Below, one piece after another: positions 1 to 64,000 of a stretch of DNA of 64,000 nucleotides. Below the pieces are notes generated by a model. It saw only the letters and a list, made by a program, of their open reading frames with translations. It was not told the DNA's origin and did no database searches. This DNA is from a virus (taxonomy: Duplodnaviria; Caudoviricetes): IMG/VR virus record IMGVR_UViG_3300035182_002389, positions 138,519 through 202,518 of that record. One strand, written 5' to 3'. A program made the position numbers and the translations under genes. How positions within the stretch are numbered: position 1 is the stretch's first letter; every line of letters begins with the position of its first letter.

Positions 1-156
1 ACCAAGCGCCCCGACGGCACAACCTACGAAAAGGTCGACGAAGACGGCCTGCTCTCTTCGCCCCTCGTGCGCGCTTTGCGTCAGTTCCAGGCGGATTACA
101 ACCTGCCCGTGACCGGCCGACTCGATCTTTTGACGCTCAACGCGGTACAATGCTGA
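1..156 (+). CDS. 3' end of peptidoglycan-binding domain protein (5' truncated)
   Basis: Frame 1 reads ...DGLLSSPLVRALRQFQADYNLPVTGRLDLLTLNAVQC*, a PG_binding_1-type motif. Confidence 0.75.
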   Translation, partial: TKRPDGTTYEKVDEDGLLSSPLVRALRQFQADYNLPVTGRLDLLTLNAVQC

Positions 157-202
157 GCGCTGCGGCGACGAGCCGAAACGCACCCTGATCTGGAGCTACA
201 CC

Positions 203-1192
203 ATGGGCCCTCTTCCTATCATTCTCGGCGGCGGCGCTGTGCTCCTTGCGCTCGCGTTCGGCAAGAAGTCCTCGGTTGCGTCGCTGACCAGCAACCCTCA
301 GCCGACCCCCTACACGCCGCCGAACATCCTCCCGCCGGGGCCCACGCCGCCGAAGCCAGTCCCTCCCCAGGATTTGCCCATGGGCACTTCCGGCGGCGCG
401 AGCAAGGCCGAGATCACCTGCTTGCAGACGCAGCTCAGCATGCTCCGGTCGCCCGACGGCGCCGGATACAACACGGGCGGCATCGACGGCGTCTGGACGA
501 GCGGAACGTCCTCCGCGCTCGCGAAGTTCCAGAAAGATGCCGGCCTGCCGGTCACCGGAAGCATCGACGCGGCGACCCGATCGGCCGAAGCCTTCGCCAT
601 GTGCTTCTCGGCCAGCGCGCCGCAGCCTTCGAGCGGCCCCGACATGACCGGCGGCGCCACCGCGTACCAAATCCGCTGCCTCCAAAGCGCTCTGAACAAC
701 CGCTACAACGATCAGAACGTCAAGGAAGACGGTCTCTGGTCAAGCGCGCTCGGCACCGTCGTCTCTCGCGCGCAAACCGACGCGGGGCAGGCCGTCACCG
801 GCCGCATCACCCCCGAGCTGCTCGCGCAAGCCGGATGCTCTGCTGCCGCGCCGACCGTGTATCCGTCGACCTTCGGCGACACCATCGCGTGCGACGTCAA
901 CGGCAACATGCCTGACGCGAAGAAGACGGCGGACCTCAAGGCCGCCATCAACGCGTCGACCAGCGAAGCCGACCTCAACGAGTTCGCGAACTTCTGCCTC
1001 TCGCTCGACAAGCCCTGCACGGGTCTGCACGACTACGCGCTCGCCCGCATCGTCGGGATGCGCGAGAACAAGACCACCGAGCAAGTCCTGCAAGAGCAGC
1101 ACGACGCCGCCGTCGCTGCCGCGCAACAAGCGGGAGGCGTCGTCAAGGACGCTGCTGGCAACGTCATCGACACCTTCAAGAACATGTTCTGA
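203..1192 (+). CDS. Membrane-anchored protein with Pro-rich linker and two PG-binding domains
   Basis: N-terminal helix IILGGGAVLLALAFGKK; CLQTQL..GGIDGVW..SALAKFQKDAGLPVTGSID and CLQSAL..EDGLW..AQTDAGQAVTGRIT. Confidence 0.8.
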   Translation: MGPLPIILGGGAVLLALAFGKKSSVASLTSNPQPTPYTPPNILPPGPTPPKPVPPQDLPMGTSGGASKAEITCLQTQLSMLRSPDGAGYNTGGIDGVWTSGTSSALAKFQKDAGLPVTGSIDAATRSAEAFAMCFSASAPQPSSGPDMTGGATAYQIRCLQSALNNRYNDQNVKEDGLWSSALGTVVSRAQTDAGQAVTGRITPELLAQAGCSAAAPTVYPSTFGDTIACDVNGNMPDAKKTADLKAAINASTSEADLNEFANFCLSLDKPCTGLHDYALARIVGMRENKTTEQVLQEQHDAAVAAAQQAGGVVKDAAGNVIDTFKNMF

Positions 1193-1205
1193 TCGGGAGA
1201 GTGAA

Positions 1206-1433
1206 ATGCGAGTCTCGATCGGAAATCGTGTCGCCCTCGACGTGCAGACCGGCAAGGAGGGCGAGACCCTCCTGCTCCTGCTCACGGTTCAAACCCCGTG
1301 GGGCCCCATCTCCAACGCGACGAGCGTGAGCGCGCAGACGCTTCGCGCCATGCTTGTGTGGCTCCGCTCGAACTACGGCACGCTCGCGTACGATTTCGTT
1401 GCCGCGCGCAGCGGCCTGCTCCGTCGCCGCTGA
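1206..1433 (+). CDS. Hypothetical protein (75 aa)
   Basis: Fills gap between co-oriented genes; GGGAG upstream. Confidence 0.6.
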   Translation: MRVSIGNRVALDVQTGKEGETLLLLLTVQTPWGPISNATSVSAQTLRAMLVWLRSNYGTLAYDFVAARSGLLRRR

Positions 1434-1445
1434 ACCAACATTCCC

Positions 1446-1460
1446 GGCTTACCGCAAGCC
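1446..1460. promoter_or_regulatory. Palindromic operator copy 1, GGCTT-ACCGC-AAGCC
   Basis: Intergenic, 21 nt before ATG 1482. Confidence 0.75.
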
Positions 1461-1481
1461 TTCATCCAAGAAAGCACGATC

Positions 1482-2126
1482 ATGTCGCACACCCGTGAAG
1501 AAGTTCTGACCCGCGCGATGGACGTCAACGCGCAGATGCAGGAAGTCGGCAAACTCGCCTTCTCGCTCTGCTTCGACCTTCAAGGGGCGGTCGCTACGGG
1601 CATGGCAGCCATCGCCAACATGAGCCCGACGCTCACCGAGGTCGCCGCCGTTCAGGCCTCGTTGCTCGGCGACATGATCCCGCAAATCGCCGTCAGCGTT
1701 CGGCGATGCAAGTCGCTGAACACGGTTCAGGCCGGCGGCGACGCCGCTTTCGTCTCGAAGTTCACGTCGCTGCTCGCGCGCTGGAAGCTCTTCACCCGCC
1801 GCATCCAGGTGTTCAACCTCTTCGGCCAAGGTCCCGACAGCGCGTGGGACACCGTCGGCGTCTACGAGAACATCCTCGCGAAGTATCGCCAGGAAGTGCA
1901 GCTCCTCGCGCCGACGACCGTGGCCAACATCGTCGAGCAGGAGGCGACGCCTCCGAACGTCCTGCCCGAGCCCGTCGACGCGAGCGCGGCTCCTTCGACC
2001 CAGATCGTCGCAGGCGCCGCAGGCGCAAGTGTGCCGGTCGCCGGCACGCCGTGGGCTCTCATCGGCGGCGCGGCCATCGGCGGCGCAGCGCTCACCTATC
2101 TGCTGACGAAGCGTTCGTCCCGATAG
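1482..2126 (+). CDS. C-terminally anchored membrane protein, paralog 1 of tandem triplet
   Basis: HTREEV.., FTRRIQVFNLFGQGPDSAW motif; C-terminal WALIGGAAIGGAALTYLLTKR. Confidence 0.8.
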   Translation: MSHTREEVLTRAMDVNAQMQEVGKLAFSLCFDLQGAVATGMAAIANMSPTLTEVAAVQASLLGDMIPQIAVSVRRCKSLNTVQAGGDAAFVSKFTSLLARWKLFTRRIQVFNLFGQGPDSAWDTVGVYENILAKYRQEVQLLAPTTVANIVEQEATPPNVLPEPVDASAAPSTQIVAGAAGASVPVAGTPWALIGGAAIGGAALTYLLTKRSSR

Positions 2127-2166
2127 GCGACCGAAACCTCGACCCTTCACGCGAAAGAACAAGACC

Positions 2167-2883
2167 ATGCCTTTGCTCGACACCCACTCGCGTGAAGAGG
2201 TCCGCGCCAAAGCGGCGAACGTCGACGCCTCGATGAAGGAGTTCGAGAAGATCGTCCTCTCGCGGATGGCCTTCGACCCGAGCGCCATCGGTTCGGCGGT
2301 CAATGCCGCGCTCGCTCCCGACGCTCCCAACGCCGGCGAGTCCGCCAGCATCCTCGCTGCCAACCTCTCCGATACGGCGCCGTACATCGGCCCCTCCGTT
2401 CAACGCCGCGCCACCATCAGCGCTGCCCAGGCGACCAAGGAGACCGACTTCGCCACGAAGTTCATGGCCTTCTACGCGCGATGGAGCCTCTTCTACAAGC
2501 GCATCCAAGGGTTCGATCTCTTCGGGCCGTCCCCCGACGCCGCGTGGAAGATCGTGACCGACTACGAGACGAACCTCGGCACCTACAAGCAGGAAGCCGC
2601 GCAGATCATGGCCGCGTCGGCCGCTACGCCCGGCCCTGTGTTCGGGCCGCCCATCAACCCGACTCCGGTCGTTCCCGGCCAACCTGCACTGCCGGGGCAG
2701 CCTGCGACGCCCGCGCTCCCCGGGGCAGGGCCCGCCCTGTCCTCGGGCATCCCGTCGTGGCTCCTCATCGGCGGCGTGGCTGTCGGCGGCGTCCTGCTCG
2801 CCCACTACCTGACCAAGTCGAAGGGGCCGACCAGCGGCCAGTCCCTGCCTTCCGCGAGCTTCGCGAGCTACCGAGGCCGGTAG
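2167..2883 (+). CDS. C-terminally anchored membrane protein, paralog 2 of triplet
   Basis: HSREEV.., FYKRIQGFDLFGPSPDAAW; TM WLLIGGVAVGGVLLAHYLTK. Confidence 0.8.
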   Translation: MPLLDTHSREEVRAKAANVDASMKEFEKIVLSRMAFDPSAIGSAVNAALAPDAPNAGESASILAANLSDTAPYIGPSVQRRATISAAQATKETDFATKFMAFYARWSLFYKRIQGFDLFGPSPDAAWKIVTDYETNLGTYKQEAAQIMAASAATPGPVFGPPINPTPVVPGQPALPGQPATPALPGAGPALSSGIPSWLLIGGVAVGGVLLAHYLTKSKGPTSGQSLPSASFASYRGR

Positions 2884-2927
2884 CCCGAACTTCGCCACCG
2901 AACCTTTCGAGCCCTTCGAGGAGACCC

Positions 2928-3662
2928 ATGGCCGACTATCAGAACGCGCTCTTCAACACCCACGAACGCGGAGAGGTGAGGGCGCGAGCGTCGACCGTCG
3001 ATGCGGCGATCTCGACCTACAATCGAGACCTGCTCGCGCAGATCGCGTTCGATGCGGCCGACGTCGGAACGAACCTCTCAAAGTACCTCACGAACGATCT
3101 CGGCGCGTCCGACGGCGAAGCTTCGCTCATCGTGGAAGAGAGCGTCGCCGTCGCCGCTCCCTTCCTCGTGCACGCAGGACAGCGCGTCGCCATCGTCCCG
3201 GTCGACACCGCACAGAGCGAGAAGACCTTCTACCAGGGATGGTCGAAGTTCTACGGCAAGTGGAAGCTCTTCTTCACGCGCATCCAAAGCTTCAGCCTGC
3301 TCGGCCCGTCCCCCGACGACGCCTGGAACATGCTCATGCAGTTCGAGACCGATTTTGCCGCGTGGAAGAAGCAGGGCGAGACCCTGCTCCACGTCAAATC
3401 GACGGCCCCCGACGTTCCCGCTCTCCCGCAGCCGGATCCGGGCGCCGTCGAGAAGTTCGGCTCCTCCGTCGAGTCGGTCGCGAAGACGGTCCTGCTCTAC
3501 GGCGCGCTCGCGGGCGGCGGGTTCCTTCTCTACAAGTACCTCTCCTCGCGTGTCGAGGAGCGCAACATCGGCCTTGGCGAACGACGCGCTGGCGGCTCCA
3601 TGGGCGGCTCGATGATCGGGTCTGCCGAGCCCTACGGCTACCTTCCTTCAGGCCGGCGCTGA
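2928..3662 (+). CDS. C-terminally anchored membrane protein, paralog 3 of triplet
   Basis: GAGGAG RBS before ATG 2928; HERGEV.., FFTRIQSFSLLGPSPDDAW; TM VLLYGALAGGGFLLYKY. Confidence 0.8.
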   Translation: MADYQNALFNTHERGEVRARASTVDAAISTYNRDLLAQIAFDAADVGTNLSKYLTNDLGASDGEASLIVEESVAVAAPFLVHAGQRVAIVPVDTAQSEKTFYQGWSKFYGKWKLFFTRIQSFSLLGPSPDDAWNMLMQFETDFAAWKKQGETLLHVKSTAPDVPALPQPDPGAVEKFGSSVESVAKTVLLYGALAGGGFLLYKYLSSRVEERNIGLGERRAGGSMGGSMIGSAEPYGYLPSGRR

Positions 3663-3696
3663 GGCAAGACGAGATCGGGAACGCGCCTTCGGCGCT

Positions 3697-3732
3697 GGGA
3701 ACGGGAACGGGAACGGGAACGGGAACGGGAAC
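3697..3732 (+). repeat. (GGGAAC)6 microsatellite
   Basis: Six perfect copies ending 7 nt before ATG 3740. Confidence 0.95.
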
Positions 3733-3739
3733 GGACAAG

Positions 3740-4561
3740 ATGCTGCCAATCCTTGCCGCTGTTGGAGCTTGGGAAGGGGCCTGGTGGCTCCGTCGCCGCA
3801 ACGCGCGCACGTCGATGTACGCGGAGGCCGCTGCCAAAGCGCGCCAGCTCGGCAAACCGTTGCTCGTCATCGGCGCGCCCGACGGGGGCGTCACGGCGGG
3901 CTACGGATGCGGAGACGTCACCATCGACCTGCAAGAGTCCTCGTGCCCCGTCAGCATCAAGGCCGACATCACGAAGACGCTCCCGTTCGACGACAACTCC
4001 GCGGTCGTGTTCGTGTCCTGCGTCCTCGAATACGTGAACGACGCCGAAGCGGCCATGCGCGAGCTTCGCCGTGTCGCAGGGCCGAACCTCTACATGGTTC
4101 GTGTCGAGCCGTGGACGCTCACGGCCTACCTCTACCCAGGCGCTCAGCGCACCTTCCCACGAAACGTCACCCCCGAGTCTGAGGCCGCCGTGCTCAAGCT
4201 CCGACCTTCCGGCCACGCTCTTCTCCGCCGCCACAACGAAACACTCGCGCCCTCGCGCGAAGGCCCGACTGCCATCGTGCGCACGGGCGCCGTCGCCGAC
4301 CCTTCCGCGCCCGCCCCCGGGTTCAACTGGATGCTCGCGCTCGGCGCCCTCGGAGCCATCGGCGTCGCGCTCTACATCGTGAAGAAGAGCGGCGAGAAGG
4401 TCGAGGTCACGCACCGCCAGGCTTCGTACGAAGACCTTTGGAGCGATGCGACGCGTGCGACGCGCGACCCGCAGCGCGCCAAGAAACAGAAATCTCGCCT
4501 CGAAGCGTGGGAAGCGCGCAAGGCGATGAGCGCCATCGCGCGCCGAGAGAACGAGTGGTGA
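3740..4561 (+). CDS. Class I SAM-dependent methyltransferase-like protein with N- and C-terminal hydrophobic segments
   Basis: LLVIGAPDGG, DITKTLPFDDNSAVVFVSCVLEYVNDAEAAMRELRRV resembles Methyltransf_11 core; TM WMLALGALGAIGVALYIVKK. Confidence 0.6.
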   Translation: MLPILAAVGAWEGAWWLRRRNARTSMYAEAAAKARQLGKPLLVIGAPDGGVTAGYGCGDVTIDLQESSCPVSIKADITKTLPFDDNSAVVFVSCVLEYVNDAEAAMRELRRVAGPNLYMVRVEPWTLTAYLYPGAQRTFPRNVTPESEAAVLKLRPSGHALLRRHNETLAPSREGPTAIVRTGAVADPSAPAPGFNWMLALGALGAIGVALYIVKKSGEKVEVTHRQASYEDLWSDATRATRDPQRAKKQKSRLEAWEARKAMSAIARRENEW

Positions 4562-4776
4562 TGTACGCTCGGCCCATCCTCGCGCGACGGAAGACGTCTG
4601 CCGCTGTTGGCGCCGCCGCCGACGACGGCGACAAGCTGTCGACGAACACGATCGCGGTTCTCGCCGTCGTATGTCCTCTCGCGGGCTACCTTGCCTATCG
4701 GGCCTTCGGCGAGCCGCCTACAGAATCCGCGCGATCCACATCCACGCCCGCCCACCGATTGAGCTGGAACTCATGA
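4561..4776 (+). CDS. Small membrane protein with RPxL...VGA leader
   Basis: TGATG coupling; MYARPILARRKTSAAVGA; TM IAVLAVVCPLAGYLAYR. Confidence 0.7.
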   Translation: MYARPILARRKTSAAVGAAADDGDKLSTNTIAVLAVVCPLAGYLAYRAFGEPPTESARSTSTPAHRLSWNS

Positions 4777-5015
4777 GCTTTCTTCGACCCTGCGGACGTT
4801 CTCTGTTGAGCGCGCCTACGTGGCCCACCGCACAAGCCCAGGTCGGCGGCACCGCCGAAACCGTCGCCGCCACCGCAACAGGTCTGCTCGTCGCAGGGTT
4901 CACCATCGCCCTTGGCGCCATGGCCGTCTACGATCGGGGTTTCACCAAGGGCTGCAACGACTGCCGAAACCAAGACCGAAAGTGGGCCCTCGAAGGCAAG
5001 TCGAAGTTCATCTGA
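4773..5015 (+). CDS. Small membrane protein with ..VGG leader and CxxC tail
   Basis: ATGA overlap; TM GLLVAGFTIALGAMAVY; KGCNDC. Confidence 0.65.
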   Translation: MSFLRPCGRSLLSAPTWPTAQAQVGGTAETVAATATGLLVAGFTIALGAMAVYDRGFTKGCNDCRNQDRKWALEGKSKFI

Positions 5016-5047
5016 CAAGACACATAACGAGCTGCTACTATCTTCCC

Positions 5048-5248
5048 ATGCCCCGACCGAACATCGTCCTCGAACCCGGCCACGTTTTTCTCTACAAAGC
5101 CCTCGGCAAGACGAACGAGACCATCAAGGTCTCCGCCGAAGACGCGAAGAAGGCGAACTTCATCAAGCTCTTCGACGTGCACGGGCGAACCTTCGCCGCG
5201 TTCTCCATCAAAGGGACGCTCTACGCGCAGCCCTACCGGCACGGATAG
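5048..5248 (+). CDS. Hypothetical protein (66 aa), probably leaderless
   Basis: TG-C-TACTAT 6 nt before ATG; coding-like composition. Confidence 0.6.
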   Translation: MPRPNIVLEPGHVFLYKALGKTNETIKVSAEDAKKANFIKLFDVHGRTFAAFSIKGTLYAQPYRHG

Positions 5249-5256
5249 GAGACGTC

Positions 5257-6099
5257 GTGGCCGAAACCCTCGCCGACACGCTTCGCCAGCTCGGCGCCCG
5301 CATGCTTCGGATTCTCACCGAAGAGAAGCATCGAAACCGATCGCCGCTCGAAGTCATTCGCGAAGAGCTGGCTCGGCAGGGGATCGACCCGAGCGGGGAG
5401 AAGCAGAACGCGATCACGCTCTTGTTCGCTGCTTTCTGGGCGATGAGCGGGTTCGCCTACGTCGCGGTCGGCCACACGCTCTCGGCCTCGCTCATGGCCA
5501 CCGATCCGCCCGAGGACGTCGAAGACCTCGACGTCCCATGGCCCGCGTTCATCGTCGGCGTGCCCAACGGCCTCATCCCGGGCGATCCTGCCGAGTTCAT
5601 CGGCATCGCTCGAAGATCCGATTCCAGCGACGCCATGGTTCTGATCGGATGGCGCGCCGGCAACCGCTACTCCGCATGGTTCGGAAGCATTCGCGAACTC
5701 TCAGAGAACGCCAGGCACGCGGGCGCCGACGTCATCCTGCTCTACCGTTTGCTCATCGGCGTCATTCTGGAGCTGGACGCCCCCAAGGCCTCGGGGACCT
5801 TGCAGTCGCCACCGAAGCAGCCGAAGACTCGTCGGCAAGGGGAGCTGCCTCGCGTGTGGGTCTACCGCCTCGTGCGCGACGTCAAGGTCGACTGCCGCCC
5901 GTGGGTGCAGGCGTTCGTGCAGAGCGGAGGCAAGTCGCCGTCCGTGCAGCGCCTCACGCGAGGGCACCAACGACGCGTCGCAGTCGGACCTGGGCGCGCA
6001 GGACGGCGTTGGCAGCGCATCGAGCCCTATTGGAAGGGAAGCGTCGACGCTCCGATTGCGACGAGTCGACACGTCCTTGCGACCAAGCGGCGTCCGTGA
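5257..6099 (+). CDS. Phage-type hypothetical protein with C-terminal RGHxRxxxxGPGR...IEPYWKG motif
   Basis: GTG start after AGGAG; motif recurrent in uncharacterised phage/MGE proteins (from memory). Confidence 0.65.
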   Translation: MAETLADTLRQLGARMLRILTEEKHRNRSPLEVIREELARQGIDPSGEKQNAITLLFAAFWAMSGFAYVAVGHTLSASLMATDPPEDVEDLDVPWPAFIVGVPNGLIPGDPAEFIGIARRSDSSDAMVLIGWRAGNRYSAWFGSIRELSENARHAGADVILLYRLLIGVILELDAPKASGTLQSPPKQPKTRRQGELPRVWVYRLVRDVKVDCRPWVQAFVQSGGKSPSVQRLTRGHQRRVAVGPGRAGRRWQRIEPYWKGSVDAPIATSRHVLATKRRP

Positions 6100-6112
6100 C
6101 TTGTCGAAAGTC
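6098..6112. promoter_or_regulatory. Palindromic operator copy 2, GACTT-GTCGA-AAGTC, followed by TAGGAT -10 (6119-6124)
   Basis: Overlaps upstream stop codon; -10 is 9 nt before ATG 6134. Confidence 0.75.
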
Positions 6113-6133
6113 CAAGCGTAGGATGGTGGCACC

Positions 6134-6721
6134 ATGAGTTCCAAGCTCCCGTACATCCTCGGCGGCGCCGCGGTCCTCGGCATCGGCTACTTCCTCTACA
6201 AGAAGAGCCAGACGCCTACCGCAACCGGAGCAAAGAGCACCGCGGGAACGCCGCAGGGATCTGCTGGCACGCCGCAGGGAGCCGCCGGAACACCGCAAGG
6301 GCCTGCCGCTCCAGAGCCGACAAGACCGATTCTCGTGAGGAGCCCGGGGCCGCTCAACACGAACGCCATTCGTCTTCGCCCGGAACTCTTCGCGACGCAG
6401 CCCGAGCCGGCGCCTCAGCCGGAGCCCCAGCCCAAGCCAGAGCCGGAGCCACAGCCCAAGCCAGAGCCGGAGCCTCAGCCCCAAGAGCCGGTCGACACCG
6501 CCGATCTGGACGCGTGCTCTCAGGCCGTGGAAGACATCTCCAACAGCACCCTGCGGATGGCGGTCAAAGCCGGAATTTCTCAGGCTGCCAAACTTGGCGG
6601 TCCCAAGGGAGCTTCGGAGCTTCAGACGGCGATCTCCGCGCTTCGGATGGCCGCGTTCCTCGACGACTCCATGACCGACATCGCAGACTGCTTGCAAGCG
6701 GCGGCCGACAAGATGAAGTAA
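6134..6721 (+). CDS. N-anchored membrane protein with GTPQG and EPQP/EPEP repeats
   Basis: YILGGAAVLGIGYFLYKK; Pro/Glu/Gln stalk at ~6398-6490; helical C-terminal domain with 2 Cys. Confidence 0.8.
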   Translation: MSSKLPYILGGAAVLGIGYFLYKKSQTPTATGAKSTAGTPQGSAGTPQGAAGTPQGPAAPEPTRPILVRSPGPLNTNAIRLRPELFATQPEPAPQPEPQPKPEPEPQPKPEPEPQPQEPVDTADLDACSQAVEDISNSTLRMAVKAGISQAAKLGGPKGASELQTAISALRMAAFLDDSMTDIADCLQAAADKMK

Positions 6722-6793
6722 GACGTCCGAACGAATGTTTCAGGCTCACGTCCACGGACCATTCGGACGCTTTTTCACCCGAGGCGCAAAAGC

Positions 6794-7315
6794 ATGAGCG
6801 CAAAAGTCCAGCTTCTTCAGCTCGGCGTGCCAGAGCGACTCGTCGAGAAGACGGGGGCGCTCATCGGCAAGGGCACCGAAGGCGTCATCTACGCGCTCTC
6901 GGAGCACCGCATCCTCAAGGTCAACCTCACCGCTCCGCGCACGCAATCCATCGCCGCCGTCGCCAAACGTGCGAACAAGAGCAAGTGGTCCGCGCACATC
7001 TACGAGTACGGCCGGTGCGAACCACGAGGGTTCTGGTACACGAGCGAGCGACTCTACAAGGTGCCTGAGAGAGCGCGCGTGCTGCTCAACGTCATCGGCC
7101 TGTCCTACGTCGCGTGGAAGCGCGGGCGGATGACCAAAGCGGAGCACGACGAGCGCGTGAAGGGGGCCATCGAACGGATGCCTCCGCAGCTTCAGAGCAT
7201 CGTGAAGAGCGCTCGCAAGGCGGGGTACGTCGACGTGCACGGCGCGAACGTCATGATCACAAAAGACGGCATCTACAAGTTCATCGACCCGGAATCGATC
7301 TCACGCGTCGTCTGA
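6794..7315 (+). CDS. Minimal atypical protein-kinase-like enzyme
   Basis: Gly loop IGKGTEGVIY, ILKV lysine, catalytic loop DVHGANVM, metal-binding FIDP. Confidence 0.75.
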   Translation: MSAKVQLLQLGVPERLVEKTGALIGKGTEGVIYALSEHRILKVNLTAPRTQSIAAVAKRANKSKWSAHIYEYGRCEPRGFWYTSERLYKVPERARVLLNVIGLSYVAWKRGRMTKAEHDERVKGAIERMPPQLQSIVKSARKAGYVDVHGANVMITKDGIYKFIDPESISRVV

Positions 7316-7346
7316 CCGACCTTCAAACCGCACAATCGGTTCCTGC

Positions 7347-7418
7347 TGGGACGTAGCCAAGTTGGTAAGGCAGGGGATTTTGATTCCCCCACCGCGGGTT
7401 CAAGTCCCGCCGTCTCTA
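7347..7418 (+). tRNA. trnQ: tRNA-Gln (anticodon TTG), CCA not encoded
   Basis: D arm AGCCAAGTTGGTAAGGC, anticodon stem GGGGA/TCCCC with TTG at 7380-7382, T arm GCGGG-TTCAAGT-CCCGC, acceptor TGGGACG/CGTCTCT. Confidence 0.92.
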
Positions 7419-7431
7419 CTGCCGCCGAGGC

Positions 7432-7446
7432 GGCTTTCCACAAGCC
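7432..7446. promoter_or_regulatory. Palindromic operator copy 3, GGCTT-TCCAC-AAGCC, with embedded -35 (TTTCCA) 17 bp from TACTCT
   Basis: TACTCT at 7458-7463, 6 nt before ATG 7470. Confidence 0.8.
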
Positions 7447-7469
7447 AACGAGAAGGGTACTCTTCCACC

Positions 7470-7727
7470 ATGTCGCCCCGCCCCATCCTTTCTCGCCGCG
7501 CCATCACCGGCGCCGTCACCACCGACGTCGCGGCTGCCGCCGCCGCAGCCGCGCCGCCCGTCGCGCCCGCGCCCATCGTCACCACCGAGCCGTCCACCGG
7601 GCAGAAGATCGTCGGCACCGCAGGCGCGGCCGTCGGCCTCGCGGGCATCGGCGCCATGCTGCTCATCCCCGTCGCCGTGCTCGCGCTCATCGGCACCGGC
7701 GCCTACTACCTCTACAAGAAGGCCTGA
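7470..7727 (+). CDS. Small membrane protein with RPxL...TGA leader
   Basis: MSPRPILSRRAITGA; long TM ending GAYYLYKKA. Confidence 0.75.
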   Translation: MSPRPILSRRAITGAVTTDVAAAAAAAAPPVAPAPIVTTEPSTGQKIVGTAGAAVGLAGIGAMLLIPVAVLALIGTGAYYLYKKA

Positions 7728-7730
7728 ACC

Positions 7731-7931
7731 GTGATCGGGCGAGCGCTGCTTTCAAGGCGCGCTACGGTCGGCGCTGAATCTGCCACGCCCGCCACGCCGC
7801 AGGCTGCGAGCAGCGCGGTCTTGTGGACGTCGGCCATTACGCCCATCGCCGTTCTCGCGATCGCGGGCGGCATCGCCTACTACATCGTCAAGAGCGAGCC
7901 GGATCGTCGCGCGGGACACACGCTCTTCTAG
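7731..7931 (+). CDS. Small membrane protein with RALL...VGA leader
   Basis: MIGRALLSRRATVGA; TM ending GGIAYYIVK. Confidence 0.7.
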   Translation: MIGRALLSRRATVGAESATPATPQAASSAVLWTSAITPIAVLAIAGGIAYYIVKSEPDRRAGHTLF

Positions 7932-7943
7932 TCGAGGCCCGTC

Positions 7944-9098
7944 ATGAATCTCGACCAAAAGCTTCGCGTCCTCGTTGCTGGGGATTCCATCGTCGCGGGC
8001 TATCCGACGACCTCCGGGTTTCGCAAGAAGCTGCGCGAGTCGCTGCCGGAGAGCGTCGTCGAGTTCGTGGGGCCGAACGTCGACGCGGCCGGGCTCAGGC
8101 ACGGCGGCTATCATGGGCACCCATCAAAGAGCCTCGTCAAAAAGCTCCCAGAGCTGCTCGCTGATCGCCCCGACATCGCCATCATCATGGTGGGGGGCAA
8201 CGGCATCCCCGATACGACCCCCGAGGACGTGGGCCAAGAGGTTTCAGCCCTCGCCAAAGGTCTCGTCGACGGAGGCGTGCGCGTCGTCTACGTCTCGAAG
8301 ATTGCCGACGTCTCCCTCTTCAGCGAGCACGTGCGCGCCTACAACGAGCAGATCGCGCTTCAGTGCCTGCTGCCGAACGTGCACGTCATCGACATTGGCG
8401 GCGCAGTCGGTCCTGCCGATCGTGGATCGCCGTACTACGCTGACGACTGCCATCCGAACGAACTCGGATACGATCGCATGGCCGACGTTCCGCTCGCTCA
8501 GGTTTTCGGGCAAACCCCGCAGCCCATCACACGCGTTGGCGCGAGCGGTGAAAGCCCGACCTCACTCCTTCAGAGAGCCGACCAAGAACTGAAGTCTGCG
8601 TACCCCGAGATGACCTCGGAGATGCGCGCCGTCTTCATCAAGTCGTGCCACGAAATCACAGGCCTCGGCCAGTCGGGCGATTGGGCTCCGTTCGGTGTCG
8701 CGTCCAACAACGTCGGCGCCATCGTCTATCGCCCAGGCCACGACGCGACCTACTTCATGGGCCGCGACGGCGTGAAGTACGCGAAATACCCGACGCTCAA
8801 GGAAGGCCTTATCGCCGCTGTCGAAGCTTACGAGCACATCATCTCGCCCGACGTGCCCGAGCGACCGTCCTTTCGCCGTCCGGTGCTCACGCGCCCCTAC
8901 CCGGAAGCGACGGCGAACTTCAACCTGCACGGCGGCAAGCCCATCCTCCGCATCAGCGTTCGAGGTTCCTCGGACGCAGAGCCCACCGGCAACCCCTTCT
9001 CCTACGCCAACCTCGGCGTTCTCGTCATCGCAGGCGCCCTGTTCGCGGGCACGCTCGCGCTTCGACCCGGGCACAACGCGCCTCCGAGCCACCGATGA
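7944..9098 (+). CDS. SGNH/GDSL esterase fused to GH73-like glucosaminidase domain, C-terminal TM
   Basis: AGDS, VGGNG, DDCHP SGNH blocks; then HEITGLGQS..SNNVGAI..YAKYPTLKEG; TM LGVLVIAGALFAGTLALR. Confidence 0.7.
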   Translation: MNLDQKLRVLVAGDSIVAGYPTTSGFRKKLRESLPESVVEFVGPNVDAAGLRHGGYHGHPSKSLVKKLPELLADRPDIAIIMVGGNGIPDTTPEDVGQEVSALAKGLVDGGVRVVYVSKIADVSLFSEHVRAYNEQIALQCLLPNVHVIDIGGAVGPADRGSPYYADDCHPNELGYDRMADVPLAQVFGQTPQPITRVGASGESPTSLLQRADQELKSAYPEMTSEMRAVFIKSCHEITGLGQSGDWAPFGVASNNVGAIVYRPGHDATYFMGRDGVKYAKYPTLKEGLIAAVEAYEHIISPDVPERPSFRRPVLTRPYPEATANFNLHGGKPILRISVRGSSDAEPTGNPFSYANLGVLVIAGALFAGTLALRPGHNAPPSHR

Positions 9099-9415
9099 GC
9101 ACTGAGAGCTTGCGCGAGGTCTTCGCACGCGTGAAGCGCGAGAAAGCCGAACGCGAAGCGATCGTTCAAGCGTTCATCGCTCAGATCGGCGAGAGGCCCT
9201 TCTCCGTCGTCGTTCCTGCCCACGGCATATTTACGGACGACGTCACCTTCTACGTTCACCGGGACACACACGAGAAGTATCTCGGGCAGTGGCGCGTCAC
9301 TCGCTTCATCAACGGCGAGCCTTGGGGCCACTACACCCACGCATCCTACGCCGACGTGCTCCGTCAGGTTGTCGGCGAGTATCACGCCGATCTGCACAAA
9401 GCCAAACTGCGCTGA
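9095..9415 (+). CDS. Hypothetical protein (106 aa)
   Basis: ATGA overlap with upstream gene; GC3-biased codons. Confidence 0.65.
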   Translation: MSTESLREVFARVKREKAEREAIVQAFIAQIGERPFSVVVPAHGIFTDDVTFYVHRDTHEKYLGQWRVTRFINGEPWGHYTHASYADVLRQVVGEYHADLHKAKLR

Positions 9416-9501
9416 CATCTCCAACGAGCATGGAGATTTGACGGAGGCGTCTCTACGATGACCTCCGCCACGAGATTTCAACCAAGAACGAGAGAAACAC
9501 C

Positions 9502-10281
9502 ATGCACGACCCGAAGTCCCTTCTGCACGACCCGAGCCTCCTCCGACTCGGCAAGAAGGCCGTCCGCCACGACGACCGCACCCTGCAACTCGTCAAGTAT
9601 CTCGGCGCGGCCCTTCCGCCGGCTCCCGCGAGCCTCGTCTGGTCGACGAAGACCGACAACAAGTGGCCGATGTTCCTCAACGACTCGCTCGGCGACTGCA
9701 CGTGCGCCGCGGCCGGCCACATGGAGCAGCTCTGGAGCGCCGCCGGGATCAAGAACGAGATCACTGTCGCCGACGCCGACGTGCTCGCGATGTACGAAGG
9801 CGCTGCCGGGTACAACCCGAAGGATCCGTCGACCGATCAGGGAGCCGTCGAGCTGGACGTCCTGAAGTTCTGGCAGAAGACCGGCCTCGCGGGGCGCAAG
9901 ATCGGCCCGTACGCCTCGGTTTCGGTGCAGAGCAAGACCATCACGAAGGACGGCATCTACCTCTTCGGCGGCATCTACACCGGGTTCGCGCTGCCCGTCA
10001 GCGCGCAGTCGCAGGCCGTGTGGGACGTTCCCGCCCGCGGCGCCGTCGGACGCGGCGCGCCCGGGAGCTGGGGCGGCCACGCCGTGCCCGTCATCGACTA
10101 CGACACGCGCGGCCTCACGTGCGTGACCTGGGGTACGCTGAAGCGCATGACCTGGGCCTTCTACCAGACCTACTGCGACGAGGCGTACGCCATCCTCAGC
10201 CCGGACTTCCTGTCCGCCGGCAAGTCCCCCGCCGGGTTCGACGCGGCGACGCTCGCGGCCGACCTCGCGAAGCTTCACTGA
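9502..10281 (+). CDS. Papain-like (C1-type) cysteine peptidase
   Basis: NDSLGDCTCAAAGH catalytic Cys region; SWGGHAVPVIDYD catalytic His; VTWG. Confidence 0.8.
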   Translation: MHDPKSLLHDPSLLRLGKKAVRHDDRTLQLVKYLGAALPPAPASLVWSTKTDNKWPMFLNDSLGDCTCAAAGHMEQLWSAAGIKNEITVADADVLAMYEGAAGYNPKDPSTDQGAVELDVLKFWQKTGLAGRKIGPYASVSVQSKTITKDGIYLFGGIYTGFALPVSAQSQAVWDVPARGAVGRGAPGSWGGHAVPVIDYDTRGLTCVTWGTLKRMTWAFYQTYCDEAYAILSPDFLSAGKSPAGFDAATLAADLAKLH

Positions 10282-10308
10282 TCTCGCGAAGCTCCAACGA
10301 TTCCTAGA

Positions 10309-10342
10309 GCGGAGGGACTCGCTATCCCTCCGTTCGCCTTTT
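10309..10342 (+). terminator. Rho-independent terminator after peptidase
   Basis: GCGGAGGGA-loop-TCCCTCCGT followed by TCGCCTTTT. Confidence 0.65.
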
Positions 10343-10350
10343 GTGCTCTT

Positions 10351-10365
10351 GGCTTTTCACAAGCC
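10351..10365. promoter_or_regulatory. Palindromic operator copy 4, GGCTT-TTCAC-AAGCC, with embedded -35 (TTTTCA) 17 bp from TACGAT
   Basis: TACGAT at 10377-10382, 6 nt before ATG 10389. Confidence 0.8.
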
Positions 10366-10388
10366 AGTGTCCGGGGTACGATCTCTTC

Positions 10389-10901
10389 ATGGCCCGACGC
10401 AAGATGACGATCGAAGAGTTCTCCACCGAAGAGCGTCGCCGGCGCGACGCGAAGATCATGAGCCTTCGCGCGCAGCACGAAGCCCACGAGCGCGCGCACG
10501 AGAGCGTCCTCGGATCGCCTCGCTACCAGAAGCTTCGCGCGAAGGGCGGGAGCATCTCTGCCGAAGAGAGCGCGCGCATCTCCTCGATCGCACCCATGAG
10601 CAACGAGCAGCGCGGGGAGCTGGAGCTGGAGGAGATCCTCCGCGATCTGCCGAGCATGTTCGTCGCCTATGCAAAGGTCCACGGGCCGTCCAAGCACGAG
10701 TCGCGGCCCCAATCGGTCACGCTGACCACCTGGCCGGGTCAGGTCATCGCCGAAGGCGTCGCTGGGAGCATCTACAAGTCGCCGGGGTTCGGCGGTCCCA
10801 TCCGCCGACGTCAGGTCGTGGCCAAGATCCGCGGCGTCACCTACGTCGGCATCTGGTCGTTCGACAGCGCCGACGCGGTGCGGATGCGGCGGAGGGGCTG
10901 A
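10389..10901 (+). CDS. Phage-type hypothetical protein
   Basis: LTTWPGQVI..SPGFGG..RGVTYVG C-terminal module; likely leaderless. Confidence 0.65.
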   Translation: MARRKMTIEEFSTEERRRRDAKIMSLRAQHEAHERAHESVLGSPRYQKLRAKGGSISAEESARISSIAPMSNEQRGELELEEILRDLPSMFVAYAKVHGPSKHESRPQSVTLTTWPGQVIAEGVAGSIYKSPGFGGPIRRRQVVAKIRGVTYVGIWSFDSADAVRMRRRG

Positions 10902-11224
10902 TGGTCGGCATCCTCGCGCTCTTGCCCGCGAGCAAGCGGTACTACAGGGCTGGCGCGAGCCCCGGGTTCGCGCAGTCTTCTGCAACCACAGGGTTCTGCG
11001 CGCCGTGCATGCTCGCGCTCATTGCGGGCACCGACGCCGCCGTGCCTGCCGCGCCCGCTCCATCTGCGCCCGCGTCAGGGCCAAGCGCGCTCACCATCGT
11101 CGGCATCGCTGGCGCCGTCGGCCTCGTCGGGTTTCTTGCCTACGGCGCGCTCAACCCGCCGAGGAGCAACGAGTTCGATCGGCCGGGCCACGTTCGCGCC
11201 ATGCGCAACTCCTTCGATCGCTAA
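10901..11224 (+). CDS. Small membrane protein with CxxC
   Basis: TGATG coupling; FCAPC; TM LTIVGIAGAVGLVGFLAYGAL. Confidence 0.7.
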   Translation: MVGILALLPASKRYYRAGASPGFAQSSATTGFCAPCMLALIAGTDAAVPAAPAPSAPASGPSALTIVGIAGAVGLVGFLAYGALNPPRSNEFDRPGHVRAMRNSFDR

Positions 11225-11235
11225 CACGAGGACCC

Positions 11236-11574
11236 ATGCCCCACGACGACGACTTCATTCCTTCTTGGGCCGGCCGCACGAGCTACCGAGACATCGGCAA
11301 CGCGGAACGGCAATCAGCCAGGCTTCACGAGACGACGGACGCTCTCGTGAGACTCGATCCGTCGCTGACGCCGCGCATGGCCTACGTTCTATGCAGGGCC
11401 TACGCGGGCAGCATCAGCGGTGAAGATGCCGCAGACGATGCAAAGAGCGTCCTTGGCGCCGCGCGACGGAACAAGGCTCGCACCGAGAAGCTCCTCGACC
11501 AAGTCCGGCGCGAACCCATGTCCCTCGGTGGGCGGACGCCGAAGTCCAGCGTCGTTCGCCGCAAGAAGGCCTGA
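11236..11574 (+). CDS. Hypothetical protein (112 aa)
   Basis: GAGGA RBS before ATG 11236. Confidence 0.6.
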   Translation: MPHDDDFIPSWAGRTSYRDIGNAERQSARLHETTDALVRLDPSLTPRMAYVLCRAYAGSISGEDAADDAKSVLGAARRNKARTEKLLDQVRREPMSLGGRTPKSSVVRRKKA

Positions 11575-11576
11575 CC

Positions 11577-11765
11577 ATGCTCACCGTGCAGGGGCTCCTC
11601 GACGAGACCAAGCGCTATCGTGCAACCACGGCCACGGGCGCGACCATCGAAGAGGAGACCGCCAAGACGGCCATCTCCTCCGCTCTGCCGCTCATCGCTC
11701 TCGGAGGCCTGCTGCTCGTCGGTCTCTACGCGGCCAGCGCGCCGTCTGCGACCCGCCCACGCTGA
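11577..11765 (+). CDS. Small membrane protein
   Basis: ..ATGATIEE..; TM LPLIALGGLLLVGLYAA. Confidence 0.65.
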   Translation: MLTVQGLLDETKRYRATTATGATIEEETAKTAISSALPLIALGGLLLVGLYAASAPSATRPR

Positions 11766-11768
11766 TCG

Positions 11769-12347
11769 TCAAGGCGCATTGCGACGCGCCTCGAACGTAA
11801 TCAGGAGCTTGTCGAGCAGATCCTTCATGCGCTTGCGAAGGGCCCCTTCCTTGACGCCGAAGATGACCGCGATCTCCTTGTATTCGAGGCCATCGTCGAG
11901 ACGTAGGGTCAAGAGGTTGCGAGCGTCGTCGCTCAGCTCGCTCGCGATCTCACGGAGAAGCGCCACGTCGCGATGATGTTGAAGTCCCGTCCCCGGGCCT
12001 GCGAGGCTTCCGATCCAACGCTCGCTCGCGACGCCGGAGGTCGGCAAGGTGCGCCGACGCGCTCTCTTCGCCGACTCCGCCGAGTCGAGCGCCTTGTGAC
12101 GAGCGATGCCGCACAGCCACGAGTGCATCGTGCTCTGCCCCGCAAAACCGCCGATCTTTTCGGACGCCGCCGCGAACGTCACTTGCGCCACATCTCGGGC
12201 GCGCTGGTCGTCGCGCACGTAGCGCATCGCGAAGCGGACGATGCTCTTGTAGTAATGGCGGGCGGCAAGGTTCAACGCGCGATGTCGATCGCCCGCCTGA
12301 AGCGCCTGCCGAATCTGAGCCTCGACGGCCGCGATGTCTTCCGCCAT
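11769..12347 (-). CDS. ECF-family RNA polymerase sigma factor
   Basis: Region 2 (ARDVAQVTF..SWLCGIARHKALD) and region 4 (LSDDARNLLTLRLDDGLEYKEIAVIFGVKEGALRKR). Confidence 0.9.
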   Translation of the reverse strand: MAEDIAAVEAQIRQALQAGDRHRALNLAARHYYKSIVRFAMRYVRDDQRARDVAQVTFAAASEKIGGFAGQSTMHSWLCGIARHKALDSAESAKRARRRTLPTSGVASERWIGSLAGPGTGLQHHRDVALLREIASELSDDARNLLTLRLDDGLEYKEIAVIFGVKEGALRKRMKDLLDKLLITFEARRNAP

Positions 12348-12353
12348 GGCGTC

Positions 12354-12402
12354 AGCCTACTCCATCGACGATTGCGGAAGAAGAGAGAGGGCGTGCTACG
12401 AT
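12354..12402. promoter_or_regulatory. Divergent promoter pair: TAGGCT (- strand, 12359-12354) and TG-C-TACGAT (+ strand, 12397-12402)
   Basis: Each -10-like hexamer lies 6-7 nt before its ATG (12347 and 12410). Confidence 0.55.
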
Positions 12403-12409
12403 TGCCGCC

Positions 12410-12661
12410 ATGGCCTACCAGCGCCCCGCGCTCGCCGCTGCGTCTCGACACGTCGCCCCGCGCGCAGCCGTAGGAGGCATCGCCGATGCGGCGCCGCTCG
12501 GCGTTCCCGTTCCCATGTGGCTCATCGTCGCTGGCGGCGCCATCGGCGCCATCGGTGCAATCGAGCCTACCGCTGCGCCCTATCGAACGCCCGTTCTTCT
12601 CGCCGGTCTGCTCACTGCGTGCGCCGGCGCTGGCCTGACCGTCCTCAAGGGGTTCCAATGA
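12410..12661 (+). CDS. Small two-TM membrane protein with RPAL...VGG leader
   Basis: MAYQRPAL..AAVGG; two hydrophobic helices. Confidence 0.7.
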   Translation: MAYQRPALAAASRHVAPRAAVGGIADAAPLGVPVPMWLIVAGGAIGAIGAIEPTAAPYRTPVLLAGLLTACAGAGLTVLKGFQ

Positions 12662-12885
12662 ACTGCCGGCGTCCCGTGCTTGCCCGCATTTCTGGCGCTC
12701 CCGTCGTTCACACGGGCGGAACCTCGTCCGGCGTTCCTGCTACGGGACTCGCCGTCGCGGCAATGTTCGGAGGCATCAGCGTCCTCAGCGCTGCCAGCCT
12801 TCACGATCGGGCTACCGCCAACAGCCTCCTCTACCCGGTCGGCGGCGTTCTCGCTGTGGTCGGGGCCTTGAACCTGCTCTTCTGA
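12658..12885 (+). CDS. Small two-TM membrane protein with RPVL...TGG leader
   Basis: ATGA overlap; MNCRRPVL..HTGG; two helices. Confidence 0.7.
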   Translation: MNCRRPVLARISGAPVVHTGGTSSGVPATGLAVAAMFGGISVLSAASLHDRATANSLLYPVGGVLAVVGALNLLF

Positions 12886-12894
12886 GAGGCTTCC

Positions 12895-13134
12895 ATGAGC
12901 TACCAGCGACCCTCCCTCTGTTCTTCGCCTTCTCGGCCCGCCCTTGCGAGCGTTGGAGGTTCGGACACCTCTTCCGGCGCAAGCGAATGGATCCTCCCCG
13001 TACTGCTCGTCGGAGGGGGCGCTGCACTCTACATGGAGATGCGTCGAGAACGCGCAAAGGAAGAGGCGTCTGTTGTCCAGGGCAGGGCCTTCTACGCGAG
13101 TCGCCACCCTGAGAGGTCGCGCGCCGCGCGATAG
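12895..13134 (+). CDS. Small membrane protein, paralog of 13138
   Basis: RPSLC..SVGG; WILPVLLVGGGAALYMEMRRERAKEE..QGRAFY. Confidence 0.75.
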   Translation: MSYQRPSLCSSPSRPALASVGGSDTSSGASEWILPVLLVGGGAALYMEMRRERAKEEASVVQGRAFYASRHPERSRAAR

Positions 13135-13137
13135 ATC

Positions 13138-13686
13138 ATGGACTACCGTCGCCCCGCCCTCTGCTCTCGGCCCGATCTCGGGCCTGCGGCTACGCATGTC
13201 GGCGCAGACGTTCCTGCGACCTCAAGCCCGACGGGGTGGATACTGCCGGTCTTGATTCTTGGCGGAGGCGCCGCGCTCTACTTCGAGATGAAGAAGGAGC
13301 GCGCGAAAGAGGATTCGCAGACGGCGCAAGGGCGCGCCTTCTACGAGAAGCGTCGCTCTGAGAAAGAGCGCGAACGCGCCCTCCGAGAAGAGCGTTTTGG
13401 CCCCACCACTCCAAGGACCGGAGCTGCCTTTCACGGACCGAAGGCGCCATCCATCGCCGATCGTCCGATGACAACTGAGGAGGCCGCCAGGGTTCAGCGC
13501 GTGCTCCACCCTGTTCCGCCGCTTCGCCCGGACGCCTTGCCCGAGGTTCAACACGTACCCCGTGAGGCTCGGGAACGGGCCGGGTTCAAACCCCTGCACA
13601 TCGAGAAGATGCGCAAAGAGCTGGAGGCCCTCCGGCGCGAGTTCGGCCCTTCCACGGAAGGTCCGAAAACCGAGCGCAGGCCGTGA
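13138..13686 (+). CDS. Membrane protein, paralog of 12895 with C-terminal extension
   Basis: RPALC..HVGA; WILPVLILGGGAALYFEMKKERAKED..QGRAFY. Confidence 0.75.
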   Translation: MDYRRPALCSRPDLGPAATHVGADVPATSSPTGWILPVLILGGGAALYFEMKKERAKEDSQTAQGRAFYEKRRSEKERERALREERFGPTTPRTGAAFHGPKAPSIADRPMTTEEAARVQRVLHPVPPLRPDALPEVQHVPREARERAGFKPLHIEKMRKELEALRREFGPSTEGPKTERRP

Positions 13687-13711
13687 TTGTTTGCGCGTAG
13701 GAGCAGGGCCC

Positions 13712-13726
13712 GACTTACGCTAAGCT
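13712..13726. promoter_or_regulatory. Variant operator GACTT-ACGCT-AAGCT whose right half doubles as a -10 box (TAAGCT)
   Basis: One mismatch to consensus; 7 nt before ATG 13734. Confidence 0.6.
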
Positions 13727-13733
13727 GACTCGC

Positions 13734-14315
13734 ATGGCGTCTGTCCGCGGCCTGCTCGCACACAAGCCCCAAGCCCACGTTCCGCCGGCCAACGTCGGCG
13801 CACCTCTCCCGGCCGGACCTGCCCCCGCATCGAGCGGACCGAACCTGACGACTCTCCTCGTCATCGGCGTCGTCGGCGCAGGCGCGTACGTCTACTGGAA
13901 GAAAAAGAAGGAAGGCGAGAAGGCGGAAGCTAGCTATCGCAACCGCCAACCCGTCCAATACGACGCCTCCGTCGTTCGGACTCCGCACAGGCAGATGTCC
14001 GCCGTCGCCGGAACGAGCAAGAGCCCGGTTGGGTTCTTGGCACCGCCCTCGTCTGTCTCCGGGTCGACAGAGAGGGCCTCTCCGCGCCATACGGAGGGAG
14101 GCGTCATCTCTCGCGAGGCGTACTCCTACCCCGACGTGCCGCGTTTCCCCGACGCCCAAGCTTCGTCGTTCCGTTGGCGCCCACCCGTCGACCAGCCGCC
14201 CTCTACGGTTCCGGGAACTGAGCGAGACATGCCGCCCTTCACCGTCGTCTCGGGGGACGCTCCCTTCGCACCCGAGTCCATGAGCGAGTCTCTCTCCAAC
14301 CGCCGCAGCTTCTGA
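13734..14315 (+). CDS. Membrane protein with RGLL...VGA leader and Pro/Ser-rich tail
   Basis: TM LLVIGVVGAGAYVYWKKKK. Confidence 0.75.
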   Translation: MASVRGLLAHKPQAHVPPANVGAPLPAGPAPASSGPNLTTLLVIGVVGAGAYVYWKKKKEGEKAEASYRNRQPVQYDASVVRTPHRQMSAVAGTSKSPVGFLAPPSSVSGSTERASPRHTEGGVISREAYSYPDVPRFPDAQASSFRWRPPVDQPPSTVPGTERDMPPFTVVSGDAPFAPESMSESLSNRRSF

Positions 14316-14332
14316 GAGAACGGGGCTCGACG

Positions 14333-15055
14333 ATGGCGCAGAAGCAGTGGATCAATCTGCCGACCGGGCAGGTGCTCGTCGACGGCGTCGCCGTCACGCC
14401 CACCGATCCGCTACGCATCAAGCAGATTCAAAACGACGTCATCGAAAAGTGGGGCGTCGTATTCGCAAAGGCGGCAATCAAGACTGGCGTGCCGTGGTGC
14501 TGGCTCATCGGGTTCTGCGCGTCGGAGAGCTATCCTGTCGGCGATCCGAACAGCCTCTCTGGCATGGGCGCCATCGGGCTCATGCAGCTTTTGCCGAGCA
14601 ACTTTGCAAAATTCATGGGGCGCCCCGTGAGCCGCGCGGAGATGTTCAGCCCCGAGATCAACGCGTTCGTCGGCGCCTCCTTCATCGCGGACCTTCGCAA
14701 GCACAACGGCAACGATCTGGTCGCGACCGCCTCGATGTACAACGCGTGGATCGATCACAGCGACAAGTCGGGCCTCTACTACCCGAAGACGTGTGCCAAC
14801 CATCCGTGTTCAGACACGAGCTGGGGCCCCACGCCGAACGAGGCGATGTACGCGGAAGACAGCTACATCGAGAAGGTCGTGACCGCGACCAACTTCGCCT
14901 ACCCGCAGACGGCGCGGTTCATCGCCCAAGCTCAGACCGAAATCCAAACGTCCTCCACGGGACGCACACTCGCCATCGGCGCAGGATCGCTCCTGATCTG
15001 CGCCGGCGGCTATTTCGCCTACAAGCAATACGCCGCGAGGAAGAAGAACGCATGA
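14333..15055 (+). CDS. Lytic transglycosylase (SLT/GH23) with C-terminal membrane anchor
   Basis: ASES catalytic Glu, GAIGLMQL, PEINAFVGA, SMYNA; TM LAIGAGSLLICAGGYFAYK. Confidence 0.85.
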   Translation: MAQKQWINLPTGQVLVDGVAVTPTDPLRIKQIQNDVIEKWGVVFAKAAIKTGVPWCWLIGFCASESYPVGDPNSLSGMGAIGLMQLLPSNFAKFMGRPVSRAEMFSPEINAFVGASFIADLRKHNGNDLVATASMYNAWIDHSDKSGLYYPKTCANHPCSDTSWGPTPNEAMYAEDSYIEKVVTATNFAYPQTARFIAQAQTEIQTSSTGRTLAIGAGSLLICAGGYFAYKQYAARKKNA

Positions 15056-15462
15056 ACCTCCTCATCCTCGACGACGAGCCTGCACGCCACACATTCTACG
15101 AGACGCGTTACGGCAGGATGCACCACATCCGCCACGCAACTCGCTACCTCGATTTCGCAAAAGCGCTCGGGGAGCGCCGCTGGGACTACATCTTCCTCGA
15201 CCGCGATCTCGACAACCCCGAGTTCGCCCCGCGCCCCGATCGGTATCGCGGGCTTGACGGCGAAGTGCGCACGTACAACGGCGTCGACGCGGCCGTGCTC
15301 GTCGGCAAGCTGCCACGCCGTCTTCGCCCGCGCGGCGTGGTCGTCCAGTCCATCAACGAGGTCGGCTCGCACGACATCGCCGCCGTGCTCCAATCCTTCG
15401 GCGTTCGCTTCATTCGCGAGCCGTTCAACGAACTCGTCGAGCGCGTCGCCAAGACAGGGTGA
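15052..15462 (+). CDS. Stand-alone receiver-like domain (cyclic-phosphate-processing receiver type)
   Basis: LILDDE, YIFLDRDL, NGVDAA, VVQSINEVG match the LDHDL / HSxN pattern of that family. Confidence 0.7.
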   Translation: MNLLILDDEPARHTFYETRYGRMHHIRHATRYLDFAKALGERRWDYIFLDRDLDNPEFAPRPDRYRGLDGEVRTYNGVDAAVLVGKLPRRLRPRGVVVQSINEVGSHDIAAVLQSFGVRFIREPFNELVERVAKTG

Positions 15463-15467
15463 AGATC

Positions 15468-16079
15468 ATGAACAAGGAACTCCTGCTCGGAATCGGCGTC
15501 GGGAGCCTCATTGCTCTCTGCATCGTCGCAAAACGAAGCAGCGCAGCATCCTCGCTCACGCCTTTCAGCCCGCTCGCGAAGGGCTCCAAGATCCTCCTCG
15601 TCGGCGACTCGCTCGCTGTCGGTCTTCAGACTCGCCTCGGCGTCAACGCCAAGGACAACGGATACGCATTCGCTGCGGACGCCGTCGGTGGAACCAAGGC
15701 CGACCAATGGGCCCAGCGCATCGGCAGCGTTCTCGCGCGCGAGAGGCCTCAGCTCGTACTCGTCTCGCTCGGAACCAACGACGCGCTCAACGCTCCGGTC
15801 GAGAAGGAGGCGCCCGACGTCGCAAGCCTCGTCAAGCAGATCCGTGATGCGGGCGCCGTCCCCGTCTGGATCTTCCCCATCACGATGCCCTCGAACTTCA
15901 CGAACGGCCTCACCACGTTCCGGTCTCTCGTACGCTCCCAAGGCGTCGAGGCCCTCGACTCCTCCGTCGTGCTCATTCCGAGGCCAGCCGCCGATCCCAT
16001 CCATCCTGGAGGCGGCGGCTACGCCACCTGGGCCGACTGGATTTGGGGTACGCTGCAATCGCGCAACATCGTCTACTAG
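15468..16079 (+). CDS. N-anchored SGNH/GDSL hydrolase
   Basis: TM LLLGIGVGSLIALCIVAKR; VGDSL, SLGTND, DPIHP; alternative GTG at 15459. Confidence 0.85.
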   Translation: MNKELLLGIGVGSLIALCIVAKRSSAASSLTPFSPLAKGSKILLVGDSLAVGLQTRLGVNAKDNGYAFAADAVGGTKADQWAQRIGSVLARERPQLVLVSLGTNDALNAPVEKEAPDVASLVKQIRDAGAVPVWIFPITMPSNFTNGLTTFRSLVRSQGVEALDSSVVLIPRPAADPIHPGGGGYATWADWIWGTLQSRNIVY

Positions 16080-16097
16080 ACCCGCGGGAGTTCGCTC

Positions 16098-16706
16098 ATG
16101 TCGCACAGCCCCGTCCGCAACCAAATCTCCGCTGCCGATCCTGCTGCCCTCACCGCGTACGTGGGCAAGTTCCAAGCAGGCGATACGGCCTATGTCGCGT
16201 CTCCGTCCGCCGAGTTCATCTTCAGCGCTACCAACCCATACCCTGCCGGCGCTCTCAACCTCGCCTACGTCCTCGCCAGCGGCGGCGGCTTCTGGCTCCG
16301 AAACATGCCGAACGCTGCCACGTTCCTGTGCGACGCGATCTTGCCAGCGTCTCTCGCCGTGCCGGCATTGACGTACCTGACGCCCGGATATGGAGCGACC
16401 ACGGTCGATCCGCTTCCGTCTTCTGTTTCCCTCTTCGGCGTGATGCAGGCAACCAAGAGGACCGTCACGTCTCTCAGGGTTAGTCACGACTCCACCGCGG
16501 CAGAAGTCCCCACTATCCAGTACACCATCACGCTCAATGGCGCTCCCATCGTCACAACGGCGCTGTCTCTCGACGCCGGGATGGATGCTGGCGAAATCTA
16601 CTTCGGACCGCTTCCCGTCGTTCCTGGCGACGTCATCGGCGTTACGGCGCTTCCGACCGGCGTCGTCGTCAACACTCCGAGGTCCATCGTTGCCACGGTG
16701 AACTGA
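16098..16706 (+). CDS. Putative virion structural protein, beta-rich, shared N-terminal module
   Basis: MSHSPV..AALTAYVGKFQAGDTAYV matches N-terminus of 32670 and 42548. Confidence 0.6.
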   Translation: MSHSPVRNQISAADPAALTAYVGKFQAGDTAYVASPSAEFIFSATNPYPAGALNLAYVLASGGGFWLRNMPNAATFLCDAILPASLAVPALTYLTPGYGATTVDPLPSSVSLFGVMQATKRTVTSLRVSHDSTAAEVPTIQYTITLNGAPIVTTALSLDAGMDAGEIYFGPLPVVPGDVIGVTALPTGVVVNTPRSIVATVN

Positions 16707-16708
16707 AC

Positions 16709-17107
16709 ATGCACTGCAAAACCGCCGACGCTCAGCGCCTGTACATGCAGATCGCCATGACGCAAGCGGACGTGCGCGTGCTTAGTCGCATCGCGTACGA
16801 GACCAACGGCGAAGCGGGCCCCGTCGAGGCCTTCGCGCAGAAGCTCGTCGCCACGCGGTACGCCGGACTCCTTGCCCAGCGTGGAGAAGACGTCGCGCTC
16901 GATTTCTACGTCACGCCTTCGGAGCGCCAGGCGGTCGCGAAAGATGTCCGGGACATGGCCATCCAGAGCTACAAGGACGCCACGGGACTCAGTTCCATCG
17001 CTCGCGAGAGCGTGCGGAGCGGGCAAGAGCGCCTCGCCCGAGAGAAGCTCCGCCAGAACCCGCCCAAGCTGTCGCTGATCCTCGGCGGGAAGCCGAAAAC
17101 GCGATAG
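16709..17107 (+). CDS. Hypothetical protein (132 aa)
   Basis: Co-oriented, 2-nt gap, GC3 bias. Confidence 0.65.
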   Translation: MHCKTADAQRLYMQIAMTQADVRVLSRIAYETNGEAGPVEAFAQKLVATRYAGLLAQRGEDVALDFYVTPSERQAVAKDVRDMAIQSYKDATGLSSIARESVRSGQERLAREKLRQNPPKLSLILGGKPKTR

Positions 17108-17122
17108 GCTTCTGCTTGCACC

Positions 17123-17137
17123 GGCTTGTCGCAAGCC
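17123..17137. promoter_or_regulatory. Palindromic operator GGCTT-GTCGC-AAGCC
   Basis: Intergenic, 22 nt before ATG 17160. Confidence 0.75.
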
Positions 17138-17159
17138 AACCAGTAAAGGAAACCACACC

Positions 17160-17630
17160 ATGAACAAGGCTCTCCCGCTCCTCGTTGGCGGCGGCATCAT
17201 CCTCGCCGCCGTCCTGTTGTCCTCGAAGAAGGCCAGCGCCGCCACGACTGCGGGCGGTGGCGGCGGAGGGGGCGGCGCGCCTCCGCCCCCGAACAACGGC
17301 GGAGGCGGGGCCACGCCCTACAACGTCCCGCCGCAGCCCCAGCCGCAGCCGCAGCCTGCTCCGACGCCCGCCCCGAGGCCTACCAACGTGGCCAACACCC
17401 CGGGCAGCGCCAGCGGCATGTACTCCGCGACGCAGATCAAGTGCGTTCAGGCCTACCTGCTCGCCAACGGGTTCTACGCCGGCAAGACCATCGACGACAC
17501 GAACACCATCGTCGACGCTGCGGTTGGTCCGCAGACGGAAGCTGCCATCAAGGCCTTCCAGCTCGCGAACGGTCTCACGCCGACCGGCTTCATCAACGCC
17601 GACGTCATGAGCGCCACGGGCTGCCCGTAG
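17160..17630 (+). CDS. N-anchored protein with Gly/Pro-Gln linker and PG-binding domain
   Basis: LLVGGGIILAAVLLSSKK; CVQAYLLANGF..DAAVGPQTEAAIKAFQLANGLTPTG. Confidence 0.8.
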   Translation: MNKALPLLVGGGIILAAVLLSSKKASAATTAGGGGGGGGAPPPPNNGGGGATPYNVPPQPQPQPQPAPTPAPRPTNVANTPGSASGMYSATQIKCVQAYLLANGFYAGKTIDDTNTIVDAAVGPQTEAAIKAFQLANGLTPTGFINADVMSATGCP

Positions 17631-17636
17631 TCTCCG

Positions 17637-18635
17637 ATGGGGTCAGGGCCAAAAGACGATCGTGAGGAGGTGCCGGATACTTTGCCGGCACCGCCGCCCG
17701 ATCGCGCCCATGGTCCGGCCCCAAAGCCTTCTCGCGGAGCCAATACGAGGCCGTCCAGCCCCCACGCGATTCGCATCTCCGACCTCTTGCGCGAAGCTCG
17801 CCAAGAGGCCGGCCTTGCGGACCTGCCGCACGAGCCGCCCCGAGCGCCCGGCGGCCCTGAACGCGACATCAGGAGGCGCCTGCATATGCCCTACATCCTC
17901 CCCACCATCGTGAAGGACAACATTCGAGGCGTCGACGTCTCGAAGTGGAACGGGCGCATCGACTGGAAGCGCCTCTATCAAGAGGCGGGGCCTTCCACCG
18001 AATCGCGCATCTGCATGGTGTCCATCCGGTGCGGAGAAGCGGCGTGGGGCACGCCCGATGACGAATGGGAGAACAACTGGAAGGGCGCGCATGACGCGGG
18101 CTTCCAGTTCATCGACGCCTACCACGCGTTTCATCCGAGCGCGGACCCCATCGTCCAGGCCGATCTCTTCGCAGAGCGCCTCGATAAAATGGGAGGCGTC
18201 ACGCAGTTCGACTCCATCTCGAACGACTTCGAGGTCTTCGACATCCCTCGCCAGCAACATGCGCCTGCCGACGTCCACGACCGCGCGTGCCGATTCGCCG
18301 ATCGCGTCGAAGCGAACACGAAGCGCGTCTGCAAGACGTACACGGGGACCTACTTCTGGATCGACGTCGGAAATCCCGACGATGCCTCCCCGCTCGCTCG
18401 ACGCCCGCTGTGGCTCGCGGCCTATCCCAACGCTGCAACGCAAGCCGCGGCCGACGCTGTGCAAGCCCCCATCGTGCCTCGCGCGTGGCTCGCACAAGGA
18501 TGGATGTTCTGGCAGTGCATCGGCACCGACGCTGGCACACTTCCCGGGATTCCCGGCAAGGACGTCGACCGCGACGTCTTTCGGTCTTCTTCCATGACCG
18601 AGCTGGTCGACTGCTTCGCGTCCGCGAAGCTCTAG
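17637..18635 (+). CDS. GH25 muramidase (endolysin); true start may be ATG 17886
   Basis: GVDVSKWNGRIDW, YHAF, NDFE, YTGTYFW, LWLAAYP, WMFWQ, VDRDVF. Confidence 0.88.
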   Translation: MGSGPKDDREEVPDTLPAPPPDRAHGPAPKPSRGANTRPSSPHAIRISDLLREARQEAGLADLPHEPPRAPGGPERDIRRRLHMPYILPTIVKDNIRGVDVSKWNGRIDWKRLYQEAGPSTESRICMVSIRCGEAAWGTPDDEWENNWKGAHDAGFQFIDAYHAFHPSADPIVQADLFAERLDKMGGVTQFDSISNDFEVFDIPRQQHAPADVHDRACRFADRVEANTKRVCKTYTGTYFWIDVGNPDDASPLARRPLWLAAYPNAATQAAADAVQAPIVPRAWLAQGWMFWQCIGTDAGTLPGIPGKDVDRDVFRSSSMTELVDCFASAKL

Positions 18636-18642
18636 GAGCTGC

Positions 18643-19011
18643 ATGCCCTCGTCGAGCCCGTGGATGAAGGTCTTTCTCAGGCGCCTTGCCGATCGCGACG
18701 CAAGAGCCTCGTCCATCCACAGCGTCACCGGCGCGGACATGCACCGATGGTCCTTCGCTTCGTCGACCAAACGAGCCGACTTGCGGCAAGCCTGGGCCAC
18801 GTCCGAAGGCCGCGCTTTCATCCGAGAAGTCGAAGGTCCGCTGCGCGAGTACCTTGCGTGGCGCTATGAGAGACGCCGGTTGCGGCCCACGCAGGGAGAC
18901 GTCAAGAGGCTCGTTGAAGACGTTCTGCTCGAACAGCTCGACGCGTTCAAGGACCCCACACTCAACTTCCATCGCCTCGCCCGACTCATCGTCGACATCT
19001 ACGGAGAATGA
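18643..19011 (+). CDS. Hypothetical protein (122 aa)
   Basis: AGGAG upstream; coupled to next gene. Confidence 0.55.
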   Translation: MPSSSPWMKVFLRRLADRDARASSIHSVTGADMHRWSFASSTKRADLRQAWATSEGRAFIREVEGPLREYLAWRYERRRLRPTQGDVKRLVEDVLLEQLDAFKDPTLNFHRLARLIVDIYGE

Positions 19012-19256
19012 TCATGCGCGGCCCGTTCAAGATGTTCATGAAGCCGAAAGAGACCGCCGACGATCTCAAGGTCGGGCAGGTTCGCATCGTCACCGACGGC
19101 GCCCACTACGGCATGCCGTTCGTGATCAAAATGATCCGATCGGGCAGCAACGGAAAAAAGCAAGCGCTCATGAAGTCGTACTTCGACGGCGGCCCCACGG
19201 GATTCGTCGATCTCGAAGAGGTGCTTCGCTCCACGCGTCCGAGACACGATCACTGA
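19008..19256 (+). CDS. Hypothetical protein (82 aa)
   Basis: ATGA overlap; GGAG upstream. Confidence 0.6.
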   Translation: MIMRGPFKMFMKPKETADDLKVGQVRIVTDGAHYGMPFVIKMIRSGSNGKKQALMKSYFDGGPTGFVDLEEVLRSTRPRHDH

Positions 19257-19342
19257 TTTGGCACAAGAGAGTGAAGACTCTTTCATTTTCCACGTTCTGA
19301 CCGCACCATGAAGAAGGGGCAGAAAGGTCTGCGGAATCGCCC

Positions 19343-19831
19343 ATGAACATCCTCGCCTTTGCTGCCGATGGGGCTCCGTCCGTTGAAGCGGCGGCTGCCG
19401 AGCTGATCAAAACAGGCGTGCTTGGAGCCGTCCTCGTTCTCGTCGGCGCGTACGCGTTCTGGGTCACTCGACAGTCGAACCAAGCGCAGGCCGACCGAGT
19501 CGCCGATCAGCAGAAGGTCACCGACACGCTCCTCAAGTTCTCCACGTCCATGGGAGACGTCATGCGCGACCTCAAGGGCGCCATCGACAGCCTCAAGAAC
19601 GCCACAGACGAAGAGCGCAAGGCCATCGGGATCATCGACGCGGGCCTCACCGAGATCGGCCGAAACGTCGACAAGGCCGTCGATACTGCGGGCAAGGTCG
19701 CCGATCAGGTCAAGAACCTCGTCGACGATACGAAGAGGGCTCACGACGTGCATGCGGATGATAGTCGCCGCGCACACTCACAAATCCAAACCACCGTCGA
19801 CGATGTCCTTCGACGGCTGCCAAAAAGCTGA
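19343..19831 (+). CDS. Holin-like single-TM coiled-coil protein
   Basis: TGVLGAVLVLVGAYAFW helix then heptad-rich tail; downstream of endolysin. Confidence 0.5.
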   Translation: MNILAFAADGAPSVEAAAAELIKTGVLGAVLVLVGAYAFWVTRQSNQAQADRVADQQKVTDTLLKFSTSMGDVMRDLKGAIDSLKNATDEERKAIGIIDAGLTEIGRNVDKAVDTAGKVADQVKNLVDDTKRAHDVHADDSRRAHSQIQTTVDDVLRRLPKS

Positions 19832-19852
19832 TCTCGCGCGAGGGAGGCCATC

Positions 19853-20203
19853 ATGCGCTGGTTGCGTCTCATCCCTCTGCATCGACAGCAGCAGTCTGCT
19901 GACGATCTCGACGCTGCTCTCAAGAGCGTCGACTCCACGCAAGAGGTTTTCAACGAGCTGCGAGCCAAGCTCCAAGAAATCCAGCGAGATGTGCACGACG
20001 CTGCGCAGAGGGCGACGCCCACGCCAGAACCCTCCAAGGTTTCTGTTGCTCTCAAGACTCCCGCCCCGACCTACGTGAAGCCGACGATTCCAGGAGAGAA
20101 GACCGATGAGCGTGCCCAACGACCCGATGTCGCTCAAAATCGAGGAGACCCCGGCCGAGGAACGCCCGTCCCAGACCTCCGCCGAAAGGCAGGAGCGGCA
20201 TAA
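19853..20203 (+). CDS. Coiled-coil hypothetical protein overlapping next gene by 98 bp
   Basis: GGGAGG RBS; LDAALKSVDSTQEVFNELRAKLQEIQ. Confidence 0.55.
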   Translation: MRWLRLIPLHRQQQSADDLDAALKSVDSTQEVFNELRAKLQEIQRDVHDAAQRATPTPEPSKVSVALKTPAPTYVKPTIPGEKTDERAQRPDVAQNRGDPGRGTPVPDLRRKAGAA

Positions 20204-20651
20204 AGACCTCGTCGACAGCTTCGACAGGCTCGTCAAGCCGCTCGATCAGATCCTCGCACTCATGCAGGGGCACGCGACGGCCCAACGAAGGCTTTTTGCC
20301 ATCACCGCGAGCATCGCTCTGCTCGTCATCGTTGCGGCCGTCTATCAATTTCGCACCGCCCTGCGCATCAGCGCTCTCGAACAGCAGCTCGCCTCGCTCA
20401 GCAAAACCGGCGAAGAGACCAAGACTAAGGTCGCCGAAACCGAAAAAAAGCTCGACGAGGACAAACTGCGGGCCTTGCTCGCTCCCGAAGTCCGCGTTCG
20501 CCCGGGGTCCAACGGATCTCCGAACCAAGCCGTTCTCATCGTCAAGTCGGCCCCGAGCGCTCAGGCGTCCGCACAACCATCGTCTTCCTGGACGCCCGCC
20601 TCGCACGTCCCGCACGAATACGCCTTCGAGATCGGACAAGTCGAGCCCTGA
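20106..20651 (+). CDS. Single-TM coiled-coil protein (possible spanin-like lysis accessory)
   Basis: AGGAG RBS; TM LFAITASIALLVIVAAVY then ISALEQQLASL coiled coil. Confidence 0.55.
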   Translation: MSVPNDPMSLKIEETPAEERPSQTSAERQERHKDLVDSFDRLVKPLDQILALMQGHATAQRRLFAITASIALLVIVAAVYQFRTALRISALEQQLASLSKTGEETKTKVAETEKKLDEDKLRALLAPEVRVRPGSNGSPNQAVLIVKSAPSAQASAQPSSSWTPASHVPHEYAFEIGQVEP

Positions 20652-20661
20652 CCGTTCGACC

Positions 20662-20676
20662 GGCTTTTCATAAGCC
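20662..20676. promoter_or_regulatory. Palindromic operator GGCTT-TTCAT-AAGCC (extends to CCGGCTT..AAGCCGG)
   Basis: Intergenic upstream of 20767; TAGGAT at 20713-20718. Confidence 0.75.
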
Positions 20677-20766
20677 GGCGCCGCTTTGATCGCCTCGAAG
20701 GTCGGAAGCGGGTAGGATGGTCGCCATCCCGCTCTTCGCGGACAACCCAAAGCAGGAAACTTCACC

Positions 20767-21336
20767 ATGAAGAACTCGACCCTCCTTCTGCTCGGCGGTA
20801 CGGCCGCGATCGGCGGCTACCTCCTCTACACCAAGGTGTACAAGGCGACTCCGCCGGCAGCCGGTGCGCTCCCCGCAGGCGGCGCTCCCGTTTCCCTGGT
20901 CACCACCCCGCCCGCAAAGCCGCTGATGGCAACGGATCAGGCCGCGAAGTCGCGCACGATCTCGGGCGACGAGAAGACCGCGTGGTACGCCGCGCTCAAC
21001 AAGTATTATGCGATCTCGGGCGCCGACCTGGAGAAGCAGGCTGGCACCGTGAACGGTCCGATGACGGCCGTCAGCAACGTGGACCAGTCGCCCGCCGTCC
21101 TCATGACTGCGCCCGACGCGATCCCGGACAACATGACCCAGAACGTCGCCGGCAACGCCCTGAAGGCGCTCGTTCGCCAGGGCTTCACCGTCATGGTTCC
21201 CCTGGAGACGCAGGCCAAGTTCCTCGCCGGCACCTCCCTCAACGGCGCGCCCCTCTGGGTCGGCCGCAACAGCGGCATCTCCAACGGCATCAACGCCGGC
21301 ATGGCGATCCTTCTCACGCCGGAGCTGGACGCGTGA
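20767..21336 (+). CDS. N-anchored membrane protein, family with 22997
   Basis: LLLLGGTAAIGGYLLYTK; AWYAALNKYYAIS; C-terminal NAGMAILLTP. Confidence 0.8.
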   Translation: MKNSTLLLLGGTAAIGGYLLYTKVYKATPPAAGALPAGGAPVSLVTTPPAKPLMATDQAAKSRTISGDEKTAWYAALNKYYAISGADLEKQAGTVNGPMTAVSNVDQSPAVLMTAPDAIPDNMTQNVAGNALKALVRQGFTVMVPLETQAKFLAGTSLNGAPLWVGRNSGISNGINAGMAILLTPELDA

Positions 21337-21851
21337 ACCCCGTCCTCCTGCTCGCCCTCGGGATCGCGACCGCCGCGGCCGTCGTCGGCCTTGCAGGGGG
21401 AAAGAAGGCGAACTCTCAACCCGTCCCCGCGCCGCCGCCTCCCGCGCCCCCGACCGGCCCTCGAACCCTCACGGATTCGACAGGGCTTGCCGGCATGACC
21501 AAGGAAGCGGCGGCGCAGCTCTACACGTGGTTGCAGAACGACTACTCGATGGGCATGGGCACGCCCCTGCGTCTGGGAGGCTACGGACCGCTCGTTGCGA
21601 GCACGGTTAGCCACCAAGCCGGTCCAAAGGACCCGGCTCTCATGGGATCGACCAACGGGACTTGGTTTGTCGATCCGCAGTCGGGCTACTACACGTTCGT
21701 GCCGCCCGAGGTCGCTGCGGCCACGTCCAGCGCAGCGCTTCCGAGCCAGTTCTCCTACGTGAACGTGAAGCCCGAGTCGATCGCCGCGTTCCGTACGTCC
21801 AACCCCACGTGGGTGCTCGCGTTCTCGCCAGACACCACCGTCACGATCTGA
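21333..21851 (+). CDS. N-anchored membrane protein, Pro-rich linker
   Basis: GTGA overlap; VLLLALGIATAAAVVGLAGGKK. Confidence 0.75.
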   Translation: MNPVLLLALGIATAAAVVGLAGGKKANSQPVPAPPPPAPPTGPRTLTDSTGLAGMTKEAAAQLYTWLQNDYSMGMGTPLRLGGYGPLVASTVSHQAGPKDPALMGSTNGTWFVDPQSGYYTFVPPEVAAATSSAALPSQFSYVNVKPESIAAFRTSNPTWVLAFSPDTTVTI

Positions 21852-21858
21852 GGAGACG

Positions 21859-22974
21859 ATGCGCTGGAGCGATTTTGTCGCGCAGATGCGGGCTGGCAAC
21901 GTTCGAGGACAAGCTCTCGACGATGCCGGCCTCGCCGCCATGCTCGCTGGGAACGTTCCCGAATGGATGGCCGCTGCCCCGCGCATCCCGTGCCAAGTAT
22001 CGGCGTCCATCGACGGGCTCACGTACTACTGCGTCTACTACGTCAAGCAGAACTACCTCACCATCGGCGAAGATGACGATTGGGGCACCTTCCCGCTTTC
22101 GGAAGTGAACCTGCAAGCGTGGTGCGACAAGACCGGATGCTTCATCCCCCCGAAGAAGATCATCCGCGACACGTGGGACCGCACCGACTGCAAGATCGCG
22201 CCGCAGAACATCTATCGGCCACCGGCGGGGTATCCGGGACCACTCGACGCAGGCATCGAGCCCATTGCCGCCGAACAGCAGATGATCAACGAGGCGATGC
22301 AGCAAAAAGGCTGCTCCGTCAACTCGTTCTCGCGCGCGAAGAAGGCGTACATCACCGCGCCGAACATGGACGGCGGCAACCTCCACTTCACCGGCTGGTA
22401 CTCGGACGGCATCACAGGCTACAAGGCCGCCGACCCCGGCCTCGCCAACAGCAAGGGCGTCGTGCAGCCTCCGCGCACGCCGTACGGGCGCGCATGGCAG
22501 GACGGCGATGACGCCTCTCATCCGGCTCGCTACGCCGACTACTCGCACGGCTGCGACGTCGTGGGCCCGACCGTCAGCATCAACGATCAGGAGTACAGCT
22601 TCGCGGATGTGTGCGCGCATCCGAAGCTCCACGTGCTCGTCTCGGACCAAGGACCCTTCGTCCCTCGCTTTCCCAACGCGAACTTGAAGCCGCCGTCGCC
22701 TCCCGCGCCCATGCCCAACGCGCCCGAGACGCTCGCGAGCTTTGCAGGGCCCATCTACAAGACCAACAGCGCGGGAATCGCCGTTCTCTCCAAGGCAGGG
22801 CAGCCTCTTGTCCGCTACAGCGTGCCCAACGCTCCCGCGACCACGAACTCTTCAACCTCGCCCGCCTCTTCACCACGCGGTCTCTTGACCATTCTCGGTC
22901 TTGGAGCTGTCGCGATCGGGGCGTATTGGTACTGGAAAGAAAGCGTTCGGCGCCCTCGCCTGGTTCGCGCATAG
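21859..22974 (+). CDS. Membrane-anchored enzyme-like protein with HxxxYxDYSHGC motif, paralog of 57154
   Basis: GAGGAG RBS; MLAGNVPE, YLTIGEDDD, KKAYIT, HPARYADYSHGCD; C-terminal TM ILGLGAVAIGAYWYWK. Confidence 0.75.
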   Translation: MRWSDFVAQMRAGNVRGQALDDAGLAAMLAGNVPEWMAAAPRIPCQVSASIDGLTYYCVYYVKQNYLTIGEDDDWGTFPLSEVNLQAWCDKTGCFIPPKKIIRDTWDRTDCKIAPQNIYRPPAGYPGPLDAGIEPIAAEQQMINEAMQQKGCSVNSFSRAKKAYITAPNMDGGNLHFTGWYSDGITGYKAADPGLANSKGVVQPPRTPYGRAWQDGDDASHPARYADYSHGCDVVGPTVSINDQEYSFADVCAHPKLHVLVSDQGPFVPRFPNANLKPPSPPAPMPNAPETLASFAGPIYKTNSAGIAVLSKAGQPLVRYSVPNAPATTNSSTSPASSPRGLLTILGLGAVAIGAYWYWKESVRRPRLVRA

Positions 22975-22996
22975 ACCTCACCCCAAGGGAAACCTC

Positions 22997-23638
22997 ATGA
23001 AGACCTCGCACATGGTTCTGCTCGGACTCGGCGCTGCCGGCGTCGCGTACCTCGTCTACACGAAGACCAAGACCCCCGCTCCTACCACGGGCGCAACGCC
23101 GGGCACGCCGCCCGCACCAGGCACCACGCAGCTCACGACGGGCCCCGGCGTGCCCGCACCGACCCACGTCGTGTACAAGCCGACGCCCGTCGTTGCGACG
23201 CCGGGAAGCGTCCCTCTGACGCCCACGCCCGCGACGCCTGCCGCGCCGCGCACTGCCCCGACGCCCGACCAGGCCATGAACGATGCGGACTCCGCCGCGT
23301 TCCTCTCGAAGATGGCCTCATACTACGTCCCCAGCAGCGCCGACGACTTCACCTCGATGTCGGGGGCCTTCACCGCGGCGGCCGTCGACGGCACCACGGA
23401 CACGTCCAAGATCGGCGCAAACCTCGCGGCCGGCCTTCCGTACGTGTACGCGAGCGGGGTCATCGACGACGCCAAGAACGCCGGCAAGGCGCTCTACGTG
23501 TCGAAGAGCGATGCTCTGGCGATGGGCCCGAGCGTCGCTTTCCAGTTCGGCGACACCGGCGACATCGGAACCTTCCTGATCGACAACGCCGGCATGGCAA
23601 TCGTCTACCCGAAGATCGCCATCGCTCCACAAGCCTGA
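22997..23638 (+). CDS. N-anchored membrane protein with Pro/Thr stalk, family with 20767
   Basis: VLLGLGAAGVAYLVYTKTK; AFLSKMASYYVPS; NAGMAIVYP. Confidence 0.8.
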   Translation: MKTSHMVLLGLGAAGVAYLVYTKTKTPAPTTGATPGTPPAPGTTQLTTGPGVPAPTHVVYKPTPVVATPGSVPLTPTPATPAAPRTAPTPDQAMNDADSAAFLSKMASYYVPSSADDFTSMSGAFTAAAVDGTTDTSKIGANLAAGLPYVYASGVIDDAKNAGKALYVSKSDALAMGPSVAFQFGDTGDIGTFLIDNAGMAIVYPKIAIAPQA

Positions 23639-23658
23639 TCAGAAGTACCGTTCTTCGA

Positions 23659-23695
23659 GGGGCGCGCTTCTTCGGAGGCGCGCCCTTTCGTTTTA
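23659..23695 (+). terminator. Rho-independent terminator
   Basis: GGGGCGCGCTTC-TTCG-GAGGCGCGCCC followed by TTTCGTTTT. Confidence 0.85.
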
Positions 23696-23810
23696 TCCAT
23701 CAGATTCATCCATCAGCCAGACCCACAAAAAGTAGTGGGTTGCTCGTGGAGAACACTTGTCATGGAGTTCACTGCGAAGGAGACTCGACGACGGGGAAGG
23801 AACGGGAAAC

Positions 23811-24170
23811 ATGAAAGAGTTGACCAACACCGAGAGACTTTGCGCAACGCTGCTCTACTACTTCACGAGCGGCATGGAAGCGCAGCAGGTCATCGCCTCC
23901 GATCCGAAAGCGAAGAGCATCGGGGTCGAAGCGCCGACCGACCAGAACCTCGAAGAGATCCGACACAAGACTCCCATCGCCGTATGGGAAGCTGTGATGC
24001 CTGCCGCCGAAGACGTTGTCCGACGCATCGTCGAGACGGAGCCGCGCGACGCCGGCGTCGTCGCACGAGAAGCGCTCGGCGCCGTGCGCAAGATCCAGAA
24101 GAACGTCGAGTCCTTTCTCGGCTCGCGCTCCGTTCGCCCCATGAGCGAAACGACTCGTCGTAAGTCCTAG
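23811..24170 (+). CDS. Hypothetical protein (119 aa)
   Basis: Purine-rich RBS region before ATG 23811. Confidence 0.65.
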   Translation: MKELTNTERLCATLLYYFTSGMEAQQVIASDPKAKSIGVEAPTDQNLEEIRHKTPIAVWEAVMPAAEDVVRRIVETEPRDAGVVAREALGAVRKIQKNVESFLGSRSVRPMSETTRRKS

Positions 24171-24275
24171 CCGCCACTCTCGCGCAAGATGCGTGCGCGA
24201 TCGATTGAGGTGGTTATGGTCTTGACTCGGTCCGAGGCATGTGCGCCTCGATGACTGTATGAAGAGATTTGTCCC

Positions 24276-24770
24276 ATGGCCGTCAAGAAGATCGCGAAAG
24301 CCTCGGAGACTCTGACCATCCAGCTCCGCCGCCACCTCGAAATCGTGAACCGGATCACCCACGAGCACACCGCTTCGGTGATTCAGACCCTTCGAGACGA
24401 AAACGACTCTCTGCGCAGGCAGATCAAGGACGATCGAAGCGAGCAGAGCGAACGGCTGCGAAATAGGGATCGGGCCATGGAGAGCATGCTCCAGTCGCTT
24501 CTCCCCATGCTCCCCATCGTCATCTCGCGCTTCTCTGGACCCTCGAACGAGTCCGGCGTCCCGCACACGGTCGCTCAGCAGGCCGTCTTCGACGTCGCCA
24601 TCTTCAAGAGCTTCCTCGGCACCATCAACGAGGAGGAGTTCAACGTGCTCATCAACACCTTCGGCGGACGCCTCGCGGGCATCATGGATCTCGCGGCTCG
24701 ATACAAGCGCGAATACGAAGAAGCCCAGGGCTTCAAGAGCGACGCAAAGAAAGACCCGACCTCTCACTGA
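24276..24770 (+). CDS. Coiled-coil protein, paralog of C-terminal half of 24825
   Basis: LQSLLPMLPIV..FKSFLGTINEEEFNVLINTFGGRLAGIMDLAARYKREYE. Confidence 0.8.
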   Translation: MAVKKIAKASETLTIQLRRHLEIVNRITHEHTASVIQTLRDENDSLRRQIKDDRSEQSERLRNRDRAMESMLQSLLPMLPIVISRFSGPSNESGVPHTVAQQAVFDVAIFKSFLGTINEEEFNVLINTFGGRLAGIMDLAARYKREYEEAQGFKSDAKKDPTSH

Positions 24771-24824
24771 CTTGGCAGACGGGGCTGGGCGAGATTTCAA
24801 CGCGAAACATCAGGAGGACGGGGC

Positions 24825-25733
24825 ATGGTCAACAAGGCGGATCTCATCAAGTGGGTGCGCAAGGCAGTCGAGGTCGGCCGCAACGGAGTCGTCGCCAACG
24901 CCTTCAAGATCATCCACGCATCGGTCGGCAACTCCGGCACCGAGGTCGAGGAGTGGAGCAGGCCGTTCGGCGAGATCGGCGATCTTGCCCAGCAGATGAT
25001 CGACACGATCAACCGTGACTCCGAAGGCATGGAGGAGCACACGGTCACGTACCACATCCTCCCCTTCTTCGGAGAGTCGACCAAGCCGCTCGGCCGCTAC
25101 CCGGTCAAGATCGACAACATCAACTACAACGACCCGGAGACCAGCTCCCTTCTCCCCCAAGAAGGAGCGCACCCGAAGGGGCTGCTCGCCCAGAACCAGC
25201 GCCACCTCGAAGGGCTCTGGAAGCTCACGGCAGGCAGCATTCACGAGGCCATGCGTCGCCTCTCCGAAGAGAACGCGTCCTTGCGCGAGCAGGTCAAGAG
25301 CATGGGCGACATGCACCTCCAAATGGTGCAGATGCGAGAGGATCTCCTCGATCGCAAGCAGGAGCGCCAGATCAAGGCCGAGAGAGCTGCGTCTGCCGAG
25401 CACATGAAGACCATGCTCATCCAGCAGCTCCTGCCGTTCCTGCCCATCGTCGTGAACAAAATCCAAGGCAAACGAGTTCTGCCCGAAGCCATCCATCCCG
25501 ACGTCGAGCAGTTCAAGGTCTTCCTCAGCGGAATCAAGGAGGACGAGCTGGGCGTCCTCGTTCAGACCTTCGGCCCGCGTCTCGCTCCGCTCATGGATCT
25601 CGCCATCAAGTACAAGAAGGAATACGAAGACAAGGCCAAGGCCCACTCCGATCGCGCAAGCGAGCTGATGCCTTCCATGCCCGGACCGGGACCTCTTCCT
25701 GGCTTCCCTGCGCCTCGGGGCCTCGGGAGCTGA
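24825..25733 (+). CDS. Coiled-coil protein, paralog of 24276 with extra N-terminal domain
   Basis: AGGAGG RBS; IQQLLPFLPIV..FKVFLSGIKEDELGVLVQTFGPRLAPLMDLAIKYKKEYE. Confidence 0.8.
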   Translation: MVNKADLIKWVRKAVEVGRNGVVANAFKIIHASVGNSGTEVEEWSRPFGEIGDLAQQMIDTINRDSEGMEEHTVTYHILPFFGESTKPLGRYPVKIDNINYNDPETSSLLPQEGAHPKGLLAQNQRHLEGLWKLTAGSIHEAMRRLSEENASLREQVKSMGDMHLQMVQMREDLLDRKQERQIKAERAASAEHMKTMLIQQLLPFLPIVVNKIQGKRVLPEAIHPDVEQFKVFLSGIKEDELGVLVQTFGPRLAPLMDLAIKYKKEYEDKAKAHSDRASELMPSMPGPGPLPGFPAPRGLGS

Positions 25734-25757
25734 CAGATCGGCTACCATGAGGAGGCC

Positions 25758-25961
25758 ATGTCCAAGGTCACCTCGTACTACGCGCAGCGTCCCGCCCTCA
25801 CCCACCTCGTGAGGACCGGGGCGCTCGCCGATTTGGGCGATCAGGACCCTCTTGGGATTCCTCGCAGGTCCAACGGCGACGCGGTCGGACTGCTCGTCCT
25901 CACCACGGCGACCTCCATCGCGGGAGCTTTGCTCCTCTACCAGCTCACCCGCCACGACTGA
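25758..25961 (+). CDS. Small membrane protein with RPAL...TGA leader
   Basis: GAGGAGG RBS; TM GLLVLTTATSIAGALLLYQL. Confidence 0.75.
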   Translation: MSKVTSYYAQRPALTHLVRTGALADLGDQDPLGIPRRSNGDAVGLLVLTTATSIAGALLLYQLTRHD

Positions 25962-25968
25962 AATGTCC

Positions 25969-26018
25969 CGAATACAGCAGGTATTGCCCCGAATACCTCA
26001 GAACAGCGCCTCGAATAC
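25969..26018 (+). repeat. Three phased CGAATAC heptamers (25969, 25990, 26012)
   Basis: Direct repeats 21 and 22 bp apart in intergenic DNA. Confidence 0.7.
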
Positions 26019-26031
26019 CTTCCGACGCCCC

Positions 26032-26046
26032 GACTTTCGACAAGCC
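26032..26046. promoter_or_regulatory. Palindromic operator GACTT-TCGAC-AAGCC
   Basis: Intergenic upstream of the H1-like gene cluster. Confidence 0.75.
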
Positions 26047-26159
26047 GACGCCTTAGACGTTGTGCTTGACAGCCGAAAATCATGTATCGTGGTCCTCGTG
26101 CTGAGGCCAAAGGCCTCGCCTCCTTCCAAACCCGGAAGGCAAAGAAGGGACGGCCTCTC

Positions 26160-26702
26160 ATGGCGTGGACACTCGAAGGCACCAAGAAGGCAATCGCGAC
26201 GATCACCAAGCAGCTCAAGACGGGCAAGAACAAGGCGGGCAAGAAGCTCACCGCGTCCGGCCGCATGATGCTGGAGTGCGCCCTCGTCACGCAGCAGAAC
26301 AACTTCGCGAAGCTCACGGGCCACCCGAAGGCCGCCCTCGCCGTCGGCGCCGGTAAGAAGTCGGCCAAGAAGAAGACCACGAAGAAGGCCGCGAAGAAGA
26401 AGGCCGCGAAGAAGAAGGCCGCGAAGAAGAAGGCCGCGAAGACCGTCGCCGGATCCTTCTCGGTCCCGAAGAAGACCGCGAAGAAGGCCGCGAAGAAGCG
26501 CCCGGCGAAGAAGACCGCGAAGAAGACCGCCAAGAAACGTCCGGCGAAGAAGACCGCGAAGAAGACCGCCAAGAAGCGTCCGGCGAAGAAGACCGCCAAG
26601 AAGCGTCCGGCGAAGAAGGCCGCCAAGAAACGCCCGGCGAAGAAGGCCAAGAAGAGCGCGAAGAAGACCAAGAAGAGCGCGAAGAAGTCGGCCAAGAAGT
26701 AG
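26160..26702 (+). CDS. Histone H1-like Lys/Ala-rich DNA-binding protein 1 (alternative start 26082)
   Basis: KKAAKKK, KKRPAKKTAKK repeats fill the C-terminal two-thirds. Confidence 0.8.
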   Translation: MAWTLEGTKKAIATITKQLKTGKNKAGKKLTASGRMMLECALVTQQNNFAKLTGHPKAALAVGAGKKSAKKKTTKKAAKKKAAKKKAAKKKAAKTVAGSFSVPKKTAKKAAKKRPAKKTAKKTAKKRPAKKTAKKTAKKRPAKKTAKKRPAKKAAKKRPAKKAKKSAKKTKKSAKKSAKK

Positions 26703-26746
26703 TCCAGGCCCCGCGCGTTCCACCCTCCCACGAAAGAGAGATCACG

Positions 26747-26983
26747 ATGGCGGCGAAGAAGAAGACGACGAAGAAGAGCGCGAAGAAGAGCCCCAAGCGC
26801 GCCAAGAGCGCCAAGGCGCCGCACGCTGCGAAGAAGGCCGCTGCGGCGAAGGTTCTGGAGAAGAACGGCGCGTCCAAGAAGACGATGGCCTATCTCCAGA
26901 AGATGATCGGCAAGCTCCCGGCTGCGCACTCGGTCATCATCATCGAGTCCTGGCGGCGCCCCGCGAAGAAGCGCGCGAAGTAG
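26747..26983 (+). CDS. Small basic H1-like protein 2
   Basis: MAAKKKTTKKSAKKSPKRAK.. Confidence 0.75.
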   Translation: MAAKKKTTKKSAKKSPKRAKSAKAPHAAKKAAAAKVLEKNGASKKTMAYLQKMIGKLPAAHSVIIIESWRRPAKKRAK

Positions 26984-27035
26984 CTCGCGCCCCGAAACCC
27001 TCAGAGTCTGCCCTTACCGGCGCAAGGAGACGTTC

Positions 27036-28028
27036 ATGGCTGCGAAGAAGAGTGCGAAGAAGGCGAAGAAGGCGAAGAAGCCCGCCAAGGCCCGCAAGCC
27101 CGCCAAGGCCCGCAAGCCCGTCAAGGCTCACAAGACGGCGAAGAAGACCGCGAAGGCTCGGAAGCCTGCGAAGAAGACCGCGAAGCGCTCGAAGGCCACC
27201 ATGAGCAAGCGCGACGCGCAGCTCAAGCGTCTGCTCGGCCTGCGCGCCTTCCACAAGCGTCAGGGCCACGACACGTCCGACATGGACGCGAAGCTCGCCA
27301 AGATGATGCCGGGCAAGTGGGACGAGGCGGTCACCATCGCGAAGGTCGGCAAGCCGGCGAAGGCTCGCAAGCCGAAGTCGCGCAAGCCGAAGAAGGCCGC
27401 GAAGAAGTCGGCGAAAAAGTCCCCCAAGAAGTCGGCCAAGAAGAAGGCGCACCTCGGCTACACGCCGACCGGACGCCCGAAGCAGAAGCTCGACAAGAAG
27501 AGCCGTCGCTACAAGGCGGCCGTCATCAACGTCGCGAAGGCTCGCCTCTTCCGTCACACGAAGAAGCTCGTCGACGCCGGCGTCCTCACCCCCGACGAGG
27601 GGCGCAAGCTCGCGGGCGACATCGAGCTGGACTTCAGCAAGCTCGGCGCCGACCACCCGCTCGCCAAGGAAGCGGCGGCCAAGCTCGCGGCCCAGGAAGA
27701 GGCTCGCCTCAACTCCATCGCCGCCGAAGCGAAGCGTCGTGAAGGCATCCGCACCGGCCGAGCCGCACACGGTTCCGGCCGCATGGCGACCGGCGGCAAG
27801 CGTGCTCTTCCGGCACGCCCCACGCGCCACCGCGGACCGAACGTCTCGGCGTCCTTCGGGCGCAGCGCGTCGACGGGCGTTCCGAACGTCTCCGCCGCGG
27901 CTCCCCACGGCCGTCTCATGACGAAGGCCGAGTTCGAGATCATGGACCGCAAACGTCGGGAGGCCGAGCGCCTGCCGCACTTCAAGATGGAAGGTGAGGA
28001 AAGCGAGCCCGTCACCATCCGCCGCTGA
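27036..28028 (+). CDS. H1-like protein 3 with interspersed globular segments
   Basis: AAGGAG RBS; KPAKARKP repeats; KKAAKKSAKKSPKK; Arg-rich C-terminus. Confidence 0.8.
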   Translation: MAAKKSAKKAKKAKKPAKARKPAKARKPVKAHKTAKKTAKARKPAKKTAKRSKATMSKRDAQLKRLLGLRAFHKRQGHDTSDMDAKLAKMMPGKWDEAVTIAKVGKPAKARKPKSRKPKKAAKKSAKKSPKKSAKKKAHLGYTPTGRPKQKLDKKSRRYKAAVINVAKARLFRHTKKLVDAGVLTPDEGRKLAGDIELDFSKLGADHPLAKEAAAKLAAQEEARLNSIAAEAKRREGIRTGRAAHGSGRMATGGKRALPARPTRHRGPNVSASFGRSASTGVPNVSAAAPHGRLMTKAEFEIMDRKRREAERLPHFKMEGEESEPVTIRR

Positions 28029-28047
28029 TCCAATCGGATCTCACAAC

Positions 28048-28080
28048 GCGCCCTGCTCTTCTTCTTGGAGGGCGGGGCGC
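28048..28080 (+). terminator. GC-rich hairpin after H1-like cluster (no clear U tail)
   Basis: GCGCCCTGCTCTT...GAGGGCGGGGCGC. Confidence 0.45.
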
Positions 28081-28098
28081 AGTGCTATCATCTGACGC

Positions 28099-28287
28099 AT
28101 GGACGCAGCCGATCGGCCCATCCTTGCGCGGCTCATGGATGGAACTCGTATGACCCCGAACGGCTTCTTTCTTGGCGCCGTGTCTGGCAGCGTCCTCGCC
28201 GTCCTCGGACTGCTCCTCCAACGCAAGCGCATCCTCGAACGCGAGCGAGACGTCGAAGCCTCCATCGAGGCCTCCGTTCCGCGGTGA
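28099..28287 (+). CDS. Small membrane protein, probably leaderless
   Basis: TG-C-TATCAT 7 nt before ATG; TM FFLGAVSGSVLAVLGLLLQRKR. Confidence 0.65.
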   Translation: MDAADRPILARLMDGTRMTPNGFFLGAVSGSVLAVLGLLLQRKRILERERDVEASIEASVPR

Positions 28288-28318
28288 CGTTCGATAAAGA
28301 GGTGATTAGGATGGCGAG

Positions 28319-29446
28319 ATGACCATCTTCCGCTGCGTCGCGTGCGAGGCGCTCACGCAGGTGTCGTTCCCTCACTGCCGCACGTGTGGCACGACCAACG
28401 GCTACCACAAAGCGCCGAAGGGGACACGGATGCCCAGACCCAAGCCCGAAGGCGCCGGCGGAGCGCCCGGCATGGGAGGATTCGGCGATTTTGGCGGAGG
28501 GTTTGGCGGCGTCGATGACGCGCCCCTTGACCTCGATCCGGTGGGCGGCGCTCCTGGGTTCGATCCGCCCGGACTTGGCGGACCGCCCGGCCCAACCGGC
28601 AAGAAGATCCGAAACACAGCAGGCTACGAAGAGCCCGACAAGAAGCCGCGCGCCGTATCCATCGGCCGCGTCGCCGTGCAAAAGCGAAGGCGCCTCGCGA
28701 CCGGAATCAAGCAGCTCGATCGCGTTCTCGGAGGCAGCGAGCAGAAAGGGTTCGGCATCGTCACCGGGTCCTCTGTCATGGTCGATGGAAGCCCCGGCAT
28801 CGGTAAATCCACGCTGCTCCTTCAAGCGGCTGCGAAGCTTGCGCTGCAAGGACCCGTCCTCGTCGCAACCGGCGAGGAGGCCATCGACGACATCAAAGAG
28901 CGCGCGCTGCGTCTGAAGATCCTCAAGGATCCGACGGTCCGAAAGAACCTGCTCCTCGTCGAGATGACCGACACTGACGATCTCATCGAGATCATCGAGA
29001 AGCGAAAGCCCATCGCCGTCATCATGGACTCGGTGCAGATGTTCATCTCAGAGAATGCCGTCGGTCAAGCCGGCTCCGAACCTCAGTGCAAGTACATCCT
29101 GAATGAGCTGATCAAGAAGACGACAAAGCCCATGGGCATCGCTCTCTTCATCGTCTCGCAGGTGACCAAGGACGGCGATGCGCGAGGTCCCAACACCATC
29201 GCGCACATGGTCGACGCACACCTCAAGTTCGACCGCGAGAACCCCAAGGATCTCTCCGACGTGAAGCGCCGCCTCTGGCAAAAGAAGAACCGCAACGGCA
29301 ACATCGCCATCACGGGCCGCTTCTGGATGACCGACAAGGGGCTGCGAGGTCTCAAGCACAAAGACGTTGTCGACTTCACAGCTCCGCGCAAGGAGCCGAA
29401 GATCAAAAAATCCGCGCGCGATCACGGACACAGCAAGGCGGCTTGA
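28319..29446 (+). CDS. radA: RadA/Sms-like recombination ATPase lacking the C-terminal S5/Lon-like domain
   Basis: N-terminal CxxC..CxxC finger; TGIKQLDRVLGG; Walker A GSPGIGKST; IMDSVQ; GPNTIAHMVD; KNRNG. Confidence 0.85.
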   Translation: MTIFRCVACEALTQVSFPHCRTCGTTNGYHKAPKGTRMPRPKPEGAGGAPGMGGFGDFGGGFGGVDDAPLDLDPVGGAPGFDPPGLGGPPGPTGKKIRNTAGYEEPDKKPRAVSIGRVAVQKRRRLATGIKQLDRVLGGSEQKGFGIVTGSSVMVDGSPGIGKSTLLLQAAAKLALQGPVLVATGEEAIDDIKERALRLKILKDPTVRKNLLLVEMTDTDDLIEIIEKRKPIAVIMDSVQMFISENAVGQAGSEPQCKYILNELIKKTTKPMGIALFIVSQVTKDGDARGPNTIAHMVDAHLKFDRENPKDLSDVKRRLWQKKNRNGNIAITGRFWMTDKGLRGLKHKDVVDFTAPRKEPKIKKSARDHGHSKAA

Positions 29447-29454
29447 GACAAGCC
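29440..29454. promoter_or_regulatory. Palindromic operator GGCTT-GAGAC-AAGCC
   Basis: Overlaps radA stop, upstream of the structural module; TAGGAT at 29519. Confidence 0.75.
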
Positions 29455-29549
29455 AGCGCGATCTGACCGAGCCGATCAGGCCCAACCATCGCTGCTAGGA
29501 AGCTCTGACGAACAGCGGTAGGATACGCTTCTAGGAGAGAAGCCGCCCG

Positions 29550-30317
29550 ATGTCCGTCACCATCGTCAAGCCGAACGTCACGGACGACCCGCTCCCCAGC
29601 GTCGTGCCGCCGCCTGGCTACCGCCTCTTTCCCGTCGCCAACTTCTCGCCAAGCGGAAACGTTGCAGGGCAGATCGTCATCGAGGGACAGATTCTCAACG
29701 CGGCAGGTCGACCTGTCGCAAGCGGATCCACCTACGACGCAGAGCTTTTTCTCTTCGTTCAGGGACAGTGGATGCTTGCCGGTCGCCCGGTCATCAGCGC
29801 ATCGGGAGGGGACGGCCCCTCCGCGCCTTTCGGGTCGGGCGGCGGGCACAAGTCTGCTCGCTACATCAGCTTCCTGTTCGGGGGACTCATCGACGTCGTT
29901 GCGCAAGGATTTCTTCGCATCACCAACGTGCAGTCGCCCACCGAACTGGCCGGCAGCATGGTCTTCAACATCCACGCGGCCGAGCCGACGGCGACCAATC
30001 CGCGAAGCTTGTCGGGCACGCCGGAGGCTTCTCTCACGGCCCCAAGCAACTGGAGAACGCTTCCGACGTTCTCCAACACCACCGCCATCGATCCGCTCGT
30101 CACTGTTCCTACGCCCGTCGAACAGTACGTCCTTCTTCAGACCGACCCGCTGAGCCCGAGGCCTGCCTTCATTTGCAGCGCCGCGACACCTGCCGGCGAC
30201 GGATACCTGCTTCTTCAGGGTGAAGAAATCCAGTGGCCCACGCGCGATGCGAGCGAAATCTACATTCGCTCCAACGGCATTCCGACCAACGTCATCGTCC
30301 GGGCCACCAAGTTCTAG
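29550..30317 (+). CDS. Beta-rich putative virion protein, paralog of 30346
   Basis: IVKP..PGYRLFP..GQILNAAGRPV..VPTPVEQYVLLQ..IQWPTRDA. Confidence 0.75.
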   Translation: MSVTIVKPNVTDDPLPSVVPPPGYRLFPVANFSPSGNVAGQIVIEGQILNAAGRPVASGSTYDAELFLFVQGQWMLAGRPVISASGGDGPSAPFGSGGGHKSARYISFLFGGLIDVVAQGFLRITNVQSPTELAGSMVFNIHAAEPTATNPRSLSGTPEASLTAPSNWRTLPTFSNTTAIDPLVTVPTPVEQYVLLQTDPLSPRPAFICSAATPAGDGYLLLQGEEIQWPTRDASEIYIRSNGIPTNVIVRATKF

Positions 30318-30345
30318 TTCGCAGGCGACACGGGAGAAACACGAG

Positions 30346-31110
30346 ATGATCACGCCCATCGTCAAGCCCGACGTTCTGCCCGATCCGGTTCCGGGTCTTG
30401 CGCCCTCCGTTCCAGGGTATCGGCGCTTCCCTGCCTCGAACTTCGTTCCCCGAGGGGGATTCGCAAACCAGATCACCGTCGAAGGACAGATTCTCGACGC
30501 CAACAAGCAGCCCGTCGCAGGCTCCTCCTACGACGCCATCCTGTACCTGCTCATCGACGGCATTTGGCGACAGGCAGGAAAGCCCGTCACAAACATCGCG
30601 GGCGGAAGCGGGCCGCAGCCCGCGCTTGGATCGGGCAGGGGATACACGTCCGCGCGCGTCGTCAGCTTTCTTTACGGGGGCATCGTCGATGTTGCCGCCG
30701 AGGGCTACATTCAGGTCGTCAACATCGTCCCGCTCACCGGCGTCTCGATGCTCTTCAAGGTGCAGAGCCCCGAACCTTCTGCCACCGTTTCTCGAAGCCT
30801 CTCTGGCGCACCGGAGGTATCCCTCGCTCCGCCTGCGACCTGGAAGACGCTGCCCACGTTCGTGAATGCTGGCGCTCTCGGTCCTCTCGTCCCCGTTCCT
30901 ACGCCGGTCGAGCAGTACGTTCTCCTTCAAGCGGACGCTGGCAACCCGGGCCAAACCGTCATCGTTAGCCAGGGCATCGGCAGCCTCAGCCAAGGCTTCG
31001 AGCTTGCTGCTGGCAAATCTATCCAGTGGCCGACGCGCGACGCCGGCAACATCTACATCCTCACCGACCAAGCGGCGGGCGCCATCACCATCCGCGTGAC
31101 GAGGTTCTAA
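30346..31110 (+). CDS. Beta-rich putative virion protein, paralog of 29550
   Basis: IVKP..PGYRRFP..GQILDANKQPV..VPTPVEQYVLLQ..IQWPTRDA. Confidence 0.75.
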   Translation: MITPIVKPDVLPDPVPGLAPSVPGYRRFPASNFVPRGGFANQITVEGQILDANKQPVAGSSYDAILYLLIDGIWRQAGKPVTNIAGGSGPQPALGSGRGYTSARVVSFLYGGIVDVAAEGYIQVVNIVPLTGVSMLFKVQSPEPSATVSRSLSGAPEVSLAPPATWKTLPTFVNAGALGPLVPVPTPVEQYVLLQADAGNPGQTVIVSQGIGSLSQGFELAAGKSIQWPTRDAGNIYILTDQAAGAITIRVTRF

Positions 31111-31112
31111 AC

Positions 31113-32603
31113 ATGCCCGTTTCCCGATCGGCCAAACTTCCCGTCGTCGAAGCCAAAAACAAGAAGGCTCCCACGGCCTCCAATCCCGCGCTCGAACCTG
31201 CGCGAACGATTCCCCTCGCCATTGGGGGACCTCCCGTTCGCGGACCTGTCGGCGAAAAAGGTCTGGTCGGCGAGCGAGGGGCAAAAGGTCTCCTTGGCGA
31301 CAAAGGACCCAAGGGCGACGCGGGGCCTCTTGGCTCTCCCGGACCCAAGGGCACGATCGGCGACAAGGGGCCGAAAGGTCCGCTTGGCGATCCTGGGCCG
31401 ATCGGTCGGCAGGGGCCTGAAGGCGTGCAAGGCCCGAAGGGCGTTCAAGGACCCGTCGGCTCTCCAGGACCTATCGGGCCCGCGGGCAAAGAAGGGCCTA
31501 CCGGACCGAAGGGCGAGATAGGCGCTCGCGGAGACAAGGGGCCGATGGGCGACGTCGGTCCCCAAGGTCCCCTCGGCTCGCCAGGACCCAAGGGCGACAA
31601 GGGGCCGGCCGGCGACAGGGGGGCGGTCGGGGACAAAGGGCTGATCGGCGACAAGGGGCCGATCGGTGACAAGGGGCCGGTCGGTGACAGGGGGGCGGTC
31701 GGGGACAAAGGGCCGATCGGCGACAAGGGGCCGATCGGTGACAAGGGGCCGGTCGGTGACAAGGGGCCGGTCGGCGAGCAAGGTCCGCAAGGTCCGCAAG
31801 GTCTCCGAGGCGAGCAGGGCCCTCTCGGCGACGGGGGGCCGATCGGGGACAGGGGGCCGATCGGGGACAAGGGCGCCACCGGCGACCAAGGCTCCACCAT
31901 CCTGTTTCCCGCGACGCGACGAGCCTTCCAGGGCGCTTCGCACGTCTACTACCTCGACGAGTCTGCGCTGCCGCTCAAGAACGCCGCAGGGCCCGACGGC
32001 ATTCTCACCTCCGACGAGCCGAAGGGGCTCATCTTCCGCGACACGTCCCTCTTCAACCGAGGGACGCCGGCGCTGCGCATCCAAGGGCGCACCCCTTCAC
32101 AGGGTGTCTACTCGACCGACGTCAACGCAGACGTGAGCCGTGGCGCCACACTCGAAGTCGTCTTCGAGCCGAGCGAGATGACCCCCGACGTTCGGTGGAT
32201 CGCCGAGCTGATCGGCGTCATCCCCCAGGGCGGCAAGCTCAACGCGTTGTCCATCGCGTTTTTCCCGAACACCCTGCGAGCCCAAGTCATCCTCGGAGGC
32301 GTCAGCGGCGAACACGCGCAGTTCACCGCCAGCGTCCCCTGGACCAACGGACGACGCACGGTGTTTGCGCTCAGGTTCGACCCCGCTCGCGGTACGCTCG
32401 ACGCCATCCTCAACGGATTCGTCGAGTCCTCTGTCGCGACCCGTGGAATCATCGAGGTCCCGCTCTCTCAAATCGCCATCGGGCGCGCCATCAACAAGAG
32501 CGCGGCCTCGTGGAAGGGCACCATTTCCGAGGTCCGCTTGACCCCGTTTGCACAACCTGACGAATACTTCGTCGAAGGAGTGCGCGCGATGGGCTTGCTG
32601 TAG
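31113..32603 (+). CDS. Collagen-like fibre protein with C-terminal LamG/ConA-like head
   Basis: 73 uninterrupted Gly-X-Y triplets (31242-31898); C-terminal TLEVVF..WTNGRRTVFALRFD..LNG..IAIG..KGTISEVRL. Confidence 0.85.
   Translation: MPVSRSAKLPVVEAKNKKAPTASNPALEPARTIPLAIGGPPVRGPVGEKGLVGERGAKGLLGDKGPKGDAGPLGSPGPKGTIGDKGPKGPLGDPGPIGRQGPEGVQGPKGVQGPVGSPGPIGPAGKEGPTGPKGEIGARGDKGPMGDVGPQGPLGSPGPKGDKGPAGDRGAVGDKGLIGDKGPIGDKGPVGDRGAVGDKGPIGDKGPIGDKGPVGDKGPVGEQGPQGPQGLRGEQGPLGDGGPIGDRGPIGDKGATGDQGSTILFPATRRAFQGASHVYYLDESALPLKNAAGPDGILTSDEPKGLIFRDTSLFNRGTPALRIQGRTPSQGVYSTDVNADVSRGATLEVVFEPSEMTPDVRWIAELIGVIPQGGKLNALSIAFFPNTLRAQVILGGVSGEHAQFTASVPWTNGRRTVFALRFDPARGTLDAILNGFVESSVATRGIIEVPLSQIAIGRAINKSAASWKGTISEVRLTPFAQPDEYFVEGVRAMGLL
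31242..31898 (+). repeat. Collagen Gly-X-Y coding repeat including 18-bp GDK-GP(I/V) units
   Basis: 657 nt = 73 triplets counted in the translation. Confidence 0.9.
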
Positions 32604-32617
32604 TGCGACAAGGGTCC

Positions 32618-32632
32618 GGCTTATGATAAGCC
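32618..32632. promoter_or_regulatory. Palindromic operator GGCTT-ATGAT-AAGCC
   Basis: Intergenic, upstream of 32670. Confidence 0.75.
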
Positions 32633-32669
32633 TGCCATCCACAGACCTTCGACCACACGCAGGTACGTG

Positions 32670-33254
32670 ATGTCGCACTCGCCCGTTCTCTACTGTGTGT
32701 CCTTCCCCAACGCAGCGGCGTTGTCGACGGCGCACGGGCGCTTCAACGACGGCGACTTCGGGTACGTGAAGTCGACGGCGATCTACTACACCTACTTCGA
32801 GATTCCGCCGGGAGTGCCACCCCCCGGCACCATCTTCAGCGTCGAAGGCGGCGCCTGGGTTCCGTTCTCGGGAGGCGGACCTCCGCCTCCTGCGACCACC
32901 GCCTACGTCGAAGAGTCCTTCACCTGCGACCCATCTGTCCTCGTTCGAGACGTCGTCTTCATCAGCCCGCTCGGCATCGTGGATCGAGCCAGCGCCGCGA
33001 CTCTCGGAACGACCGCCGCCGTCGGCGTGGTGTCTGCAAAACCTGCGGGCAACATCGCCACCGTGCGTTACACCGGCGCGCTTTCAGGATTCGCAGGGCT
33101 AAACCCTGGACAGGTGTACTATCTTGGCGTCAGTCCAGGCGCATTGCTCTCGACCCCAACGGATGCGCCGGGGTACGTTGTTCAGAAGATCGGCGTCGCT
33201 CTCGACGCGATCACCCTCATGATCAGTGTCGGGCCGAACACCACCGTTCTCTGA
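32670..33254 (+). CDS. Putative virion protein: shared N-terminal module plus cement-like C-terminal domain
   Basis: MSHSPV..AALSTAHGRFNDGDFGYV; AVGVV..TVRYTGAL..GLNPGQVYYL..VVQKIGVA (DUF2190-like, from memory). Confidence 0.65.
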   Translation: MSHSPVLYCVSFPNAAALSTAHGRFNDGDFGYVKSTAIYYTYFEIPPGVPPPGTIFSVEGGAWVPFSGGGPPPPATTAYVEESFTCDPSVLVRDVVFISPLGIVDRASAATLGTTAAVGVVSAKPAGNIATVRYTGALSGFAGLNPGQVYYLGVSPGALLSTPTDAPGYVVQKIGVALDAITLMISVGPNTTVL

Positions 33255-33269
33255 TCCCACGGAGTTCTC

Positions 33270-33494
33270 ATGGCGCGATTCAAGTACCTTGGACCGAACC
33301 CGCCGCCCAAAGGCGTCGTTTGGGGACCGCTCACCAAGATCGGCCTCATCACCAAGATGCAGGGCGTGGTGAGCTACCTTCCCGTCCCTCCGAACACCGA
33401 GTTCGTGATCGGCGAAGACATCGGGTACGACATCACCGACCAGTTCTCCCTTCAAGCGCTCGACGCCGACCCTCGCTACCAGCGGATCGTCTGA
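33270..33494 (+). CDS. Hypothetical protein (74 aa) in structural module
   Basis: GGAG RBS; co-oriented. Confidence 0.65.
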   Translation: MARFKYLGPNPPPKGVVWGPLTKIGLITKMQGVVSYLPVPPNTEFVIGEDIGYDITDQFSLQALDADPRYQRIV

Positions 33495-33522
33495 TTCCGC
33501 AGCCGTCTGAAAGGAATCGATC

Positions 33523-35703
33523 ATGTCCGCACAGCTCAAAGCACTCACGATTCAAAGCGGCGTCACCCAGCGCATTGGGTCGACGTCCAGCCTCGAAGTC
33601 GGCAACGGCATCAACTCGACGTCGGGCAACAACCTCGCCATCACGGGCGGCGCCGCCGCCGACAGCATCAGCATCGGTTCGACGACGACCAGCGGATCGA
33701 TCAGCATCGGCGGAACAGTCACCACCGGCACGATCAACATCGGTGACGCGTCGGTCGCCGGTCTGAACATCAACATCGGCACCAACATGGGGGCGCCGGG
33801 AACGATCACGATCGGCACCGCAGGCCAAGGCACCGTTCAGTTTCCCGGCGTCGTGAACTTCACGTCGGCGACCGCCTCCCCGGACGTCTCGTTCACCGGC
33901 AACGTGCAGATCGGCAGCAACCCGTACGACGGCGACCAGCTCTCGATCTACTCGCACGTCACGACCAGCATCACGTTCGATGGTGCGGGCGCGCACAGCG
34001 TCCTCCAGTTCGCGAGCGCGACCGGCCAGAACCTCACCTTCGCAGGCGGTCAGGGCACCGCCGGTGCTGGCGGGCAAGCAATCTTCGTCGGCGGCGCAGG
34101 TACGACCACAGGCGGTCTTGCCTCGGTCACCGGCGGCGCAGGTGCAGGCGGTCTCGGCGGTGGAGCGTCCCTCATCGGCGGCCTCGGCTCGACCACCGGC
34201 GGCGCAGTCACCGTCACCGGCGGCGCCGGCACGGCGACTGCGGGCGGCGCGGTCAACATCACGAGCGGCAACGGCGCCACGGCAGCCGGCGACGTCACGC
34301 TCGGAGTCGGCACCGGCGGCACCGGCACGATCACCATCGGCGGAACCAACCCGACCACGACCACGATCGGTCTGTCGAGCGTGTCGAGCCTCCTCGACCT
34401 GCTCTCGATCATCATCACGCCGACCGTCCACTTCCTCAAGGAAGTCAACCACACGCTCCTCGTCGACCCGTCGACCACGGGCGGCGCTGCTGGCGGCAAC
34501 TTCACCTCGCAGGCGGGTGCGGCCGAAGCTGCCGGCGCCGGCACGGGCGGCGTCATCCGCCAAACGGCTGGCGCGGGCGGGGATACTGGCATCGGCGGCG
34601 CGGCGTTCGTCACTGGCGGCGCCGGCGGCGCAACCAGCGGGGCGGGCGGAGCGGTCACCTTCACAGGCGGCGCTGCCACCAGCGGCGCGGGCGGGGCTTC
34701 GTCCCTCGTCGGCGGCGCAGGCGGCACGGCTGGAGCTGGCGGCGCGACCTTCGTAACTGGAGGTGTCGCAGGCGTCACGGGCATCGGCGGCGCAACCAAC
34801 ATCGCCGGCGGACTCGGCGGCGCAACCAGCGGCAACGGCGGCGCGGTCAACCTGACCGGCGGCGCAGCGGCAACGGAAGGCGTCGGCGGCTTCGTCACCA
34901 TCGCAGGCGGCGCGGCAGCGACTGCTACCTCGCAGAACGGAGGCAACGTCGCCATCAACGGCGGCGCGCTCGCCGGCGGCGGCACCAACGGTCTGGTCCT
35001 CATCGGCCAGGCGAACACCTCCGCGATCAACCTGTACGCGAACACCACCGCACAGGCAGGCGTCGCTATCGGGGCTACGGGCACCGGCTACATCAACCTG
35101 CCGAACAACACAGCGCCCAGCACGGTGTTCTTCAGGATTGGTGGGACCGCCGTCGGAACTGGCGCCGCAGGCGCAAATATCACGGCTGCGAACTTCGACG
35201 TCCTATTCGCGGGCCCGACCTCGGACGCCTCGAACCTCCACACCCACACGAGCCTCTCGGCCGCAGTGACCATCCCGGTCAAGGCCGGTGAAGCCATCGT
35301 TGCCGTCGGCTCGCCGATCTTCACGAAGTTCTCGACGACATCGCGAGGCTTCAACATCGACGAAACCAACAATGTGGGAGCCCGCGGCGCTGCCGCAGGC
35401 AACGCCATTGGTCTCGCAGCGACACTGCCGGCACCGAACGCGGCAGGCAACAACTTCAACGTGCAGGTCGCCGGAGAGCTGACCGTTGCCGACGCCGTCT
35501 TCGTAACCGCTCCGGTCGCGGCCACGGACACGGGCAACGTCATCTGGGGCGCCAAGACCAGCGGCAAGCTCACCATGGACGTCTCGGCCTTCGTTGCCGG
35601 CGACGTCGTGCAGAAGATGGGCATCCTCGGCGCCAGCCAGGGGCCCGGCACCCCGAACGCCAACGTCGTGGTCGTGCAGATCGGCGACGTCGTCCTGCTC
35701 TGA
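33523..35703 (+). CDS. Gly/Thr-rich fibre/spike protein with GGAVxxTGGAG repeats
   Basis: Two blocks of ~13-16 aa repeats; C-terminal domain similar to 32670 C-terminus (AIGLA..VQVAGEL..VVQKMGIL). Confidence 0.75.
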   Translation: MSAQLKALTIQSGVTQRIGSTSSLEVGNGINSTSGNNLAITGGAAADSISIGSTTTSGSISIGGTVTTGTINIGDASVAGLNINIGTNMGAPGTITIGTAGQGTVQFPGVVNFTSATASPDVSFTGNVQIGSNPYDGDQLSIYSHVTTSITFDGAGAHSVLQFASATGQNLTFAGGQGTAGAGGQAIFVGGAGTTTGGLASVTGGAGAGGLGGGASLIGGLGSTTGGAVTVTGGAGTATAGGAVNITSGNGATAAGDVTLGVGTGGTGTITIGGTNPTTTTIGLSSVSSLLDLLSIIITPTVHFLKEVNHTLLVDPSTTGGAAGGNFTSQAGAAEAAGAGTGGVIRQTAGAGGDTGIGGAAFVTGGAGGATSGAGGAVTFTGGAATSGAGGASSLVGGAGGTAGAGGATFVTGGVAGVTGIGGATNIAGGLGGATSGNGGAVNLTGGAAATEGVGGFVTIAGGAAATATSQNGGNVAINGGALAGGGTNGLVLIGQANTSAINLYANTTAQAGVAIGATGTGYINLPNNTAPSTVFFRIGGTAVGTGAAGANITAANFDVLFAGPTSDASNLHTHTSLSAAVTIPVKAGEAIVAVGSPIFTKFSTTSRGFNIDETNNVGARGAAAGNAIGLAATLPAPNAAGNNFNVQVAGELTVADAVFVTAPVAATDTGNVIWGAKTSGKLTMDVSAFVAGDVVQKMGILGASQGPGTPNANVVVVQIGDVVLL

Positions 35704-35818
35704 TCCGTAGTTCTGACCTGTAGCGGCGATGGGAAATCGGGTATCCTCGCCACGCCCCGCTGTCGAGCCGGGCGTGATGGGGAACTCGACGAACCATTCG
35801 CCGATACAGGAGAACACC

Positions 35819-36184
35819 ATGGCCAAGAAGCCGAAGGCGACCAAGTCGCCCGTGAAGGTCTCGAACGTTCGAGCCTTTCCATCGCCGCCCGCAGCCTTCA
35901 AGGGCAAGGCGGCGAACGCTACAGTGCCCGCGGAGCTGAAGCTCTCGGACGAGCAGATGAACGAGCTTCGCGCGATGGATCAGAACATCGCCAAGCTCAA
36001 GAACGAACTCGGCCACACGACCATGCAGTCTCGGATCAACGAGGCTCGCCTGATCAACGCTCTCATCGAGGCTCAGAAGAGCATCGAGGAGAAGGCTAAG
36101 GCGCACGGCGCTTCGCTCGGCATCGATCTGGACAAGGAGCGCTGGAGCCTCGATTTCCAGACGGGCCTCTTCACCAAGTCGTAG
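35819..36184 (+). CDS. Coiled-coil protein, possible fibre assembly chaperone
   Basis: AGGAG RBS; LKLSDEQMNELRAMDQNIAKLKNEL heptads; follows fibre gene. Confidence 0.55.
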   Translation: MAKKPKATKSPVKVSNVRAFPSPPAAFKGKAANATVPAELKLSDEQMNELRAMDQNIAKLKNELGHTTMQSRINEARLINALIEAQKSIEEKAKAHGASLGIDLDKERWSLDFQTGLFTKS

Positions 36185-36267
36185 TCGGCGACACCCGGTG
36201 GTAGCATGAGGGCGGCGCTCCAGAAGCTTGGGGTGGCCGCCCTCGAAGTTGTTGGGAGCCTTCATCC

Positions 36268-36729
36268 ATGACCACCCGCAAAGTCCTCGTCGAAGTCAGC
36301 GGACTCACGCGAGAGATCGCGGACGCGGACAGCGCAGGCGTCGGCGCAGGGCTCGTGTTCACGAACACGGCCGCACACATCGACGCGGCCGGCGGAACGA
36401 TCAGCTTCACCGACACCAACGGAACCAAGAACCTGAGCGCGATGCCCGTCATGGGCACGATCATCCTCGACTTCGGCGCCTTCCCAGGATCTTCCAACGC
36501 ATCCGTCGCCGTTGCGGACGCCGGCATCAAAGCCGGTTCTGTGACAACCGCCCAGATCGAGCCAATCGCAACCGCCGATCACTCGGCCGACGAGCACATC
36601 GCCGATCCGCCGGCTGTCTACGCAGACAGCGTTGTTGCTGGCGTAGGGTTCACTGTTCGAGGCAGCTACACGCAGCAAGATGGCGCACGGACTTACGGTA
36701 AGTGGACGGTCGCCTGGTCGCGGACGTAG
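36268..36729 (+). CDS. Beta-rich putative virion protein (153 aa)
   Basis: Thr/Gly/Val-rich, in structural module. Confidence 0.65.
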   Translation: MTTRKVLVEVSGLTREIADADSAGVGAGLVFTNTAAHIDAAGGTISFTDTNGTKNLSAMPVMGTIILDFGAFPGSSNASVAVADAGIKAGSVTTAQIEPIATADHSADEHIADPPAVYADSVVAGVGFTVRGSYTQQDGARTYGKWTVAWSRT

Positions 36730-36780
36730 CCTTCTTTCCAACGATTTTTCGCCGATCTACGCACGCAAGAGGAAACGAAC

Positions 36781-38280
36781 ATGGGCCTGCAAATCATCGG
36801 AACCTCGGGCATTGGCTACATCGCCGACGTCAACATCGATCAGCAGTTGCAAGTCAACACGCCCATCACCATCACGGGCCTCGCTGTTGGACGCGGTCCC
36901 GGATTTCTTGCGCTGGTATCCGAAAACGATCCGGGCACCATCACGGGCGAGCGCTACCTGCTGCCGCCGGAGACGGATGACGACTACCGTCTGCGCGTCG
37001 GCGTCGACTCGCTCAAGTTCTTCGAGCCGTGGGCGCAGTCGACCATCAACTCGGGCACGTGGTCGCTCGTGTCGACGACGCTCCTCACCACCGTGACCGG
37101 CGGATACTGCAAGCTCAACAGCTCGGGACTCACGACGGCCAACGGCGTCGCGCGCATCATGACGCTGCGCACGTTTCCGTCCTACTCGACCTACCCGATC
37201 TACGTCACCTTCCAGTTGCAGGTGAACGCTTCGGCCCTCGGCATCCCAAACACGCAATGGGAGGCCGGGCTCTGCCTCAACGGCACGACTGCAAACACCG
37301 CAACACCAACCGACGGCATCTACCTGCGCATGTCGAGCTTGAGCGTGCTTACGCTCGTCTCGAACTTCGCCGGTGCAGAAACGACATCGGCACCCATCAA
37401 CTACGCCGGACTCGCGGTCAACACCAACTACGAAGTCCTCATCACCGTCACCCCGGGCAGCTTGGAGCTGTGGATCAACAACGTCCTCTACGCAGAGGTC
37501 GCTACACCAACCGCGCTCCCCGACTTCACGCAGTCACTCGCGCTGCCGTTCAACGCTCGTATCTACAACACAGCGACACCGCCCGCTTCTGCAACGACCC
37601 TCGCCATCGGCGCCATCGAGGTCTCTTACGGTGGCATGAACAACGCTGCGAGCTTCCCCGATCGCGTCGCGATGAGTGAGCAGGGTGGCTATCAGACGCA
37701 GTCGGGAACCATTGCTCCTGCACAAACTGCGCAGTGGGCCAACAACGCTGCTCCTGCCACCATCACCCTCGCTTTTCCCGGCTCCAACACAGCCGCGGCG
37801 TACACCACCTTCGGAGGCGCATTCATCGTGGCCGCGCCCGCAGGATCGGAAAACGACGCGCTCCTGTTCGGATTTCAGGTTCCCGCCAACGCTGCGGGAG
37901 CCATGAATCGAAATCTACTCATTCGAGGCGTGCGCATCCGAACCGTCAACATCGGAGCTGCGGTCGCGACGACCGCAACCGTCTTGCAGTGGGGCATTGC
38001 CGTCGGTTCCTCCGTGGTATCTCTCGCCGCCACAAGCGATACGACCACGACGTCCTCGGCAGTCAAAAGCCCGCGTCGCAAAGCGCTCGGCATGCAGGGC
38101 TTCATCGTCGGCGCTGCCATTGGCACCGAAGCTCAGCTCATCGACTGCTACTTCGGCGATTCGCCCCTCTTCGCAGAACCGGGAAGCTTCGTGCAGATCA
38201 TGATGCGCATCCCTGTCGGCACTGCGACGGCATCGCAGCTTCTGCGCGGCATCGTCGACATCGACGCGCAGTACGAGTGA
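36781..38280 (+). CDS. Putative spike / receptor-binding protein, paralog of 38311
   Basis: GAGG RBS; ETDDDYRLRVGVD, LELWINNV lectin-like core, MSEQGGYQTQSG, ends DIDAQYE. Confidence 0.75.
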   Translation: MGLQIIGTSGIGYIADVNIDQQLQVNTPITITGLAVGRGPGFLALVSENDPGTITGERYLLPPETDDDYRLRVGVDSLKFFEPWAQSTINSGTWSLVSTTLLTTVTGGYCKLNSSGLTTANGVARIMTLRTFPSYSTYPIYVTFQLQVNASALGIPNTQWEAGLCLNGTTANTATPTDGIYLRMSSLSVLTLVSNFAGAETTSAPINYAGLAVNTNYEVLITVTPGSLELWINNVLYAEVATPTALPDFTQSLALPFNARIYNTATPPASATTLAIGAIEVSYGGMNNAASFPDRVAMSEQGGYQTQSGTIAPAQTAQWANNAAPATITLAFPGSNTAAAYTTFGGAFIVAAPAGSENDALLFGFQVPANAAGAMNRNLLIRGVRIRTVNIGAAVATTATVLQWGIAVGSSVVSLAATSDTTTTSSAVKSPRRKALGMQGFIVGAAIGTEAQLIDCYFGDSPLFAEPGSFVQIMMRIPVGTATASQLLRGIVDIDAQYE

Positions 38281-38310
38281 GGCGTCGCGGACGACCCGAG
38301 GGCTTCATTC

Positions 38311-39819
38311 ATGGCACTAAAAATCACCGGAACGTCGGGATATACTGCCGACATTGATGCAGACGGCCGACTCCTAATCAACGGCCCCATTGTTGATTTT
38401 GGAGGACCAAGTCCGCTCCTTCCCGGACGTGGTCCGGGATTCTTCGCTATCGCCGCCGAAACCGATCCGGGAGCGTACACCGCGTCTCGCTTGATACTTG
38501 GTTCCGAAACGGACGATGACTACCGCCTGCGAACTGGCGTCGATTCTCTTCAGTTCTTCGAGCCGTTCGCGCTCATCACGATCAACAGCGGCACGTGGTC
38601 GCTCACGACCTCGAACATGACCGTGGTCGTGGGAAGAGGATCGGCGACGCTCAACAGCAACGCAATCCTCACTTCCGGTTCCTACGCAGTCCTCAACACC
38701 CTGCGAAGCTTCGCGCTCTACAGCTCGTTCGAGACGCGAGTTGTCTTCCAGATGATGATCCAAACGGGCGCCGCCGCAGGATCGGCGGCGCCACTCTTCA
38801 TCGCAAATACCGTCTGGGAGGTCGGACTCTACATCGCCTCGGGCGTCAGTGCCCCGACCGACGGCGTCTTCGTCCGCATGAATGATGTGGGACAGATGTC
38901 TCTCATCGCGAGCTTCAACGGCACAGAGACTAGCGCAGTCGTTACGACCACGGACATGCTCCCGTTCACCAGCTATCAGTACGAAGTCAACATCCTGCCA
39001 GAGCACATCGAGTTGTGGATCGATAACGTTCTTCGCGCATCCATTCGCGTGAACGTTCCAGCTCCTTTCACCGTACCGGGCCCAACCATCTCGCCCGCTC
39101 TGCCGTTCACAGCCCGCGTCTACAACAGCGGCGTCGCAACGCAGTTCACAAGGCTCGCTATCGGCCCCATCGAAATCAGCACAGGAGCGATGCAAAACTC
39201 GACACGATTTTACGATCGTGTCGCGATGAGCGAGCAGGGCGGCTACCAAACGCAGTCTGGCAACACCACGCCCGCGCAAACTGCGAACTGGACCAACAGC
39301 CTCGTTCCGGGCACCGCGGCGCTCGCCAACGCAACAGCCAGCTACACGACCATGGGCGGCGCGTTTCTCTTTGCCGCTATTGCAGGCGCGGAAACCGACT
39401 ACTGCCTCTTCGGGTTTCAGGTTCCCGCCGACTCTGTCGGCGGCATGAACCGGGATCTCGTCATCCGAGCCGTGCGCATTCGGACGGAAGCAACCGGCGG
39501 AAACGTCGCCGCAGCCGGGGCTGTTTTTCAGTGGGGCATCGCCGTCGGGTCAAACGCCGTCTCGCTCGCAACCGTGGAGACCACCACTACTGCATCCGCC
39601 GTCAAAGGGCCGCGCCGCAAGGCGCTCGGGATGCAGGGCTTCCCCGGCTCCTCCGTCATCGGCACCCGAGCACAAATGATCAACTCCTTCTTCGGCGATT
39701 CGCCGTTGTACTGCGAGTCGGGAGCGTTCGTGCAGATCATTCTCCGCGTCATCGTTGGGACAGTCGGAGGCGGATCGTTGTTTCGCGGCACCGTCGACAT
39801 CGACGCGCAGTACGAGTGA
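38311..39819 (+). CDS. Putative spike / receptor-binding protein, paralog of 36781
   Basis: ETDDDYRLRTGVD, IELWIDNV, MSEQGGYQTQSG, ends DIDAQYE. Confidence 0.75.
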   Translation: MALKITGTSGYTADIDADGRLLINGPIVDFGGPSPLLPGRGPGFFAIAAETDPGAYTASRLILGSETDDDYRLRTGVDSLQFFEPFALITINSGTWSLTTSNMTVVVGRGSATLNSNAILTSGSYAVLNTLRSFALYSSFETRVVFQMMIQTGAAAGSAAPLFIANTVWEVGLYIASGVSAPTDGVFVRMNDVGQMSLIASFNGTETSAVVTTTDMLPFTSYQYEVNILPEHIELWIDNVLRASIRVNVPAPFTVPGPTISPALPFTARVYNSGVATQFTRLAIGPIEISTGAMQNSTRFYDRVAMSEQGGYQTQSGNTTPAQTANWTNSLVPGTAALANATASYTTMGGAFLFAAIAGAETDYCLFGFQVPADSVGGMNRDLVIRAVRIRTEATGGNVAAAGAVFQWGIAVGSNAVSLATVETTTTASAVKGPRRKALGMQGFPGSSVIGTRAQMINSFFGDSPLYCESGAFVQIILRVIVGTVGGGSLFRGTVDIDAQYE

Positions 39820-39875
39820 TCTAAACAGGCATTGCGACCGCGAAACGTTGCGCCCGAACATCGAGGACCAGACCC

Positions 39876-40712
39876 ATGAGCAAGCAGATCGTCTCGTTCA
39901 ACGCCAACGTCACCGTCGAGTGCCGCTGGGCCGACTTCAAAGCCACGATCGCGGCCAAGAGCCTGTTCCACCAGTTCGCAGAGGATGCGGACACGTACAC
40001 GATCTTCGCCATCGACGGGCAGGTCGCCTACAAGACGATCCTGATCAAGAGCCCGGAGGCGAACGTCTACCCGTTCACGCCCGACTACGACCAGGCGGCC
40101 AACGACGCCGACCTCGCGGACTTCGAGACCAACTTCAAGCCAAGTGCGAACCACGTCCTCGATCCTCGGGCCGCTGACGGGCGCCTCACCGTGCGCCAGT
40201 CAACGGCCAACCGCATGGCGAACTTCAAGCTTCGCGCCGTCTCCTTCACCACGGCAAAGGCCGGCAGCGTCCACAACGTCAGCCCCATCACCAACAGCGC
40301 CTACGGAGATGTGACGCTGACGCTCTACGACGCCGCGGGAAACGCCACCGCCGTCGAAGCGGAGGCGGTCAAGACCGTCGTCGACTTCGAGCCGACATAC
40401 GACTACGAAATCATCGGAGGGTTCATCGACCTTCCTTCGGTCTTGAGGGACGGCACGACGAACCAGTGGTTCATCTCCGCGGTCGGCGTCCCGGACTATC
40501 CGCCCGTCTTCTTCGGGCAGGTCGACTTCGTGTCCGAAGTGAACCTCGAAGCCGTCACGAACCAGCGCGTCATCTCGGACGGTCGAGCGGTCTCCTTCAT
40601 GCCGTACAACTACGGCGGCAACCCGCACACCAACAGGATGCGCTTCACGATCAAGCATCCGGCCGGCGCGCAGCAGCGCTTCCAGTGCTACCTCGAACAC
40701 TTCACGAAGTAA
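39876..40712 (+). CDS. Putative virion structural protein (278 aa)
   Basis: GAGGA RBS; DLADFETNFKPSAN N-terminal module then beta-rich domain. Confidence 0.65.
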   Translation: MSKQIVSFNANVTVECRWADFKATIAAKSLFHQFAEDADTYTIFAIDGQVAYKTILIKSPEANVYPFTPDYDQAANDADLADFETNFKPSANHVLDPRAADGRLTVRQSTANRMANFKLRAVSFTTAKAGSVHNVSPITNSAYGDVTLTLYDAAGNATAVEAEAVKTVVDFEPTYDYEIIGGFIDLPSVLRDGTTNQWFISAVGVPDYPPVFFGQVDFVSEVNLEAVTNQRVISDGRAVSFMPYNYGGNPHTNRMRFTIKHPAGAQQRFQCYLEHFTK

Positions 40713-40718
40713 GCTTCC

Positions 40719-41138
40719 ATGGCCCACTTGAACCAGGCCTCGATGCCGCAGGCCGCGTGCGTGCTCGTCTTCGAGCCCACGACCCATCGCATCCTTGCGG
40801 TCTCTCGCCGGAACGACCCGACCGCCTTCGGGCTGCCTGGCGGAAAGGTCGACCCCGGCGAAACGCCCATTCACGCCGCAAGGCGCGAGATGCTCGAAGA
40901 GACGGGCTTCATCGTCAGGCTCGACCAACACGTCCTGACCGCGGTTTGCTTCGGAGAAGTCCCCCACCTCACGACCACCTACCTCGCCACCATCACTGGA
41001 TGGAACGGGCCATCGAACGAGAGCGGTCGCGTTGCGTGGGTCACGTGGGGCGATCTCTTTCAAGGGCCTTTCCGCGACTACAACCGGCAGCTCTACGAGA
41101 TCGTTCGCAGACTTTTTCCGAACCTTCGGCAAGCGTGA
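40719..41138 (+). CDS. NUDIX hydrolase
   Basis: Nudix box GLPGGKVDPGETPIHAARREMLEETG. Confidence 0.93.
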   Translation: MAHLNQASMPQAACVLVFEPTTHRILAVSRRNDPTAFGLPGGKVDPGETPIHAARREMLEETGFIVRLDQHVLTAVCFGEVPHLTTTYLATITGWNGPSNESGRVAWVTWGDLFQGPFRDYNRQLYEIVRRLFPNLRQA

Positions 41139-41145
41139 GGATCGT

Positions 41146-41448
41146 ATGACCTGGCTCTACGGCAAGACGGGCACGTCCTTCTTCGACGTCTGGTCGATCG
41201 TCCACTTCTGCTTTTGGGTATTCGCAGGCTCCGTCGCTTGGGGTGCGAAGGTGCAGAAGTGGTGGGCGCTCGCTGCGGGCGTCCTCTTCGCGCTCGCGTG
41301 GGAGTGCTTCGAGCGATACGCGGAAAAGCGCTGGCCGCAATATTGGCTCCACCCCGAGAGCTGGTGGAACTCGTGGATCAGCGACATCCTCATGTGCGTC
41401 CTCGGCGTCCTCTTCATCTGGGCGCTCCTAGACAGGTACGCGCGGTGA
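41146..41448 (+). CDS. Multi-pass membrane protein with H..G / WExxE / ND-like conserved polar residues
   Basis: SIVHFCFW..G, LAWECFE, NSWISDI; three hydrophobic helices. Confidence 0.7.
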   Translation: MTWLYGKTGTSFFDVWSIVHFCFWVFAGSVAWGAKVQKWWALAAGVLFALAWECFERYAEKRWPQYWLHPESWWNSWISDILMCVLGVLFIWALLDRYAR

Positions 41449-42053
41449 CCGTCGAGGCGTGGGCGGACATTGCGGGAAAACCGAACGACGCCGTCTACGT
41501 CGGCTTTTCCACAGTCCCAAGCAACCCTATCTCCAGGATCGTTCGGGCCGTCACTGGATCGGACGCGAGCCACGTCTGGCTCGTGGTAAGCCTCTTCGGC
41601 GTCAGGTGCGTCGTTGAAGCCGGAGATTTCGGATTCTTTCCCTCGATGACCTTCGATCGTTTCAGGAAAAAGAATCAGGTCGTCGACTTTTTCCCAATCC
41701 GGCACGACCTCCGCGCCGGCCTTCATTGGGCGGCAAACCACTTCGGAGAGAAGTACGACTACGGCGGCCTAATCGGCATGGCGCCCGTCATGCTCGGACG
41801 CTTCTTTCACCGACGATGGCGCAACCCGTTCGGCTCGCGTAATGCCCTGTTCTGCTCCGAAGCCATCTCAGAAATCTTCAAGCGATCCAGGGTGCCCGGC
41901 TTCCAGAAGTTTGTTCCAGAGGAAACCACCCCAGAACAGATTCGGACCGTGCTCCGCAACGCCGAGTTTCAGAGGCTCAGCGAAAGCGTTCGCCAGACTC
42001 GCGACAAGTCGAAGGTTTTGGTAGCATCACGAGCTAAGGAGGACCGCACATGA
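41445..42053 (+). CDS. Permuted papain-like amidase (YiiX/YebB-type NlpC/P60)
   Basis: GTGA overlap; ASHVW (His), EKYDY, LFCSEAI (Cys) in permuted order. Confidence 0.8.
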   Translation: MTVEAWADIAGKPNDAVYVGFSTVPSNPISRIVRAVTGSDASHVWLVVSLFGVRCVVEAGDFGFFPSMTFDRFRKKNQVVDFFPIRHDLRAGLHWAANHFGEKYDYGGLIGMAPVMLGRFFHRRWRNPFGSRNALFCSEAISEIFKRSRVPGFQKFVPEETTPEQIRTVLRNAEFQRLSESVRQTRDKSKVLVASRAKEDRT

Positions 42054-42115
42054 TCGGGAAAATGCTCGAATGGCGTTCGGGGTTGCTGCGTCGCTGCGGC
42101 AACGGGTGCAGATGA
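42050..42115 (+). CDS. 21-aa mini-ORF MIGKMLEWRSGLLRRCGNGCR
   Basis: AAGGAGG RBS 7 nt upstream; ATGA overlap at start and TGATG coupling to next gene. Confidence 0.45.
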   Translation: MIGKMLEWRSGLLRRCGNGCR

Positions 42116-42492
42116 TGGCCGTCGGAGGGGTCCTTGCCGCTTTGCTCCCGTGGGCGCTCGCCGTCTTCGGGCTGACCGTGATCATTGCGATCTCGCGCGT
42201 CATGCGGCCCCTCCGGCGGCTCTTTCGCCCCGTCGCGCCCGACGGCGTCACCGAGCTGCCCGTTGGCCGCGTCCGCGCGTTCTTCGGCCATCTCATCCAC
42301 TGCTGCATGTGCGTTGGAACCTGGGTTGGGTTCGTCTACGCCCTCCTGGGCTTCCAGATCATCCCGGAGCTTCCTCGCCTTGGCGTCATCCACATTCCCG
42401 GGCTCCACTACGCGCTCAACGCGTTCGCCGCAACGGGTGTATGCTGGTGCCTGCACGTGATCCTCACCAGGCTCGGCGCCGACAAGCTCTAG
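42115..42492 (+). CDS. DUF1360-like membrane protein
   Basis: IAISRVMRPLR..FFGHLIHCCMCVGTWVG motif; several TM helices; starts 42070/42112 also possible. Confidence 0.65.
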   Translation: MAVGGVLAALLPWALAVFGLTVIIAISRVMRPLRRLFRPVAPDGVTELPVGRVRAFFGHLIHCCMCVGTWVGFVYALLGFQIIPELPRLGVIHIPGLHYALNAFAATGVCWCLHVILTRLGADKL

Positions 42493-42547
42493 CCGGTCGT
42501 CTGCTCCTCGATCGCGACCGCGGTCGCCCGCCACAAGGAACTCCGCC

Positions 42548-44185
42548 ATGACCGAAGGCTACAATCCGTTCACAGGCTTCTTCCTGTCGCCGAACCTCTG
42601 CTCCTTGTCCAACGAGGACACGAGCGGCCTTCAGAACGGCTGCCTCGCGTACGTGGAGGATGTCAACCGCTACTACCGCTACGCGGCCAACGGGACCGAC
42701 GCGCCGCTCGACGGCGTCTACGTGGTCTCGACGTGGACGGGCCCCATCAACCCGGGCTGCGACCCGCTGCCGCCCGGCCTCAACGCGCACGGTACCGACA
42801 AGCCGCGATGGGTCCTCACCAACCTCGCCGACGCGATCGGGACCACGGCCAACTCGACCAAGTGGTTCATCGACGCCGTCTTCGGCAACGACAACAACAT
42901 CGGCACCGTCCCGAGCAAACCGCTCCAGACGTTCCGCGAGCTGGGTCGGCGCTGGAGGAACGGCGCGACCTACAACACCGACTACATCTTCGTCACGATC
43001 CTCTCGGATCACTTGCTCGACGACGACGTCATCGACATCTGCCGACCGCTCGGCGACCCCAACCAGAGCCAAAACTTCCCCATCATCATCCAGGGAAAGC
43101 GTCAGGATCCTGTCAGTTCCGGCGTCATCGGACCAGTCTCGGTCGGCGTCTACCACGCCGCTCCCGTGTCTCCTGGCATCGCAGCCGGAGGCCACGGCGT
43201 TCTGCTCGACATCGGCGCTCTCGGCGCGGCGTATCCGAACAGCTTCCTGCAAATCACCCGCCCCGGCGTTCTCCTCAATGCGTGGATGTGCTTGGTCGGA
43301 GTCTACAACTCCGGCACACCCCCGCTCGACTACTCGACTCCCATCGTTCTGCAAGCGGTCGCTCCGTCGCCTGCCATCCCACCGGACCCCGCCCTCAACC
43401 AAGACTCTCCCGTTCCAGGCGACACCTTCAACGTTCTCGGGGACGGATGCAGCATCCCCGACACCATCGTGCTCGACATTCCGTCGTTCGCCGAGGTCTG
43501 GTTCTACGACGTCGAGCTGCGGCAGGGGACGCCCACCACGCCGACCGCCGTGCAGAACCTTCAGTCTGGCGCGATGCGCTTCTACCGTTCTTCGGGATCC
43601 TCGGCGAATCCTGCACGGCTCTACACCGGGCCGAACTCCCAGGTGTCCCTCTACTTCATGGGGAGCACCACCAAGGACATCCAGGTCCTCATGCGAAACC
43701 CGGCCACCTCGGCCGGACAAAGCAGCTACTCGATCAGCGGCGGGCTTCGCCTGGACGCTTCCCTCTACGACAACAATCAGGGCATCGACGCCAACGCCGT
43801 CGACTTCTGGAACGATTCCGTCTTCGCGCCAGGCGCCTACGTCACCCTCCAAAGCGGGCGCATCCTCACGGTCGTCGACCTGTGGATCCAGTACAACGTC
43901 GCAACGAGCATCCGCAGCTCTGGCGGCGTCATCTTCTTCAACAACGCGCTCTACGGCAGCGGCAACCTTGCCGACATCATGCAACTCGGCGAGTACACCA
44001 AGGGCGTGTACAGCAGCGCTGCGCAACTCACCGTCGCTGCCAACCTTGGCGCCGCTCAATCGGGCGGCATCAACTACCTCAACGGCGTCTCGAAGACGTT
44101 CGTTCCCGCCGACCTGCCGTTCGTCTCCATCGCCACAGGTGCCGACTCGCAATCCGGCATGATCAAGCGAGGCGGCGGCATCTAA
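42548..44185 (+). CDS. Putative tailspike-like beta-helix protein with shared N-terminal module
   Basis: LSNEDTSGLQNGCLAYVED; WFIDAVFGNDNNIGTVPSKPLQT beta-helix cap motif; Gly/Ser/Asn-rich C-terminus. Confidence 0.65.
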   Translation: MTEGYNPFTGFFLSPNLCSLSNEDTSGLQNGCLAYVEDVNRYYRYAANGTDAPLDGVYVVSTWTGPINPGCDPLPPGLNAHGTDKPRWVLTNLADAIGTTANSTKWFIDAVFGNDNNIGTVPSKPLQTFRELGRRWRNGATYNTDYIFVTILSDHLLDDDVIDICRPLGDPNQSQNFPIIIQGKRQDPVSSGVIGPVSVGVYHAAPVSPGIAAGGHGVLLDIGALGAAYPNSFLQITRPGVLLNAWMCLVGVYNSGTPPLDYSTPIVLQAVAPSPAIPPDPALNQDSPVPGDTFNVLGDGCSIPDTIVLDIPSFAEVWFYDVELRQGTPTTPTAVQNLQSGAMRFYRSSGSSANPARLYTGPNSQVSLYFMGSTTKDIQVLMRNPATSAGQSSYSISGGLRLDASLYDNNQGIDANAVDFWNDSVFAPGAYVTLQSGRILTVVDLWIQYNVATSIRSSGGVIFFNNALYGSGNLADIMQLGEYTKGVYSSAAQLTVAANLGAAQSGGINYLNGVSKTFVPADLPFVSIATGADSQSGMIKRGGGI

Positions 44186-44200
44186 CCAGCCTCCAGGGCA

Positions 44201-44246
44201 AACGAAAGGAGGGAAGGGCGTTCGCCCGACCCTCCTTCGTTGTTTT
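44201..44246. terminator. Bidirectional terminator between convergent genes
   Basis: AACGAAAGGAGGG..GGGC-GTTC-GCCC..CCCTCCTTCGTT then GTTTT. Confidence 0.75.
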
Positions 44247-44306
44247 GATGGCCGACTTCTACCGCCCTCGCCGCCACCATTTCACCTTCTGATCATCCGT
44301 TCGCCG

Positions 44307-44630
44307 TCAGCCAATCACCTCGACGCCTTCGTTCTGTGCGCGGACGCGGAAGAACCACGTCTCGTTCCGGCGGGACGCGACGTACTCCTTGCCCTTGAAG
44401 ATGAACGGGCCGTTCTTCTTGAGGCGGTCGACGAGACCCTTCACGTGCACGCTCATCTGCTCGCGAACGGTCTTGATCCGAACCTCCAGCGTCTCGATTT
44501 CGGCGGACATTTTCTCGTAGGAAACGAAGAGCGCCTCCTTCTCCACCGCCGTCAAGGGCGGCAGCTCCGGGACGTCCGTCTTCTCTTCCGCCGTCTTCTT
44601 CTCGTCCGTTTTCTCGGCCGTATCGTTCAT
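44307..44630 (-). CDS. Coiled-coil hypothetical protein (107 aa)
   Basis: AAAGGAG RBS before ATG at 44630. Confidence 0.7.
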   Translation of the reverse strand: MNDTAEKTDEKKTAEEKTDVPELPPLTAVEKEALFVSYEKMSAEIETLEVRIKTVREQMSVHVKGLVDRLKKNGPFIFKGKEYVASRRNETWFFRVRAQNEGVEVIG

Positions 44631-44681
44631 GGTGCTCTCCTTTGGGCCGTCCACGACCCATGCCTGTGATAGCATTTTCTC

Positions 44682-44945
44682 ATGGGCGACTGGCAAGAAG
44701 ATGCGAGAAAACCGATCAAGCAAGGCAAGTGCGTCTGGTGCAATGGCTCTCGACTAAGCATAACTCTTTCCCAAGAACGCCAGACCATCCTGGCGAAGCA
44801 ATGGGATCAGAAAATCCTCTCGATGCCTCCCTCCGCTACGCGCGCCGAAGCGTCCAGGCTCCGAGAAATGCGCAAGAGGGTCGACCAGGCCAAGGCCGGC
44901 AAGTTGTGCGAGACGTGCGTCGGCTGGCTCGAAAAGGGCGCGTAG
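44682..44945 (+). CDS. Small Zn-binding protein (CxxC..CxxC), probably leaderless
   Basis: CVWC and CETC; TG-A-TAGCAT 6 nt before ATG. Confidence 0.6.
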   Translation: MGDWQEDARKPIKQGKCVWCNGSRLSITLSQERQTILAKQWDQKILSMPPSATRAEASRLREMRKRVDQAKAGKLCETCVGWLEKGA

Positions 44946-45022
44946 TCGAAGCGTCGGCGGTGCTTCGCGCGAGGAAGCGTAGACCTCCCACCGAATACGC
45001 GTGGTAGTCTCAGCCCAGGCTC

Positions 45023-45517
45023 ATGCTCCTCCGCAAGTGTCAGGCGCCAGGCTGCGAGCACACGTTCATCGTGGGCGCACGCAACGCGCATCAGAAGTAC
45101 CACTGCCGAAGTTGCGGAGAGGCCGACCGGAAACGGTGGATGCGCCCCGAGCGGCAGCAATACATGCGCGGATACATGCGCGACTACCTTGTCGGCTACG
45201 TTCGTCCTGAAGACCGGGCCAACGACGGCGAGGAGATGCCCAGCGCCATGGTTGCCGGCGCGGAGCCCGTCAGCGAACAAAAGGCAACGCCCAATCAGGA
45301 GATCCTGATCGAGTCGCCCATCCTGACAACGCACCATCTAACAATCGCGCCTTCGACCAAGCCCGACCTCAGCCTCTCGTTTCTCAAGACTTCGAGCGCA
45401 CGAGAAAAAGATTCAGAGCCCGCCACGGAGGCCGATTCTGCGCCCAAGACCTACGATGACGAAGCGTCGGGGCACGTCCTGCTCTCGCGCAAGAAGCGGC
45501 TTGTCAAAAGTCGCTGA
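45023..45517 (+). CDS. Zn-finger hypothetical protein
   Basis: CQAPGC..HCRSC then charged helix YMRGYMRDY. Confidence 0.6.
   Translation: MLLRKCQAPGCEHTFIVGARNAHQKYHCRSCGEADRKRWMRPERQQYMRGYMRDYLVGYVRPEDRANDGEEMPSAMVAGAEPVSEQKATPNQEILIESPILTTHHLTIAPSTKPDLSLSFLKTSSAREKDSEPATEADSAPKTYDDEASGHVLLSRKKRLVKSR
45498..45512. promoter_or_regulatory. Palindromic operator GGCTT-GTCAA-AAGTC
   Basis: In last codons of 45023 gene, 14 nt before ATG 45527. Confidence 0.7.
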
Positions 45518-45526
45518 AAGACGCCC

Positions 45527-48109
45527 ATGCTCATTCGCGTTCGCCACATCCCCATCACGCCGTACGCCATGCTTCCCGCAGGAGCTGCCGTCGGGGTTTA
45601 CATCCCCGGCGTCAGCGAAATCGGTCACGCGCTGGAGAAGGGGTACAACGCTGCAAAAAGCGCACTCAATAAAATCGGCGACGCATTCGAGAGCGCCGGC
45701 AAATGGATCGGGGAGAACGTTGGGGCCGGAGGCAAGTGGCTCTGGGAACACGACCCGATCATGCAGCTCGGGTACAAGATCGCGAAGGGCGAAAACGTCT
45801 GGCAAGCGCTCAAGGAGGTCGGCGCCATCATCGGCGAAGACATCCGCATCTTCGGGCCCTACCTCGCCTACATCCCCGGCGTCGGAACGGCGGCGGCGAT
45901 GGCCATCGCGGCAGGCCTTGCGCTCGCCAACGGCAAGAGCCTCACCGAGATCGCCATCGAGACCATGCGCGGAGCCATTCCGCCAGGGCCGTTCCAGACC
46001 GCATTCGATACCGCCAACGCGCTCCTCCACGGCAAGAGCATCACGGACGCCGCACTCGAAGCGCTCCACAAGGAGTATCCGGCGGCCTACGACGTCGCAA
46101 AAGCGGCCATCGACGTCGCCAAGGGCGGCAGCATCACCGAAGCTGCGCTCTCGGCCCTCCGCGACCAGTTGCCGCCCGAAGCGCAAGGGGCCCTGGACGC
46201 AGGCATCGCCATCGCGAAGGGCAAGCGCGTCCAAGACGCTCTGCTCGACGGCATCCGCACGGCCCTGCCGCCCGACTATCAGGAAGCCTTCGACGTTGCC
46301 CGCGACGTCGCCAACGGCAAGAACATCGTCGACGTCGCGATCGCCGAAGCCAAGAGGCAACTGCCTCCCGAAGCGCAGGCGTACGCGGACGTCGCCATCG
46401 CGCTGATCAAGGGCGCGAAGGTTTCCGACGTTCTCATTCAGGCCGCGCGCGCCGCCATTCCCGCCGAATACCTCAAGTATTTCGACATGGCGATGAATCT
46501 CAAGAGCGTCGACGCATCCGCCGTCATCGCCGCTGTCAAGGCGCAAGTTCCTGCGAACACGCCCATCGATCAGGTCTACGCCATCGCGAAGAACTTGCAG
46601 ACGACGGGCGCTGCAACCGGAGGCGTGCGCGCGGTTGTTCGCGGAAACTCCATCGCGTTCGAGGCCAGACCACACATCGCGCTCGGAGGCCTCTTTCCGA
46701 CCCGTCCGCCGCAGTACCGACAAGTGTCCGTCGGCGCAGGGGCCATCGTCAACGCTGCCCTCAACGTCGCGATCGAAGAGCTGCGCCAACGGCTCCCCAG
46801 CGAACCTGCCGCGCAGGCTGCGTTCCAAGCCGCCGTCGATCTCGTCAAGGGAAAGAGCCTCGAAGACGTCGCCATCGAGGTCTCCAAGAGCTTCGTCCCG
46901 CAAGAATACCAAGACGCATACGGCAAGGCTGCAAAGGTCGCCGACGACGTCATTCACGGTGCCAACCTCGGCGACGTTGGCATGGACGCAATCCGCGCCA
47001 ACCTCCCCGATGGAGCTGCCGGATACGCCGATCTCGCACTTCGCTTCGTTCAAGGCGAAAAATCAACCGATGCGGCGCTGGCTGCCGCTCGCCTGCTCCT
47101 CCCCGCAAACGCGCAAGGCGCATTCGATCTCGCCATGAGCCTCGCCAGCCAGAGCGCGAGCTTCCGGCAAGCGGCCATCGACGCCGTCAAGGCTGCCATG
47201 ACCCCAGGCCAAGACCTCAACACGGCCTTCGACCAGGCCGTCTCGCTCGCGAAGGACCAGATCCCACAAAGCTTCATCGACGATCTCAAAACGAAGGCGG
47301 CCATCGGAGACGAACTCAAGGCCGCTTTCGATCAGGTCATCGAACTTGCCAAGGGAAAGGCCATTCAGAGCATCGCGACCGAGATCGTGAAGGGATACAT
47401 CCCCGACGATTTCAAGGCCTCATACCAAAAGGTCGCGGATTTTGCGAACCAAGCGCCCACGAGCGACGCTGCGCTCAACGTCTTTCGACAGAAAGTGTCT
47501 CCAGCCGGACAACACGTCGTCGACAGCGCCACCGCTTTGTTCAAGGGAGCGGCGCCAGAGAACATCGCCAACGACGCCGTGGTCCAGGATGTCGTTGCAC
47601 GGGTCGTCGCCTACCAGAAGAGCGCCGCTGCCTACCAAAAGGTCGCCGCACCCAGAACGGCCGTTCCTGCCCCGATCCTCGCCCGCGTGACAAGGCTTCG
47701 GTCCAACATGCTCGCCTCCGTCAACGGAACGTCTGATCCGGCGTCCGACCCTCTGCGGTCCCCAGACTTGATCGTCGTCGTTGCACCCGGCGAAGAAGAC
47801 TGGACCGCATACAACCAGGCTCTCGAAGACATTGCTCGACGACGGGCCGCGCTCGGCCAGTCCAACCCGTACCTCGGATCGCCCATCGATCCAGATTTTC
47901 AGAAAGCGATCGACGCCAAAACTGCGCAATACCAGGCGGAGATGGCTCCCAAGATCAACGCGCGCCGTTTTCTTCGTCTCGAAGGCGCAGTCGAAGAATC
48001 GGCCGAGGGCGCAACTAAGGGCAAGAGCACGATCAAAACCGTCGCCCTCGTCGCCGGCGGAGGAGCCCTCGCCTACTATTTGATCAGGCGCCGCAGGCAC
48101 GCTCCCTAG
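45527..48109 (+). CDS. 860-aa alpha-helical repeat protein with C-terminal membrane anchor
   Basis: ~15 units of ~32-33 aa (GKSITDAALEAL..LPP..QxAFDxAxxxxK); TM VALVAGGGALAYYLIRRRR. Confidence 0.8.
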   Translation: MLIRVRHIPITPYAMLPAGAAVGVYIPGVSEIGHALEKGYNAAKSALNKIGDAFESAGKWIGENVGAGGKWLWEHDPIMQLGYKIAKGENVWQALKEVGAIIGEDIRIFGPYLAYIPGVGTAAAMAIAAGLALANGKSLTEIAIETMRGAIPPGPFQTAFDTANALLHGKSITDAALEALHKEYPAAYDVAKAAIDVAKGGSITEAALSALRDQLPPEAQGALDAGIAIAKGKRVQDALLDGIRTALPPDYQEAFDVARDVANGKNIVDVAIAEAKRQLPPEAQAYADVAIALIKGAKVSDVLIQAARAAIPAEYLKYFDMAMNLKSVDASAVIAAVKAQVPANTPIDQVYAIAKNLQTTGAATGGVRAVVRGNSIAFEARPHIALGGLFPTRPPQYRQVSVGAGAIVNAALNVAIEELRQRLPSEPAAQAAFQAAVDLVKGKSLEDVAIEVSKSFVPQEYQDAYGKAAKVADDVIHGANLGDVGMDAIRANLPDGAAGYADLALRFVQGEKSTDAALAAARLLLPANAQGAFDLAMSLASQSASFRQAAIDAVKAAMTPGQDLNTAFDQAVSLAKDQIPQSFIDDLKTKAAIGDELKAAFDQVIELAKGKAIQSIATEIVKGYIPDDFKASYQKVADFANQAPTSDAALNVFRQKVSPAGQHVVDSATALFKGAAPENIANDAVVQDVVARVVAYQKSAAAYQKVAAPRTAVPAPILARVTRLRSNMLASVNGTSDPASDPLRSPDLIVVVAPGEEDWTAYNQALEDIARRRAALGQSNPYLGSPIDPDFQKAIDAKTAQYQAEMAPKINARRFLRLEGAVEESAEGATKGKSTIKTVALVAGGGALAYYLIRRRRHAP

Positions 48110-48158
48110 ACCGCTCGTCCAACGAAGAAAAGACGTGTACGCTACTGCTCGTCAGCGC

Positions 48159-48173
48159 GACTTTCCGTAAGCC
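48159..48173. promoter_or_regulatory. Palindromic operator GACTT-TCCGT-AAGCC
   Basis: Intergenic, 18 nt before ATG 48192. Confidence 0.75.
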
Positions 48174-48191
48174 ACCGTCGGGAGACACCGC

Positions 48192-48548
48192 ATGCCCCCG
48201 CGCACCAGCCCAAGCATCGATCCGAAGAGCATCCCCTACGACGTCTACGCTCTCGCGTATGCGCTGGCCGACGCTCTGATCCCCAAGTTCACGTGGGTGC
48301 TCACGACCATCGACCAGAACCAGCAGATCACCGTGAGCACGGAGCTGCTCGACGACGTCAACCTGTTCGTCGAATGCGGATCGGCCGGCATCGTCGAGTT
48401 TCAGCTCGAAAAGGACGGGGGCGCCAAGTACACCCAACAAAGCGTCGTTGCGGGGCAGAGAATCTTCGGGAGGTTCAAGAGAATCGGCCCGAACACCAAC
48501 GTCTACCCGCTCATCGGCTACGGCAACTCGTCGCAGCGGTCGCGCTGA
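48192..48548 (+). CDS. Hypothetical protein (118 aa)
   Basis: GGGAG RBS. Confidence 0.7.
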   Translation: MPPRTSPSIDPKSIPYDVYALAYALADALIPKFTWVLTTIDQNQQITVSTELLDDVNLFVECGSAGIVEFQLEKDGGAKYTQQSVVAGQRIFGRFKRIGPNTNVYPLIGYGNSSQRSR

Positions 48549-48558
48549 AGGATTTCGC

Positions 48559-48756
48559 ATGAGCCCTCGAAACCACATCCTCCCCGTTCTTCCGCTTGCC
48601 CTGTCGGTTCTCACCGCCGGAGGCGTTCTCAGCTCCTACGTCGGGTGTTCCGGGGCCAACGGCGGCAAGGATGCGCGGGCCGAAAGCGCCACGGCACAAC
48701 CGTCCGCTCCGACTTCCAAGATCCTCACGGCGCCGAGCGCGTCGACCTCCAAGTAG
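48559..48756 (+). CDS. Small putative lipoprotein
   Basis: Hydrophobic signal LPVLPLALSVLTAGGVLSSYVG|C, Ser/Ala-rich tail. Confidence 0.45.
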   Translation: MSPRNHILPVLPLALSVLTAGGVLSSYVGCSGANGGKDARAESATAQPSAPTSKILTAPSASTSK

Positions 48757-48807
48757 TTCGCGAGCCTCGGCCCGCCCCAACGCCCCCACATCCACGAGGA
48801 GATCCAC

Positions 48808-50256
48808 ATGCACCGTCATTCCTGCGGCCGAGGCTTCTGCTCCGGCGAATGCAACACGCAAGACCCGCGCGAGCGCGACCGGAAGAGCCCCGCGTTCCCC
48901 AGCCGTTTCGACGGCATGGTTCCGATGCCTCCGCAGATGGCTCCCCCGCCCGCTGCTCCGCCGGCCGACATCAACGCGAACCCGCTGAACCAGCCGCCCT
49001 CGGACGTTCCCCCGTACATCCCCGGAGGGTTCACGTCCGACACCAACATGCCGTTCACGCCCGACCAGGGCGGCGGCAACACGGACATGACCTTCAACCC
49101 CGACCAGGGCGGCGGCGACGCCAACATGCCGTTCACGCCCGACCAGGGCGGCGGCGACGCCAACATGCCGTTCACGCCCGACCAGGGCGGCGGCGACGCC
49201 AACATGCCGTTCACGCCCGACCAGGGCGGCGGCCAAGTCATGACCCCGCAGCAGCCCGACATGCCGGCCTACAACCCCGCGCCCGACACCTCGAACGTCA
49301 TGCGCCCCGTCGATCAGGGGGGTCAAGACGGTCAAGGAACCGTCGTTCAACCGCAGGGCCAAGGCGACCAGGGCGGTTTCACGACCAACATCATGATGCC
49401 CGATCAGAACACGTCGACGTCGGTCAACGAACCCATCGCGACCGAGCCTGCGCCCCCGCAGTACACGATCTCGAACCCGGGCATGATCAACGTCGCCTAC
49501 ACGCCTCCGGCTCCAGTTCTCGACGAGAAGGACCTCTGGGAGAAGCGACAGCGCGAAGCTGCCGCAGCCGCCCCGGCCCCGCAGGAGTTCTTCGGCATGA
49601 TGCGTCTCCCGCCTCCCACCTCCACGATCCAAGGAACGGCGTCGACGGGCGCGTGCCCCGGATGCGGCCGTTCGTACACGGGGGCTTCTGCGCGCAGCGG
49701 CACCGTCGCGCGCTGCCCGTACTGCGGCACGGCCATGTCCGCCTCTCTCGGCGGCATCACCCGCCCGTCGAGCCGTGTCGAGCGCACGCCCGCGGACAAG
49801 CTCGTCGAACGCCTCGTGAAGAACATCCAGGGCACCGCCCACACCTCCGGCGTCGGGCAGACCTACCTGCCGGGAGGCCCGCGCGTCTCCTCGACCCCCG
49901 CCGAGGACCTCATCGCGCGAGGCCTCAAGAACTCGCAGCTCAACTGGCGCGGCGGCCAGTCGGCCGGCGTTCACGGCGCCATGCACGCGGACATGCGCGG
50001 CGCGACGAAAACGCACGCCGACCACCTCGTCGAGCGTCAAATCGCGATGGCCCACATCCGGCGCAACCCTGCGGCCGTGCACGCCCACGTCTCCGGGATC
50101 GTCAACCATCCCGCGTCGACGGCCGGCGTCTCCATCGCCGATCCGGCCCTCGTCGAGTACCGCAGCGGCGGCATCTCGTACGGCGCCATGTACCAGAGCC
50201 TCCGGGGCCGCGGGTACACCGACGCGCAGATCGCTGTCGCGCTGAGGATGCGATGA
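48808..50256 (+). CDS. Pro/Gly-rich protein with 13-aa repeats, Zn ribbon and His-rich C-terminus
   Basis: GAGGAG RBS; NMPFTPDQGGGDA repeats; CPGC..CPYC. Confidence 0.75.
   Translation: MHRHSCGRGFCSGECNTQDPRERDRKSPAFPSRFDGMVPMPPQMAPPPAAPPADINANPLNQPPSDVPPYIPGGFTSDTNMPFTPDQGGGNTDMTFNPDQGGGDANMPFTPDQGGGDANMPFTPDQGGGDANMPFTPDQGGGQVMTPQQPDMPAYNPAPDTSNVMRPVDQGGQDGQGTVVQPQGQGDQGGFTTNIMMPDQNTSTSVNEPIATEPAPPQYTISNPGMINVAYTPPAPVLDEKDLWEKRQREAAAAAPAPQEFFGMMRLPPPTSTIQGTASTGACPGCGRSYTGASARSGTVARCPYCGTAMSASLGGITRPSSRVERTPADKLVERLVKNIQGTAHTSGVGQTYLPGGPRVSSTPAEDLIARGLKNSQLNWRGGQSAGVHGAMHADMRGATKTHADHLVERQIAMAHIRRNPAAVHAHVSGIVNHPASTAGVSIADPALVEYRSGGISYGAMYQSLRGRGYTDAQIAVALRMR
49045..49233 (+). repeat. Five 39-bp in-frame tandem repeats
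   Basis: Units start 49045, 49084, 49123, 49162, 49201. Confidence 0.9.
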
Positions 50257-50543
50257 TCTGCGGCGGTTGCGGGCGCGAGTACCGAGGCGTGTCGAGCCGT
50301 AGCGGCACGCCGCGGTGCCCGTACTGCGACAAGCCGTACGGACAAGCGGCAACCGGCGCGACGAGGGTCGCCCCCGTCATCACCGCAGATCAGCGCGTCG
50401 TATTCCTGCCGAACCCGCTGAAGGACCGCCCGTTCTACCTCAAGCGCATCTACGACGCACCCACCAGCGACTCACCGATGGGTCCGATCGATCAGCAGAC
50501 CACCGCGCAGATTCGCGCGAGGATCATCGGACAGAAAGGGTAG
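50253..50543 (+). CDS. Zn-ribbon protein sharing its finger with 48808
   Basis: ATGA overlap; CGGCGREYRGVSSRSGTPRCPYC. Confidence 0.7.
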   Translation: MICGGCGREYRGVSSRSGTPRCPYCDKPYGQAATGATRVAPVITADQRVVFLPNPLKDRPFYLKRIYDAPTSDSPMGPIDQQTTAQIRARIIGQKG

Positions 50544-50545
50544 CC

Positions 50546-50893
50546 GTGTCGCCCTACGCCATGTCTCCGTACGCCTACGTCATCGAATACGGGCTCGCGC
50601 TCGGCACCATCACGCCCAGCGAAGTCCGCGACATCGGGCTCGACCCGAGAGACTTCTGGCCCGACTTCTCGCAAGTCGTTCCGAAGCCCGGCGTTCGGCA
50701 GACCAGCTACAAGGGCTCCAAGGTCACGACTCCGATGAAGCCGCCCTACCCCGCGAACGATCCCGTCCTGCAAGCCGTCGCGTACGGCTTGCAGAACGGA
50801 ATCATCGCGATCAAGCAGGTCGACTGGCTCGGGCTTCACCCTGCCTACTTGGTTCCGTCGAACGTTCACTTCCCGAAGCTGCGGACCGAGTAG
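50546..50893 (+). CDS. Hypothetical protein with two ~28-aa internal repeats
   Basis: YGLALGTITPSEVRDIGLDP / YGLQNGIIAIKQVDWLGLHP. Confidence 0.65.
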   Translation: MSPYAMSPYAYVIEYGLALGTITPSEVRDIGLDPRDFWPDFSQVVPKPGVRQTSYKGSKVTTPMKPPYPANDPVLQAVAYGLQNGIIAIKQVDWLGLHPAYLVPSNVHFPKLRTE

Positions 50894-50969
50894 GCCCGTC
50901 AGTCCTCCGCGCTCGTCGCTCTTGTGCGGCGACGACCAGAAGAAGATCATCGCCTTCACAGGAGACATC

Positions 50970-52019
50970 ATGGACTCGAAGACTCCCTACATCATCGGCG
51001 GCCTGGCCGTGCTCGGCGTCGGCGCCTACTTCCTGCTCCGCAAGACCCCGGTCACCGCTGCGGCGACTCCGGGAACTACCGCGCTGCCCGCCGGTGGAAC
51101 TCCCGTCGCCGGAACGCCCGCCACGACCGTCCCGCAGGCCATGCCTGCCGGGTGGCCGACCAGCATTCCGTGGCCGCCGCCCGGCCTGCCCGCCGGCACG
51201 GCGCTGCCGACCGCCAAGCCTGCATGGTGGCCCGCCGGCATCACCTACCCGCCGACCGTTCCGACGAACGTCTCGAACGTCCCGAGCAGCCTGCCCGGCA
51301 CCACGACGTCTCCCCAGCCGCCGGCCGAAGCCAAGTTCAACCGCCTCGGCGCGACCCCCGATCAGGAGGCGCAGGCCAAGCAGAACATGTGGCACGTGCT
51401 TCAGATGGTCGCGCTTGCCGACGCAACCGCGAATCCTGCCACGCTCGACGCGACGCACACCGTCGGCCTCGGTTCGAGCGACCCGAGCGGCACCTCCGCA
51501 GCGCAGAGCATCGCAATGCTCAACGACGCTCTCAACGGCGGCGGACAGTACGTCCTCATCAGCGTTCCCCCGACCGACGGATCGGGCAACGCCATGCCTC
51601 CGACCTTCCTGTTCACGAACCTCGAAGGCGCCATGTCTTCCGGTCTCGGCGCGGGCGTCGGCGGCCCGTGGACGCTCTTCCTCACCCCGAACGAGTGGCG
51701 CACCGTCGAAGCCGCCGTCGTCGCACAGGGAGCGCCTCCCGCCGTTCCGACTCTTCCGCAGAGCGCTCCGACGGGGTGGCCGGCGGGCGTCGCATGGCCC
51801 CCGACCGGATGGACCCCGGGGCAGCCCGTTCCCTCGACGGCTCCCTCGGGCTGGCCGGCCAGCATCCCCTGGCCTCCGACCTCCGCGAGCATCCCGGGAT
51901 TCACCCCGCCCGCCGGAACGCCCCAGATCCCGCCCAGCATCCCGACCGATCCGACGCAGTACGCCGCCTACATCGCCCAGCTCAAGGCCATGGGCCTCCC
52001 GGTCCCTCCCGGCGCCTGA
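50970..52019 (+). CDS. N-anchored membrane protein with GWP..WPP repeats flanking a globular domain
   Basis: AGGAG RBS; YIIGGLAVLGVGAYFLLRK; QYVLIS; WTLFLTPNEWRTV. Confidence 0.8.
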   Translation: MDSKTPYIIGGLAVLGVGAYFLLRKTPVTAAATPGTTALPAGGTPVAGTPATTVPQAMPAGWPTSIPWPPPGLPAGTALPTAKPAWWPAGITYPPTVPTNVSNVPSSLPGTTTSPQPPAEAKFNRLGATPDQEAQAKQNMWHVLQMVALADATANPATLDATHTVGLGSSDPSGTSAAQSIAMLNDALNGGGQYVLISVPPTDGSGNAMPPTFLFTNLEGAMSSGLGAGVGGPWTLFLTPNEWRTVEAAVVAQGAPPAVPTLPQSAPTGWPAGVAWPPTGWTPGQPVPSTAPSGWPASIPWPPTSASIPGFTPPAGTPQIPPSIPTDPTQYAAYIAQLKAMGLPVPPGA

Positions 52020-52038
52020 TTCGACCACGCGTTTTCGG

Positions 52039-52080
52039 TGGAGCCCTCGACGTCGCGCTTTGCGGCGTCGCAGGGCTCCA
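52039..52080. other. Long intergenic hairpin
   Basis: TGGAGCCCT-CGACGTCGC-GCTTT-GCGGCGTCG-C-AGGGCTCCA. Confidence 0.6.
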
Positions 52081-52115
52081 TGATGCTGCGGGGTTCGCCC
52101 GCCAAGAGAAACCTC

Positions 52116-52727
52116 ATGGCCGACAGCTTCGAGTCCATCCCAGCATCCGCCCGCAAGGAAGCGTCGAACACGCTGCTCTACGTTTTGCTCGGCGGCGCCG
52201 CTCTTGCCGGCGTCGCTTGGTTTCTCACGAAGAAAGAACCGCCGCTCGTTGCTGGGCCGGACAACCAAACCAGACCGCTGCCGCCGCCTTCCGTGCCAGC
52301 GCCGCCAAGCGTTCCCGAGATGACCAACGCCGAGAAGGTGTTGCTCTGGCGGCAGCTCGCCTCTGCGCAGCTCGAAAACGGATCTGCTCCGAACACGACC
52401 AACATCATCGGGCGAACGCCCGCGTCCAACGAAGCGACCACCTCCGCGCTTCGCGACATCGTCTACCGAAATCGATCCGTCGCCGAAACTACGGCGGATG
52501 CGCAAACCGTCACGATGTCGGCGCCGAACCTTGCGCCTGCTGCGGCCCAGCCTGGCAAATACGTTCTTGTCTCCTTGAACGGACTCGTCTTGTGGTTCGC
52601 CACCCTCGACGAAATCAAGAACGAAGTGCTCACGGCATCGAAGAACTACCGGATCTTTCTCAAGCCTGACGAATGGAGCACTGTTCAGGCTCTCGCTGGC
52701 GCCCCGTACGCGGCGGTCCTCCCATGA
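52116..52727 (+). CDS. N-anchored membrane protein, paralog of 50970 globular domain
   Basis: LLYVLLGGAALAGVAWFLTKK; KYVLVS; YRIFLKPDEWSTV. Confidence 0.75.
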   Translation: MADSFESIPASARKEASNTLLYVLLGGAALAGVAWFLTKKEPPLVAGPDNQTRPLPPPSVPAPPSVPEMTNAEKVLLWRQLASAQLENGSAPNTTNIIGRTPASNEATTSALRDIVYRNRSVAETTADAQTVTMSAPNLAPAAAQPGKYVLVSLNGLVLWFATLDEIKNEVLTASKNYRIFLKPDEWSTVQALAGAPYAAVLP

Positions 52728-52903
52728 AAGCCCCCTCGCTCACTCGCCGAGTCGGAACCGAAAGCACGGCCCACACGGGCGCGTGGACCATGGGCTGCGA
52801 AGAAACCGTCTCCACGCCAGTCATGCTCATTCACGTGGGCGCAGCTCTCGTTCTTTACGCAATCGCCTATGAGCGCGGCGCGGCTTCTGAGAAAAAGACC
52901 TGA
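52724..52903 (+). CDS. Small membrane protein
   Basis: ATGA overlap; RRVGT..HTGA; TM VMLIHVGAALVLYAIAY. Confidence 0.6.
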   Translation: MKAPSLTRRVGTESTAHTGAWTMGCEETVSTPVMLIHVGAALVLYAIAYERGAASEKKT

Positions 52904-52950
52904 CCAAACTTCGGCGCACTTCCAACGCCCACGACTGACGGAGTTTTACG

Positions 52951-53376
52951 ATGCCCTGCCCCAACCCGAGCTGCCCGTACGCAAACGACCCAAGCCACTT
53001 CTGCCCATGCTCCTCGGCTGCTGTCGGTAGGGGCGGCGGGGGAGGGGGCGGAGGACATGGAGGCGGCGGAGGAGGCCATGGAGGCGGCGGAGGCGGCGGA
53101 GGCCACGGCGGCGGAGGGCATGGCGGAGGTGGAGGCCGCGGGTGGGGCGGCGGAGGGTGGGGAAACTACGGGCTGAGGCCCAGGCCGCACGGGTACTACG
53201 GCTGGTACGCAAACGGATACTGGTGGCCGGGCTGGTGGGACTACCCGAACGAGCTGAACGATACGAGCAGCCTCCTCGCACTCGCCAGAGCCTTGCAGAA
53301 CGGCGCCATCACAGGCGCGCAGGTGCGAGCCATGGGGATCAGCCCCAACGCCCTCATCGCCATCCTCAGCCCGTAG
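52951..53376 (+). CDS. Cys-rich leader, Gly/His-rich and Trp/Tyr-rich protein
   Basis: MPCPNPSC..AAVG, GHGGGGG repeats, YYGWYANGYWWPGWW, C-terminal ALQNGAITGAQVRAMGISP. Confidence 0.7.
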   Translation: MPCPNPSCPYANDPSHFCPCSSAAVGRGGGGGGGGHGGGGGGHGGGGGGGGHGGGGHGGGGGRGWGGGGWGNYGLRPRPHGYYGWYANGYWWPGWWDYPNELNDTSSLLALARALQNGAITGAQVRAMGISPNALIAILSP

Positions 53377-53385
53377 CGGCTCGCC

Positions 53386-53400
53386 GACTTACCGCAAGCC
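53386..53400. promoter_or_regulatory. Palindromic operator GACTT-ACCGC-AAGCC
   Basis: Intergenic, 18 nt before ATG 53419; same spacer as copy at 1446. Confidence 0.75.
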
Positions 53401-53418
53401 CGCCAGAGTCCAAAGAGC

Positions 53419-53868
53419 ATGATCCTCTTCTCATACGGCTCCAATCACCCGGCCCAGCTCGCTGAAAGGCTTGGCCGCGCCATCAAGAGGACATGGCCGG
53501 CATTTTTGCCGGGACACGAACGAGTGTTTCGAGGGCGGTCCGTGCGGTGGAACGGAGGCGTCGCGAGCCTCAAAGCACATCCGAAGGCCACGACCTACGG
53601 GTACGCCGCCGAAGTCAACCGCGCAGACATCGAAAAGCTCGACGTTTACGAAGGGATTGCCCAAGGCAAGTACAAGCGCGTCGAACTGCCCATCGTCATC
53701 GAGGTGCACGGCGCTCACAAGGAGACGCTCGCATCGCTCTACGTCAGCACCAGCGAAGAGTTCAACGCGCCGAGCAGGGAATACCTCGACGCCGTGGCGA
53801 AGACCATCGCGTCTTTCTGGGTCGGATCTAAGGGTACGATCACGCGCAAAGACATCCCCATCCGCTGA
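53419..53868 (+). CDS. Gamma-glutamylcyclotransferase (GGCT/AIG2-like) family protein
   Basis: LFSYGSN, GVASL, KLDVYEG, YKRV, PSREYL. Confidence 0.85.
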   Translation: MILFSYGSNHPAQLAERLGRAIKRTWPAFLPGHERVFRGRSVRWNGGVASLKAHPKATTYGYAAEVNRADIEKLDVYEGIAQGKYKRVELPIVIEVHGAHKETLASLYVSTSEEFNAPSREYLDAVAKTIASFWVGSKGTITRKDIPIR

Positions 53869-53876
53869 GGAGTCCG

Positions 53877-54188
53877 ATGGCCGCCAAAAAAGCGAAGAAG
53901 TGGTCGAAAAAGATCAAGACGTCCTGGGAACCGCCGGAGGGTCTTTTCAAGCAAGACCCGAAGACGATCGCGTACGCGGTCGCGTCCGATTCCAAGGACT
54001 TGCGGCAAGCCGTCCAGAGGATCCAGTTCTACGTGAACCGCGCCGGATCGAATCTGTCCACCGAGCGCAAGCGTACAATGGACAGGGCCAAGGACTACGT
54101 TCGGTTCCTCTTCGACAACCCGTCCTCGCTCGCGCAAGTGCGACGTTCGTCGATCGCCCCATCCTCCACCTTCCTGTCCCTCGCTTGA
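53877..54188 (+). CDS. DUF3175-like protein
   Basis: KKWS..EGLFKQDPKTIA..QFYVNRAGSNL..RAKD pattern (from memory). Confidence 0.65.
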   Translation: MAAKKAKKWSKKIKTSWEPPEGLFKQDPKTIAYAVASDSKDLRQAVQRIQFYVNRAGSNLSTERKRTMDRAKDYVRFLFDNPSSLAQVRRSSIAPSSTFLSLA

Positions 54189-54198
54189 CGAGAACCCC

Positions 54199-54396
54199 AT
54201 GAAGGCTACGAGCTGGTTCTTTCTTGGTGGCGGAGCCCTCGCCGTCACCTACCTCGTCCTCCGATCTCGGGAAGAGGCCGCCAAGAGCCAAATCGCGAAC
54301 ATTCAGGCGCCGATTCAGACCGTAGAGCCGAAGACGTCTTCCGACGTTCTCAACCAAGGCCCGCCGCCAAGCGATGTTCGGCGAACCTCTACCTAG
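54199..54396 (+). CDS. Small N-anchored membrane protein
   Basis: WFFLGGGALAVTYLVLRSR. Confidence 0.7.
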   Translation: MKATSWFFLGGGALAVTYLVLRSREEAAKSQIANIQAPIQTVEPKTSSDVLNQGPPPSDVRRTST

Positions 54397-54435
54397 CCAG
54401 ACGGCACGATCTTCATCTAACCTTCGACGAGGACC

Positions 54436-55119
54436 ATGAACAACACGTCGCGCGAGTGGGTCATCACCTTCCAAAAAGGAGCCAAGAGCGAGCCGGTCCA
54501 GCTCGTTCGATTGTCTGCCACGAGCGCCGACATCGCGAAGAAGACGTTCCTGTCGCTCGTCCCTCATGCGAAGGTCTACAACGTAGGTCTCGGCATCGGC
54601 GACGAGAGGATTCCACGCATCGACCAGATCCTCGACGCTTCGGAGCTTTCCTCCGCGGCGAAGAAGAACACGCCCCGGAGAAGCACCATGCCCAAGGCAA
54701 AGAAGGCCGCGAAGAAGAGCACGAAGAAGGCCGCGAAGAAGAGCGCGAAGAAGCGCCCGGCCAAGAAGCACGTGGCCAAGAAGGTCGCCAAGAAGCACAC
54801 GGCGAAGAAGCACACGGCGAAGAAGACCGCCAAGAAGCGTGCACCGAAGAAGGCTGCCAAGAAGCGTGCGCCGAAGAAGGCCGCCAAGAAGCACGCGCCG
54901 AAGAAGGCCGCCAAGAAGCACGCGCCGAAGAAGGCCGCCAAGAAGCACGCGCCGAAGAAGGCCGCCAAGAAGACCGCCAAGAAGTCGGCGAAGAAGTCGC
55001 CGGCCGATCGCGTCGCACGCCGCAAAAAGTGGAACGCGTTCCAGAAGTCGCACGCGGGCAAGGGCCTCACCAAGAAGCAGCTCGGCGAGAAGTTCAAGAA
55101 GGCCCACCCGGAGAAGTGA
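54436..55119 (+). CDS. Histone H1-like protein 4 with N-terminal globular domain; second in-frame start at 54688
   Basis: GAGGA RBS; KKAAKK repeats; GGAG 7 nt before internal ATG (MPKAKKAAKK). Confidence 0.8.
   Translation: MNNTSREWVITFQKGAKSEPVQLVRLSATSADIAKKTFLSLVPHAKVYNVGLGIGDERIPRIDQILDASELSSAAKKNTPRRSTMPKAKKAAKKSTKKAAKKSAKKRPAKKHVAKKVAKKHTAKKHTAKKTAKKRAPKKAAKKRAPKKAAKKHAPKKAAKKHAPKKAAKKHAPKKAAKKTAKKSAKKSPADRVARRKKWNAFQKSHAGKGLTKKQLGEKFKKAHPEK
54844..54972 (+). repeat. Five 27-bp units encoding PKKAAKK(R/H)A
   Basis: Units start 54844, 54871, 54898, 54925, 54952. Confidence 0.9.
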
Positions 55120-55140
55120 TCTCCGAGGTCGGCATCGACC

Positions 55141-55173
55141 GGGAGCGCGGAGACGTCGTCTCCGCGCACTCCC
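55141..55173 (+). terminator. Strong hairpin after H1-like gene 4
   Basis: GGGAG-CGCGGAGAC-GTC-GTCTCCGCG-CA-CTCCC; weak U tail. Confidence 0.5.
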
Positions 55174-55202
55174 GCCTTCAACATTTACGCTAGGAGGCGG
55201 AC

Positions 55203-55592
55203 ATGAACACCGTCGAGCATCTTCACCTGCTCATCTCCAACGACGCGGTCCTGTACCGCAGCCGCGTTCTTCCCATTCAAAAGAACCTTGCGAACCGTAT
55301 GGCGAAGGGCGAGTACGACCCCGCCAAGGCCGCGATTCTCTTCCGCTACCTCGTCGACGAAGCTGCGAAGAAATACCAGTCCATCGTCGGCCGTCTGAGT
55401 GGACGCGAGCGCAACCAAGTCGCCGAAATGTTCGAGAGAAGCTTCCGCGCTGAATGGTCGCTCGGCAACCACCGCGAAAGCCTCAGCAAAATGGCCGCGA
55501 CCTCGCTCGGAAACCAAGAGACGTCGCTGCCCACGACCTCCCTCGACGACACGTCCATCTCGATTCGACCACGACGGTCAAGTCTCCGCTAA
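55203..55592 (+). CDS. Phage-type hypothetical protein
   Basis: AGGAGG RBS; LISND..LY..PIQKNL..KGEYDPAKA..Y..DEAAKKY pattern seen in phage proteins (from memory). Confidence 0.7.
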   Translation: MNTVEHLHLLISNDAVLYRSRVLPIQKNLANRMAKGEYDPAKAAILFRYLVDEAAKKYQSIVGRLSGRERNQVAEMFERSFRAEWSLGNHRESLSKMAATSLGNQETSLPTTSLDDTSISIRPRRSSLR

Positions 55593-55611
55593 CACAAACT
55601 CAACGTGCCAA

Positions 55612-55626
55612 GGCTTACGGTAAGCC
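55612..55626. promoter_or_regulatory. Palindromic operator GGCTT-ACGGT-AAGCC followed by TG-A-TAGGAT (55640-55645)
   Basis: -10 lies 9 nt before ATG 55655. Confidence 0.78.
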
Positions 55627-55654
55627 CCGACGCCCGTGATAGGATCAAGACACC

Positions 55655-55930
55655 ATGTTCGACTACAACCCGCACGTCTTCACCGGAGCCGAAACGACCG
55701 CCACGGGCCCGACGCAGCCCGGTCTCACCACGCCTCCGGGCACGCCCCCGTCGACGTTCTTCAGCGACAACAAATACTACATCATCGGCGGCGTGGCCGT
55801 CGTCGGCGTGGCCGCGTACATGCTGATGGCCAAGAAGGGCGACAAATCCATCTCGGGCTCCGACTCCAGCGTCGGCGGCTACCATCGCGACAGCTACGCC
55901 GGCATCCAGCACGCCGCCCGTCGACGCTAG
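55655..55930 (+). CDS. Small membrane protein
   Basis: YYIIGGVAVVGVAAYMLMAKK. Confidence 0.75.
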   Translation: MFDYNPHVFTGAETTATGPTQPGLTTPPGTPPSTFFSDNKYYIIGGVAVVGVAAYMLMAKKGDKSISGSDSSVGGYHRDSYAGIQHAARRR

Positions 55931-55939
55931 AAGGCCTCG

Positions 55940-56293
55940 ATGAGCGCATGCACGCACAGTCTCCGGGTTCGTAAGAACCGATTCGGACGCGGCATCTACG
56001 CGAAGCGCGACTACGCGCGGGGAGAGACCATCGAGGTCTCCCCCGCGGTCATCGTCAAGAAACGCGACATTCGCGACGACGATCGCCTCGCCGACTACGC
56101 GTTCGAGTGGGCGCGCGGAAAGTACGCCATCGCGCTCGGCTACGGATCGCTCTTCAACCACTCCGAAGAACACCAGAACGCCACGTGGCGCAATGATCTC
56201 GCCCACAACCGCCTCGTCTTCTACGCCATCCGGCCGATCAAGAGAGGGCAGGAAATCTTCACGAACTACGGGTACGACCCGGCGAGACGCTGA
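55940..56293 (+). CDS. Minimal SET-domain lysine methyltransferase
   Basis: GRGIYAKRD..GETIE; GYGSLFNHS; AIRPIKRGQEIFTNYG. Confidence 0.9.
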   Translation: MSACTHSLRVRKNRFGRGIYAKRDYARGETIEVSPAVIVKKRDIRDDDRLADYAFEWARGKYAIALGYGSLFNHSEEHQNATWRNDLAHNRLVFYAIRPIKRGQEIFTNYGYDPARR

Positions 56294-56301
56294 GGAGACC
56301 G

Positions 56302-56526
56302 ATGACGCGTAAGCATGCCATGAAACACAGCGCGGCCAGCATCGCGACGAGCGCCGATCTCGACCCCGATGATCGTCTCGGCATCGAGCTGAGCCACGCC
56401 ATCATGCGCGTCCTCTCTCAACACTCACGCGTCGGGCAAGCTCACGCCGATCGCGTCTCGCGAGCCGCCTCTCGATACGTCCTCAAATCGCTCAAAGAAG
56501 CGGGCAAGTCCTCCGTCCCGTTCTGA
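56302..56526 (+). CDS. Hypothetical protein (74 aa)
   Basis: GAGGAG RBS. Confidence 0.65.
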   Translation: MTRKHAMKHSAASIATSADLDPDDRLGIELSHAIMRVLSQHSRVGQAHADRVSRAASRYVLKSLKEAGKSSVPF

Positions 56527-56533
56527 GGTCAGC

Positions 56534-57136
56534 ATGGCGTCCAGGAAGTTCAACGCGAAAGAAGCCAGGAGCATCGGAACGTCGATCGGCGTCGACTTCC
56601 AGAAGTTCAGCCTCGACGAGTTCCGAAAGGGTCTCAGCGCGGAGCTGGAACACAAGGACGTCACCAAGGGCAATCTCTCCATCACCGGCAAGATCGCGAT
56701 GGCCCACCTACGCGAAATGCCGGACTACTACACGAAGCTCGATCTCATGGAACGAGGGGCGTGCTGCCCTTGCTCGCCGCTCCACAAAAAGCTCCAGCGC
56801 ATCGAAAAGAAAACCGGCTCCGCGCCGAAGACAAGCTCAAAAAAGCATGTCGCACCAGCAGCCGTCGCACGCGTTGCTCGACGCGCTCTCGAATGGCGGC
56901 GTGAGTTCAAGCGCGGAGGAACCGCCATCGGCGTGCGTCGAGCTGTGCAGCTTGCGGACCGACAAAACTTGTCGGACGACACCGTTCGGCGCATGAAGGC
57001 GTACTTCGCCAGACATGCCGTAGACAAGAAGGCCAAAGGGTTTCGGGAAGGCGAACAAGGATTCCCTTCCGCCGGCCGCGTTGCGTGGGACCTGTGGGGA
57101 GGCGATCTCGGGCGTACGTGGGTACGGGGGCTTTGA
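56534..57136 (+). CDS. DUF5661-like domain fused to a phage-associated RGGT..YFARH..AWDLWGGD domain
   Basis: EFRKGLSAELEH..GKIAMAHLREMPDYYTKL; LSDDTVRRMKAYFARH..PSAGRVAWDLWGGD. Confidence 0.7.
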   Translation: MASRKFNAKEARSIGTSIGVDFQKFSLDEFRKGLSAELEHKDVTKGNLSITGKIAMAHLREMPDYYTKLDLMERGACCPCSPLHKKLQRIEKKTGSAPKTSSKKHVAPAAVARVARRALEWRREFKRGGTAIGVRRAVQLADRQNLSDDTVRRMKAYFARHAVDKKAKGFREGEQGFPSAGRVAWDLWGGDLGRTWVRGL

Positions 57137-57153
57137 GGCCGGCCCAGGACCCC

Positions 57154-58281
57154 TCAACGAATCGACGACGAAGGACGTGAAAGGAAATACGCCACGGCCG
57201 CACCGGCGAGCATTGCTCCGCCGGCCATGAGGACCTTCGTCGACGTCGATGTCGAGGCTCCACCGCCGGCATCCATGACGAAAGGTTCGGGGTCAGGGCC
57301 CTGCACGTAGTCTGTGCGACCTTCGACGCCCGGCGGGTTTGACGCCGGATCGGGGATCGCCACGCCGTCGGAACCCGTCACGTAGCTCACTCTCTTCGCT
57401 CCGCTCGTCCCCGACATGGGAGGGGGCATCAGCGTCTTCTTCGACCCGTTGTTGAGCACCGGCAGAGCGTTCGTTCCCGCGTTGGGGAACCGAGGGTTGA
57501 ACGGCCCGTCGTCCGAAACGAGCACGTGCAGCTTCGGATGCAAGCACACCTCGTCGAACGAAAACGGAACGCCGTTGACCGACACCTGCCAATAGACGAG
57601 GTCGCAACCGTGCGAGTAGTCCTCGTAACCAGCTTCGTGAAATGACCAGTCCCACGGCTGGATCTGCGAGCCGTTCGGCCAAAACCAGCCACCGAACGCC
57701 ATGTTCTTGCCGTCCAGGTTCGGCCTCGTGATGTACGCCTTCTTCGTTCGCGTGAACGCGCTGTAGTTCGCGCCGAAGATGACGCCGGCCTTCGCGAGAG
57801 CTTCGTTGACCCGCTCGTTCTCTTTCGCAATGACCGACGTTGCGAGCCCAGGATGGCAAATGCCGAGAGGATTCTTCTCGGTCTTCTCACAGGGCCTGGA
57901 GAGGGCCTGCGGATCGATTTTGAACGACGTCGACTGCCACGTGTTCTTCACGATCTTCTTCGACGGAATGTAGAACTTCGAGGTTCGGTCCGTTGGATCT
58001 GAAGCGCTCACGAGCATTCGAGCGTCGCAAAACGATTGCAGACTTGGCTGTATGAGCGGCCATCGAACGAAGTCCTCGTTCGTGCCGATCGACAAGTAGT
58101 CGGGCGGCGTTAGGTACGTCAGCTCGTAGTCACCTCCGTCGATGACCGCAGACGTTCGGCACGTCTGAAGATGCTCCATGAACTCCGGCGTATTGCCGGC
58201 GAGCATCGTGGAGAGCGCAAGCGCATCGCGCTTCGGATCGCTCATGTCCCAGACAAGCTTCAGGAACTCGGAGCCCTTCAT
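57154..58281 (-). CDS. Membrane-anchored HxxxYxDYSHGC protein, paralog of 21859
   Basis: MLAGNTPE, YLSIGTNED, KKAYIT, HEAGYEDYSHGCD, VCLHPKLHVLVSD; TM LMAGGAMLAGAAVAYFLSR; TG-G-TAGGCT 7 nt upstream. Confidence 0.8.
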   Translation of the reverse strand: MKGSEFLKLVWDMSDPKRDALALSTMLAGNTPEFMEHLQTCRTSAVIDGGDYELTYLTPPDYLSIGTNEDFVRWPLIQPSLQSFCDARMLVSASDPTDRTSKFYIPSKKIVKNTWQSTSFKIDPQALSRPCEKTEKNPLGICHPGLATSVIAKENERVNEALAKAGVIFGANYSAFTRTKKAYITRPNLDGKNMAFGGWFWPNGSQIQPWDWSFHEAGYEDYSHGCDLVYWQVSVNGVPFSFDEVCLHPKLHVLVSDDGPFNPRFPNAGTNALPVLNNGSKKTLMPPPMSGTSGAKRVSYVTGSDGVAIPDPASNPPGVEGRTDYVQGPDPEPFVMDAGGGASTSTSTKVLMAGGAMLAGAAVAYFLSRPSSSIR

Positions 58282-58317
58282 GAAAGGGAGCCTACCACCG
58301 ACGCTGGATGTAGAAAA

Positions 58318-58539
58318 TCATGCGCGCAGACGCTGGATCGCTTTCACAACACCGACCACGATCATGTCCGCGTCATCCACAGAGAAAGACACAGAACCGA
58401 TTCTGGACCACTCCTCGGAGGACGCTGCACGACGCTCCTCTACGAGAACCACCTCACGACGGTCAGCGTCGACGACGACAGAAACGCGATCTTCAGCGCC
58501 CACCACCGTCGCCACCCTGCACGACGAGCGATCCGTCAT
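58318..58539 (-). CDS. Hypothetical protein (73 aa)
   Basis: AGGAGG RBS on - strand. Confidence 0.6.
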   Translation of the reverse strand: MTDRSSCRVATVVGAEDRVSVVVDADRREVVLVEERRAASSEEWSRIGSVSFSVDDADMIVVGVVKAIQRLRA

Positions 58540-58724
58540 CAGAACCTCCTACGAGTCAGGAACCTCGTACGTCCAGACGAGGGCGGCTTCCGACAAGTCG
58601 GGGGAGCAGTCGCGCTCCGCCGGGGCGTCAACAAGAGGATACCTCGCGCCAACGGATCGCGCCCTTCGATCCGAAGGCTCGTTCAAGCTCGAACGATCCG
58701 AGACGCATTCTCTTGCTTCGCACG

Positions 58725-58913
58725 TCATCGCTTCCCCGCAATCACGACAGCAGCAGCAAGTGCTTCCATCGCCTTCTGCACTCGAAGATGGGCTCTCTGG
58801 ACATCGCCAGCGTTCGGCGAGTCGCCGCGTTTCTCACGGTGATCGAAGGCCTCTCTCAGCTCTTCCACCACTTTATCAGAAATCAAATACCAGCTCGCCG
58901 TTGCTTCGTCCAT
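58725..58913 (-). CDS. Hypothetical protein (62 aa)
   Basis: Helical charged composition; weak support. Confidence 0.45.
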   Translation of the reverse strand: MDEATASWYLISDKVVEELREAFDHREKRGDSPNAGDVQRAHLRVQKAMEALAAAVVIAGKR

Positions 58914-59031
58914 CGCAACCTTCTACCAGAGTCGCGAACGAAGTATCTGCGATATGGTTCGCAAGTCGATCTGACGACCGTTGTTCGAGGCCGAGTTCCA
59001 TTCCATCAGACTTCATGGTAAATGGCGAACC

Positions 59032-59619
59032 ATGACGAAAGTAGCCCTACTGGCCCTCGTGCCCTACATCCTCGTTGCCGGCACCCCCGCGAAGACGACG
59101 ATGAAACTGCCCGAGGACAGCCCTACCATGCAGCGAGCCGGAACCCGCGCCGAGGAGACCATCTCCGTCGTCGAGGCCATGGTCGCGGACCCCGTCGAGC
59201 GCGACATCTGGGAGCGCTCTCTCTTCGGCTGGGAGTATTGGGAGGCGTCTTGGCAAACGTCCCCGAAGGGCTGGAACGACGCTGGCACGGCCTGCGGCGT
59301 TCTTCAGGTCCACGCCCCCGAAAAGATCATCCCGGGCACCACGTGCGAGATGATGCGCAAGGACTCGAAGCTCGCCATCCGCGTCGCATTGACCTTTCTC
59401 CTGGAACGAGAGAAGACCTGCGGAAGTAAAGCGGCGGCGTGGACCGCCTTTTCGTGGGACGGCGGTTGCCACGACTTCTCCCTCGACCTCGTGAAGTTTC
59501 GCTGCCGATCGGTCGGGCTCACCACCTCGTGCGAATCGAAGAAAGCCGCCCTGCCCGCATCGACATCCGCCGTACCGACCACCGTCAAACCGGCCCCGAC
59601 AGCGAGCGTCAAGCCGTAG
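59032..59619 (+). CDS. Secreted lysozyme-like / lytic-transglycosylase-like protein
   Basis: N-terminal signal VALLALVPYILVAG; WEAS..NDAGTACGVLQVH; several Cys. Confidence 0.55.
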   Translation: MTKVALLALVPYILVAGTPAKTTMKLPEDSPTMQRAGTRAEETISVVEAMVADPVERDIWERSLFGWEYWEASWQTSPKGWNDAGTACGVLQVHAPEKIIPGTTCEMMRKDSKLAIRVALTFLLEREKTCGSKAAAWTAFSWDGGCHDFSLDLVKFRCRSVGLTTSCESKKAALPASTSAVPTTVKPAPTASVKP

Positions 59620-59622
59620 ACG

Positions 59623-59952
59623 TCAACCGCACTTCAGAATGATGGGGGTCGCTCGCATGATACGCGCAGCGGCCTTCTTCATGTCTTCGCGCAGGAACGG
59701 AGGCCGCGTCGGCATCGAAACGCCCTTGGCTTCCGCTTCTTCTCGCCAGGTCTCACGCATCCGAATCGCCGCAAGATTCACCACGGTATCCGCAATCTCG
59801 TCGCGGATCTGATTGTGGGTCCAACCCTCGCGCTGGCCCTTCTTGATCAGCTCGATCGCTTCCGATGTGAGCGCCTTGCTCTTGAGGATGGCCCGAGCAA
59901 GGTATCGCCCCGGAGGGACCGTCGTTTTTCCTGTCTGGGGATCGCGCGGCAT
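59623..59952 (-). CDS. Hypothetical protein (109 aa), probably leaderless
   Basis: TATTCT 6 nt before ATG on - strand. Confidence 0.65.
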   Translation of the reverse strand: MPRDPQTGKTTVPPGRYLARAILKSKALTSEAIELIKKGQREGWTHNQIRDEIADTVVNLAAIRMRETWREEAEAKGVSMPTRPPFLREDMKKAAARIMRATPIILKCG

Positions 59953-60005
59953 GGCTGAAGAATACACGAGGCCGACGAGCTACGCGAGCGTAAGCCGAAG
60001 ACGAC

Positions 60006-60020
60006 GACTTTTCATAAGCC
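60006..60020. promoter_or_regulatory. Palindromic operator GACTT-TTCAT-AAGCC with embedded -35 (TTTTCA) 17 bp from TACACT
   Basis: TACACT at 60032-60037; upstream of 60070. Confidence 0.8.
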
Positions 60021-60069
60021 ACAGACGCGCGTACACTTGCCGGCAGACGTCTACACCGAGGAACAGCTC

Positions 60070-60624
60070 ATGCCCTTCTGCCCATCTTGCGGTAAGAATC
60101 ACGCCGCCGTTGGCGCTCTCGTCGGGGCGAACCCGTACCGCTCCAACGTGCAGAAGCTCCACACCGTCATGCAGCAGGTCATGCACCGAGCCAGCATCGG
60201 CGATCCCGGGACTCTCAGCGTCACACTGGCAAAGGCTCTCCCCCTCGCCAACGGCGGTCGCGGCAAGACGCAGAACGTGCAAGCGCTCGGCCCGCTCAAC
60301 CTCGTCGGGCTCCACATTGGAACCGCTGAAGGCGTGGCTAGTGGGCTCAAGGTCACGAGGGTCCAGATCGGCCGACACGACATCCTTCCAATGGATCAGT
60401 CGGGCCGACTCATCGACCCGAATCCTGCCAAGAAGAACGCCTTCGGCAACCAACCGATCATCGCCGGATGGGACATTGGCCAGACGATCCCGCTCGACCC
60501 TCAAGGGCTGATGTGGAAGGCCTCCACGCCCAGCGACTACGCCTACCAAGATCAGGTGCTCTGGATCACGTTCTGGAATCGGTCAGGACAAACGGTCACG
60601 CCAAACGGCATCGCCATCTACTGA
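60070..60624 (+). CDS. CxxC/VGA-leader protein with all-beta domain; candidate single-jelly-roll capsid-type protein
   Basis: MPFCPSC..AAVGALVGA; alternating beta-strand pattern (LSVTL, LNLVGLHI, LKVTRVQIG, LWITFWN); fold unverified. Confidence 0.4.
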   Translation: MPFCPSCGKNHAAVGALVGANPYRSNVQKLHTVMQQVMHRASIGDPGTLSVTLAKALPLANGGRGKTQNVQALGPLNLVGLHIGTAEGVASGLKVTRVQIGRHDILPMDQSGRLIDPNPAKKNAFGNQPIIAGWDIGQTIPLDPQGLMWKASTPSDYAYQDQVLWITFWNRSGQTVTPNGIAIY

Positions 60625-60637
60625 GACCACGAGCAAA

Positions 60638-60671
60638 GCCGCACTCCGCCTCCAAAGAGCGGAGCTGCGGC
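60638..60671. terminator. Hairpin between convergent genes
   Basis: GCCGCA-CTCCGC-loop-GCGGAG-C-TGCGGC. Confidence 0.6.
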
Positions 60672-60684
60672 CGTCCTCGTTCTT

Positions 60685-61842
60685 CTACACCGACTCCAGA
60701 AGCTCCACGACCTCTCCCAGTGTTACGCCGAGGTCCCTCGCCAGCTTCAGAAACGCCTCCACCTCCGGGGCCATGTGACGCTTTGCGGATAGCGTTGCTC
60801 GCGTCAGTCGAACCGTCGTCGCAATGCCCTCCGTCTCCGGCGGCGGCGAGGCCTTCGGAGGCTGAACGGAAGGTGCTGAGACCGGCAAGTCCTTGACCAT
60901 GGGAGCCAGACGTCCGGCACCAATGGACGGTGCGGACTGATTGCGAGACGTGTTCAAAGGATCCTCCTCATTCGTTGGCGTACCGCGAAGATTCAACTGT
61001 CCAATCGGCGGGGAAATATTACGGACCTTGGGAGGCCCCACGTCTCGGATCTCTGGAAACAGATCACAGAGGGCCGCGTAGTGCTCTTGCACCGGAACAG
61101 AACTTCCGGCCTCCCATGCGGTAACAGCCGTCCGGTTCAGACCGCGACCGATCAGTTCGCCCAGATCCTCCTGCGTCAAACCATGCTTTTCTCGCAGCGA
61201 TCGCAACGCATCCGCGAAACAGAGATCGACGAGGGCTCCGTGGACCTTAGAGATCGGCGGGGCGCGCGATTCCGAATGAACATCGCTCGCCAAAGGTGCC
61301 AAGCCGGGAAGAGGAACCTGAACGCTCTTTGGGGGGACGGGCCTGAGCCCAAAACCTGCGAGATCGTTCGCCACGCTCACTGCAACGCCCGCCGCCGCAC
61401 CAGCGAGGTCTGGAGTAATCGCGGCTCCTCGTTCGCCGACCATATCCAAAAGCTTCACAGCAATCTCGCCCGCCGCGTGACCGCCAACATTTCTGGCGAA
61501 GCGACGCGCCAGCTCTACGGTCTCTCCCTTTGCCGTGAAGATGGTCGGCATGGGCTCATTGGATGAAGAGGAGACCAACACCTTTCGGCGCGACGGGAAA
61601 AGATGAAGGTGGGCCTTGAGCTGCTTGAAGACGTGGAGGAGGCGCGATAGCTGAGGGCCTGTAGGCTCACGCTCTCCTTCCTCCCAACACCTCACATCAT
61701 CTTGCGAGGCTCTGGTCTTCTCCGCGAGCTTCTTGAACGAGGTTCCGCTTCTCTCTCGCTGTTCTCGTAACATGTCGCCAAACGTCTTTCGCTCAACACG
61801 AAAATCCGGCGGATCAACCACGCGAACATGTGCAGTGCCCAT
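60685..61842 (-). CDS. Transcriptional regulator with two XRE-family HTH domains
   Basis: FGDMLREQRERSGTSFKKLAE..WEEGEREP and FADALRSLREKHGLTQEDLGE..TAVTAWEAGSSVP. Confidence 0.85.
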   Translation of the reverse strand: MGTAHVRVVDPPDFRVERKTFGDMLREQRERSGTSFKKLAEKTRASQDDVRCWEEGEREPTGPQLSRLLHVFKQLKAHLHLFPSRRKVLVSSSSNEPMPTIFTAKGETVELARRFARNVGGHAAGEIAVKLLDMVGERGAAITPDLAGAAAGVAVSVANDLAGFGLRPVPPKSVQVPLPGLAPLASDVHSESRAPPISKVHGALVDLCFADALRSLREKHGLTQEDLGELIGRGLNRTAVTAWEAGSSVPVQEHYAALCDLFPEIRDVGPPKVRNISPPIGQLNLRGTPTNEEDPLNTSRNQSAPSIGAGRLAPMVKDLPVSAPSVQPPKASPPPETEGIATTVRLTRATLSAKRHMAPEVEAFLKLARDLGVTLGEVVELLESV

Positions 61843-61856
61843 CAGCCGACCTCCCG

Positions 61857-62399
61857 TCAGAAACCGATCAAGTCGTCTTCATCGCCTTCCACTTGGGGAA
61901 GCACCACGTCGCCCTCGTCGCCGTAGAGAGGCGTGCCGTGATCTGCGACCACCGCTCGATCGCGCAGCTCGAACCAGAACTCCCGCAGGCGCATCTGCTT
62001 GCGCTTGAGCATTCCTTCCCGTTCCAAGGGAACACCGGCCTGCCAGATCGCCAACCTCGACTCCTCGCGCGTCATTTGTCGCGTCTCCAGAAGGCGAGCC
62101 CCATGTACAACCACGGGGAAGCGGTAGTAGCGACGAAGAGCCGGCAGCAGATCGTTTCCAGGAATGTCGAGGGGATTGGCTCCCTTCAGGACCCTCTGAA
62201 TCCTCGTGCCAGGACGAAACGAACTTGTCTCGAACAGCGAGAGATACAGCCACTCCGACCTCAGAACAGGGCGCGCCAAATAACCACGAGTGTTTCGTCG
62301 CCCATCCGCAGCGCCTTCTGTCAAACGATCAGGGTCGGCAAAAAGATTGCGCAACTCCTCCAGGAGAGGCACGTACGACGGCAGAAGAGACTTCCTCAC
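61857..62399 (-). CDS. Hypothetical protein (180 aa)
   Basis: GTG start overlapping upstream stop; part of leftward operon. Confidence 0.55.
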   Translation of the reverse strand: MRKSLLPSYVPLLEELRNLFADPDRLTEGAADGRRNTRGYLARPVLRSEWLYLSLFETSSFRPGTRIQRVLKGANPLDIPGNDLLPALRRYYRFPVVVHGARLLETRQMTREESRLAIWQAGVPLEREGMLKRKQMRLREFWFELRDRAVVADHGTPLYGDEGDVVLPQVEGDEDDLIGF

Positions 62400-62668
62400 T
62401 TCCTCTTGCGCCCTTTCTTGCGCGCCTTACGGGCCGACTTGGCCCGAACCCGTTCTTCCGGGTCCGCATCGCCGTGACCAAACTGAGCGCGAAGCCACAC
62501 CTCTCTTCGTTCAAAGGCCAACTCGGCCGCCGACTTGTGAGAAGTGTTCTTCGGAGAAGAAGGAAAGTTGTCATACGTCGCCGTCGCGGTCCAAACCTCG
62601 ATAACCTGTGGGGTCTGCGGCGTGATCGCGCCGTAAGGCAAAATCGTGTAGTCCCAGATTCGGTTCAC
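62396..62668 (-). CDS. Hypothetical protein with basic tail (90 aa)
   Basis: Coupled in leftward operon. Confidence 0.55.
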   Translation of the reverse strand: MNRIWDYTILPYGAITPQTPQVIEVWTATATYDNFPSSPKNTSHKSAAELAFERREVWLRAQFGHGDADPEERVRAKSARKARKKGRKRK

Positions 62669-62671
62669 GAC

Positions 62672-62950
62672 CTACCACCGTTTCTTCGCGAGCCATTCCG
62701 GGAAAAGCTGCTCGATTCGGCCCAAGACTCGAACACGCATCTCCAACTCGTCCGACAACAGGCCGTCGCGACGATTGCCGCGCATCGTCAAAATCCCACG
62801 ACGCCCATTCAGCTCGATCTCGTCACGAACCATTCGCAACACCACGTCCTTGCGCGTCGGGAGCGAGAGGCCGCTCCCGACGAGCAAGTAGGTGACGAGA
62901 TCGACAACATCGTCCGTCGTAAGACGATGTCGGATCTGCACCGTCAGCAT
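62672..62950 (-). CDS. Hypothetical protein (92 aa)
   Basis: GGAG upstream; leftward operon. Confidence 0.6.
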   Translation of the reverse strand: MLTVQIRHRLTTDDVVDLVTYLLVGSGLSLPTRKDVVLRMVRDEIELNGRRGILTMRGNRRDGLLSDELEMRVRVLGRIEQLFPEWLAKKRW

Positions 62951-62955
62951 GGCCG

Positions 62956-63699
62956 CTACGAACGCTCCGCGATCGCCTTGAAGAGACGCTTCACGAGCTT
63001 CTGCTGCGCGAAGAGGACCTTGAGGAGCTTCTCATCGAAGTTGATGCTGCTCGGAATCGGGGGCAGATCGATGATCTCGCTCTCCGCTTCCGGCCGAGCC
63101 CCGCCGCAAGACCCGCCTCCGTCACAAGCTCCGCCGCAGCCGGGCTGAACGACGCGAGACGTCTCCTCCGAGACCTTCGCCTGAGCGTCGGCGAGCGATC
63201 CGTGCTCCTTGAGCAGCTCGGTCACGGTCGCCGGAATCTGCTCGTACAGGCGAGCCTCCAGACCGAGCAGTCCGCCGATCTCCGACAGCAACGACTCGAA
63301 GTGATCGGAGCTTTTCGTCTCGTCCTTCAAGTGCTCCACGACTTCGGCCACTCGTTCCGGGAGCGCCATCACGGTCGCGTAGTCGGGCGTCAAGCCGAGT
63401 GCAGACGCGATCCGATCGAGAGCATTGCGGAACTTCAGCTCGGCGATCGTGCAGCGAACATCCCCCTCCACCATGTAGATGACCGCGTAGGCCTTGACGC
63501 CTTCGCCCTTGCTCACCGTGTCGACCGTCTCCTCCGCCTCGGCGCGCGTCGCGTACTTCACGATGCGCCCCATCTGCTCGACGGGGCTCCCGTTCGCTCG
63601 GCACACTGCCCACGCCACCGGCACCCGAAGCGCATCGCGATCTCCGATCGAACCACGCGGCTCGCTCGCCGACTCCGCGTCCGTCTTGTCGCTCTCCAT
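62956..63699 (-). CDS. Coiled-coil hypothetical protein (upstream TTG at 63765 possible)
   Basis: GGAGGG RBS before ATG 63699; repeated LGL..Y..xPxxVxEL segments. Confidence 0.65.
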   Translation of the reverse strand: MESDKTDAESASEPRGSIGDRDALRVPVAWAVCRANGSPVEQMGRIVKYATRAEAEETVDTVSKGEGVKAYAVIYMVEGDVRCTIAELKFRNALDRIASALGLTPDYATVMALPERVAEVVEHLKDETKSSDHFESLLSEIGGLLGLEARLYEQIPATVTELLKEHGSLADAQAKVSEETSRVVQPGCGGACDGGGSCGGARPEAESEIIDLPPIPSSINFDEKLLKVLFAQQKLVKRLFKAIAERS

Positions 63700-63717
63700 C
63701 TCGCCCTCCGCTGCCAG

Positions 63718-63732
63718 AACTTGCCGTAAGCC
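63718..63732. promoter_or_regulatory. Near-match operator AACTT-GCCGT-AAGCC in leader of leftward operon
   Basis: One mismatch to consensus. Confidence 0.45.
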
Positions 63733-63795
63733 GAACCGCAAGACCTTTCCCGCAATCCGCGCCAACGAACCATAAGAACTCGCCCTAGAAAGGAA

Positions 63796-63833
63796 ACCAT
63801 ATCAACAAAGACGGTTCGTGTCAACATTGACAC
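63796..63833 (-). promoter_or_regulatory. Sigma70-type promoter TTGACA-17-TATGGT, with -35 inside palindrome GTGTCAA-CA-TTGACAC
   Basis: -35 at 63824-63819, -10 at 63801-63796, exact 17-bp spacer; palindrome 63818-63833. Confidence 0.75.
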
Positions 63834-64000
63834 GACCGCTGAACGGAAGGGCAGATGAACCGCGAGCCGTCGGAGGCAGCCACCCCCACCGCCGCCCCAT
63901 CCTTATCCCCCATCGTCTCCCCCTCGACCTCCTCGCCAGGTCCAGCATCCCCGCCAACATCCGGTCCAGGCAGCCCTTGTCGCGATCGTGGTGAGGCCGA

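Follow-up and report, generated by a model that had tools for sequence, protein, structure and literature searches.

The 64,000-nt stretch of DNA analyzed here (hereafter, the window), which is part of the 202.5-kb record of an uncultured bacterial virus, carries a gene (55940..56293, + strand) encoding a 117-aa protein which can be assigned with high confidence, from its sequence and its modeled fold, as an intact minimal SET protein-lysine methyltransferase of the vSET/Set7 structural type. Our leading, though tentative, reading is that this accessory enzyme was acquired horizontally and, like vSET, acts on proteins of its host. The initial annotation had proposed a viral chromatin system in which methylation by SET and phosphorylation by a kinase control the condensation of the viral genome through neighboring H1-like proteins. 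Its observation was confirmed in part and its interpretation is likewise supported in part.

The SET enzyme and its counterparts

The open reading frame matched the Pfam SET profile PF00856 with an E-value of 1.6e-14 (54.6 bits, for a cut-off of 22.4) over profile positions 1-105 of 105, and in a Pfam search of the whole genome the gene scored 54.3 bits. The SET domain spans residues 16-111 of the 117-aa protein, which has no accessory domains, and a profile search of the whole 202.5-kb record returned no second SET gene. Among solved structures, phmmer retrieved Set7 from S. pombe (5h6z, E 9e-17) and vSET (1n3j, E 3e-11). The protein retains each of the 17 columns that are invariant in a 30-member family alignment, including the GxG motif (G16-R17-G18) and the N-H-S/C motif (N73-H74-S75), which both align to vSET and Set7. 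Two tyrosine residues are also invariant: Y53, the lysine-channel tyrosine, and Y110, the catalytic residue of the C-terminal E-x-x-x-x-Y motif, which aligns by phmmer with the SYG tyrosine of vSET. A Foldseek search with an AF2 model (pLDDT 84) of the protein gave vSET as the best match (3kma_A, TM 0.79/0.87, 30% identity), followed by Set7 (TM 0.83/0.79); 348 PDB matches were obtained at E<=0.001, and the 50 best of these 348 are all SET-domain proteins. The kinship with the minimal vSET enzyme which had been proposed at the outset is thus upheld by both sequence (E 3e-11) and fold.

The enzyme vSET (A612L from Paramecium bursaria chlorella virus 1; 1n3j and 3kma) is likewise a single-domain protein, of about 119 aa, from a large DNA virus, and its GxG, NHS and catalytic-Tyr motifs align with those of the present protein, whose C-terminus is shorter. 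However, vSET belongs to a virus of a eukaryote and methylates K27 of histone H3, whereas the protein described here comes from a virus whose bacterial host has no H3. vSET works as a homodimer and is reported to be carried in virus particles and to act on the chromatin of the host. Set7 (5h6z), the best sequence match among solved structures, is by contrast a eukaryotic, cellular enzyme of 169 aa which methylates histones. The closest cellular homologs, with 37-50% identity and the same motifs, come from Bacillales and are likewise minimal SET proteins, of about 124-126 aa. In contrast to the present protein, these enzymes carry an SPLWF tail, and in the SET tree our gene is placed outside the Bacillota clade, among viral rows, the base of the tree being without resolution. 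A weak pairing with a Halobacteriovoraceae MAG (87/59) was judged not reliable, and that locus otherwise has nothing in common with the virus.

The protein ends 7 residues past Y110, without the SPLWF aromatic tail of nearly all aligned relatives, and its activity could consequently be weak or need a partner. In SET enzymes, a C-terminal flanking segment (post-SET or aromatic tail) serves to complete the channel for the cofactor and the lysine. This shortened C-terminus after the catalytic Tyr, together with the lack of any close homolog besides the sister strain, would fit a decaying or non-catalytic remnant, a binding module or a functionless protein. Yet every invariant catalytic and SAM-binding residue is kept, the structural model is confident, and a few relatives in the alignment, such as P0057, are equally short. 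Moreover, differences in the sister-strain gene are limited to 6 synonymous and 4 conservative ones, and with a DNA identity of 96.9%, versus 91.9% over the whole 1.08-kb sister contig, SET has diverged less than the sequence around it. That the gene is such a remnant is accordingly very improbable.

Lys/Ala-rich proteins and a candidate kinase

As the initial annotation had stated, the window encodes four Lys-rich proteins, and two further genes of similar Lys-rich composition are located elsewhere in the genome (genome positions 65556-66506 and 126658-127758). Three of them, K1 (26082-26702), K2 (26747-26983) and K3 (27036-28028), all Lys/Ala-rich and on the + strand, are arranged in tandem directly upstream of a conserved core gene encoding a KaiC/RecA-fold ATPase (28319..29446, + strand; Pfam matches to a KaiC-type ATPase, at E 4e-11, and to AAA_25). 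The fourth one, K4 (54436..55119, + strand), is a 227-aa Lys/Ala-rich protein containing 64 Lys, 19 AKK and 7 A[RK]K[ST] sites, in which a small N-terminal domain is followed by (A/P/T)AKK repeats over about 110 aa and by a short C-terminal motif. K4 has no Pfam or PHROG match, and no homolog of its residues 1-88 was detected, while the Atlas neighbors of its N-terminal domain are solely small phage proteins without named function. Its C-terminal motif weakly matches Lys-rich proteins from two related viruses (A and B, see below); similarly, the N-terminal segment of K1 matches a 163-aa protein from relative E (E 2e-4).

All six proteins possess a tail of the H1 C-terminal type, with 40-aa segments in which 14-20 Lys are accompanied by no more than one acidic residue, and no such Lys-rich segment was found in 80 control viral loci. 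The term "H1-like" is hence appropriate for the Lys/Ala/Pro-rich composition of these tails, but it applies to composition only: K1-K6 have no Pfam match at E<=0.1, and both Linker_histone (PF00538) and Hc1 (PF07432) were absent in a whole-genome search. In addition, AKK and KKA sites, which had been thought to run into the hundreds, amount to 75 in K1-K4. Altogether, 216 Lys are present in K1-K4 and 335 in the six proteins, along with 28 A[RK]K[ST] sites, which by their sequence resemble the ARKS context of H3K9/K27, versus 7 such sites in the rest of the called proteome.

This concentration of sites (28 of the approximately 35 in the viral proteome) speaks against a host target for SET and, with the 335 Lys, in favor of an alternative in which SET methylates the virus's own K1-K6 and thereby tunes genome condensation and release, as an optional layer in the 202-kb virus only. 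Against this alternative, lysine methylation preserves the positive charge of the residue. Furthermore, neither a methyl-lysine reader (Chromo) nor an eraser (JmjC) was found in the genome. We consider this alternative unlikely, although it can draw on published examples, the precedent that had been invoked for small SET enzymes acting on basic DNA-binding proteins being sound. Indeed, cpnSET from Chlamydophila pneumoniae methylates its own basic DNA-compacting protein Hc1, Go1-SET from Methanosarcina mazei its own MC1-alpha, and BaSET from Bacillus anthracis trimethylates lysines of histone H1, and the characterized small prokaryotic and viral SET enzymes all act on basic DNA-binding proteins (PMC3980110). 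These three enzymes are likened to the present one by published description. In addition, cpnSET with Hc1/Hc2 and Go1-SET with MC1-alpha are pairs from cellular genomes, whereas here there is no Hc1 domain and the pair is not kept in relatives. Among phages, the large aquatic "moraphages" have Hc1-type "histone H1-like" basic proteins which have been proposed to compact the phage genome (PMC12619734); unlike K1-K6, these match Pfam Hc1 PF07432, and SET is unmentioned in that study.

Phosphorylation, the second modification invoked for genome condensation, depends on a 173-aa candidate kinase (6794..7315, + strand) which the initial annotation had singled out. In the ESM Atlas, the protein is related to PF27024 Phage_T7_kinase clusters (feature score 0.97) and to Pkinase models (TM 0.54-0.70), which provides a lead toward T7-type phage kinases. 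This lead is what remains of the "minimal kinase": the protein has no Pfam match at E<=0.1, no Pkinase match was obtained genome-wide, its sole homolog is a 97% identical sister copy, and its AF2 single-sequence model (pLDDT 47) was too poor for a fold search. Besides, kinases of the T7 gp0.7 type, the family named by this lead, act on host proteins, and phosphorylation control of the viral genome therefore finds little footing here.

The SET gene unit and its neighborhood

SET is the second gene of a tight four-gene unit with internal gaps of 7-9 nt. The first gene encodes a 91-aa single-pass membrane protein (55655..55930, + strand), recognized by a hydrophobic helix in its translation, and its stop lies 9 nt ahead of the SET start. 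SET is followed, 8 nt past its stop, by the gene for a 74-aa protein (56302..56526, + strand), which has an RBS-like GAGGAG before its ATG and no Pfam or PHROG family match, and then by the last gene of the unit, whose 200-aa product carries a DUF5661 domain at its N-terminus (56534..57136, + strand; Pfam E 5.8e-17). In the sister-strain contig L283, the order of the membrane protein and SET genes is the same and the 74-aa protein is kept. Beyond this unit lies the gene for a 375-aa protein (57154..58281, - strand), which homology searches identified as one of three paralogs, the others being located at 21859-22974 of the window and 18457-19578 of the genome. The SET unit stands among late-type genes, and no tail genes were recognized in the 202-kb virus.

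The compactness of the unit, its order kept in the sister strain and its position, which closes the particle-building region, would be consistent with SET modifying other virion or assembly proteins, i.e., the 91-aa membrane, 74-aa or DUF5661 proteins or capsid components. A gene for DUF5661 also adjoins SET in an unrelated giant-virus-like contig (L124) and is located 8 kb away from it in contig L157. A DUF5661 homolog near SET was, however, present in just 2 of 61 SET lineages. The C-terminal domain of the 200-aa protein is the widespread phage family phrog_2859 (E 8e-29); this C-terminal half gave more than 596 IMG/VR matches, and hundreds of phages which lack SET encode this domain. Nor are SET enzymes known to us to modify viral capsid or membrane proteins. 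A target within the particle or its assembly is thus regarded as quite unlikely.

With regard to the Lys-rich proteins, the end of K4 and the start of SET are separated by 821 bp, in agreement with the distance of about 0.8 kb given previously, and this proximity counts in favor of K1-K6 as substrates. Contrary to the initial claim, the two genes are nevertheless not side by side, since two genes (55203-55592 and 55655-55930) and a palindrome intervene. The latter, GRCTT-N5-AAGYC (55612..55626), is located 29 nt ahead of the membrane protein gene which opens the SET unit, and separates this unit from that of K4. Eighteen copies are present in the window, versus 0.22 expected, and the element, which is virus-wide, precedes 18 units, including those of K1 (copy at 26032) and K4 (copy at 53386). 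As the same palindrome is found ahead of the SET and Lys-rich genes, these may be co-expressed, which is a further point for methylation of K1-K6. Against it, K4 and SET belong to separate units, two genes apart, and the first intervening gene, which encodes a 129-aa protein (55203..55592, + strand; an ORF with high GC3), has a homolog (41% identical) in relative C, flanked there by neither a K4-like gene nor SET.

Distribution of SET and its possible substrate

Six smaller related viruses (A-F) have a syntenic core in common with the virus, with 5-21 genes in the same order. The 375-aa family, which is single-copy in this core and for which a search at E<=0.001 gave 1070 representatives (43-59% identity for the nearest 10), served as the handle to find them, and one metagenome scan added one more relative (L275). 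Single-protein scans of IMG/VR with SET, the 375-aa protein, the ATPase and the 800-aa phrog_2426 protein retrieved no relatives of the virus; alignment-based scans using the ATPase and 375-aa families as queries gave distant ATPases only, or nothing. The core ATPase has 54-66% identity with its counterparts from A, B and F, and 27-40% with those from C, D and E. The region preceding the ATPase gene is covered in five of the six relatives and all five encode Lys-rich proteins there (A, B, D and E clearly, C weakly). In contrast, SET was found in none of the six, in a search of 174 kb with the SET profile (E<=10, --max) in which 65-100% of each contig, possibly not a complete genome, was read. 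The same profile retrieves the gene of the window at 3e-42.

On the basis of these sequences, the Lys/Ala-rich proteins belong to the core of the viral lineage, apparently operating in relatives that have no SET. Because the smaller relatives keep them without SET, SET and the Lys-rich proteins do not, by gene content, form a conserved pair, and the co-occurrence across relatives anticipated by the initial annotation is not borne out (5 of 5 covered relatives for Lys-rich proteins, 0 of 6 for SET). In this large virus, SET is very probably a non-core, accessory gene, and its distribution reads as that of a horizontally acquired one.

SET enzymes are rare in bacterial viruses. Out of 2.9 million IMG/VR contigs, at least 107, widely differing in GC and size, were found to encode one, and a single tblastn match was obtained in 50,697 deposited phage records. 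Among 80 SET-bearing IMG/VR loci, none has more than one other gene in common with this virus. Lys tracts no farther than 10 kb from SET were present in 3 of the 80 loci but in none of 80 control loci (one-sided Fisher test, p 0.12), the latter being drawn from the more than 596 unrelated phages which match the DUF5661 protein query through the common C-terminal domain. Similarly, in 16 of 59 lineages, for 17.1 expected, the gene richest in Lys was no more than 1.5 kb away from SET. Lys-rich neighbors are therefore no commoner than chance in the 61 other SET-bearing viral lineages, with one exception: in the phage lineage L104/L114, SET directly precedes, in the same gene string, three very basic proteins of 75, 98 and 366 aa. 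While this exception lends some weight to methylation of K1-K6, the absence of a general association does not, and a coupled writer-substrate system is not supported, in view of the relatives without SET, the lack of Lys-rich enrichment, the separate gene units, the preserved lysine charge and the lack of Chromo and JmjC domains.

The explanation that we tentatively prefer is that the enzyme would use S-adenosylmethionine to methylate lysines of a protein which is not specific to the viral lineage. Its occurrence in at least 107 contigs of such different GC and size argues for a widely available substrate, and the likeliest one would be an abundant basic host protein, for example a nucleoid-associated or ribosomal protein. 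The parallel would be vSET, packaged and acting on host chromatin, and the late-type position of the gene would be compatible with packaging. This argument rests on analogy and distribution, and a host target is accordingly put forward as a possibility, somewhat short of an even prospect.

Since the Lys-rich proteins are a core trait needing no SET, any link between them would be late and optional, not a conserved chromatin system. Histone lysine methylation in eukaryotes is mainly the work of SET enzymes, and the literature yielded no experimental study of such an enzyme from a phage. If, as appears doubtful, an acquired SET methylates H1-tail-like core proteins in one giant member of a probably tailless bacterial virus lineage, this would represent a rudimentary histone-code-like mark on the packaged chromatin of a bacterial virus. 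Identifying the substrate, be it proteins of the host nucleoid or translation machinery or the viral DNA-coating proteins, would tell whether lysine methylation is a tool of phage takeover.

A predicted SET methyltransferase in a large bacterial virus

The window forms the final 64 kb of a linear IMG/VR virus record of 202,518 bp (65% GC), with a completeness estimated by CheckV at ~94%. Its peptidoglycan-binding, SLT and GH25 lysozyme domains and its strong PHROG matches (phrog_2426 at 8e-152, RtcB ligase and helicase) indicate a bacterial virus.

The 117-aa SET protein reported in the initial annotation was confirmed: ORF 55940-56293(+) is matched end to end by Pfam SET (E 1.6e-14; 54.6 bits for a cut-off of 22.4 bits), and a profile search retrieved it as the single SET gene of the whole genome. 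Among solved structures, S. pombe Set7 (E 9e-17) and the minimal chlorovirus enzyme vSET (E 3e-11) match its sequence best. In an alignment with 29 homologues, all 17 invariant columns are kept, including G-R-G 16-18, Y53, the L-G-Y-G-S-L-F-N-H-S block and Y110. The same alignment yielded an AlphaFold model (pLDDT 84) whose best PDB match is vSET (TM 0.79 by query and 0.87 by target); Set7 ranks next, ahead of the catalytic domains of MLL and SET8. This result bears out the proposed likeness to vSET. Collectively, sequence and model solidly support a predicted methyltransferase-type enzyme. In contrast to nearly all aligned relatives, it lacks the aromatic SPLWF tail and stops seven residues past the catalytic Tyr.

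The order membrane protein, SET and 74-aa protein recurs in L283, a sister-strain contig recovered from a different sample (1.08 kb, 92% identical in DNA). SET, better conserved there than its flanks, shows only six synonymous and four conservative changes. The gene is therefore maintained. The closest cellular homologues are chromosomal Bacillales proteins of 124-126 aa (37-50% identity); in the tree, the window SET falls outside the Bacillales clade, among viral rows whose branching is not resolved. A single distant SET match was obtained from 50,697 deposited phage genome records, and no published work on a SET enzyme from a phage turned up in a literature search.

Lysine-rich proteins and the conserved viral core

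As initially annotated, the window encodes four Lys-rich proteins, K1 (26082-26702), K2 (26747-26983), K3 (27036-28028) and K4 (54436-55119; 227 aa, 64 Lys and 19 AKK), and two more are found elsewhere in the genome (K1-K6 together). AKK plus KKA sites amount to 75, short of the "hundreds" initially claimed. The non-repeat parts of these proteins share no kinship with one another. None of the proteins has a Pfam or PHROG match and the whole genome contains neither Linker_histone nor Hc1 domains; the term "H1-like" thus holds for an H1-tail-like, Lys-rich composition and not for an H1 or Hc1 domain. Large aquatic phages are reported to encode H1-like proteins of the Hc1 type, which have likewise prompted speculation about compaction (PMC12619734).

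Single-protein IMG/VR scans revealed no kin of this virus. A neighbouring 375-aa protein (57154-58281, minus strand), used as the query of a full HMMER search, led to its 10 closest homologues (43-59% identity). Their contigs, and a further one obtained by scanning metagenomes, delineate six smaller related viruses (A-F; contigs of 6-39 kb, 58-67% GC). They have 5-21 genes in common with the window virus, in conserved order: homologues of 23757-25733, the 375-aa family, Lys/Ala-rich protein(s), a KaiC-fold ATPase belonging to the conserved core (28319-29446 in the window) and homologues of 29550-35703. In A, B, D and E, Lys-rich proteins fill the slot preceding the ATPase, as K1-K3 do here, and relative C is a weaker case; these proteins can hence be counted among the core features of the lineage (window 26082-29446; L252:11476-14259 and L276:11520-14280, from relatives A and B; L255:2665-5566; L279:8192-12110). 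The N-terminal segment of K1 also matches a protein of relative E (E 2e-4). Throughout this viral lineage, Lys/Ala-rich proteins are always close to the KaiC-fold ATPase, a position that would fit a function in genome association or packaging.

The ATPase of relative A bears a Lys-rich N-terminal extension of its own, ~95 aa long. A short motif, W-x-x-F-x-K-x-H-x-G ... L ... Y/F-K/R, lies at the edges of Lys tracts in the K4 C-terminus (55030-55119) and in Lys-rich proteins of relatives A and B (L252:11966-12556 and L276:11520-12530); the matches are weak, with E-values of 0.02-0.1 against a very small database, and the motif may represent a small shared DNA-binding module. The ~370-aa family, which has more than 1000 representatives, no Pfam name and invariant D-Y-S-H-G-C-D and C-x-H-P motifs, has paralogues at 57154-58281(-), 21859-22974(+) and, in whole-genome coordinates, 18457-19578(+); in the smaller relatives it is single-copy, in the core beside the Lys-rich genes.

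Distribution and local order of SET and Lys-rich genes

The co-occurrence of SET and H1-like genes anticipated in relatives was not found. A SET-alignment profile (E<=10, filters off), which scores the window gene at 3e-42, detected no SET in 174 kb of these viruses (contig coverage ~65% for A, 97% for B, 88% for C, 74% for D and 100% for E and F). The 129-aa gene that follows K4 has a homologue in relative C, with neither a K4-like gene nor SET beside it. Two genes past this homologue, relative C encodes a dual-specificity phosphatase (DSPc, L277:19984-20457), a domain with no match in the 202-kb virus.

An alignment scan retrieved at least 107 SET-encoding IMG/VR contigs, many exceeding 100 kb and some from giant-virus bins; none of the 80 SET loci compared has more than one further gene in common with this virus. 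H1-tail-like tracts occur within 10 kb of SET at 3/80 loci versus 0/80 control loci (one-sided p 0.12), and after dereplication to 59 lineages, 16 have their most Lys-rich gene <=1.5 kb from SET, versus 17.1 expected. The exception is an AT-rich phage lineage (L104:2282-4652 and L114:1155-3175), the only other one with SET and very basic genes apparently linked, in which SET precedes extremely basic proteins of 75, 98 and 366 aa in the same gene string, the last with long K-P-K repeats. On a giant-virus-like contig (L124:6262-7558), a SET with an N-terminal Lys/Ser-rich repeat tail adjoins a SWIB-domain protein (VAKR repeats) and DUF5661, a family which also ends the window SET unit (56534-57136).

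SET was initially placed beside K4. The distance of ~0.8 kb is correct (821 bp from K4 stop to SET start), but the genes are not adjacent, as the 129-aa gene, a palindrome (55612) and a 91-aa membrane-protein gene intervene. Four genes with gaps of 7-9 nt form the SET unit; in order, they encode the membrane protein, SET, a 74-aa protein and a DUF5661/phrog_2859 protein. The palindrome, GRCTT-N5-AAGYC, is present in 18 copies in the window (0.22 expected) from 1446 to 60006, mostly 20-50 nt upstream of gene starts, and delimits gene units, among them those of K1, K4 and SET, which may belong to one large regulon with at least 15 other units. The K4 unit starts with genes for an AIG2/GGACT-like gamma-glutamyl cyclotransferase and a DUF3175 protein with a Lys-rich N-terminus (53419-54188).

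Other candidate modifying enzymes and a proposed role for SET

The "minimal kinase" (173-aa ORF 6794-7315) has no Pfam match, nor does the whole genome have a Pkinase match; its ESM Atlas feature and structure neighbours include Phage_T7_kinase (PF27024) and Pkinase clusters, a lead towards a possible small protein kinase of phage type. T7-type kinases target host proteins. Acetylation, unlike methylation, would neutralise lysine charge on basic proteins, and the genome encodes at least two GNAT acetyltransferases above the Pfam cut-off (whole-genome 104232-104711(-) and 79418-79843(+)), with two weaker matches at ~107.3 and ~109.1 kb.

A "chromatin writer system" as a conserved unit is not supported, because SET and Lys-rich genes neither co-occur in the covered parts of the relatives' contigs nor are generally linked in other SET viruses, SET and K4 lie in different units, methylation leaves lysine charge intact, and the genome encodes neither a Chromo reader nor a JmjC eraser. 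That SET acts as a writer on the Lys-rich proteins of this one virus appears improbable, even considering that ARKS-like sites are concentrated in K1-K6, that the SET and Lys-rich gene units share an upstream motif and that all characterised small prokaryotic and viral SETs target basic DNA-binding proteins (PMC3980110). The preferred reading is that SET is an acquired accessory methyltransferase, which would act on a widely available and probably host basic protein. Such an enzyme would be expressed alongside the late genes and might be carried in by the particle, as is reported for vSET.
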